Origin: Candidatus Bathyarchaeia archaeon
Lineage (GTDB): Archaea > Thermoproteota > Bathyarchaeia > RBG-16-48-13 > GCA-020355125
DNA: 34,822 bases
Direction: 5' to 3'
Assembly: GCA_036446055.1 (NCBI GenBank)
Contig: JAZFSF010000155.1
Coordinates: 1 to 34,822 of the forward strand
Shown here: positions 1-34,822 of the stretch, piece by piece
Layout: every line of letters starts with the position of its first letter
How positions within the stretch are numbered: the stretch's first letter is position 1
Notes under the pieces: generated by a model
Database searches by the model: none
What the model saw: the letters and a program-made list of their open reading frames with translations, nothing else
Told to the model about the DNA's origin: nothing
Made by a program: the position numbers and the translations under genes

Positions 1-458
1 TGCTGCCTTGCAGTGTAACATTGAGTCTTATTTCGAGGTGATTACAAAATGTTTCTGCGGCGTTGCTTAATCCTTTTCGCAATTTTATGCAATACTTCTG
101 GTATTACATTAGCTTGCTAGGTTCATGATTATACTTTTAAGATTAAATATGTAAAATAAAGTAGTTAGCCAAATCGATGAAACTCCTAGGATAATTCATT
201 TAAGATCCATAACTCACAAATATCTAATGAAAAATCTTTGTGAAAGTGTTTGGGTTTCTGGAAAAGGCATGACTTATTTTATAATTACCATAGAAAACTT
301 ATAGAAAAAATTGTAAAATAAACAATCTGCTCGCTTCTTGTTGATCGAAGAGAGGTGACTACACGTGCATTCTTTTTATGTCGCGTCATCGATTCGTTCT
401 AAGTGGTGAATGTGTGTTGATGTGCATTCAACGAATGATGACTAGGTTTTTCAGTTGC

Positions 459-1031
459 CTACTTGTTTCCGTGGATAGCATTTTTGCGACGGGCACGTAT
501 CTTTTGAAGTCCTTCCAGAACTTCTTTATTCAATGAGGCTTCTCCTATTTTATGGGTTTCTGGTTCGTCAATTTGTAAGATTGCTGACAACGCTTCGGGG
601 TCGAGTTCACCAACCAATGTTAACAGCTCTCGTTTCGCCGAGTTCAAATGGTTTTTCAACGCGACCCGGTCCTTCTTCAAACTGCCGGCAAGTGAACAGA
701 TCCGTTCGAATTTTAAGTAAAACTTGATCTTGCCCGTTTTTAGATTAATGTCGAAGGTAATCGGTCCAGCGACACAGGTTTCTGGCTTAACGACATATAT
801 CTGGCATTTTCGTGTTTTCTCGTCAAAGAAGATGCAGAAGCCATCATCCGTTTCTTGAGGAAAGACGTATTCTGTCGTTTCAAAGAATTTATCAATCCTC
901 AGGTCTCGAGCTAAGCAGTATTCCTCGATAAGCTTTCTTCGTTTCTGTGTAATAGGTGGTCTCGCGTTTTGACAACAGCAAGATTTACAGGTACTGCATA
1001 TCAAAAAATAATTCTTTTGCCTTTGCTTCAT
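459..1031 (-). CDS. YkgJ/UPF0153-type cysteine-cluster protein (CxxCxxCC family), function unknown
   Basis: 190-aa ORF. N-terminal CSTCKSCCC cluster plus later Cys residues (FCIFFDEKTRKCQIY, ETCVAGP), typical of the putative Zn/Fe-chelating CxxCxxCC family. TAG stop. Confidence 0.6.
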   Translation of the reverse strand: MKQRQKNYFLICSTCKSCCCQNARPPITQKRRKLIEEYCLARDLRIDKFFETTEYVFPQETDDGFCIFFDEKTRKCQIYVVKPETCVAGPITFDINLKTGKIKFYLKFERICSLAGSLKKDRVALKNHLNSAKRELLTLVGELDPEALSAILQIDEPETHKIGEASLNKEVLEGLQKIRARRKNAIHGNK

Positions 1032-1438
1032 AGACCAACCCTTTTGCGTTCGTTAGGCGGCGTTGCATCTGATAAAGGTAAGGTTTTTTCAATATTCGAT
1101 GCAAACCCTTCATGTTCTTCTTATGAGGGAAAATTGAGGCAAGTCGGTACAGTTTCTAAACGAATCTTGGCGGCTCTCTGGTTCAAGCTAGCTAGTAAAT
1201 GCTACGAGCAAGAATAAATAATCGGGGGTGATGGAGCTTCAGAACGCTGAAATATCCATAAACACTAAGTCTGCAATTAACAGAGCTAGCTAAATATGTC
1301 CAACAATATTCTTAGAAATCCATAGAATAATATTCTCCTTCATATATTTTCTAGATGAGTCAGACATTTTAAACATTTTACTACGCTATAGGTAGCCTAT
1401 TACTGCTCTATAGCTAAAGAGGATATTTGCTTCACACT

Positions 1439-1568
1439 TTTGGATAGAATTTGGATAAATTTAAGATGAATTGAGGACGAAATTTGGACATAATTTGGAT
1501 GAAAAGTGGATAATTTGAAATGCACCTAAGACAAAAATTCAAGAAGTTAGGAAACAACTGTTGGATAC
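1439..1568 (+). repeat. Array of 5-6 same-orientation copies of an AATTTGGAYA-like decamer
   Basis: Read directly: TTTGGATA 1439-1446, AATTTGGATA 1448-1457, AATTTGGACA 1481-1490, AATTTGGATG 1492-1501, AAGTGGATAA 1503-1512, TTGGATAC 1561-1568. Neighbouring copies are spaced 9-11 bp apart. Confidence 0.6.
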
Positions 1569-1890
1569 AATACTAGCTAGCCTTAAGGAAGCTATTTATT
1601 CCTTTAGTGATTGCATTTGGTGTATTCTTCTCTTTTGGGTTGTTAGAGATATAGCTGATAAGAGATGAGTGGCAGCTAACTCCTAACGGCTTTCTTTCTC
1701 CAACTTGTGAACATGCGTGACCTCAACATGTCAAGAAACCTAGAAACAAAGGTGTCACTGGAGAACAAGCATATTAACCTGATATCGATACCATTTTACG
1801 TATCACAGGCGGAACAAGCGACCCATTTCCAGATACTGGTTCACAAGGCGAGGATGATAAATTGATTTCTAATCATGTTGGTGCAGTGGA

Positions 1891-3222
1891 ATGATTCGAC
1901 TGAAGTACGATCGGGGGAGCATTCTTCTGGAGGGAGAAGTGGGGACGCCATACGGCCAGTGGGATCCTAGGGTGGACGCCTTTCGGGCCATGGCCCTTTA
2001 CTACCCAGATATCTTGGAGTATCTGAATCGAAGTCATCTCCCTATCCAAGATGAGGTGGCGGATCCCTTGCCGACCCCACCTCTAACGTCTGAAGTGGAG
2101 CTCAGGCCTTACCAGCAGGAGGCCTTGGAGGCGTGGCTGGATGCCGGACGTCGCGGTGTTATAGAACTTCCAACGGGAGCTGGAAAGACGTACATCGCCT
2201 TGAAGGCAATGGAGCAGTTGAATGTCTCAACCCTCGTTGTGGTTCCGACCCTGGATCTGGTTGATCAATGGAGGCGGCAACTCAAATTTTACTTCCACGT
2301 AGAGGCGGGGATGGTGGGCGGCGGGAAAGCGGTGGTGAAGCCATTGACGGTCTCAACCTATAACTCAGCCTACCTCCGAGGAGAACAACTTGGCAACAGG
2401 TTCCTCTTCATAGTCTTCGACGAAGTGCATCACCTTCCCGCACCCAGCTACATGCAGATTGCGGAGATGTACATCGCACCCAACCGTCTCGGGCTGACAG
2501 CCACTTACGAGCGGGAGGACGACGCTCACATGGAACTTCCCAGACTGATTGGTGGTCGCGTCTATAGACTGGGTGTCGACGCCCTCACAGGTAGGCACCT
2601 CTCACCATACACTCTCGAGACAGTTTTAGTGGATCTTACCCCAGAGGAAAGAGAGATTTACGAGCGGGAGTACAAGGTCTACACTGGATACTTGAAGCGA
2701 AAGAACATCCACCTACGTAGTCCACGAGACTTCCAGCACTTCATCATGTCCACAGGAAGAAACCTCGAAGCCCGGAAAGCGCTTCTCGCTAGGAACCGGG
2801 CCATCGAGGTTGCCCTAAACGCCCAGTCCAAGATCCAGGTTCTGGCTGATCTTCTCAAGGCATATTCGGACGAGAAAGCCCTCATCTTCACCCGACACAA
2901 CAGCCTCGTCTACCGTATAAGCCGACGATTCCTAATCCCCGCCATCACCTATCAGACGCCGAAAGAGGAGCGAAAAAACGTGCTAGAGGAGTTTAGGAAA
3001 GGGGGGTATCGGGTCGTCGTCACCAGTCAGGTGCTAGACGAGGGAATAGATGTGCCAGATGCTTCCATGGCCTTCATCATCAGTGGAACCGGTAGTAGTC
3101 GAGAGTATATCCAGCGTCTTGGTCGAATCCTTCGAAAGCAGAAGGGAAAGACGGCTAAGCTCTTTGAGCTTGTGACTCGGGATACCTTGGAATCAAGGAT
3201 TAGCCAGAGGAGACACCGGTAA
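1891..3222 (+). CDS. xpb: XPB/Rad25-type superfamily-2 DNA repair helicase
   Basis: 443 aa. Helicase motif I ELPTGAGKT, motif II DEVHHL, RED motif within TATYEREDD, C-terminal QRLGRILR. Immediately followed by a Bax1-like gene. Confidence 0.85.
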   Translation: MIRLKYDRGSILLEGEVGTPYGQWDPRVDAFRAMALYYPDILEYLNRSHLPIQDEVADPLPTPPLTSEVELRPYQQEALEAWLDAGRRGVIELPTGAGKTYIALKAMEQLNVSTLVVVPTLDLVDQWRRQLKFYFHVEAGMVGGGKAVVKPLTVSTYNSAYLRGEQLGNRFLFIVFDEVHHLPAPSYMQIAEMYIAPNRLGLTATYEREDDAHMELPRLIGGRVYRLGVDALTGRHLSPYTLETVLVDLTPEEREIYEREYKVYTGYLKRKNIHLRSPRDFQHFIMSTGRNLEARKALLARNRAIEVALNAQSKIQVLADLLKAYSDEKALIFTRHNSLVYRISRRFLIPAITYQTPKEERKNVLEEFRKGGYRVVVTSQVLDEGIDVPDASMAFIISGTGSSREYIQRLGRILRKQKGKTAKLFELVTRDTLESRISQRRHR

Positions 3223-3237
3223 CAGGAGGAGTTTAAC

Positions 3238-4806
3238 ATGTTGCCCAGTAATCTATTGGTGGCGAGGAAGTACAGGGACACTATCTACCCTGTCTACGCT
3301 AAGCTAAACGACGTGAATCTGGTTCTTGCTGAGAGGCTGATTCAAGCTTTCAATGATCACCTGATGAAGAGGAAGAGGGAGGTGGAGGAAGCGATAGCGG
3401 GGTTGGAGGAGCAGGGATACGATTACCGCTTTGTGCGCGGTCTCGCCGTGTTACTGGAGCGACGGTGTCAATTCGAAGTCGAAGCCTCTGTCAACCCTAG
3501 GACCCTTCGCAGCAGACTTTTCCACGTAACGTCGAAGGAGGGTGTCCCATCCACTTTACATGAACGTTGGAGGCTTATGATTGAAGAAGCCAAAAGTCAC
3601 GGCATATCCATCCAAGAGGTGGAGAATTCCCTTTACGCCGATCTTGACGAGGAACTCGTTCTCACGGCGTTCAACCCCATCGACGCCGACGCTTTGGTTC
3701 GACGATACAACCTCAGCTTAACCCAGACTCTCCTCTTCCGGTCGTCGGAGATGGAGTTCACAGCCTCCGGGAATTGGCAGCGGATTTTCCGGGGGATACG
3801 TTGGCTCGGTCTCATCTACACTATCCAGAGACAGAGGGAGGATTACTGGGTCAAAGTTGATGGGCCTATCTCCCTCTTCAAGCTCGGTCACCGATATGGG
3901 AGTCGTCTGGCCCAGATTGTTCCTCATATCATTGCCTCACGGGACTGGAGTATCCGAGCCAAGGTCCTTAGGCGGCAAAGCGACCGGCAACTCCTCAATC
4001 TGAAGTTGGACAGCCGTAAACATGGCGTTTTCCTGAAAAAGGACGAATCAGGGATTAAAGAGGCTTATGACAGCCTTGTAGAGGAAGATTTTGGTCAGCG
4101 ATTCAACGCTCTTCGTAGTGGCTGGTGTCTGACCCGGGAGCCAGGACCCCTCTCAGTGGGTCGATATGTGATGCTTCCTGACTTTCTCTTTGAGAAGAAA
4201 GGGATACGGGTGTATATGGAGATAGCTGGTTTCTGGACGCCTGAGTATCTCCGACACAAGTTGAGGCAACTCGAAGGAGTAGAGAACGTGGACATGATTG
4301 TTGCTGCGGACAGGTCTAACGCGTGTCAACAACTGGATCGTCTGGGACGACGGTTTAAAATCATCTACTATAAAAGAAAGGTTCCCCTCCGCCCCATCCT
4401 CGACTACTTGAACTCCAAGGAGGCTGTGTTGCGTGAGACTCAGCGCAAACATCTTCGAGACCGAGAGTTGAAGGTTGAGGGACCTGTTACGACGACTGCG
4501 GACATCGCAGAGCAGCTTGATGTCTTGGAGGAGGCGGTGAAGGACGTGCTTCAGGAACGGCGAATACCGGGATACCGTTTTTTGGGTGATGTGCTCATCA
4601 GTGAGGTAACGTTGAATCTGATTGAGGAACGGTTGACTCAGAGAATTGAGGAAGGGGTCCTTACCTTGAACGAGGCGACACAGCTTATAGAAGAGTTGGG
4701 TGGTGTCAGACCAACCAGGATTCTTGAAGTGCTGGGCTACGTTATCGAGTGGCATGGAATAGATCCAACTAAGGCAAGAATCCGCAGAGAACCAGGTGTC
4801 ACTTGA
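3238..4806 (+). CDS. bax1: Bax1 (DUF790) endonuclease, XPB partner
   Basis: 522 aa, starts 16 nt after xpb. C-terminal nuclease-like segment MLPDFLFEKKGIRVYMEIAGFWTPEYL. The XPB-Bax1 gene pairing is well established in archaea. Confidence 0.8.
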   Translation: MLPSNLLVARKYRDTIYPVYAKLNDVNLVLAERLIQAFNDHLMKRKREVEEAIAGLEEQGYDYRFVRGLAVLLERRCQFEVEASVNPRTLRSRLFHVTSKEGVPSTLHERWRLMIEEAKSHGISIQEVENSLYADLDEELVLTAFNPIDADALVRRYNLSLTQTLLFRSSEMEFTASGNWQRIFRGIRWLGLIYTIQRQREDYWVKVDGPISLFKLGHRYGSRLAQIVPHIIASRDWSIRAKVLRRQSDRQLLNLKLDSRKHGVFLKKDESGIKEAYDSLVEEDFGQRFNALRSGWCLTREPGPLSVGRYVMLPDFLFEKKGIRVYMEIAGFWTPEYLRHKLRQLEGVENVDMIVAADRSNACQQLDRLGRRFKIIYYKRKVPLRPILDYLNSKEAVLRETQRKHLRDRELKVEGPVTTTADIAEQLDVLEEAVKDVLQERRIPGYRFLGDVLISEVTLNLIEERLTQRIEEGVLTLNEATQLIEELGGVRPTRILEVLGYVIEWHGIDPTKARIRREPGVT

Positions 4807-4869
4807 TAAGTTTGCAGAGTTCTAACTGTTTTAGCTAGTCGTCCTTTCTTCTCTCTTGATATATTATCC

Positions 4870-4876
4870 TTTTTTT
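4870..4876 (+). terminator. T7 tract downstream of bax1 (archaeal oligo-T terminator candidate)
   Basis: CCTTTTTTTCTGG lies about 64 nt after the bax1 stop. Archaeal RNA polymerase terminates at T-tracts. Confidence 0.35.
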
Positions 4877-5029
4877 CTGGGCGATTGTTATGCTATTTTC
4901 TGATTTTTGATTATCGAAGGTGGTGGTAAGCTCCAGATGACGCAACAGAAAATGGTTTACAAACACGTGTAGATTAAACGAACGATTCATTATGTTATTG
5001 TCTAGTTTTTATCCTTTAAATGGGACGCG

Positions 5030-5248
5030 ATGACGAGTAAAGGCGTGGAAGCAGGTATCTCCTATCACTGGAATTGGGAAAAAGAAGTAGAGCGAATGTT
5101 GTCAACAGTTGCTAAAGTACTGGAAAATACCTTTGAGACTATCAAAGAAAGCACACGAAAATAGACCACGAGAGACCCTGTCGTCTGTTCAGACTGCGGA
5201 GGAAAAAATCTGAATGACTCGAGATTCTGCTAGGCCTTTGGTCAGTAA
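5030..5248 (+). pseudogene. Decayed small zinc-ribbon ORF with two in-frame TAG stops
   Basis: One frame reads MTSKGVEAGISYHWNWEKEVERMLSTVAKVLENTFETIKESTRK*TTRDPVVCSDCGGKNLNDSRFC*AFGQ*. CxxCG...RFC is the first half of a zinc ribbon. The second knuckle, expected as CxxCGQ, is broken by TAG, and TTT sits where TGT would be expected. Confidence 0.25.
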
Positions 5249-5395
5249 ATATGATAAACTGACACCTTCTATCGTCAAGTGAAGTTACTGACGCCTGCCC
5301 CTGTCATCCGGATTTGGAAGCGTGGTCTTGCAAGAGTAAAATCGGAACCTAGATCAGATTGAGTTGAGGCGGGCTTCTTGTCCCTTCCTGTTTTT

Positions 5396-7132
5396 TTATC
5401 TATGGGCGAAGTAGGCCACTATGTGACCGTCGACCTCGTCTATTCTGGCGAATCCGAAGCGTTCAAATTGAATGATGTCTCCCTGCTTCAAAGTTTTACA
5501 TTGGTCTTCGGCTAATCCTTCAACGACGGTGCCGTCGGACAAGACGACTGACGTCTTCACTCCAGTGGCGAAGGGAATCCAGTGGATGAGGGGGACCTTC
5601 AGAGCCTTAGCCTCCCTATATGTCTCGCTGTGATAGTTGGCTTCCACTTCGTCTTGAACTGTCTTCACCTTGATGTTGAACAGTTCCATGAGCCTAATGA
5701 TTTTGTCCTTCTTGAAAAGATTAACGTCCTTCTTTGAAACGTGGAGAATACCCCTAGTTTTTTGTGGGGTAACTTTGAATATTCGATGACCTTTCTCAGG
5801 GTAGTCAGGATGGAGACGTATCTTGACTATGCGGTCTTTGTCTACGTTGTCAATACTTAGCGTTATTGGATTTGATATGAAGAAGAATCGATTGACCAAC
5901 GGGTCCAGTCGTTTCCTATTGATGGATTCGAGGTTGCTCCAGCTGACCTTTACGTCAACGGGTTTAGGACCTAAATCATTGATGAATTGGCGGATGGTTT
6001 GGGGGAGGAATCCCCTTCTTTTTAGAGCCTTCAATGTTCCTAATCGTGGGTCGTCCCAACCTGAATAAGAGCCTTCAAGGATGCCAGTTCTGATCTTTGA
6101 TTTGCTGAGCTCGGTTCCTTGAATTTTTAATCGACCATAGTGAATGGCTTCCTGTTGGCTCCATCCTAGATAGTCGTAGAGGAAGCTCACACGCACCGAG
6201 TTGGTTAAATGTTCCTTTCCTCGCAAGATGTGGGATACCTCCAATTCGTGGTCGTCGATGCCGCAGCAGAAGGCGAAGAGTGGCCAAACGCGATACGTGT
6301 CTCCAACGCGTGGATGAGGGTACTTCTTCATGTCAATGATCCGTAGGGCAGGCCAATCCCTCACTGCGGGATTGGGGTTATTGAGGTCTGTCTTGATCCG
6401 CACAACCGCCTCCATTTCCCGATATCGTCCGTCGAGCATTCTATTCCATCGGTCTATTTGTTCTTCGGGGGGTAAGTCTCGGCAGGGACACGCTGAATTT
6501 GCGAGGGTCAGGCTTCGGAAGCTTCTGGGTCTGCAGGTACAGACGTAGGCAAAGGATGATTCTATGAGGCGTCTTGCATAGGCGTAGTAAATTTCAATTC
6601 GATCGGATTGATAAATCTCCTGATGCCATGTCACTCCCAGCCATTCAAGGTCTTCTCGAATCCAGTCATAGGCCTCCAGTATGGGCGATTTGGTTCGAGG
6701 ATCAGTGTCATCAAACCTCAAGGTGAGGCGACCGTGATACATTTTTGCGTACTCGTCGTCGAGCACTGCGGCTCTACATCCACCCAGGTGTAAGGCTCCG
6801 TCCGGGTTTGGACAGAAACGCAGGTGGATGAAGGGATACTTGTCCGCGTTTGGGAGGGGAGGAAGTCGCTTTTCTTCTGGTTTAGCTTTTTTTTCTTCGA
6901 GGAGACTTGGCCATTTTTCTTCAATGACTTGTCTTTGTTTGTCTGGTGGAAGCTTGTTTACGTCGTTCACAACGGCGTGGATTAATTGAAGGACGGATTT
7001 AATTTCGTGTTTTAGTTCCGGTTTTTCAGCTAATACCTTGCCTAGAACAGACCCAGCTCTTGCTTTGCCTCCATATTGGAGAGCGTTATACAGGGTAAAC
7101 CTCCGCACGAGTTCTCTCAAGTCGTCATCCAA
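5396..7132 (-). CDS. gltX: Glutamyl-tRNA synthetase, archaeal type
   Basis: 578 aa. Class-I signature region FCPNPDGALHLGGCRAAV (HIGH variant HLGG) and an LSKSK (KMSKS-type) motif. TTG start preceded by AGGAGG. Confidence 0.88.
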   Translation of the reverse strand: MDDDLRELVRRFTLYNALQYGGKARAGSVLGKVLAEKPELKHEIKSVLQLIHAVVNDVNKLPPDKQRQVIEEKWPSLLEEKKAKPEEKRLPPLPNADKYPFIHLRFCPNPDGALHLGGCRAAVLDDEYAKMYHGRLTLRFDDTDPRTKSPILEAYDWIREDLEWLGVTWHQEIYQSDRIEIYYAYARRLIESSFAYVCTCRPRSFRSLTLANSACPCRDLPPEEQIDRWNRMLDGRYREMEAVVRIKTDLNNPNPAVRDWPALRIIDMKKYPHPRVGDTYRVWPLFAFCCGIDDHELEVSHILRGKEHLTNSVRVSFLYDYLGWSQQEAIHYGRLKIQGTELSKSKIRTGILEGSYSGWDDPRLGTLKALKRRGFLPQTIRQFINDLGPKPVDVKVSWSNLESINRKRLDPLVNRFFFISNPITLSIDNVDKDRIVKIRLHPDYPEKGHRIFKVTPQKTRGILHVSKKDVNLFKKDKIIRLMELFNIKVKTVQDEVEANYHSETYREAKALKVPLIHWIPFATGVKTSVVLSDGTVVEGLAEDQCKTLKQGDIIQFERFGFARIDEVDGHIVAYFAHR

Positions 7133-7227
7133 AGATATTATCCTCCTTTCGTGGAGCGTGGAAGGTACGGGTTACGTTTGAACGGGTCGTTCAATCTCGT
7201 CTTCAACCTGTAGTCAATAGCATCTCT

Positions 7228-8232
7228 CTAATACTTTCTGGACAATATGTAATCAGCGAGATTTAGAAGGGTTTCCTTTGTCTGGGATGGTGGGAATGGG
7301 GAGAGTTGATGCTTAGCTTTTACGACGAGTTGTTCAGCCTTTTTATAAGCGTAGTCAAGGGAGCCTAGGGAGTGAATTATTTGACTCACCTCTTCAATCT
7401 CTGTAGGGGTGGCGTCTTCGTGACCAAGAACCGAGTACATTTGTTTTCGCTCGGTTTCCGTGGCGTGGTTAAGGGCGTGAATCAGGATTAAGGTTCTTTT
7501 TCCCTCGCGAATGTCGCTGCCCACGGGTTTTCCAAGAATCTTCTCGTCTGCGGTTATCCCTAGATAGTCATCTATCACCTGAAAGGCGAGACCTGAATAA
7601 TAGGCATATTGTCCAAGGAGCCTCACTTGAGCGGCTTTGCCGCCTCCTACGATGGCGCCAACTTTCGTCGACGTTTCAAGGAGACCCGCTGTTTTTTTCG
7701 TAATCATGGTAAAATATTCTTCCTCTGAGATCAGTTCCCTCTTCTCAAAGATTATGTCGAGGGCTTGCCCTTCACAGATTGAGATGGTTGCCTCTGTGAT
7801 TAGGCTTAGGATCTTCAATATACGCTTTAGCGAAACTTTACTTGATTTTAGGGAGGAGAGAACGGCTTCATAGGCTTTGGCATACAACATGTCTCCCGCG
7901 GATATGGCGATGGGTATCCCCCAAAGTGTGTGAACCGTCGGTTTACCCCGACGTTTATCATCGCTGTCCATGATGTCGTCGTGGACGAGAGTGAATGTGT
8001 GAAGGAGTTCAACGGCTGCGGCCATGGGTAATGCATCTTCTCGTTCGCCGCCCACTAACTCACAGGCCTTTAGGACTAGGAAGGGTCGAAGTCTTTTACC
8101 TCCTGCATCGATGAGGTGTTTGGAAGCGTCATATAGCTTTGTGGGTTCAAGTCGGTCATCAAACAGTTTGTTGATGGCTTGATTTACTTCTTTTGACGCC
8201 ACTGATAAATCTTTCAACATTTTTTGACTCAT
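7228..8232 (-). CDS. idsA: Geranylgeranyl diphosphate (polyprenyl) synthase
   Basis: 334 aa. First Asp-rich motif LVHDDIMDSDDKRRG and second Asp-rich motif QVIDDYLG. ATGA overlap with the upstream fni stop. Confidence 0.85.
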   Translation of the reverse strand: MSQKMLKDLSVASKEVNQAINKLFDDRLEPTKLYDASKHLIDAGGKRLRPFLVLKACELVGGEREDALPMAAAVELLHTFTLVHDDIMDSDDKRRGKPTVHTLWGIPIAISAGDMLYAKAYEAVLSSLKSSKVSLKRILKILSLITEATISICEGQALDIIFEKRELISEEEYFTMITKKTAGLLETSTKVGAIVGGGKAAQVRLLGQYAYYSGLAFQVIDDYLGITADEKILGKPVGSDIREGKRTLILIHALNHATETERKQMYSVLGHEDATPTEIEEVSQIIHSLGSLDYAYKKAEQLVVKAKHQLSPFPPSQTKETLLNLADYILSRKY

Positions 8233-9320
8233 GCCTTTTTCCTCCGTGCAATATTCTCAGGGTGAAATCCTCGTGCTTCCAACCATTGAGCCGTTTTGCC
8301 GACAATGACTGCTGGAGAAGCCTTCAGCTCTTCAATTGACTTTGCACCCATCAGAAACATCGCCGTTTTTAGTTCCTGCAGTAATCTATCCAACGCCTCT
8401 TTCACATTACCTTCTACAGCTGGCCTTAAAAGGTGGAAGGCATACCCTGCTGCGTCGGCTCCGATAGTGATGGCCTTGGCTGCATCGACTCCACTTCGTA
8501 GGCCTCCAGAGGCTATGACTTCCAGGTCAACGCTTTGGCTTACTTCGACGACACTTATTGCCGTTGGAAGCCCCCAATCCCGAAAGGTCTCTCCCAAACT
8601 TACACGAAGGCGGTTGCCTACTGCTTGAGCTCGATATGCTTCTATTGCAGCCCAGCTTGTTCCGCCAGCGCCAGCTACGTCTATTCCTCTCACTCCTACG
8701 CCTTCGAGAAGCTGCGCTTCTTCCAAGGCGATTCCAGAACCCGTTTCCTTTGCAATGATGGGGATGGAGAGGGAAGACGCTAGTTCTTCCACCTTATCTA
8801 AGATCCTATCGTATTTTGGGCTCCCTTCGGGCTGAATGACCTCTTGGAGCGGGTTGAAGTGGATAGCTAAAGCATCGGCTTCGATCATGTCAATGGCACT
8901 TCTAACCTCGTTGAGGCTGTACTCTTTGATTTGTGGGGCTCCTATATTCGCTATCAAAAATGAGTGAGGAGCCTTCTTTCGAACAATTTTGAAGGTGTGC
9001 GCCAACCGCGGGTCTTCTATTGCAGCTCTTTGGCTTCCGACCCCCATAGCTAGACCTAAGATTTCAGCGGCCTCCGCTAGGGTTGCGTTGATTTCAGTTG
9101 CCGCGTCAACGCCACCAGTCATGGCCTCTATGATTATTGGAGCTGATAGCCTGTGACCAAATAATTGTGTGACTAGGTTCACGTCATCCATGGCTACCTC
9201 GGGGAGGGCTCTGTGGATGAGGTGGATGTCTTTAAGGCCTGTTTCGACGTTGTAGGCTTGAACGTTTTCTTCAAGGCATATCCTGATGTGGTCGCCTTTT
9301 CGGGTGTTTGTTTCGGTCAA
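8229..9320 (-). CDS. fni: Isopentenyl-diphosphate delta-isomerase, type 2 (FMN-dependent)
   Basis: 363 aa TIM-barrel-like sequence. N-terminus RKGDHIRICLEE; glycine-rich segments GIDVAGAGGTSWA and ASGGLRSGVD, typical of IDI-2. TTG start. Confidence 0.88.
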   Translation of the reverse strand: MTETNTRKGDHIRICLEENVQAYNVETGLKDIHLIHRALPEVAMDDVNLVTQLFGHRLSAPIIIEAMTGGVDAATEINATLAEAAEILGLAMGVGSQRAAIEDPRLAHTFKIVRKKAPHSFLIANIGAPQIKEYSLNEVRSAIDMIEADALAIHFNPLQEVIQPEGSPKYDRILDKVEELASSLSIPIIAKETGSGIALEEAQLLEGVGVRGIDVAGAGGTSWAAIEAYRAQAVGNRLRVSLGETFRDWGLPTAISVVEVSQSVDLEVIASGGLRSGVDAAKAITIGADAAGYAFHLLRPAVEGNVKEALDRLLQELKTAMFLMGAKSIEELKASPAVIVGKTAQWLEARGFHPENIARRKKA

Positions 9321-9326
9321 CGCAAT

Positions 9327-10130
9327 CTATCCCCTCGTTATTTTTGTACCCGTAACCTTCTCTCCCTTTAAGGCTTTGTAGAGTCGGTCTGCTATACTAG
9401 CATTCACTATGTCTATTTGAATGCCACGCTCTACGGTGGGGATTAACTCAGTTACCTTTCCCCGCATTCCCTTCGTGACATCCACCGTTTTGGCTTCATC
9501 GATGCTGTTCAAAAGCCCGTTCAATTCTTCGAGTGAAATCTCATTTATCATTTTGGCGTTGGGATTTGACTTCGGGTCGTCAGTGAAGAGGCCATCAACG
9601 TCAACGGCGATGACCATTTTTTCCACATTAAAGATCATTGCAAGTTCAGCGGCTATTTGGTCTCCCGAGAGAATGGTGAAGCCTAATTCAAGGTCCAACA
9701 CGGCGTCTCCATATAGGACGGGGATGAATCCGAGGCGGAGAAAGTGTTGAATTGCGGTGATGTCGAAGTGTTGGATGCGTCCTCCCTTTGTGGTAATGCA
9801 TGCAGATGGTTGGATGGCTACCACGGGAATGTTCTGTCGGATGAAGGTGTCGATGACCAATTTGTTAAGCGCCATCATGGCCTGCCTCGTCTTGCTAAAA
9901 CCAATTTTTTGACTAGGGGTTTTGTAGCCTTCAACGATTTGATATTCCCTTGCGACGGGGTGGCCGAAGGAGCCTCCGCCATGAATAAGGATCAATGAAT
10001 CAAGCCGTGCTTCAGCTATTTCCTTAACAATCCTATTGATGGAGGGAATGTTCGGGGTGAAAGTCTTCTCTTTAGCGGTGACAACGCTGCCCCCGAGCTT
10101 CACTACTATGGGCTTCACTCGTGTATCCAA
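9327..10130 (-). CDS. ipk: Isopentenyl phosphate kinase
   Basis: 267 aa amino-acid-kinase fold. VVKLGGSVVT and HGGGSFGH motifs. The start is TTG at 10130 or, more likely, GTG at 10118, which gives a GTGA overlap with the mvk stop. Confidence 0.85.
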   Translation of the reverse strand: MDTRVKPIVVKLGGSVVTAKEKTFTPNIPSINRIVKEIAEARLDSLILIHGGGSFGHPVAREYQIVEGYKTPSQKIGFSKTRQAMMALNKLVIDTFIRQNIPVVAIQPSACITTKGGRIQHFDITAIQHFLRLGFIPVLYGDAVLDLELGFTILSGDQIAAELAMIFNVEKMVIAVDVDGLFTDDPKSNPNAKMINEISLEELNGLLNSIDEAKTVDVTKGMRGKVTELIPTVERGIQIDIVNASIADRLYKALKGEKVTGTKITRG

Positions 10131-11095
10131 GAGTGAACACCTTTATCCGCCTTTTTCGCTATTATAGGAGTGCCTCCTGCCCTACGAATTGCTTCGGATA
10201 CCCGTTCCCTCTTGTCTAACGGTGTGAGCGCAATCATGCAGCCTCCTCCACCAGCGCCTGTGAGCTTTGCTCCGACAGCGCCACTTGCCCTCGCAGCATA
10301 CACCAGCCGATCTAAGGCTTCATGGGAAACGCCTATCGCCATTAGTAAGCCTTGATTTATATCCATTAACTCTCCCAGCCTATTCAAGGCGTCGCTTTTT
10401 AAGGCTTCAATGAATTGTCGAGATAAGTGCTTTGCTGCAGAGTTCATCAAGTTCATTATCTCGGGGAACCGACTCCGCTTCATCCTGACATTGTCAACTA
10501 GGATTCCCGTGTTCCGTTGAATTCCCGTGTTTCCAATAACGAGGGGGATAGCAGACGCCGTTTTTAGCCGGGTTATCCCTTCTTCCTTTTTGTATACGAT
10601 GACTCCACCGTAAGTGGAGATGGCTTGATCGATTCCAGATGGGTTTATGTGAACAACTTTCTCCGCCTCCGTGGAAAGGGAAACGATTTTATCTGCTGAT
10701 AATTCTCTGCCCAAAAACTTTCCAACAGCGGCCACCGTGGCAACAGCCAAGGCCCCAGAAGAGCCTAAACCAACGGCCATGGGAATAGAAGAGTAAACTG
10801 AAATGTTTAACCCTATCTTCTTCTCGAAAGCATTGAGAACGGTCTGCGCTGAAATCTTTATAGGCTTTAAAACCTTCTCGCCCCCAACGTAACCCTTTTC
10901 AGCAGTGTATTTATCTTCAACAAAGGTTCCTGAAAAGCCGAGGTCGGAGGAAATGTATAGGGAACGGTTTTGTCTGCCTTCCACGGTTACTTGGACGCGG
11001 CGGTTGATAGCCATAACTATTGCGGCTTCGCCGTAGACAACGAAGTGTTCGCCCACCAATATGGTTTTTCCCGGAGCGGTTGCCGTTGCTTTCAT
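10115..11095 (-). CDS. mvk: Mevalonate kinase (GHMP family)
   Basis: 326 aa. APGKTILVGEHFVVYG N-terminus and GHMP motif PMAVGLGSSGALAVA. Confidence 0.9.
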   Translation of the reverse strand: MKATATAPGKTILVGEHFVVYGEAAIVMAINRRVQVTVEGRQNRSLYISSDLGFSGTFVEDKYTAEKGYVGGEKVLKPIKISAQTVLNAFEKKIGLNISVYSSIPMAVGLGSSGALAVATVAAVGKFLGRELSADKIVSLSTEAEKVVHINPSGIDQAISTYGGVIVYKKEEGITRLKTASAIPLVIGNTGIQRNTGILVDNVRMKRSRFPEIMNLMNSAAKHLSRQFIEALKSDALNRLGELMDINQGLLMAIGVSHEALDRLVYAARASGAVGAKLTGAGGGGCMIALTPLDKRERVSEAIRRAGGTPIIAKKADKGVHSWIHE

Positions 11096-11175
11096 AAAAT
11101 CCCTTCTTTGTGAGAAATAACTTTACGGAGAGACCGTTAACTATCTATCTTTCTCAATAAAGTTGTGTTAAGATT

Positions 11176-12027
11176 CTATTTAACCATGACTGCAGAGGCA
11201 TAGCCAACGACCTGCCGTTTATCTCCCGTTATATCTCCACTAGTTTTATGTTGTAGGAGAACCACCCTCTCTGCTCCCAGCGTCTTGGAAGCCACGATGG
11301 CTGTGGACACTGGTCCGTACCCACACATCGATATGCCGTGAGTTTTGACCACTGCTTGTAGCTCTTCCTCGTCGAGGCGACTTATGGCGTCCAAAGCTAA
11401 TCTATCATTTTTCTTGGCGATACTTTGAGGTTCGTAATGCGAAAAATCGGTGGAAGCGATTATTAAAACATTTTTTCCAGCTGAAGCACGGGCTATGGCG
11501 GTACCAACGTCCTGACTTACTTCCACGTCCTGCATTCTCATACAGATTGGAACGAACTGGAAGGCGCCGTAAACGTATTGTAGAAAAGGGAGTTGTACTT
11601 CGATAGAATGCTCGTAGAGGTGTGCTCCCTTATCCAAATCAATAACTTCTGATAACCTTTGAATATCCGTTGCCAACTCTGCGTTTATCCTAACGTCTCC
11701 GAGAGGGGTTCGCCAGACTCCGTCCAACATGATCGAGACCCCCTTTCCATATCCCGTGTGGTTGGGACCGACAATAACTATTGTGTCGGGTCGTCCATCA
11801 TCAGCCACGTAAGCGTATCCCTTTGCAGCGACAGGACCGGAGTACATGTATCCTGCATGAGGGGAAACGAGGGCAATAGTCTTTCGAAGTTTTTGCTCTC
11901 TAACATTGGGAAGTGCTTTCGAACCAAAATCATGCCTGAAGCACTCTTCAATCTGCTTTCTCAGCGCTCTTTCCGATGAAGCGTAAAAACTTCCCGCTTG
12001 ACAGGGAAGCCTAACGCTATCATCCAA
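11176..12027 (-). CDS. MEMO1 / AmmeMemoRadiSam system protein B family protein
   Basis: 283 aa. SPHAGYMYSG and GPNHTG motifs typical of Memo-like proteins. TTG start. Confidence 0.8.
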   Translation of the reverse strand: MDDSVRLPCQAGSFYASSERALRKQIEECFRHDFGSKALPNVREQKLRKTIALVSPHAGYMYSGPVAAKGYAYVADDGRPDTIVIVGPNHTGYGKGVSIMLDGVWRTPLGDVRINAELATDIQRLSEVIDLDKGAHLYEHSIEVQLPFLQYVYGAFQFVPICMRMQDVEVSQDVGTAIARASAGKNVLIIASTDFSHYEPQSIAKKNDRLALDAISRLDEEELQAVVKTHGISMCGYGPVSTAIVASKTLGAERVVLLQHKTSGDITGDKRQVVGYASAVMVK

Positions 12028-12045
12028 CGAGTTATTCGCCTCTTA

Positions 12046-12711
12046 TCATTCGAATTGTGAGCGAACTTCAGAAAGCTTAGTCTCAAAAGCTTCTATCGGC
12101 ATTGACAGGTCACCATCGGATGGGATTTCTCCCTTCTCTCGTAGAATTTGTCTGGCTAGTAGCCAATAAACTGTGGCGAGTGATCGTCGCCCTTTGTTGT
12201 TAGCAGGAATTACAAAGTCGATTTTGGAGAAATCGTTATCTGTGTCGCATAGAGCCACGACCGGTATACCCACCGATGAGGCCTCTTTAACGGCCTGTTT
12301 ATCTGCTTTCGGGTCAGTTACTACCACTACCTCTGCCTCGAGATGGCTTGAATGATTTGGGTTTGAAAAGAGCCCTGGAAGAAATCTGCCAGTAACCGGG
12401 TGGGCAAAAGTTACCTCACAGAACTTTGTGACGGGGGTTATACCGTATAGACGTGTGGAAACAACGATGACCTTTGACGGGTCAATGAACGCTAGGAATT
12501 TGGCGGCCGTCCGTATTCGGGCATTGGTCTTTTCCACGTCTAACACGAATAGACCATCGGGTCTAACTCTATAGATGAAGGGATCCATGTCCTTCGTGTT
12601 AATCCTCGTCCCAATGTGTATACCCGCTGAAAGAAGGTTTTCAATTGGCAGAAGAAGACCGGTCTCTTTCACGATGACTTCTTCACTCTCACTACTTTCT
12701 TCTTCAGTCAC
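12046..12711 (-). CDS. rps2: 30S ribosomal protein uS2
   Basis: 221 aa with an acidic N-terminal tail followed by a conserved uS2 core (GIHIGT, VVVTDP). GTG start preceded by AGGAGG. Confidence 0.9.
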
Positions 12712-12801
12712 GTCTGAATCCTCCTAAATCCGTTAAACACGTTTTTTCACTCTTTTACCTGATTTCCATACTTCTTTGTTCCTTTACATGAAGCGGTGTT
12801 T

Positions 12802-13002
12802 CTACTTAGCTTCAAAGTATTTGAGGATTTCGTCTATGATTTCAACGTTAGAGAGAATCATGCGACGACAACAATAACGCTTTATCCCTAGACCGTCTAG
12901 AACCGTCTTCGGGGTCTCTCCACCTTGAACTCTGCGTGCATAATCTTCCCATTTATCTCCAATGAGGGTACCACATGAAAAGCATCTTACCGGAGCCATC
13001 AT
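12802..13002 (-). CDS. rpoN: DNA-directed RNA polymerase subunit N (Rpo10)
   Basis: The conserved N-terminus [11 protein letters not shown]...YCCRRM begins at the internal ATG (13002). The 96-aa tracked ORF (to 13092) would overlap rps9 by 77 nt. GGAGG lies about 9 nt upstream of 13002. Confidence 0.85.
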
Positions 13003-13015
13003 CGTCTTCATCCTC

Positions 13016-13438
13016 CTACCTATAAGATTTTTGCTTCTTACTTCGCGCTCCTCGACCGCCAACCTTCTTTGGTTCTTTTCTTCGAGGGTCACCTGTTAGC
13101 ATGGTTCGGTCATAACTTAGAATTATGTCTCTTACTGAGGAGCTTTTAAACCATGTAACGAGGGCTCGGGCGATGGCCATTCTCGATGCTTCGGCTTGTC
13201 CCATAAAACCTCCGCCACGAACGTTTACGTCTATGTCGACGTCACTCAACTGTCCCTCTAGAAGAAGGAGAGGTTCCTGTATCTTTCGCTGCGCGATTTC
13301 AGGTGTTAAGATTTCAATGGGAATCTTATTGATTCTCACCCGTCCTTTTCCTGGTCTGACGATGGCTCGGGCAATGGCTGTTTTCCTCTTTCCACTCTCA
13401 AGCACAACGTTTTTTTTGCTTGCATACTTCGTCTTCAT
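13016..13438 (-). CDS. rps9: 30S ribosomal protein uS9
   Basis: 140 aa. [10 protein letters not shown] near the N-terminus and the characteristic C-terminal ...KKQKSYR. Confidence 0.9.
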
Positions 13439-13466
13439 CTACATCAATCTCAAGACGTTTTTCTGA

Positions 13467-13826
13467 TCATCCAATTATTCTTATCCCTGATCCCTTAGGG
13501 TTCTCTTGAACGAGGGCAGTAAGGGTTAAATATTTACCCCCTGACCCCTCTATTTTTTCTCTGGCTTGCCTTGAACACGAGAACGCTGCAACGTTTACTC
13601 GATGCGTTAACCTTCCTGAGCTGAGCACTTTTCCTGGGACGACCACAGTCTCATCATCTTTGGAGTGCCTGTTTATTCGACTGATGTTTACTGCGACCCG
13701 CTTATGCTTTCTCTTTCGTAGTTTATCCGCTACGGCATCCCAAACGGCAGCGTCTTCTTCGTTTGCCGCCCGTACTAACATTTTTAAGACATCTATAAGC
13801 TCAGTATTTATTGTTTTAGACCTCAT
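13467..13826 (-). CDS. rpl18e: 50S ribosomal protein L18e (eL18)
   Basis: 119 aa in the canonical position after rpoD. VNISRINR and VVVPGKVL segments. TAATG overlap with the rpoD stop. Confidence 0.85.
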   Translation of the reverse strand: MRSKTINTELIDVLKMLVRAANEEDAAVWDAVADKLRKRKHKRVAVNISRINRHSKDDETVVVPGKVLSSGRLTHRVNVAAFSCSRQAREKIEGSGGKYLTLTALVQENPKGSGIRIIG

Positions 13827-14641
13827 TATGCTTTACCTGCCTTGATCTGCGTTACGAAACCCTTCAATTCATCGGTTTTTTCCTTCAATATTTTGATGGA
13901 TTCCAAGAAGATGCGTTCTGGAGGCAAACCCCCCATGGACTCGACGTTAATAATAAAGGAATCTTTAATCTTTTCTACCCGTATTGCGTCGATGGGACAG
14001 ATTTTTTCACATTGTTTACAAAGGTTACACTTCTCAAGTCCAATGACATTAACCTGTCCCTTAATAGCTAACACTTGCTTCAAACAGGCGTCTAAGCATT
14101 TTTTACACAGAGTACACTTCTCGTGGTCAACTTGAATATCTGCGGCATATTTATGGGTGCAGCGAGAGGTGGGCTGCCATTTGACGTGGTCAAGGCCCAA
14201 ACCTAATTTCGCGTAGGCTTCGAAACGAACCTTCTGACCCTGTGCCAATTTTACGATAGGAATCTTATCGCTCACGGGGATAATTTCGGGATCAATGGAA
14301 ATCAATTCCTTGGAATAGACGGTTCGCGTACCCTCCTGGGCTTCAGACTCTAATGTGAGGGTCACGCTACACCTGCTGCAACCAAGTTCACTATTACATG
14401 TGCATTTCTTGGGAAGCACATATGCGTCAAGGTCAGTCTTCAACGGAATAAGGCCCAGTCGGTGGGCTAGAACCTCGTCTTTCATGGTAGAAGTATTCTC
14501 TATCATGATGACAGTATCAATTTCCATCGAAGGCACCTCTGTCATCATTATTCTCCTCAGAGAATTCACGAGAGATACATCGATTCCACTAACAAGAAAT
14601 CGAATAAAGTTCTCATCTCTCTCCAGAACTTTAATTTTCAT
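13826..14641 (-). CDS. rpoD: DNA-directed RNA polymerase subunit D (Rpo3) with ferredoxin-like Fe-S domain
   Basis: 271 aa. LRRIMMTEVPSMEID N-terminus and two CxxCxxCxxxC motifs (CTLCKKCLDAC, CNLCKQCEKICP). Confidence 0.9.
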   Translation of the reverse strand: MKIKVLERDENFIRFLVSGIDVSLVNSLRRIMMTEVPSMEIDTVIMIENTSTMKDEVLAHRLGLIPLKTDLDAYVLPKKCTCNSELGCSRCSVTLTLESEAQEGTRTVYSKELISIDPEIIPVSDKIPIVKLAQGQKVRFEAYAKLGLGLDHVKWQPTSRCTHKYAADIQVDHEKCTLCKKCLDACLKQVLAIKGQVNVIGLEKCNLCKQCEKICPIDAIRVEKIKDSFIINVESMGGLPPERIFLESIKILKEKTDELKGFVTQIKAGKA

Positions 14642-14664
14642 TGTATCCGCCTTGTCTCGGTTGA

Positions 14665-15060
14665 TTACTTTCGTCTTCCTCTGCGACCACCAGGACGTCT
14701 TGTGCCGTCGTGGGGGACGGGAGTGACTTCTTCTATTCGTCCTATTCGAAGACCTGACCTCGCTAAAGCTCTAATCGCTGGTTGTGCGCCTGGTCCAGGG
14801 GTTTTGAGGCCATGACCTCCTGGAGCTCTGACCTTGATGTGCACTGAGTTTATCCCTTTATCCTTCGCTGTCTGCGCTGCGCTGAAGGCCGCTTGCATGG
14901 CAGCATAAGGCGAGGACTCATACCGGTCAGCCTTGACAAACATTCCTCCAGAGTATCTGGCGATGGTTTCTGCGCCACTTAAATCGGTAACATGGACGAT
15001 GGTGTTGTTATAGGAGGAGTAGATGTTTACTACACCCCACTTCTCTTTTCTATCACTCAT
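14665..15060 (-). CDS. rps11: 30S ribosomal protein uS11
   Basis: [26 protein letters not shown] is a typical uS11 N-terminus. The ATG at 15060 has GAGG about 10 nt upstream. The tracked ORF extends to a TTG at 15075. Confidence 0.9.
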
Positions 15061-15079
15061 TTTTGCAATCCTCAACTCT

Positions 15080-15610
15080 TCATTTACTTGTTACTTCCTG
15101 TTCCATTACGGAGTCTGATTCAGTCTTGGCGAAGAAACTTGTCGGTGTAAAGTGAACGTCCTGTTCTTCGTCCCTTGAAACGATGTAGCTCGGAGAGGTT
15201 ATTTTCCGATTTCCTATTGAAATATGACCATGGACTACTTGCTGTCGTGCTTGTTGAGGCGTTCGCGCTAACCCATTTCTGAAGACGAGGGTTTGAATTC
15301 TGCGTTCAAGGATTCCCGCTACAGATAGATCGAGGACAGCTTCCAGACCCGCGTTTTCTGTGATAAGATTAATCGATTGAAGCTTGTTTAAGAGTTGGTT
15401 CTCAAGTTTCGAGCGTTCTTCATCCGGCATTGCCAACAACTGCCTTGCCAGAGTTCGATATTTTGAAACCGTGTAACGGTGACGCCGCAACTCTCTTTTA
15501 TTTCGTAACCCGTATTCCCCTACGAGCTTAAGTTCAGAGGTCAATTCGGTGATGGACCACGGAAATCTCGGGGATTCATATTTTTTTCGTTGTTTCTTTG
15601 GGTCTCCCAT
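15080..15610 (-). CDS. rps4: 30S ribosomal protein uS4
   Basis: 176 aa. [19 protein letters not shown]-terminus and an S4 RNA-binding domain. Confidence 0.9.
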
Positions 15611-15630
15611 TCCATATCCCTCTTCTCTTG

Positions 15631-16089
15631 TTATTCTCGGCTTCTGCGAAGGGTGCTTCGTCGAACACTGACAACTCGTCCAGATCTAGCGGTGGTTTTC
15701 GTCCGTTGTCCACGAACCTTTAAGCCTAATCCGTGGCGAATACCTTTCCACGATCGTGTTTCTTTCATTAGGTTAATATCAAATTCCGTTTGGAGAGTAA
15801 GGTCCGACCCGATCAGATGACGGTTTTTACCTGTTTCCAAGTCTTTTTGACGGTTAAAAAGCCAAGGTGGAATTCCAAACGCCTCAGGGTTTGCTAAGAC
15901 ATCTTCGATTTTTTGGGCTTCCGTGTCTTTCATATAGCCCACCTGTAAATCTGTCAACTTAGCTGCCTTTAAAATTGCTTTTGCCAGATTAATGCTTATG
16001 CCCTTAATCTTTGTCAGTTCAGACTCTAACTTCTCTGAACCTTGTAAATCGGAATCTGCTATTCGAACTATATAACGAAACTCGGACAA
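15631..16089 (-). CDS. rps13: 30S ribosomal protein uS13
   Basis: 152 aa. FRYIVRIADSDL and GIRHGLGLKVRGQRTKT motifs. TTG start with GGAG upstream. Confidence 0.9.
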   Translation of the reverse strand: MSEFRYIVRIADSDLQGSEKLESELTKIKGISINLAKAILKAAKLTDLQVGYMKDTEAQKIEDVLANPEAFGIPPWLFNRQKDLETGKNRHLIGSDLTLQTEFDINLMKETRSWKGIRHGLGLKVRGQRTKTTARSGRVVSVRRSTLRRSRE

Positions 16090-16343
16090 TGATTTATTCT
16101 CCTTTTTTTAAATAATCAATCTCAAATGTAATCAAACTTCAAATGGTTTTCACACAAACATGCAAAATGGTGTTTTTAAACATTACGTAAAGTTAAGTCA
16201 AGCCGTGAGAGGAGGAAGAACATACGCGCGATAAATATTTATTGCTCATCACGGAGGTCCAAGAAAGGTGTACACCTAAGCACCCTGCAAACACAAACAA
16301 GTGGAAGTATGAAACGCGGCTTCAGGGATAAGACGCCGCTTTT

Positions 16344-17369
16344 TCATTCCTCAAGGTTACTGTGTACGTAACGCATGCTCACGAGGTCCGCTGCCACCTT
16401 TATTGCTTCGTCTAGGCTTGTTGGATTCGCGATACCTCGTCCCGCGATTTCGTGGGCAGTTCCATGATCAACTGACGTCCTTATGAAGGGAAGCCCAAGC
16501 GTCACTGACACGGTTCCATAGAAATCAAGAGTCTTCGCTGCGATGTGGCCCTGATCATGGTACAGCGATAGAACCGCGTCGTATCTCCCTTCCACAGCTT
16601 GGTGAAACACGGAGTCAGCTGGGATGGGTCCATACAGCTTTAGGCCTCGCTTCCTCAACTCCTTAATAGCTGGAGTGAGCTCTTCCTCTTCCTCACTCCC
16701 TACAAGTCCTCCATCGCTTGCGTGAGGATTCAGGGCAGCAATCGCAATATGTGGATCGGTCACCCCAATCCCTCTCAGGGCTTCCGCAATAGTAATGGTT
16801 GTGTCAACGATTCTCTCTCGCGTCACAGCATTCAATGCATCTTTTAGTGGAAGATGCCGCGTCAGAAAAAAAATTCTTGCACCTCTCACCCAGAACATCG
16901 TCAATGGTTCTCCAACGTCACTTAAGGCTGCGATGAACTCGGTGTGACCAATATGGTTGCTTCCTGCCAAGCTTATTGCCTTCTTGTTTATTGGGGCGGT
17001 AACGACGGCGTCTACCTCTTTATGTAAAGCGTATTCCACGGCCTTTTCAACGTATTCCAGCGATGCTCTTCCCGCCTCAACACTAATCTCCCCAATCTGT
17101 AGCCTCTCAAGGTCCACATTGTTGAGGTCTACTACTTCGATAGTTCCCACTTTTCCCTTGACGTTTTGGGGTGTCAAGGTCGTCTTGAATATAACTTTTT
17201 CCTTGAGTTGTGTCGCTGTCTTCATAAGGAGTTTTAGGTCTCCAATTATGATGGGCTTGCAACATTCATATATCTCTGGATTTAGGAGGGTTTTAACCGC
17301 GATTTCGGGACCTATTCCAGCTGGGTCTCCCATCGTCACCATTATAATTGGACGCTTAGTTCTCGCCAT
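16344..17369 (-). CDS. pdxA: PdxA-family NAD(P)-dependent 4-phosphohydroxy-acid dehydrogenase
   Basis: GDPAGIGPEI, GHTEF and RTSVDHGTAHEIAGRGIA motifs. The family N-terminus starts at the internal ATG (17369, MARTKRPIIMVTMGDPAGIG). The tracked ORF runs to 17465. Confidence 0.8.
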   Translation of the reverse strand: MARTKRPIIMVTMGDPAGIGPEIAVKTLLNPEIYECCKPIIIGDLKLLMKTATQLKEKVIFKTTLTPQNVKGKVGTIEVVDLNNVDLERLQIGEISVEAGRASLEYVEKAVEYALHKEVDAVVTAPINKKAISLAGSNHIGHTEFIAALSDVGEPLTMFWVRGARIFFLTRHLPLKDALNAVTRERIVDTTITIAEALRGIGVTDPHIAIAALNPHASDGGLVGSEEEEELTPAIKELRKRGLKLYGPIPADSVFHQAVEGRYDAVLSLYHDQGHIAAKTLDFYGTVSVTLGLPFIRTSVDHGTAHEIAGRGIANPTSLDEAIKVAADLVSMRYVHSNLEE

Positions 17370-17560
17370 TTCTTTTACCTGACTTTCATCTTTTGTGTAT
17401 TTATTCGCTATAACCCCTAAATAACTTCGCCGTCTAAAAAGGAGGGCGGTTACTCTTTTTATCAAAAGTAAAAATTAAGACGAAAAACTAAGATCGAAAG
17501 TTCAATAGATACATAACAAGCTTAATCTCGCTTCAAGAAAAAAAGGCTTCAGTGAAGAAA

Positions 17561-17697
17561 TGGCGCCGGGAGAGGGATTTGAACCCACGAGGCCCGAAGG
17601 CCACAGACTTAGCAGGCTTAAGCACCTATCTTAAAGGTCTGCTCCCTACCAGAATCCCTGTCCCGTCAAATGGCAAAGGACTCTAGGATATCCCGGC
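17561..17697 (-). tRNA. tRNA-Ser(GCU), class II, with two predicted non-canonical introns and encoded CCA
   Basis: Hand fold of the reverse complement. Acceptor stem GCCGGGA/TCCCGGC, discriminator G, CCA. T-arm GTGGG-TTCAAAT-CCCTC with one U-U mismatch. Variable arm GGCC-TTCG-GGCC. Anticodon stem CAGAC/GTCTG with loop CUGCUAA after removing 21 nt (17616-17636). The D-arm needs removal of about 26 nt (17655-17680). Confidence 0.7.
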
Positions 17698-17763
17698 ATC
17701 TGTTTTATTTGAGCCTTTATCGAAAATAAAAACCCTTCTTTCCATCCGAAGAAATCACATAAC

Positions 17764-17771
17764 ATTTATAC
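17764..17771 (+). promoter_or_regulatory. TATA-like box for the SRP RNA gene
   Basis: ATTTATAC is centred about 27 nt upstream of the inferred SRP RNA 5' end at 17796. Confidence 0.4.
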
Positions 17772-17795
17772 TCGCCCACTCCTTTTATCCGTTCG

Positions 17796-18123
17796 GGTGA
17801 TGGATCTAAGTGGGAGCTAGGGGTTCCCTTAGAAGCAACGCTTCGACCGCAAACCCCCTATACGGCGGACGACGCTGAAGTGAGGCCTTTAGGCTCCATC
17901 AACGCCTTTACTTAGTCGCCATGAATCTTCGTCCTCTGGGGCTCACGGTTGTGGGGCAATCTTCGGAGGGAGGTTGTTTCCGCATTCGTTGGGTGAATCT
18001 GGCCAGGCTCGGAAGAGAGCAACCTAAACTCAGACGATGGGCGTTCAGAGGAGTGCGGAGAAGAGTGAAGAGGTCTTGGACTTGGTGGTAACACCGGATG
18101 TCGATCTTCAGTGATCCGTCACC
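17796..18123 (+). ncRNA. Signal recognition particle RNA (archaeal 7S RNA)
   Basis: Conserved helix-8 motif GGCCAGGCTCGGAAGAGAGCAACC at 18001-18024 (compare CAGGYCCGGAAGGRAGCA). The ends pair over 11 bp (GGTGATGGATC 17796-17806 with GATCCGTCACC 18113-18123). About 330 nt, G+C-rich, with a TATA box upstream and a T5 tract downstream. Confidence 0.8.
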
Positions 18124-18126
18124 TCC

Positions 18127-18131
18127 TTTTT
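18127..18131 (+). terminator. T5 tract immediately after the SRP RNA terminal helix
   Basis: CACCTCCTTTTTATCG. Confidence 0.35.
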
Positions 18132-18221
18132 ATCGTAAGGTAATATTTGTATGTTTAATAAGAAAGCGAAGACGTTATGAAAAAGAAAATCGTTGTCTGA
18201 TGAGAGATTGAGGGAAGTAGA

Positions 18222-19013
18222 GTGAAAATCGCAGTTTCGGGGAAGGGAGGTGTCGGAAAAACGACGATCGCTGGCACTCTAGCACGTATATTCGCTCGAA
18301 AAGGCTTTAAAGTCTTAGCTATCGACGCTGACCCTAACGCCAACCTAGATTTAACCTTGGGTTTGCCTCTAAACCAAGCCAAAAAAATAATTCCCGTTTC
18401 TGAAAACACGGCTCTCATCGCGGAGAAGACCGGCGTCAAACCCGAGTCCTACGGCGGAGTCTTTCGATTATCTTTCCGCGTCGACGACATCATCGACCGG
18501 TTTGGCGTACAAACTCCGGATGGCGTGACCCTTCTCGTCATGGGCGTCGTTCGATCAGCAGGACAGGGTTGCATGTGCCCCGCCAACGCTTTAGTCAGAG
18601 CCCTCATACGACACCTCATCGTTAGGCGCGAAGAGGTCGTCATCCTTGACATGGAAGCCGGAACAGAACACTTGGGGAGAGGTACAGCCGAACACGTGAA
18701 TGTGATGCTTATTATCTCTGATGCTAACAGAAAATCCTTGGAAACCGCGAAAAACATACACGCTCTATCCAAGGAAATGGGCGTTGAACAGGCGTTCATA
18801 GTCGGAAATAAAGTTCTAAACCCGTTTGAAGAGGACGTCATCAAAGAGTATTGCACCGACAACGGCTTTTCCCTCCTCACCCTCATACCATATGATCAAG
18901 AAATACGAAAAAACGATGTGAAGGGAGAGGCATTGACCTTCTCCACGGCGTCTCCTGGGTTAAACGCTATTACAACTTTAAGCGAACGACTGCTATCTGC
19001 CACGCTTGAATGA
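18222..19013 (+). CDS. CooC-type (MinD/ParA superfamily) P-loop NTPase, putative metallocentre maturation factor
   Basis: 263 aa. Deviant Walker A GKGGVGKTT, DADPNANL, and a CxC motif (GQGCMCPA) as in Ni-binding CooC/AcsF proteins. GTG start after GAGGG. Confidence 0.78.
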   Translation: MKIAVSGKGGVGKTTIAGTLARIFARKGFKVLAIDADPNANLDLTLGLPLNQAKKIIPVSENTALIAEKTGVKPESYGGVFRLSFRVDDIIDRFGVQTPDGVTLLVMGVVRSAGQGCMCPANALVRALIRHLIVRREEVVILDMEAGTEHLGRGTAEHVNVMLIISDANRKSLETAKNIHALSKEMGVEQAFIVGNKVLNPFEEDVIKEYCTDNGFSLLTLIPYDQEIRKNDVKGEALTFSTASPGLNAITTLSERLLSATLE

Positions 19014-19327
19014 AAAGCAGTCGTGGCTGAGTGCGACCATATCGCCTTGCTCAGCCTCAGGGTCATCTTCATACGGTCACTACTGGGAATCCTTCCATTA
19101 TTCTCAGTGGCTTAAGGACTGACAGCCCAGCACAAAACCTTGAGATGGTCTTTCACGACTTGAAGCCTTTGAAACAGCAACCAACTCGCATCTAAGAGTT
19201 TCGATAGAGACGGGTAACGCTAGTTGATGTCTCCTCTAAACATTAATATATTCTTTAAGGCGTAAGATTTGACAGGATTTAACTGGTTGCCCAAAGAAAA
19301 TCTGTTTGATAAGGACGTGGTTTATGT

Positions 19328-19627
19328 TTGAACATCGGTGAACTTAAAGTCGGCATGAAAAACATTGATATTCGAGGTAAAATTGTTGAAAAAGCTGAAA
19401 CGCGGGAAGTGTATTCGAGGTACGGGTTCAACGTTCATCGCGTCTCCCAGGTGCAAATCTCCGATGACTCGGGTTCGATTAAGATGATTTTATGGAACGA
19501 CCAAATTGACAGCGTCTCGGCAGGCGATACGATTCAAATAGAAAATGGATATGTCAGCCAGTTCAGAGGGGTGAGCCAGTTGAATGTCCGAAAACGTGAT
19601 GGAAAAATATCTGTTGTAAAAGAATAG
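19328..19627 (+). CDS. Small single-OB-fold nucleic-acid-binding protein (SSB/RPA-like)
   Basis: 99 aa. Pattern IGELKVGMKNIDIRGKIV...DDSGSIKMILWNDQ...GDTIQIENGYVSQFRGVSQLNV matches the archaeal short SSB-like OB fold. A TTG start is required to include the conserved N-terminus. Confidence 0.65.
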   Translation: MNIGELKVGMKNIDIRGKIVEKAETREVYSRYGFNVHRVSQVQISDDSGSIKMILWNDQIDSVSAGDTIQIENGYVSQFRGVSQLNVRKRDGKISVVKE

Positions 19628-20038
19628 ATAGACTATACCCTCTGTAAATAACCATTAAATATTGGGATAAACTACCTCGCAACATCAAGCTTTTAACCCT
19701 TGTAGTGACCCCGTTTCTGACAGAGAGGCACCTCTTCATGGCGATGAATAGAGGCATCCGCAGTCACGGTTCAATCTTCTGTTAACGCTTGTTTCCTGAA
19801 GTTAAATCGTTGATTACGATCAATCATTCGGAGTGAGAGGTCGTCGATTGAGATGAGCTTGAGAGGCGTGACCATTCAGCAGATTTATGGATGATTGTTT
19901 CGATTCATTCTCAGTTTTCTAAAATGGTTTATGTAGTGACATCATATCCATTTCCTCTCGTCGCCTCTTGACATTAGCTAGCGCATAGTTTTTAAATATG
20001 GGATAAAAGGTATTTCTGTTATCTGGTGACGGATTAGA

Positions 20039-21985
20039 GTGTTAATTCGCGAAATAATCCTTGAGAACTTTATGTCCTATGAATACGCGAGAATTCCGTT
20101 AAAACCAGGACTGAACATTATTTGTGGTCCAAATGGTTCAGGGAAATCCTCTCTTCTTCTCGCAATATCCGTTGCTTTAGGACAAGCCTACACTGAAAGA
20201 TCACGAAAGCTTAGTGACCTCATTCGATGGGGTGAAGATAACGCTCGGGTGACACTTGTTTTCGATAACACACCTGAACGAGGGAAGAGGCCTGTTCCGC
20301 GGTTTGACGTGGATTACTTTCGGATTTCTCGATACCTGAAGAAAGATGGGGCTTACTGGTTTGAAGTGAACTTTAAAACGGTTAACAAGAAGGAAGTCAC
20401 CTCAATTTTAAATGAATTTGGCATAAACCCGGACAACATGCTCATTATCATGCACCAACGTATGATGGAGGAGTTTAGCATAACTACACTCATTCAGAGG
20501 CTAACCATGGTTGAGGAGGCTGTTGGCTTAGGTGCGTACCGACAGAACGTTTTAGAAGCCCAAGACAAGTTGACTCAAGTTCTAAGTCAGGAAGAGTCTA
20601 TTAAAACCCTCATCGAAAACGCGGAGCAAACCCTTGACTACTGGAAAGAAGAATACGAAAAATACCAAAAACGAAATAATATTCTTCAGAGAAAAGTCTT
20701 TCTGGAGCGGGAGCTTGTTTGGGCAGAGCTAGTCAAGCAAGAGGCCCTAGTCACCTCGTGGCAGGAGAAAGCTGAACAAAAAGAAGCAAGCCTAGCCGAC
20801 ATCGAAAAGGAGGTTACCCGCACCCAAGTCTTAATCAAGCAAATTGGCAGCGACTTGAACACTCTTCGGTTTGAACAGCGACAATCCTTTTATTCCTTGA
20901 TGGCGCTGGAAAAAGAGAAGACAGAACATCAAGTCACGACTAAATTAAGCAATGTAACTCTCAATAAAATTAGGGATATCAGGAACCTCAAGGAACAGCC
21001 AGACACAAATACGGGTAAAGAAACGCTGGACACGTTAGATGCTTATGTCGTTGAATTACACGCGCAAATAGCCCTGTCTCAGACAGTCCTGAAAGGTCTT
21101 GACTTCAAGACATCAACGCTTCACTCTCAATTGGCTGCGTTCGACGAAGAACGGTCTCGTACTGAACAACAATATGTGGACGAGCGGGTTCGGGAAGCTA
21201 TGTTACGGTTTCAAAGCGAGGCCGCGAATAAGGAGTTGAGTTACCTGAAAGGCGAGTTGAGACGCGCTCTGAGAGAGGTGGAGGCCTTTCAACCTCGATT
21301 AATAACAGCAGGTCCCCCGATGAAAACGGTGAGAAGTCCTCAAGAGATCTATGACGACATACGCGTCGCCAGTATCCAACTCTCAACTATTGGTGAGCTC
21401 TCAGAAGACATTGAACAAATGTATTTGATGTATCTGAACGTGTTCAACGATTTGAAGCAAAAAGTAGAGGTGGTCTCCGAAAACAGGACGAGTGTGTTGA
21501 ACGAGGTAGTGGAGCGAAAGAGACTATGGATTGGCATCATTAAGTCACTCCTTGATGAAGTAAGTGTTCCCTATCAAGAGTTCCTCTCCCAGCTCAACGC
21601 CACTGGAAACATCCGGTTAGTGAATACTCAAGACATAGAAACAATGGGCTTGGAGTTGACGGTGGGCTTTAAAGGAGCGGAACCCACCATTCTGGACGCT
21701 TACACTCAGAGTGGCGGTGAGAGAAGCACCGCAACCATGACGTTTCTTTTGGCGCTTCAGCAATACGTGAAATCGCCCTTCAGAGCGGTGGACGAGTTCG
21801 ATATTCATATGGATCCTAAGAACCGAGAAACAATTTCTAATTTGCTCTACAAGGAAGTACGGGGAAGTCGGGAAACCCAGTATCTCACTATAACGCCAGG
21901 GCAAATTACAAACATTGATGAGGCGGTGCACGTCATTACCATTCAAAACCTTGAGGGCCGATCTGAGGTAAGCGTGGTGGAGTGA
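20039..21985 (+). CDS. Hinge-less SMC-family ATPase with SMC5/6-like head motifs (mini-SMC)
   Basis: 648 aa. ENFMSY, Walker A GPNGSGKSS (aa 30-38), IIMHQ Q-loop region, signature QSGGERS (aa 557-563), Walker B/D-loop PFRAVDEFDIHMD. About 330 aa of heptad-rich sequence lies between the head halves, with no Cys and no globular hinge. GTG start. Confidence 0.8.
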   Translation: MLIREIILENFMSYEYARIPLKPGLNIICGPNGSGKSSLLLAISVALGQAYTERSRKLSDLIRWGEDNARVTLVFDNTPERGKRPVPRFDVDYFRISRYLKKDGAYWFEVNFKTVNKKEVTSILNEFGINPDNMLIIMHQRMMEEFSITTLIQRLTMVEEAVGLGAYRQNVLEAQDKLTQVLSQEESIKTLIENAEQTLDYWKEEYEKYQKRNNILQRKVFLERELVWAELVKQEALVTSWQEKAEQKEASLADIEKEVTRTQVLIKQIGSDLNTLRFEQRQSFYSLMALEKEKTEHQVTTKLSNVTLNKIRDIRNLKEQPDTNTGKETLDTLDAYVVELHAQIALSQTVLKGLDFKTSTLHSQLAAFDEERSRTEQQYVDERVREAMLRFQSEAANKELSYLKGELRRALREVEAFQPRLITAGPPMKTVRSPQEIYDDIRVASIQLSTIGELSEDIEQMYLMYLNVFNDLKQKVEVVSENRTSVLNEVVERKRLWIGIIKSLLDEVSVPYQEFLSQLNATGNIRLVNTQDIETMGLELTVGFKGAEPTILDAYTQSGGERSTATMTFLLALQQYVKSPFRAVDEFDIHMDPKNRETISNLLYKEVRGSRETQYLTITPGQITNIDEAVHVITIQNLEGRSEVSVVE

Positions 21986-22789
21986 TTGTTTATGAAGAGC
22001 AGTAAAGATAGGAATCGTTTGTTGAGAATTATTAGTTTGTGTGTAGCCATAGAACGGAAAGGTGGAAACCCCTTCGAAGTAGGGGTTAAAGAGGCCCTTG
22101 AAACCTTGCGAAAGTATCTTCCCCATTGGAAGGTCCTTGAGGACTTCGCTTTAGACGCCGAAACATTGAACAAAATCTCGTCCATCGTCAGCCTTCAAGG
22201 GAATTGGATTAAACATCGATCCTCCACCCTCTTCGTCGATCCTCTCCTCATCGAGTTGAAAGTTAAAATGTTGGAACCCGAAAAACTCTTACAGATTTTT
22301 CGAAGGATATGGCGCCCCGTGATCGAAATGGACCGTCTTTCCAATAAACGGGTCTTGGAGGCAATAGATTATTGGAATCGACTCCAACCCATCGAGGATA
22401 GGCTGATGAAGCTTCCTGAGCCCTCCGGTGTTCTCGATCTCACAAGTATCGAAGAACTCATTAAAGCCCGAATTATCAACGAAGAGTCCTTCACCGCCCT
22501 CCTCCAAAAGTTCTGGTTAGAGCTTAAAGAGCAGGCTAATGGAGAAAAGCGAATTCATTACTGGGACTTTATTTATGCGCCTTCATATGAGGAAACCGTT
22601 ATACGGGCTTATTTAACAAGTTTTTTAGTCACCTACGGCTTTGCCACTATGGAAATAGAACCCTTAGAAGAAGAAACCTTTCTAGTACCTTACATGGAGC
22701 TAAGAGAGCTTTCCCTCAAGGAGCAGATGATTTCGTTTCCCATCTCTATCGACTACGACATCTGGAAAGAAATGGCGGAGAGGCAATAA
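21986..22789 (+). CDS. ScpA-like kleisin candidate
   Basis: 267 aa, starting directly after the SMC stop (TTG 21986 or ATG 21992). GGNPFEVGVKEALETLRKYL resembles the archaeal ScpA N-terminal DPWDIDI..YL segment. C-terminal TVIRAYLTSFLVTYGFATMEIEPLEEETFLVPY resembles the ScpA winged helix. Confidence 0.55.
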   Translation: MFMKSSKDRNRLLRIISLCVAIERKGGNPFEVGVKEALETLRKYLPHWKVLEDFALDAETLNKISSIVSLQGNWIKHRSSTLFVDPLLIELKVKMLEPEKLLQIFRRIWRPVIEMDRLSNKRVLEAIDYWNRLQPIEDRLMKLPEPSGVLDLTSIEELIKARIINEESFTALLQKFWLELKEQANGEKRIHYWDFIYAPSYEETVIRAYLTSFLVTYGFATMEIEPLEEETFLVPYMELRELSLKEQMISFPISIDYDIWKEMAERQ

Positions 22790-22790
22790 G

Positions 22791-23381
22791 TTGGCTGAAA
22801 ACACAGGAGCCTACGTTAGAAAAGTGAAGAGAGCGGCAAAAATCATTTTCTATAGACGACATCGACAACCGGGTGTGAAGGGCTGGGAGCTTCGGAGAGC
22901 TCTGGGAAAGGAGTATGTTAAAATCGTCGACCTCTTAAATCAACACCTTTCGAGTATAGGCTTACAAGTGAGAACCGTTTATGAGGGTTCGGAGCAGCCT
23001 CAAAATCCAACGAGTGAGCAACTTGATGGAGCCAGATTCTACATGGCCGTGAAAGAGCCTCTGACGGCATCCGACTTGGTTCTGTCTGGATGGCGTGTAG
23101 ACGACGTTGCGGCCCTCGTGGTTGCCGTTTCATACATCATTTCTAAACAAGGGAAGGCCGCTCGAAAAGATATTGAGCAGATTCTCCGAGAAAAATTTCC
23201 CAAGTGGCGAGTTGAGCGCAACCTCAACCGCTACATCCGACAGGGCTACCTCAACGAAGTGGAGGACGTTCTCTACCTCGACTGGAGAGCTAGAGCCGAA
23301 ATCGACCAAAAGACGCTGATCAAACTGGTTATCGGCGGCGACACAAGTAAGTCAAGCGATCAAACAACAACGACTCCCTAA
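22791..23381 (+). CDS. ScpB-like / KITE-like tandem winged-helix protein candidate
   Basis: 196 aa with a TTG start 1 nt after the kleisin stop. Two wH-like units. The second, AALVVAVSYIISKQGKAARKDIEQILR...YIRQGYLNEV, parallels the ScpB LEtLAIIAY.QPITR.EIE.IRG pattern. Ser/Thr-rich tail. Confidence 0.5.
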   Translation: MAENTGAYVRKVKRAAKIIFYRRHRQPGVKGWELRRALGKEYVKIVDLLNQHLSSIGLQVRTVYEGSEQPQNPTSEQLDGARFYMAVKEPLTASDLVLSGWRVDDVAALVVAVSYIISKQGKAARKDIEQILREKFPKWRVERNLNRYIRQGYLNEVEDVLYLDWRARAEIDQKTLIKLVIGGDTSKSSDQTTTTP

Positions 23382-23423
23382 GACCCCTCATACGCCTTCA
23401 TATGATTTAAAGAGTTAACTCCA

Positions 23424-23458
23424 ATCGTATTACCTATCGACTCTTTCATCGTATTACC
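23424..23458 (+). repeat. Direct repeat ATCGTATTACC x2 upstream of the first ESCRT-III gene
   Basis: Identical 11-mers at 23424-23434 and 23448-23458, with starts 24 nt apart, about 160 nt upstream of the ATG at 23615. Confidence 0.4.
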
Positions 23459-23614
23459 CTGACAAAAGCCGAGGTCCAGATTTAGCAATTTTTTAGTTAA
23501 TTTTTATATGATGTATCCACGTTTTTCAACAGAACTGTAACAAATATCTAAATGGTTTGGTCAAGGGTTGATTAACAAAAATAAATACTTAAAACAAAAG
23601 AGGAGATCATATAG

Positions 23615-24253
23615 ATGGCAGATATATTTAAGACATGGGAAAGCAGTAGTCAGCCATCAACGTTTTCGAAGCTCACGAACGCCATGAGGAAGCCTCAACC
23701 CCTCAGGGAAAAAATTTCCTTCACAATCTACAAGTTAAAGGTTCAGCAGGGGCGTCTTGAACAAGCTTACCAAAGGATGCAAAAGCACTACAACGGTCTA
23801 TTTAGACGATGCACAAACTCTGTTCTCGCCAAAGACTCCGCACGCGCTTCCATATATGCAAATGAGTGCGCCGAAATCAGGAAAATGTGTCAAACAATGC
23901 TCAGAGGACAATTTGCTATTGAACAAGTCGTCCTACGACTGGAGACCATTGAAGAATTTGGCGACATCGCGGTGGAAATGAATCCTGTGGCAAACGTGAT
24001 AAATTCGATTAAAGGAAATCTGGCTGGTGTCGTCCCCGAAGTATCGTATAGACTTGGTGAGATTGGAAATTCAATGAACGACCTTGTAATGGATTCTGGC
24101 AGAGCTACCGCCACAAGTTGGAACGTGATTACTTCTGGAGAAGACGCTGAAAAGATCCTTGGAGACGCAAACGCTATCGCCGAAGAAAAGATGAAAGAGA
24201 AGTTCCCCACACTACCTACCACCACGTTACCAAGCCTAGAAAAATCGAATTAG
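23615..24253 (+). CDS. ESCRT-III (Snf7/CdvB-family) paralogue without winged-helix domain
   Basis: 212 aa. Core ARASIYANECAEIRKM...LRLETIEEFGD parallels the downstream cdvB (RAILYANECAEIRKL...IRLQTISELSD). C-terminal proline motif EKFPTLPTTTLP (MIM2-like). AGGAG Shine-Dalgarno. Confidence 0.8.
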   Translation: MADIFKTWESSSQPSTFSKLTNAMRKPQPLREKISFTIYKLKVQQGRLEQAYQRMQKHYNGLFRRCTNSVLAKDSARASIYANECAEIRKMCQTMLRGQFAIEQVVLRLETIEEFGDIAVEMNPVANVINSIKGNLAGVVPEVSYRLGEIGNSMNDLVMDSGRATATSWNVITSGEDAEKILGDANAIAEEKMKEKFPTLPTTTLPSLEKSN

Positions 24254-24309
24254 TTTCCCAAGAATTGAGTAGAAAAAGAATCAAATTCACGGGTCAACCG
24301 TGGAATCCC

Positions 24310-24319
24310 TTTCTTTTTT
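24310..24319 (+). terminator. T-rich tract (TTTCTTTTTT) between the ESCRT-III paralogue and cdvA
   Basis: Lies 57 nt after the TAG stop. GGAGG precedes the cdvA ATG, which suggests a separate transcription unit or attenuation point. Confidence 0.3.
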
Positions 24320-24345
24320 AGATATTTCTATACCGGAGGATTTAC

Positions 24346-25026
24346 ATGTCAATTAAAACGGATGTAGCAAAGACAATTATAGGAGAGGTAATTCGTGACT
24401 CATACGGTCGAGTCTATGGACGAATTCTCGGGTTCTCCGTGGGCTCATCGAGAAGAGCTCCTCTCATCTGGATTGAACAAAAAACTGGCGAAGTTTCCAG
24501 TTGCCCTAGCTCGCAAATCTCTCTCGACGATGAAATGATGATAGTTAACACGTCATGGACGGTGAAGGCCACTCGTCTAAGCAACGACTTACGTGTAATC
24601 CTCCAGAAGTTATCCGTGCTAAACAAGCTCTATAACACTGGTGAAATAGTGAAAGAGGCATACGACAAAATACGTAGCCATTATGAAACGATGATTCGTT
24701 CCTTGACCCAACGCCGTCAACTTCTTTCTCAAAATGCTGAAAAGCGGTTGGAAGAATTGATTGCAACGGTTGTTCAACTCAAATTTTTATTGGCAAAGTC
24801 AAAGTTAGAGCGTTCCCTCGGATACGTTGATGAAGACACCTGCAACCTTATCGCGGACGCTCTTCGTGACAGCCTTAACCGGGCATTAACGGAGAAAAAT
24901 GAAGCTGAAACCACCATAGACGCGTTGGCAGAGGTTTCAATGCCCCCAGAAACCTCTGCCCCCCCCAAGGTGAAGCGAGAGGGCGCTTCGCCAATTGTTT
25001 TACATATTAAAGAAGCAAAACTATAG
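24346..25026 (+). CDS. cdvA: CdvA cell-division protein
   Basis: 226 aa. N-terminal beta-rich PRC-barrel-like segment (IIGEVIRDSYGRVYGRILGF), long helical middle, and a Pro-rich linker followed by a short C-terminal beta peptide (SPIVLHIKEAKL) in the position of the ESCRT-III-binding E3B motif. Sits directly upstream of the wH-bearing cdvB. Confidence 0.75.
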   Translation: MSIKTDVAKTIIGEVIRDSYGRVYGRILGFSVGSSRRAPLIWIEQKTGEVSSCPSSQISLDDEMMIVNTSWTVKATRLSNDLRVILQKLSVLNKLYNTGEIVKEAYDKIRSHYETMIRSLTQRRQLLSQNAEKRLEELIATVVQLKFLLAKSKLERSLGYVDEDTCNLIADALRDSLNRALTEKNEAETTIDALAEVSMPPETSAPPKVKREGASPIVLHIKEAKL

Positions 25027-25128
25027 TTTTCGGGGGTTAACAAAATATTCAATGTTCTTGACAATTGGAACGAGAAGAATGACCCCCTCCTCAATAAGCT
25101 GAGGCGGTGGTTCGCTCCAAAGAAAAAG

Positions 25129-25896
25129 ATGTCTTTGAAAGAGAACATAAGCACGGCGACCTATAACCTCAAAGCCACGTTGAGCAAAATACGTCGGAAC
25201 TCAACGGGATTGAAACAGAGAGACTCAAACTTCTTCAAAAAATGTATAGACGCCCAGTTAAACAACAATTATAATCGGGCGATCTTGTACGCCAACGAAT
25301 GCGCTGAAATAAGAAAATTGGCGAAACTACTTCTCAGCAGCGAACTAGCTCTGGAAAAGGCAATCATTCGTCTGCAGACGATAAGCGAATTAAGCGATAT
25401 TGTGGGAACCATTGTTCCCATCCTAGGAATTGTTCAAGAAACGAAGGGCCGTCTTAAGGGCGTAATTCCTTCCGTGTCGGGAAGACTGGAAGAAGTCTCC
25501 GGAATGCTGAATAGCAGTATAATGGAGATGGGATCAGTACACGCATCTGCCTATGGACTCACAAGCTTAACTCCCGAGGTGAAGACGATCCTTGAAGAGG
25601 CAAATACGGTGGCTGAAGAGGAAATAAGAGAAAAGTTTCCTGAGTTACCTCAGGAACTACATACCATCGAAGTCGACGACGCTGAAGCCAGAATCCCTAT
25701 AGCTCTGACTGCTACAGGTGCAGAAATACCACTACAAAATCGAGCTTTATTGAAAAAGCAAGTCTACAGCTACATAAAAGATCAGGAAGGAAAGTTGAGC
25801 GTAGTACAATGCGCATCCTACCTCGGTGTCTTTCCAACGGACGTTGAAAAAGCGATTCTGCGGCTTAAGAACGAAGGAAAAATAATCCTAGAATAA
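25129..25896 (+). CDS. cdvB: CdvB (ESCRT-III) with C-terminal winged-helix domain
   Basis: 255 aa. Snf7-like core, MIM2-like REKFPELPQEL, and a C-terminal wH-like segment QVYSYIKDQEGKLSVVQCASYLGVFPTDVEKAILRLKNEGKI. The N-terminus may extend upstream (see findings). Confidence 0.85.
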   Translation: MSLKENISTATYNLKATLSKIRRNSTGLKQRDSNFFKKCIDAQLNNNYNRAILYANECAEIRKLAKLLLSSELALEKAIIRLQTISELSDIVGTIVPILGIVQETKGRLKGVIPSVSGRLEEVSGMLNSSIMEMGSVHASAYGLTSLTPEVKTILEEANTVAEEEIREKFPELPQELHTIEVDDAEARIPIALTATGAEIPLQNRALLKKQVYSYIKDQEGKLSVVQCASYLGVFPTDVEKAILRLKNEGKIILE

Positions 25897-25930
25897 TGTG
25901 TAAGCATACCCTTCAAAAGAGGCGAAGATA

Positions 25931-27061
25931 ATGTCCCTTGCACTAAATGAACTTGAAAAACTAGCAACGAAATCCGCTACGGAAGCAATAACCTTCGACC
26001 GACAAGGCTTAAAGGGAATGGCCATTTCAAAATATCAGAGAGCCATTGAAATCCTCACAAAATTATGCTCTCTGTATCCCAAGGCCAACCAAAACAAGGT
26101 CTATTTTGAGTACATCGGGCAATATCAAAAGCGGATTAAAGAGCTCAAGGGATTCGCGTATGAAGCGGAGTCCTGGAAAAACGAGCAAAAATACAATGGC
26201 AAGATTTTGCGAGAAAAACCCAATGTAAATTGGAAAGACGTTATCGGCCTTACAGACGCCAAACAGGCCATACGCGACTCAATCATTTATCCTTTTAAAC
26301 GACCCGACTTCTTTCCCTTAGGTTGGCCACGTGGCATCCTTCTTTTCGGGCCACCAGGATGCGGGAAAACCTTGCTGGCTGCAGCAACTGCAACAGAGAT
26401 CGACGCAGCCTTTTACTGTATTGACGCCGCTACCATCATGTCCAAGTGGCTAGGCGAGTCTGAACGAAACGTGTCTCAGCTTTTTGAAACTGCGAGGTTG
26501 GTGTCTGAGAACGGTCAGCCCGCCATCATTTTCATCGATGAGTTAGATTCCCTCATAGGCATTCGCTCCGAGGAAGTAGGTGGCGAAGTCCGGATGAGGA
26601 ATCAGTTCATGAAAGAGATGGACGGCATCTCCGACAAGAACAAAAAACTGCATGTCTACCTCATCGGAGCAACTAATAAGCCGTGGAGCCTCGACGGACC
26701 CTTCCTCAGACGGTTTCAAAAACGAATCTTTATTCCCATTCCAAATCTGGAATCCCGCAGAGACATCCTTAAACTGTATAGTAAAAAACTTATCAACATG
26801 GGAACCGACGTAGACTTTCTTGAATTGGCCAAGCGTACACATGGATATTCAGCCAGCGACTTATATGACTTGATTCAAGGCGTCCACTTAAAGGCCGTCC
26901 GAGAATTCTTTGAATCACACAAGACCACTGACTTCAAGACTACTCTACGATCCATACAAAGGAGTGATTTCCTTACTGTTCTCAATGAGAGAAAACCAAG
27001 TATTTCCATGAACACAATAAGCCTTTACGAAAAGTGGTACGAACGATTTAAGGCACTGTAA
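25931..27061 (+). CDS. cdvC: CdvC / Vps4 AAA+ ATPase with N-terminal MIT domain
   Basis: 376 aa. Helical MIT-like N-terminus, Walker A GPPGCGKT, Walker B IIFIDELDS, second region of homology GATNKPWSLD. Confidence 0.9.
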   Translation: MSLALNELEKLATKSATEAITFDRQGLKGMAISKYQRAIEILTKLCSLYPKANQNKVYFEYIGQYQKRIKELKGFAYEAESWKNEQKYNGKILREKPNVNWKDVIGLTDAKQAIRDSIIYPFKRPDFFPLGWPRGILLFGPPGCGKTLLAAATATEIDAAFYCIDAATIMSKWLGESERNVSQLFETARLVSENGQPAIIFIDELDSLIGIRSEEVGGEVRMRNQFMKEMDGISDKNKKLHVYLIGATNKPWSLDGPFLRRFQKRIFIPIPNLESRRDILKLYSKKLINMGTDVDFLELAKRTHGYSASDLYDLIQGVHLKAVREFFESHKTTDFKTTLRSIQRSDFLTVLNERKPSISMNTISLYEKWYERFKAL

Positions 27062-27069
27062 GAATAACG

Positions 27070-27087
27070 TTTTTATGTCTTTTTTTT
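27070..27087 (+). terminator. T5 plus T8 tracts after cdvC
   Basis: CGTTTTTATGTCTTTTTTTTACA begins 9 nt after the cdvC TAA stop. Confidence 0.4.
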
Positions 27088-27117
27088 ACAAGGACGCGCG
27101 CTTTACACCTGGCTTTA

Positions 27118-27603
27118 TCAACACAAACTTGAAGATTTCAACATGCGCGAAAAGAGGGCAGAGTCAAAGATTTGTCCTCCTTCTTGACCAGATTCGAGTA
27201 CTGCGTTATTACATAGGGCAACAATACGCAACGCAAGCTTAGGGTGCACCGTTTCCTGATGTGTTATTTCCACGGAGTCCCTCAAGAAGAGATTCGTTGA
27301 CTCGTATCCGATTCCCGTGACTTTGACATACATGTTGTTGGCAATTTTGAGTTCAGTCATCTCGTTTTTTGTCAGGGAGCCCATCTTGTAATAGTAGGTG
27401 ACTGTTGTATAACCCAAGGTTTTGAAGGAAGCTAGTTTTCTGACAATAACTCTAGTCCTAGCCATAGCGTGCGTTTTAATTATGTTTTCCTTCACTAAAA
27501 AAGAAGTGCATTTAGAGCAACATTTTCTGAAGTATAAGGTTTTGCCTTTTCTCATACATTGTTTAACTAATGTAATTGAACATTTTTTAATTTTTCTTCT
27601 CAT
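27118..27603 (-). pseudogene. Relic fragment of a P-type ATPase (TM4 end, P-domain and N-domain) with destroyed phosphorylation motif
   Basis: The 161-aa ORF aligns by eye with aa ~310-425 of the adjacent intact ATPase. RVIVRKLASFKTLGYTTVTYYYKMGSLTKNEMT matches AIIRRLASAETLGSTTVICADKTGTLSRGEMT, VTGIGYES matches VSGIGYEP, and LRIVALCNNA matches LRIGALCNDS. The catalytic Asp of DKTGT is Tyr, and the rest of the roughly 900-aa protein is absent. Confidence 0.6.
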
Positions 27604-27720
27604 ATTTATCTACATTCTAACTGAATTAGAGCTTGTGTTCTCAATTCTGTTTTCAATGTAGTAAAAGACTTAAATTATGGTTCAATAGCAGTTTTAAAAA
27701 ATGAAACAAAGCAGTGTGGT

Positions 27721-30432
27721 TTGAAAGAGTTGGTTTCCCCCACCCGTAATTGGCATTCTATGAAAAAAGAAGAGGTTCTTCAAACCTTGCAGAGTAGTGA
27801 GCAAGGGTTGAGTGTTGTAGAAGTCAAACGTCGACTTGATGAATATGGTCCCAATGTATTACGGGAGGAAAAGAAAAGAAGGCTTTTACAATTATTCCTT
27901 GATCAGATCAAAGACGCGTTCGTAATTTTGCTTTTAGTTGCGAGTGTAATGTCCTACATAATCGGAGAGATGGCTGATGCGATAATGATAGTTCTTATCG
28001 TTGTCATCGTAGTTGTTATTGGTTTTGTTCAAGAATATCGTTCGGAGAAGGCGTTAGAAGCTTTGAAGAAGTTAACCGCTCCAACAGCGCGGTTAATGAG
28101 AGATGGCGCGACTTTAACTGTTCCTTCCAGTGAAGTTGTTCCTGGAGACATAATTCTTTTAGAGGCAGGAGATAGGGTTCCAGCAGATGCACGATTATTA
28201 AGTATTGCCAGTTTACGGACTGATGAGGCTCCTCTAACTGGGGAATCTTCACCAGTCGAGAAATCTATAGCTGTTATTGACGAGAACGTTCCTGTAGCGG
28301 ATCAAAAAAACTCGGTTTTCATGGGAACCCATACAGTCTTTGGTCGTGCACAAGCCGTAGTTACTTCTACTGGTATGAATACTGAATTTGGTAAAATTGC
28401 AGGTGCTGTTCAAGCCATGGACGAGAAGAAGACTCCTCTCAGTATAAAGTTGGATGTTTTCGCTAAAAAACTGGGCATTATAATTGTAGGCTTATGTGGT
28501 ATTATCTTTCTCCTTGAAATTGTTGAACATGGTGCTGGGATCGAGGCAGTAATAGAGGGTTTTATGACGGCGATTGCGTTGGCTGTGTCTGCAGTTCCAG
28601 AAGCTTTACCTGCTTTAGTCATTGTCACTCTTGCTCTGGGTACGCGAGACCTCGCAGGAAGAAATGCAATTATTAGAAGACTTGCATCAGCTGAGACACT
28701 AGGTTCAACCACAGTTATATGTGCTGATAAAACGGGTACATTGTCAAGGGGAGAAATGACAGTACGTAAACTTTACATAAATAATCAAATAGTTGATGTT
28801 TCAGGAATTGGATACGAACCAAAAGGTGAATTCCATGCAAGTAACCTTCTAATTAATCCTCAAGAAGATATGCCCTTAACTCTCCTCCTAAGGATCGGAG
28901 CATTATGTAACGATTCGAATTATGATGGAAAGACGATTCGAGGAGACTCTACCGAAGGTGCATTAATCGTAGTTGCAGTTAAAGCGCAAATGAACGAAAG
29001 TGTACTTAGAGCACAATATCCTCGTGTGGATGAGCTTCCTTTCAGTTCCGAAAGGAAACTCATGACAACTATTCACAGTACACCTAAGGGTAGAAAGATA
29101 GCATATGTGAAAGGGGCTCCTGAAGTAATAATAAAAAAATGTACACACATTATCGAGGATAATACTGTAAATAAGTTTACTACTGACAAAAAAAACGAGG
29201 TCTTAAAAAATAATGAAAGCTTAGCTTCTCAAGCTTTCCGCATGTTAGGCATGGCATATAAAGACCTACCCGATAACCTTCAAGACTTCACTGAGAAAAT
29301 TGTGGAGAACAATCTGGTTTTTGTTGGTTTAGAGGCTATGATTGACCCCCCAAGGGAAGAAGCAGCTAAAGCAATTGCCATGTGCAAACAAGCAGGAATT
29401 CGAAATGTTATGATTACCGGAGATCACAAATTAACAGCTATGGCTATCGCTAAAGAACTTGGAATGATGGATGACAAACACAATATCGCTTTAACAGGCG
29501 CAGAATTAGAAAAGATGAGTGATGAAGAGTACGACAAGATAGTAGACGATGTAGTAGTATATGCCCGAGTCTCTCCAATGCATAAACTCAAGATAGTTGA
29601 AGCTCTGAAGAAGAAAGGTGAGATAGTAGCGATGACTGGGGATGGAGTAAATGATGCCCCAGCTCTCAAAAGAGCAGATATCGGCGTTGCAATGGGTATC
29701 ACCGGAACTGATGTGAGCAAAGAGGCTGCTGATATGATCCTTGCGGATGATAACTATGCGACTTTAGTCAACGCGGTGGAAGGAGGTAGAAGTATTTATG
29801 ATAACATTCGAAAGTATATCAGATTTTTACTCTCATGCAATTTCGATGAACTTCTAGTGATAGGTGCATGGACCATTGCAGGTTTTCCCCTTCCTTTACT
29901 CCCAATTCAAATTCTCTTTATTAATCTAGTCACGGATGGGCCTCCAGCAATTGCTCTAAGTGTAGACCCTCCTGCAAAAGATGTTATGAAAAGACCGCCT
30001 CGTAATCCAAAAGCAGGAATATTCCATGGAATGTTTGTCTTTATGCTCGTTTCATTTCTCGTTCAATCTGTAGGAAGTTCAATCTGTTTTGCGTATGGAA
30101 TGTTCATACTTAATGATTACACAAAAGCAACAACTATGACCTTTCTACAAGTGGCTTTTTTCGAATTGTTTGTCTTGTGGAATTGTCGCTCAGAAACAAA
30201 GTCGGTTTGGAGATTAGGTCGAGATAACCTGAAAAATAAATCCTTTGTACTCAGTGTGGTAGCATGTTTTATCTTCACTCTTTGCTTACCCTATATACCG
30301 ATCTTAAGCTCTGCATTCCATATCGTTCCATTAACCATAACGGAGCTGGGTCTAGTTCTCTCCTTATCTAGTTTAGGTCTATTTATCCTTCCAGAACTAT
30401 TATTTGGAAAAAAATTCTTACGATGGACATAA
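27721..30432 (+). CDS. P-type cation-transporting ATPase (P2-like, Ca2+/cation pump type)
   Basis: 903 aa. TGES, PEALP in TM4, DKTGTLS, TGDHKLTA, MTGDGVNDAPAL. The TTG start at 27721 includes the conserved NWHS N-terminus; an alternative ATG lies at 27760. Confidence 0.9.
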   Translation: MKELVSPTRNWHSMKKEEVLQTLQSSEQGLSVVEVKRRLDEYGPNVLREEKKRRLLQLFLDQIKDAFVILLLVASVMSYIIGEMADAIMIVLIVVIVVVIGFVQEYRSEKALEALKKLTAPTARLMRDGATLTVPSSEVVPGDIILLEAGDRVPADARLLSIASLRTDEAPLTGESSPVEKSIAVIDENVPVADQKNSVFMGTHTVFGRAQAVVTSTGMNTEFGKIAGAVQAMDEKKTPLSIKLDVFAKKLGIIIVGLCGIIFLLEIVEHGAGIEAVIEGFMTAIALAVSAVPEALPALVIVTLALGTRDLAGRNAIIRRLASAETLGSTTVICADKTGTLSRGEMTVRKLYINNQIVDVSGIGYEPKGEFHASNLLINPQEDMPLTLLLRIGALCNDSNYDGKTIRGDSTEGALIVVAVKAQMNESVLRAQYPRVDELPFSSERKLMTTIHSTPKGRKIAYVKGAPEVIIKKCTHIIEDNTVNKFTTDKKNEVLKNNESLASQAFRMLGMAYKDLPDNLQDFTEKIVENNLVFVGLEAMIDPPREEAAKAIAMCKQAGIRNVMITGDHKLTAMAIAKELGMMDDKHNIALTGAELEKMSDEEYDKIVDDVVVYARVSPMHKLKIVEALKKKGEIVAMTGDGVNDAPALKRADIGVAMGITGTDVSKEAADMILADDNYATLVNAVEGGRSIYDNIRKYIRFLLSCNFDELLVIGAWTIAGFPLPLLPIQILFINLVTDGPPAIALSVDPPAKDVMKRPPRNPKAGIFHGMFVFMLVSFLVQSVGSSICFAYGMFILNDYTKATTMTFLQVAFFELFVLWNCRSETKSVWRLGRDNLKNKSFVLSVVACFIFTLCLPYIPILSSAFHIVPLTITELGLVLSLSSLGLFILPELLFGKKFLRWT

Positions 30433-30883
30433 ACACACAATTCTAACAGATAACTAATACAAATTACAATACTAGTACTTCTTAGGGATTTGAAGTTTTG
30501 ATGACACAGAAACGGGGTTCAGCAAAGTTTCAGTGGATAAATGTGGTCAGTGAATCCTTTACATGATTTTTCTCAATAGAGTGTGCGCGTAAACCCTCGT
30601 CACCTCTTCGTGGATACTGGTAAGATAAGATCAAGGGAGCCTCTGTCGTTGGGTTAACCTCTTTTTTCAGCAAGACTAGGATTCATAGATTGTGGAAACG
30701 AATAGAGCTGTTTGAGTCTTGGGCTCTACGTGGAAACGATCGATGTTTTTATGAATAGAATACGTGTTGCAACCTTTTACCCCTCTTTATATATTACATT
30801 TACGAAATAAAGATATATGACCTTGAAAGTGTTATTGCGCACTATTATTTGAGTTCCGTGGACTATGTGGGAGTTGTGGCACG

Positions 30884-32884
30884 ATGGTTTTTGAGACTTG
30901 GTTAATTGCACCGATTGCTTCTCTAATTTCAATAGCTTCTGGCTTAATTCTTTTCCGTTACGTTAACAATAAGGACAGTGGTACGGGTAAAATGAAGGAG
31001 ATTGCAGAGGCAATACAGGAAGGTTCCCGATCCTTCTTGAAGACCGAATACCGTTATTTAGGTGTATTCGTGGCTGTCATGACCCTCGTCCTCTCGTTGT
31101 TCCTCAGCCTGAAAATCGGTGCGGCCTATGTTTTCGGCGCCATCCTCTCCTCACTCGCAGGAGTAATTGGCATGGAAATCGCGGTTCGAGCGAATGTTAG
31201 GACGGCACACGCAGCTGACAAAAGTGGTCTCATCAGTGCATTTCTCATTGCATTCCGAGGAGGCGCCGTGATGGGCTTAATGGTCGTCGGCTTGGCGCTT
31301 TTGGGTATAAGCGTAATCTATGGCCTGACTGGTGATCCTGAATTGGTTCTGGGGATGAGTATTGGCGCAAGCACCCTCACATTATTCATGAAAGCAGGCG
31401 GGGGGATCTTCACGAAAACGGCGGACATTGCTGCTGACCTCGTTGGAAAAGTCGAACTCGGTATACCTGAGGATGATCCACGAAACCCCGCGGTGATTGC
31501 TGATAACGTTGGGGACAACGTTGGTGACTGCGCGGGTTCAGGAGCTGATTTGTTTGACTCGTACGTTGCATCCGTAATGGCTGCCATGATTTTGGGTGGC
31601 GCTTCACCACAGAGTTACCTTGAGGTTCTTCCTCTAGTCTTCTCTGGTTTGGGCATCATTTCATCGATAATAGGTATCCTCGTTGTGAGGCTGAAGCGGG
31701 GCGGGAACCTCGGATGGACCCTGAACCTCAGCACCTACATCACGTGCGCTGTCTTCGGCCTGTTTACCTTAGGCGCAACCCTCTTGTTCGGATATGACCT
31801 CCGGATCTGGGGAGCAACGATAGCTGGTTTGGTGGCGGGAATAATCATCGGCTTGACCTCCGACTATTTCACATCCATTGATCGCTCTCCCGCAATCAAG
31901 ACGGCTGAATCCTCACAGGCGGGGGCTGCAATCACGATATTAACCGGGTTCTCTTACGGGTTGATGAGTGTTTTTCCAGCCCTTCTGGGTATAGGCATTG
32001 CATCTGCCGTCGCATACTCTCTTTACGGTCTCTACGGCGTTGGGATGAGCGCTGTAGGCATGCTTGCGATTGCTGGGACGATTATAGCCGGGGACGCGTA
32101 TGGCCCCATTGGAGATAATGCCAAGGGTATAGCTGAGATGTCAGGACTGGGCGAGGTGGTTGTCGAAATAACTGATAAGATCGATGCAGCGGGGAATACT
32201 ACTAAAGCGATTACCAAGGGCTTCGCCATCGGAGCCGCGGGTCTGACCGCCTTGGCGTTACTCGCGTCCTATCAGGAAATCGTTGAAACGTTAACGGGAA
32301 AAGTTATCACCTTCGACCTGATGAATCCCCTCGTGATGATGGGTATTTTAATTGGCATGGCCATCCCAGTCGTCTTCTCCGCCATGATTATCAAAGCGGT
32401 TTCGAAGAATGCTGACAGGATGATTGCGGAGGTTCGCAGGCAATTCCGTGAGATTCCGGGCATCATGGAGGGGACGAGTAAGCCTAATTACGCCGCCTGC
32501 ATTAGTATCGCAACGAAAGGCGCTCTCAGGGAGTTGATGCCCCTCATCATTTTTTCCATAGGAGCCACGCTCATTGTCGGCTTCGTCGCGGGCATACACG
32601 CCCTCGCTGGCTATCTAAGCGGTGCCATCTTCAGCGGCTTTTTACTGGCTATCCTGATGTCGAACGCAGGGGGCCTTTGGGACAACGCCAAGAAATACGT
32701 AGAGTCAGGCTTCTTCGGTGGAAAGGGATCAGACGCTCACAAAGCGGCGGTGATTGGGGATACAGTGGGTGACCCGTTCAAGGATACTGCTGGTCCGTCG
32801 TTGAACACGCTTGTCACGGTGATGTCCCAGATTTCTATTCTCTTTGCGCCCTTGATCATAACCTATGCCCTCATCACTCTTTGA
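30884..32884 (+). CDS. hppA: Membrane-bound H+-translocating pyrophosphatase, K+-independent signature
   Basis: 666 aa polytopic protein. DNVGDNVGDCAG, GNTTKAITKGFAIG, DNAKKY and GDTVGDPFKDTAGPS motifs. Confidence 0.93.
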   Translation: MVFETWLIAPIASLISIASGLILFRYVNNKDSGTGKMKEIAEAIQEGSRSFLKTEYRYLGVFVAVMTLVLSLFLSLKIGAAYVFGAILSSLAGVIGMEIAVRANVRTAHAADKSGLISAFLIAFRGGAVMGLMVVGLALLGISVIYGLTGDPELVLGMSIGASTLTLFMKAGGGIFTKTADIAADLVGKVELGIPEDDPRNPAVIADNVGDNVGDCAGSGADLFDSYVASVMAAMILGGASPQSYLEVLPLVFSGLGIISSIIGILVVRLKRGGNLGWTLNLSTYITCAVFGLFTLGATLLFGYDLRIWGATIAGLVAGIIIGLTSDYFTSIDRSPAIKTAESSQAGAAITILTGFSYGLMSVFPALLGIGIASAVAYSLYGLYGVGMSAVGMLAIAGTIIAGDAYGPIGDNAKGIAEMSGLGEVVVEITDKIDAAGNTTKAITKGFAIGAAGLTALALLASYQEIVETLTGKVITFDLMNPLVMMGILIGMAIPVVFSAMIIKAVSKNADRMIAEVRRQFREIPGIMEGTSKPNYAACISIATKGALRELMPLIIFSIGATLIVGFVAGIHALAGYLSGAIFSGFLLAILMSNAGGLWDNAKKYVESGFFGGKGSDAHKAAVIGDTVGDPFKDTAGPSLNTLVTVMSQISILFAPLIITYALITL

Positions 32885-32911
32885 TGGACTCAACGTCATG
32901 TTACACCGTAA

Positions 32912-32931
32912 GTTTTCTTTAGAAGAAAAAC
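32912..32931. terminator. Imperfect A/T-rich hairpin between convergent hppA and the NTase-kinase gene
   Basis: GTTTTCTT-TAG-AAGAAAAAC forms 8 bp with one bulged A. It is T-rich on both strands, about 28 nt after the hppA stop. Confidence 0.3.
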
Positions 32932-33122
32932 CTTCTTTGATGCTGCGTTAACTTAGACCTCGTCATCTTCAACGTCCTCAAGAGCTCCCTGTCTCCACTT
33001 CGTCTCTCCCTTATTCTATCATGAGTTTATGCTCTCCCATTTTAGCTCGACAAATACTGGATAATGCTTACACTCTTCTTGAGTCTCAGCAGCCTACGAT
33101 TTTAGTTACGGTCTTGACGATG

Positions 33123-34763
33123 CTATAACGCTTTTAGGACCGAGGCAATTGCCTGGATGATGGGCAAGTGTGTCCATCCTAAGAACACTCGTGAATACCG
33201 GAATCCTGCTGCACGTCTCAGGATGGTTCGATCGCCGATTTGGCAGTAGCCTTCCACGAAGTTCAATACGAAGTCTCTGAGACCGTTGGTGAACTTCGAT
33301 CCGAAATGCCCTGAAAAGTACAGGAATTCAGCCACATCCCACGTGGGGTCTCCCCTTCTCTCGCCTTGCTCCAAATCGAGAACATAGATTTGGCCATTTT
33401 TTCCGATGATGAAGTTCTCAGGTTTACAGTCTCCTATGACGACGTTTAACGAGTGAATTGTCGCGATAATTTTTCCCAACTCAATGGCCAAACCCTTCTG
33501 TTGATCGGTGAGCTCTTCTACCGAAAAGGCTTCTTCCAGAAAGTCTAGGGCGGAAGCGCCCTCAATATATCTTTCAACGAGCACGCGGTCCTTGATGCTG
33601 ATTGCAACAATTTCTGGAACTAAGATGTTATTTTCAGCGAGTAGTCTATTGATTCCATATTCGTTGGCGAGGCGGGCTTTTCCCGAGAGCGAAAAGACCT
33701 TTGTGCCATAGGCCGCTATGTTGAGCATGAACCACTTGAAGGTGTACCAGTTGGTAAACTTCTTTACGACGAGTTTTTCATCGTCAAGAGTTATGGAGTA
33801 AACTTCGTTCAAAGAGCTGGAAAGGGGGTTGACGTCAACGTTTTTCTCATTTCGTAGCTTCTGGACGAGCTCGACTATTGTGCTCTCTTCGTTCAGGCAC
33901 ATCAAGCCTTTATCTGTTTTCAGGAACAGAAAGTTTTTTGGGTCCTCAATTCTCTGTCGTTTGAAGGTAGTCTGTAGCTCTCTTTTGATTTTTGACGTTA
34001 ACTCCATTGCGAAGACATCTAACTTGACTCTTCCCGCTTTACCATGGGTGATATAGGCAGAGAGGGCGCGTCTGCTGAAATCCACCAGGTTCACCACTTT
34101 GTTGTAGGTTTTGGATGAAAGGATTATGTCCACGTATTCGTTTTCAAAACGGATGGCTTCTCCCTCTATCCGGATGAACTTCGAGGTTGCCAGTTCCTTC
34201 ACGGCCCTCTTATATCCTTTGAGAATGGCCGTCATGTTTTTGTCTCGTAAGCCCTCTCGAAGCATATTGATGTAACTGTATCGTAACGGAGGATATCCTC
34301 GCGACCGCTTTCGCATTCTTGCGAGAACAAGGTATTCCAGTCTGATGACTAGGCCTCTTGCCAACTCTTCATATTCAATCACAAGATCCTCTAAATCCTC
34401 TTCCGCAAAGCGTTTTTTTATCTTGACTTCGATGTCTTCCAGGTACTCCGTGTTTAGAATGGGTGTGTAGGGGCTAATCAGTCTTCCTGCGATAAAATCT
34501 CCGAAACTTCCCTTCTCCGCATCTAACTCCAATGCCTTCTTGTCTACTATTAAAAGGGCTAGTTGATTATCATCGACTTTCTCGTAGGAATACTTTACCC
34601 CATTAGCGTACTCGGAGAGGATGAGGAGTACATCATAATCGCTGTCCTCTCGCGCATAGCCACTGACCCGTGAACCATAAAGGCAGATGGCTTCGATATG
34701 GTCTTTACCAGCGACTCTACTGCAGGCGTCGAGGATGACGCGGTGCACTCCTTTTTCCGTCAT
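33123..34763 (-). CDS. Fusion protein: minimal nucleotidyltransferase (Pol-beta fold) N-domain, helical middle and atypical protein-kinase-like (Bud32/RIO/Kdo-kinase-like) C-domain
   Basis: 546 aa. NTase motif YGSRVSGYAREDSDYDVLL (aa 29-47). Kinase-like elements VVKKF (Lys334), LVERYIEG hinge, IGDCKPENF (Asp445, Asn450) and VLDLEQG (Asp463). Confidence 0.6.
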   Translation of the reverse strand: MTEKGVHRVILDACSRVAGKDHIEAICLYGSRVSGYAREDSDYDVLLILSEYANGVKYSYEKVDDNQLALLIVDKKALELDAEKGSFGDFIAGRLISPYTPILNTEYLEDIEVKIKKRFAEEDLEDLVIEYEELARGLVIRLEYLVLARMRKRSRGYPPLRYSYINMLREGLRDKNMTAILKGYKRAVKELATSKFIRIEGEAIRFENEYVDIILSSKTYNKVVNLVDFSRRALSAYITHGKAGRVKLDVFAMELTSKIKRELQTTFKRQRIEDPKNFLFLKTDKGLMCLNEESTIVELVQKLRNEKNVDVNPLSSSLNEVYSITLDDEKLVVKKFTNWYTFKWFMLNIAAYGTKVFSLSGKARLANEYGINRLLAENNILVPEIVAISIKDRVLVERYIEGASALDFLEEAFSVEELTDQQKGLAIELGKIIATIHSLNVVIGDCKPENFIIGKNGQIYVLDLEQGERRGDPTWDVAEFLYFSGHFGSKFTNGLRDFVLNFVEGYCQIGDRTILRRAAGFRYSRVFLGWTHLPIIQAIASVLKAL

Positions 34764-34822
34764 ATCGTTCTCTCAGGTACTTCATGCCTCCTCAACGAAA
34801 TAAGTCTATTTATTTCTATGAA

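What the first reader, a model, noticed from the sequence alone, without database searches (positions are those of the whole stretch)
20039..23381. Translationally coupled operon: hinge-less 648-aa SMC5/6-like ATPase, ScpA-like kleisin and ScpB-like tandem-wH protein
Seen in the sequence:
- Three ORFs are packed with 0-1 nt between them: TGA followed by TTG at 21986, and TAA-g followed by TTG at 22791.
- ORF1 has a complete SMC head: NFMSY, GPNGSGKSS, IIMHQ, QSGGERS and PFRAVDEFDIHMD.
- Only about 330 aa separate the two head halves. This stretch is heptad-like, contains no Cys (so no Rad50-type zinc hook) and has no Gly-rich globular hinge.
- The likely arm apex is EQPDTNTGKE (aa 319-328, nt 20993-21022).
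- A Pro-rich break, AFQPRLITAGPPMKTVRSP (aa 416-434), interrupts the returning arm.
- ORF2 carries ScpA-like N- and C-terminal segments, and ORF3 looks like a two-winged-helix ScpB/KITE protein.

Established knowledge, from memory of family consensus:
- Canonical archaeal and bacterial Smc proteins are about 1100-1200 aa, with long arms and a hinge.
- Their head motifs read NFKSF and LSGGEK...DEvDAALD.
- NFM, SGGERS and PFR.vDEfD..MD are the SMC5/6-type variants.

Inference: this is a compact SMC-kleisin-KITE module with arms perhaps half the usual length or less, and without hinge-mediated dimerisation. Its mode of DNA entrapment or loop extrusion would therefore differ from known condensin-like complexes. 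Short archaeal SMC-like proteins have been reported (Sph proteins, ClsN, SMC5/6-related sequences). I cannot tell from here whether this trio belongs to any of them.
Basis: partly seen in the sequence, partly recalled or inferred. Interest (0 to 1): 0.85.

Follow-up and report, generated by a model that had tools for sequence, protein, structure and literature searches.

The report
Hinge-less archaeal SMC5/6-like operon
Three tightly packed genes in a Bathyarchaeia genome encode the archaeal relative of the eukaryotic SMC5/6 chromosome-maintenance complex, but its motor protein has arms half the usual length and no hinge, a feature the published phylogenies do not mention.

Summary
Three contiguous + strand ORFs (20039-23381) encode a 648-aa SMC ATPase, a 267-aa kleisin and a 196-aa tandem winged-helix KITE.

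- **Family.** ORF1 scores best against yeast Smc5 and Smc6. ORF2's only family matches are Nse4, not ScpA. ORF3's model best matches Nse1/Nse3. This is the "SMC5/6-related" archaeal complex already published from phylogeny (Yoshinaga & Inagaki 2021; van Hooff et al. 2025). ORF1-like Bathyarchaeota sequences are in those authors' alignments.
- **No hinge.** AlphaFold2 (pLDDT 85) gives a plain helical hairpin: helix 165-317, loop 318-325, then the return strand with one conserved break. There is no hinge and no Cys hook. I found no paper describing this.
- **Not an artefact.** All 80 retrieved loci, from six archaeal groups, have a 590-730-aa SMC. About 65 keep the SMC-kleisin-KITE order.
- **Evolution.** More distant relatives (982 and 835 aa) keep a hinge and the same trio. 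The ~1040-aa relatives with a mid-arm CxxC nest inside the short forms and have lost the adjacent kleisin/KITE.

How the complex dimerises at the arm tips and holds DNA was not tested. I rate it a new architectural variant of a known complex, of moderate to high interest.

The parts
19991..20000 (+). TATA-box-like element (TTTTTAAATA) 39-48 nt upstream of the ORF1 start. GGTGA at about 20025-20029 could serve as a Shine-Dalgarno sequence. Putative operon promoter.
   Evidence: Read directly from the sequence. Inference only; no archaeal promoter tool was available.
20039..21985 (+). ORF1: 648-aa hinge-less, short-arm SMC5/6-related ATPase (GenBank MEE8322827.1, annotated only as 'AAA family ATPase').
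   Evidence: Pfam SMC_N 5e-36 spanning aa 3-634. PDB phmmer best hit yeast Smc5 7.9e-31, Smc6 4e-24. Foldseek top hits Smc6/Smc5 5.9e-24. AF2 mean pLDDT 85.
20126..20149 (+). Walker A motif GPNGSGKS (aa 30-37).
   Evidence: Invariant G30, P31, N32, G33, G35, K36, S37 in 52 homologs.
20531..20989 (+). Outgoing arm: one continuous predicted helix, aa 165-317 (153 residues, about 22-23 nm at 0.148 nm per residue).
   Evidence: DSSP on the AF2 model, pLDDT mostly 85-92.
20906..20926 (+). Conserved sub-apical arm motif LEKEKTE (aa 290-296, E291 invariant), inside the most hydrophobic arm segment (278-291).
   Evidence: Invariant column E291. Conservation and hydrophobicity profiles. Also present in the long CxxC relatives. 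Function unknown.
20990..21013 (+). Arm apex: an 8-residue loop (aa 318-325) where canonical SMCs carry a hinge of about 150 aa.
   Evidence: The only non-helical stretch between the two arm strands, pLDDT <50. Least conserved and most length-variable part of the family. No Cys.
21014..21592 (+). Returning arm, aa 326-518 (helices 326-415, 434-451 and 457-518).
   Evidence: AF2 model.
21284..21406 (+). Conserved coiled-coil discontinuity (aa 416-456, GPxxxTxRSPxE). Probably the SMC 'joint'.
   Evidence: Conserved in short and long relatives. phmmer aligns ORF1 aa 383-630 to the Pyrococcus yayanosii Smc head + coiled coil + joint structure 5xei. The whole-chain Foldseek match to 5xei has TM 0.69 normalised to the target. 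Calling it the joint is an inference.
21707..21796 (+). ABC signature QSGGERS (aa 557-563) through Walker B FRAVDE (aa 581-586), in the SMC5/6-type wording.
   Evidence: Invariant S558, G559, G560, E561, D585, E586. The same wording occurs in human SMC5 in the published alignment.
21986..22789 (+). ORF2: 267-aa Nse4-like kleisin (alternative ATG start at 21992). The C-terminal winged-helix domain is about aa 190-265 (nt 22553-22780).
   Evidence: Pfam Nse4_C 3.1e-4 for the window protein; 26 of 49 family members hit it (best 2.3e-6) and none hits ScpA. In the family-profile PDB search all four hits are Nse4 family: three yeast Nse4 chains (best 0.004) and human EID3 (0.011). The N-terminal SMC-neck-binding domain is inferred, not shown.
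22791..23381 (+). ORF3: 196-aa tandem winged-helix KITE, Nse1/Nse3-like.
   Evidence: AF2 pLDDT 79, two helix-helix-helix-strand-strand modules. Foldseek PDB top four hits are chains of the Nse1-Nse3-Nse4 and MAGE-G1/NSE1 complexes (1.4e-5 to 2.7e-4; TM 0.56-0.61 for three, 0.37 for 5hvq_D). JetB, ScpB and MukE follow. One of 43 family members hits Pfam MAGE at 6e-4.

Best explanation
**Shown here**
- The three genes form one operon encoding the archaeal SMC5/6-related complex of a Bathyarchaeia archaeon: an SMC ATPase, an Nse4-type kleisin and an Nse1/3-type KITE.
- The SMC subunit is a natural 'mini-SMC'. It has a complete, catalytically intact ABC head, a neck, a conserved break (probably the joint) and about 70 more residues of coiled coil, closed by an 8-residue loop.
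- It has no hinge and no zinc hook.
- The hinge was lost inside this family. More distant relatives with the same gene trio still carry one.

**Inferred from how Smc5/6, Smc-ScpAB and MukBEF work**
- Two SMC subunits engage their heads around two ATP molecules.
- One kleisin bridges the neck of one SMC (N-terminal domain) and the cap of the other (C-terminal winged helix).
- A KITE dimer sits on the middle of the kleisin.
- DNA is clamped on top of the engaged heads, inside the kleisin/KITE compartment.

**My commitment, about 45% likely**
- The roughly 22-nm arms lie side by side as a short rod, held by the joint and the conserved sub-apical LEKEKTE element. They are not locked at the tip.
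- The complex would then be an ATP-gated DNA clamp or short-range bridge whose topological hold on DNA rests on the kleisin compartment. It would not be a hinge-closed tripartite ring taking 50-nm steps.

**Likely role**
- Chromosome maintenance or repair alongside a canonical Smc-ScpAB, which most Bathyarchaeia appear also to have.
For: **Identity**
- ORF1: SMC_N 5e-36; Smc5 7.9e-31 and Smc6 4e-24 score best in the PDB sequence search and the fold search.
- ORF2: Nse4_C in 26 of 49 family members, and Nse4-only PDB hits.
- ORF3: the model is closest to Nse1/Nse3.
- Published 'SMC5/6-related' Bathyarchaeota/TACK sequences share ENFMSY, QSGGERS and SPFRAVDEF.VHMD.
- The operon type is described by van Hooff et al.. 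Their table lists Nse4- and Nse1/3-related genes in Bathyarchaeia.

**Architecture**
- The AF2 model is a hairpin with an 8-residue apex. ORF1 has a single Cys, at position 29. Pfam finds no SMC_hinge.
- All 80 genome loci have a 590-730-aa SMC.

**Hinge loss**
- P0415 (982 aa, 49% head identity) has a central domain that aligns to the Pfam-validated hinge of the Freyarchaeum protein P0451 (3e-11).
- Both are followed by kleisin and KITE homologs.

**Intact ATPase**
- Walker A, Q-loop, signature and Walker B residues are invariant.

**Housekeeping setting**
- Neighbours include ribosomal proteins, RNA polymerase subunit D, SRP RNA, SSB and the Cdv division genes.

**Unlocked tip**
- The apex is the least conserved (0.33 versus 0.9 in the heads) and most length-variable region.
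- It shows no hydrophobic enrichment.
Against: - No multimer model or experiment was possible. The stoichiometry, the kleisin-neck and kleisin-cap contacts and the state of the tips are all inferred.
- Every characterised coiled-coil SMC-like protein dimerises at its distal end (established knowledge).
- The ancestor had a hinge, and a derived sub-lineage gained a CxxC at the tip. Both suggest that tip pairing matters in this family. An unconserved helical tip interface, as I recall for RecN, cannot be excluded.
- Kleisin identity rests on the C-terminal domain only, at weak E-values (3e-4 for the window protein). The N-terminal domain has no detectable match.
- Placement in the SMC5/6-related clade rests on shared motifs, PDB rankings and a crude NJ tree, not on a proper ML phylogeny.
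- The presence of a canonical Smc-ScpAB in this particular genome was not checked. The window is the whole 34.8-kb contig.
Confidence: 0.7

Rival explanations
1. Same complex, but the two arm tips do pair, through a minimal and poorly conserved helical interface of the kind I recall for RecN. The complex would then be a closed mini-ring of about 2 x 22 nm. It would entrap DNA, and perhaps extrude loops, like other SMC complexes but with a smaller lumen and step.
For: - All known SMC-like coiled-coil ATPases dimerise distally (established knowledge).
- Relatives have a hinge.
- A nested sub-lineage carries a CxxC exactly at mid-protein. This argues for continuous selection on tip pairing.
- B. 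subtilis Smc still works with a Rad50 zinc hook in place of its hinge, and with some shortened arms (PMC5344682).
Against: - The apex is the least conserved and most length-variable region, spanning 44-75 aa over the aligned segment.
- It shows no extra hydrophobic positions.
- The AF2 monomer model gives a simple low-confidence loop.
Confidence: 0.3
2. The short SMC does not act as a homodimer. It pairs with another SMC-type protein encoded elsewhere, either the canonical Smc or a long CxxC paralogue. This would mimic the Smc5-Smc6 heterodimer.
For: - Most Bathyarchaeia carry a second (ScpB-like) KITE, so probably a second SMC system.
- The ~1040-aa CxxC relatives, with heads 62-69% identical to ORF1, lack an adjacent kleisin/KITE.
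Against: - The trio occurs in six archaeal groups, whereas the CxxC form is one small nested clade.
- Arms of 150 and 350 residues could not co-align.
- According to the published survey, prokaryotic SMC complexes are homodimeric.
Confidence: 0.08
3. It is an anti-plasmid or anti-phage SMC-type defence system of the Lamassu or Wadjet kind, not a chromosome-maintenance complex.
For: - PADLOC models mad3 (4e-26) and LmuB (1.9e-16) match ORF1.
- Short coiled coils are, as I recall, typical of LmuB.
- A review describes a role for eukaryotic Smc5/6 in antiviral immunity (PMC10586767 abstract).
Against: - Those matches are generic ABC-head hits, far weaker than the SMC match (1.6e-53).
- ORF2 and ORF3 have no defence-family hit.
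- No nuclease or other effector gene is adjacent.
- The neighbourhood is core housekeeping.
- The trio recurs across whole archaeal classes.
Confidence: 0.04
4. ORF1 is a frameshifted, truncated or misassembled fragment of a normal-length smc gene.
For: Relatives of ~1040 aa exist whose heads are 62-69% identical to ORF1.
Against: - 107 of the 120 closest homologs are 558-726 aa, from independent assemblies.
- All 80 genome loci show an uninterrupted 590-730-aa ORF.
- The deletion relative to the long forms is in frame and symmetric on both arm strands.
- AF2 folds the arm with high confidence.
Confidence: 0.01

Closest known systems
Archaeal 'SMC5/6-related' SMC-kleisin-KITE operons (Yoshinaga & Inagaki 2021, PMC8665677; van Hooff et al. 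2025, bioRxiv 10.1101/2024.01.07.573240)
   Same: - Same family. Bathyarchaeota/TACK sequences with the same head motifs are in the published alignment.
- The operon has the same content: SMC + Nse4-related kleisin + Nse1/3-related KITE.
   Different: - Those papers analyse trimmed head alignments and gene presence.
- The texts and supplements I could search say nothing about hinge loss, arm length or a CxxC apex in this clade.
Eukaryotic Smc5/6-Nse4-Nse1/Nse3 core complex
   Same: - Best-scoring solved structures for all three proteins.
- The signature and Walker B wording QSGGERS ... PFR.VDE...MD is shared with human SMC5.
- The kleisin + KITE partner logic is the same.
   Different: - Smc5 and Smc6 are about 1070-1160-aa chains in these structures.
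- From established knowledge: they form a heterodimer with long arms and a hinge. The KITE is a heterodimer, and Nse1 carries a RING domain. Nse2, Nse5 and Nse6 are additional subunits.
- Here there is one 648-aa SMC, one 196-aa KITE with no RING, and no hinge.
Hinge-bearing members of the same family: P0415 (982 aa, locus L086) and Ca. Freyarchaeum deiterrae WXG40904.1 (835 aa, locus L082)
   Same: - Same gene order, with homologous kleisin and KITE (hhalign 3.7e-21 and 6.5e-20 for L086; 6e-5 and 1e-6 for L082).
- Heads are 49% and 35% identical to ORF1.
   Different: - They keep a central hinge: Pfam SMC_hinge 4.6e-11 in P0451, and P0415 aligns to it at 3e-11.
- The window protein has an 8-residue loop there.
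~1040-aa CxxC relatives (e.g. P0080, P0093, P0096)
   Same: - Heads and the proximal arm, including the joint and the LEKEKTE motif, are homologous.
- They are nested inside the short forms and sister to the window's subclade (NJ bootstrap 100 and 76 of 100).
   Different: - About 400 extra arm residues, and a single CxxC(x12)H exactly at mid-protein, resembling a Rad50/ClsN zinc hook.
- No kleisin or KITE follows in the two informative contigs, L081 and L084, where gamma-glutamyltranspeptidase comes next. L085 ends about 200 nt after the gene and tells nothing.
Bacterial/archaeal Smc-ScpAB
   Same: - SMC head + neck + joint fold (5xei, TM 0.69 normalised to the target).
- Homodimer + kleisin + KITE-dimer logic.
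- Engineered B. subtilis Mini-Smc and a zinc-hook chimera show that arm length and the hinge can be altered with function retained (PMC5344682).
   Different: - NCBIfam SMC equivalog score 181.8 against a cutoff of 729.4.
- No ScpA match.
- ScpB is a weak fold match (TM 0.29).
- No hinge, and arms of 153 residues against about 344 in B. subtilis Smc.
Hinge-less SMC-like ATPases: Rad50/SbcC, ClsN/Sph (ASRP), RecN, Lamassu LmuB
   Same: An ABC head split by a coiled-coil hairpin with no hinge domain.
   Different: - No zinc hook.
- Scores far below the family cutoffs: ASRP 43 against 300, RecN 22 against 408, Rad50 about 52 against 700-1087.
- As far as I recall, none of those proteins is described as partnered with an Nse4-type kleisin plus a KITE.

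Membership tests
Archaeal SMC5/6-related complex (SMC + Nse4-like kleisin + Nse1/3-like KITE) | SMC head closest to Smc5/Smc6, with SMC5/6-type signature and Walker B wording | tested here: met
   Smc5 7.9e-31 and Smc6 4e-24 score best in the PDB search. Foldseek's top hits are Smc6 and Smc5. The motifs are shared with published clade members RLI24128.1 and RJS83642.1 and with human SMC5.
Archaeal SMC5/6-related complex (SMC + Nse4-like kleisin + Nse1/3-like KITE) | Adjacent Nse4-type kleisin | tested here: met
   Nse4_C hits 26 of 49 family members, best 2.3e-6. The only PDB profile hits are Nse4 family, 0.004-0.011. The window protein itself scores below Pfam's gathering cutoff (21.4 against 26 bits).
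Archaeal SMC5/6-related complex (SMC + Nse4-like kleisin + Nse1/3-like KITE) | Adjacent Nse1/3-type KITE (tandem winged helix) | tested here: met
   The AF2 model's top four Foldseek hits are chains of the Nse1-Nse3-Nse4 and MAGE-G1/NSE1 complexes, 1.4e-5 to 2.7e-4. No sequence-level match apart from one MAGE hit among 43 members.
Archaeal SMC5/6-related complex (SMC + Nse4-like kleisin + Nse1/3-like KITE) | Three genes co-localised in one operon across lineages | tested here: met
   SMC-kleisin-KITE order in about 65 of 80 loci; several of the remaining loci are cut by contig ends.
Archaeal SMC5/6-related complex (SMC + Nse4-like kleisin + Nse1/3-like KITE) | Placement in the SMC5/6-related clade by rigorous phylogeny | tested here: inconclusive
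   Only an NJ tree on 304 head columns was built. It groups the family with hinge-bearing archaeal relatives, apart from the ~1000-1160-aa proteins, which I did not identify. No ML or mixture-model tree was possible.
Canonical SMC protein (Smc, SMC1-6, MukB, JetC) | ABC ATPase head split by an antiparallel coiled coil | tested here: met
   Pfam SMC_N spans aa 3-634. AF2 model.
Canonical SMC protein (Smc, SMC1-6, MukB, JetC) | Globular hinge dimerisation domain at the arm apex | tested here: not met
   No SMC_hinge hit. The AF2 apex is an 8-residue loop. Positive controls P0451, P0486 and P0507 do hit SMC_hinge.
Canonical SMC protein (Smc, SMC1-6, MukB, JetC) | Arms of about 300-350 residues per strand (about 45-50 nm) | tested here: not met
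   The outgoing helix is 153 residues. The Walker A to signature distance is 429-563 aa across the short members.
Smc-ScpAB | ScpA kleisin and ScpB KITE; SMC equivalog score | tested here: not met
   No ScpA hit in any of 49 members. ScpB 2z99 is only rank 8, TM 0.29. TIGR02169 scores 181.8 against a cutoff of 729.4.
Rad50 / ClsN-Sph (ASRP) zinc-hook proteins | CxxC hook at the coiled-coil apex | tested here: not met
   The only Cys is C29. ASRP scores 43 against a cutoff of 300, and Rad50 about 52 against 700-1087.
Lamassu / Wadjet SMC-type defence systems | Adjacent effector (LmuA, or the JetD/MksG nuclease) and location in a defence island | tested here: not met
   Only generic ATPase hits for ORF1, and none for ORF2 or ORF3. 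The neighbours are housekeeping and Cdv genes.
SMC-kleisin holo-complex (functional definition) | Kleisin N-terminus binds the SMC neck, its C-terminus binds the cap, and a KITE dimer sits on the kleisin | not testable with these tools

The most novel reading that the evidence does not exclude
A large, mostly TACK archaeal clade runs a genuine SMC-kleisin-KITE machine with no distal dimerisation module at all. Two 22-nm arms are left open at the tip, and DNA is held only by the ATP-engaged heads and the kleisin/KITE compartment.

This would be a natural experiment showing which SMC functions do not need a hinge-closed ring. It sits in the lineage closest to the ancestor of eukaryotic SMC5/6. 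One Bathyarchaeia sub-lineage later re-extended the arms and gained a zinc-hook-like tip.
Probability: 0.35. Interest if true: 0.8.

Novelty: new variant of a known kind. Interest (0 to 1): 0.6.

Why it matters
**Bearing on SMC mechanism**
- Current models of SMC action (ring entrapment, DNA-segment capture, hinge gating) assume two long arms joined by a hinge.
- This is a widespread natural SMC-kleisin-KITE complex with half-length arms and only a loop at the apex. It could show which activities survive without a hinge: ATPase, DNA clamping, entrapment and translocation.

**Practical value**
- By my estimate the whole complex is only about 225 kDa (2 x 648 + 267 + 2 x 196 aa). That makes it an attractive minimal system for structural work.

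**Evolutionary interest**
- The family is the closest archaeal relative of eukaryotic SMC5/6.
- The series hinge, then bare hairpin, then CxxC tip shows that the distal module is evolutionarily replaceable. Engineered B. subtilis chimeras had suggested this.

**Limit on novelty**
- The existence of the operon, and its Nse4 and Nse1/3 affinities, is already published.

Tried and rejected
- **Sequence searches for ORF3.** The ORF3 profile against the PDB gave only insignificant hits (NurA-like nuclease, 0.055). Pfam and NCBIfam on ORF3 gave nothing. Only the structure comparison was informative.
- **NCBIfam naming.** All ORF1 matches (SMC, arcadin-4, Rad50, ASRP, RecF, RecN) are far below their cutoffs, so none applies.
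- **Hinge in P0415.** A PDB sequence search of its central domain was inconclusive (Smc2 hinge, 0.17). A pairwise alignment to the Freyarchaeum hinge settled it (3e-11).
- **Tip dimerisation signal.** Conservation and hydrophobicity profiles show nothing special at the apex. This is weak negative evidence only.
- **Cdv linkage as a functional clue.** The Cdv cluster directly follows the trio only in the window and L001. It lies 3.4 kb downstream in L024 and 5-7 kb downstream in L015 and L017. It is not a family-wide association.
- **Second SMC-like ORF near the trio in L033 and L049.** It is a short Rad50, not a paralogue.
- **Literature.** Five searches found no description of hinge-less or short-arm archaeal SMC5/6-related proteins. 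One of these may have failed because the search cannot handle '/'. Subscription-only papers are not covered.
- **Defence-system reading.** Rejected (and gene context).
- **Frameshift or misassembly reading.** Rejected.

Full report
**1. What is in the sequence**

- ORF1: 20039-21985, 648 aa, GTG start.
- ORF2: 21986-22789, 267 aa.
- ORF3: 22791-23381, 196 aa.

The junctions are TGA|TTG and TAA-g-TTG. For ORF2, an ATG two codons further on (21992), preceded by GGTGGAG, is an equally good start. The first gap is therefore 0 or 6 nt.

A TATA-like TTTTTAAATA lies 39-48 nt upstream of ORF1. A 230-nt AT-rich spacer follows ORF3. A single transcription unit is plausible, but this is inferred.

The window is a whole 34,822-bp contig of a 'Candidatus Bathyarchaeia archaeon' MAG. 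ORF1 is deposited as MEE8322827.1, 'AAA family ATPase'.

**2. ORF1 is a complete SMC head on a short, hinge-less arm**

- Pfam SMC_N spans aa 3-634 (5e-36).
- Among solved structures, yeast Smc5 (7.9e-31) scores best. Pyrococcus Smc (5e-28) and Smc6 (4e-24) follow.
- Walker A K36, Q-loop Q140, signature S558-E561 and Walker B D585/E586 are invariant across 52 homologs.
- An AlphaFold2 model built on that alignment has mean pLDDT 85. It shows one continuous helix 165-317, a low-confidence loop 318-325, and a returning strand (326-415, 434-451, 457-518).
- Nothing globular lies between the two arm strands, and Pfam finds no SMC_hinge. C29 is the only Cys.
- The model's best fold matches are Smc6 and Smc5 (5.9e-24). 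Next is the P. yayanosii Smc 'head + coiled coil + joint' crystal structure 5xei, with TM 0.69 normalised to the target.
- phmmer aligns ORF1 aa 383-630 to 5xei. That is an inference.
- The outgoing helix of 153 residues corresponds to about 22-23 nm. B. subtilis Smc has about 344 residues per arm strand.

**3. ORF2 and ORF3 are an Nse4-like kleisin and an Nse1/3-like KITE**

ORF2:
- It gives a sub-threshold Pfam Nse4_C hit (3.1e-4, aa 190-265).
- Of 49 diverse family members, 26 hit Nse4_C (best 2.3e-6) and none hits ScpA.
- A family profile searched against all PDB sequences at E<=10 returns only Nse4 proteins: yeast at 0.004 and human EID3 at 0.011.

ORF3:
- It has no useful sequence match.
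- Its AF2 model (pLDDT 79, two winged-helix modules) has as its top four hits chains of the Nse1-Nse3-Nse4 and MAGE-G1/NSE1 complexes (1.4e-5 to 2.7e-4). Three of them have TM 0.56-0.61; the fourth, 5hvq_D, has 0.37.
- JetB, ScpB (TM 0.29) and MukE follow.

The specific 'ScpA/ScpB' labels are not.

**4. The block is real, conserved and chromosomal**

- The 120 closest ORF1 homologs are mostly 625-700 aa.
- A search of 1.84 billion representatives finds 122 proteins at E<=1e-30. The close ones are mostly 548-685 aa.
- A scan of one genome per GTDB species gave more than 279 loci. The best 80 were kept.
- Those 80 come from Bathyarchaeia, Hadarchaeota, Methanomethylicia, Culexarchaeia-type, Methanophagales and Nitrososphaeria.
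- My ORF and profile scan finds the order SMC (590-730 aa), kleisin, KITE in about 65 of the 80 loci. Several of the remaining loci are cut by contig ends.
- The window's neighbours are housekeeping genes. They include XPB-Bax1, GluRS, mevalonate-pathway genes, ribosomal proteins, RNA polymerase subunit D, SRP RNA, a MinD/ParA-type ATPase and an SSB-like OB protein. The Cdv cell-division cluster lies downstream.
- PADLOC gives only generic ATPase hits for ORF1 and nothing for ORF2 or ORF3.
- Misassembly and the defence-system reading are both rejected.

**5. What is already known**

- Yoshinaga & Inagaki (2021) found a set of TACK archaeal SMCs that branch with eukaryotic SMC5+6. The set includes Bathyarchaeota, Verstraetearchaeota and Thaumarchaeota.
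- Their later alignment contains Bathyarchaeota/TACK sequences with ENFMSY, QSGGERS and SPFRAVDEF.VHMD. This is clearly ORF1's family.
- van Hooff et al. (2025 preprint) describe archaeal operons of an SMC5/6-related SMC, an Nse4-related kleisin and an Nse1/3-related KITE. They propose a whole-operon duplication in the TACK+Asgard ancestor.
- Their Table S3 lists Nse4- and Nse1/3-related genes in Bathyarchaeia. Most of these genomes also have a ScpB-like KITE, so two SMC systems per genome are likely.
- The trio's identity is therefore not new.
- None of these texts or searchable supplements mentions hinge loss, arm length or a zinc hook in this clade.
- Five literature searches found nothing on the subject. 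I cannot exclude a description in a paper outside the held library.

**6. The architecture varies within the family, in an informative way**

a) *Hinge-bearing relatives.*
- P0415 is 982 aa, and its heads are 49% identical to ORF1's.
- Its non-coiled central domain of about 170 residues aligns (3e-11) to residues 337-468 of the 835-aa Ca. Freyarchaeum deiterrae protein.
- That stretch covers the Freyarchaeum protein's Pfam SMC_hinge (aa 341-452, 4.6e-11).
- Both genes are followed by kleisin and KITE homologs: 3.7e-21 and 6.5e-20 for P0415, and 6e-5 and 1e-6 for Freyarchaeum.

b) *The large short clade, including the window, has only a hairpin.*
- The Walker A to signature distance ranges from 429 to 563 aa.

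c) *Every ~1016-1060-aa relative carries one CxxC(x12)H exactly at mid-protein.*
- It resembles a Rad50/ClsN hook.
- On head columns, the CxxC forms are monophyletic in 95 of 100 NJ bootstrap replicates.
- They are nested inside the short forms in 100 of 100 replicates, and sister to the window's subclade in 76 of 100.
- In the two informative contigs they are followed by gamma-glutamyltranspeptidase, not by kleisin/KITE. The third contig ends about 200 nt after the gene.

The simplest history is hinge, then bare short hairpin, then in one Bathyarchaeia sub-lineage a re-extended arm with a hook-like tip. The tree is a crude NJ tree and needs confirmation.

**7. How it probably works**

*Shown:*
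- An intact ABC/SMC ATPase.
- A kleisin with an Nse4-type C-terminal winged helix.
- A tandem winged-helix KITE.
- Conserved operon linkage.

*Inferred from Smc5/6, Smc-ScpAB and MukBEF:*
- Two SMC subunits sandwich two ATP molecules.
- One kleisin bridges the neck of one SMC and the cap of the other.
- A KITE dimer binds the kleisin.
- DNA is clamped on top of the engaged heads.

*The open question is the distal end.*
- Against tip pairing: the apex is the least conserved (0.33 against about 0.9 in the heads) and most length-variable segment. It has no excess of hydrophobic positions.
- A more conserved and more hydrophobic element (aa 278-296, LEKEKTE with invariant E291, pairing with about aa 376-389) sits about 30 residues below the tip. 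It also exists in the long forms.
- For tip pairing: the ancestor had a hinge, and a derived lineage put a CxxC at its tip. Both hint that distal pairing is under selection.
- My commitment, at about 45%: the arms align as a short rod but are not locked at the tip. The complex would then be an ATP-gated clamp or bridge that relies on the kleisin compartment.
- The main rival, at about 30%: a closed mini-ring held by an unconserved tip interface.
- Neither could be tested, because no multimer prediction was available.

**8. Verdict**

- What appears undescribed is that this SMC5/6-related complex is naturally hinge-less and short-armed across a wide archaeal clade, with hinge-bearing and hook-bearing relatives on either side.
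- I rate it a new variant of a known kind, with interest 0.6.

Noticed in passing
window 23615-27061 (+): A complete Cdv cell-division cluster lies directly downstream of the trio. It comprises an ESCRT-III/Snf7-like gene (23615-24253), CdvA (24346-25026, Pfam 1.6e-9), a second ESCRT-III-like gene that Pfam did not recognise but whose homologs sit between CdvA and Vps4 in L001 and L024 (25129-25896), and Vps4/CdvC (25931-27061). The cluster directly follows the trio only in L001, lies 3.4 kb downstream in L024, and 5-7 kb downstream in L015 and L017. The linkage is lineage-specific.
   Followed up: partly
L081 1607-4717; L084 2105-5248; L085 8001-11132: The ~1040-aa relatives carry a mid-arm CxxC(x12)H. 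In L081 and L084 they are followed by gamma-glutamyltranspeptidase, with no adjacent kleisin or KITE. L085 ends about 200 nt after the gene. It is unknown whether these genomes also keep a short trio or an orphan kleisin-KITE pair.
   Followed up: partly
L082 6001-9632 (Ca. Freyarchaeum deiterrae CP147778.1): The Asgard member of the family is 835 aa and has a true hinge with short arms. It forms the same trio and sits about 4 kb downstream of a ubiquitin/E2/E1/RING gene set.
   Followed up: partly
L086 4014-8261: A 982-aa hinge-bearing SMC with clear kleisin and KITE homologs. It is the closest hinge-bearing relative found for the hinge-less clade (49% head identity). The source organism was not identified.
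   Followed up: partly
window 20906-20926 (ORF1 aa 290-296): A conserved LEKEKTE motif (E291 invariant) lies within the most hydrophobic stretch of the arm, about 30 residues below the tip. It is shared with the long CxxC forms. It could be a partner-binding or arm-arm contact site.
   Followed up: no
L033 6040-8151 (-); L049 4676-6793 (-): A short (~705-aa) Rad50 lies 2-3 kb upstream of the SMC trio in two Bathyarchaeia genomes (NCBIfam Rad50, 8.8e-73).
   Followed up: yes
window 18222-19627 (+): A MinD/ParA-type P-loop ATPase (18222-19013) and a small SSB-like OB-fold protein (19328-19627) lie just upstream of the trio, as they do in L001. An SSB-like OB gene also lies 5-6 kb from the long CxxC forms in L081 and L084.
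   Followed up: no
window 1891-4806 (+): An XPB helicase (with its damage-recognition domain) is paired with a DUF790 protein, which I recall is the Bax1 nuclease family. The pair sits in a stretch of raised GC (0.53 against about 0.45). The H+-pyrophosphatase gene (30884-32884) is likewise GC-richer.
   Followed up: no
window 17798-18121 (+): Archaeal SRP RNA (Rfam RF01857, 129.8 bits). No tRNA genes were found anywhere in the 34.8 kb.
   Followed up: yes
P0096 (KPL00359.1): A long CxxC family member is deposited as 'Planctomycetes bacterium SM23_65'. Because the rest of the family is archaeal, the 5.9-kb contig is probably mis-binned.
   Followed up: no
window 27118-27603 (-): A 161-aa ORF between the Cdv cluster and a P-type ATPase has no Pfam match at E<=1e-5.
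   Followed up: no
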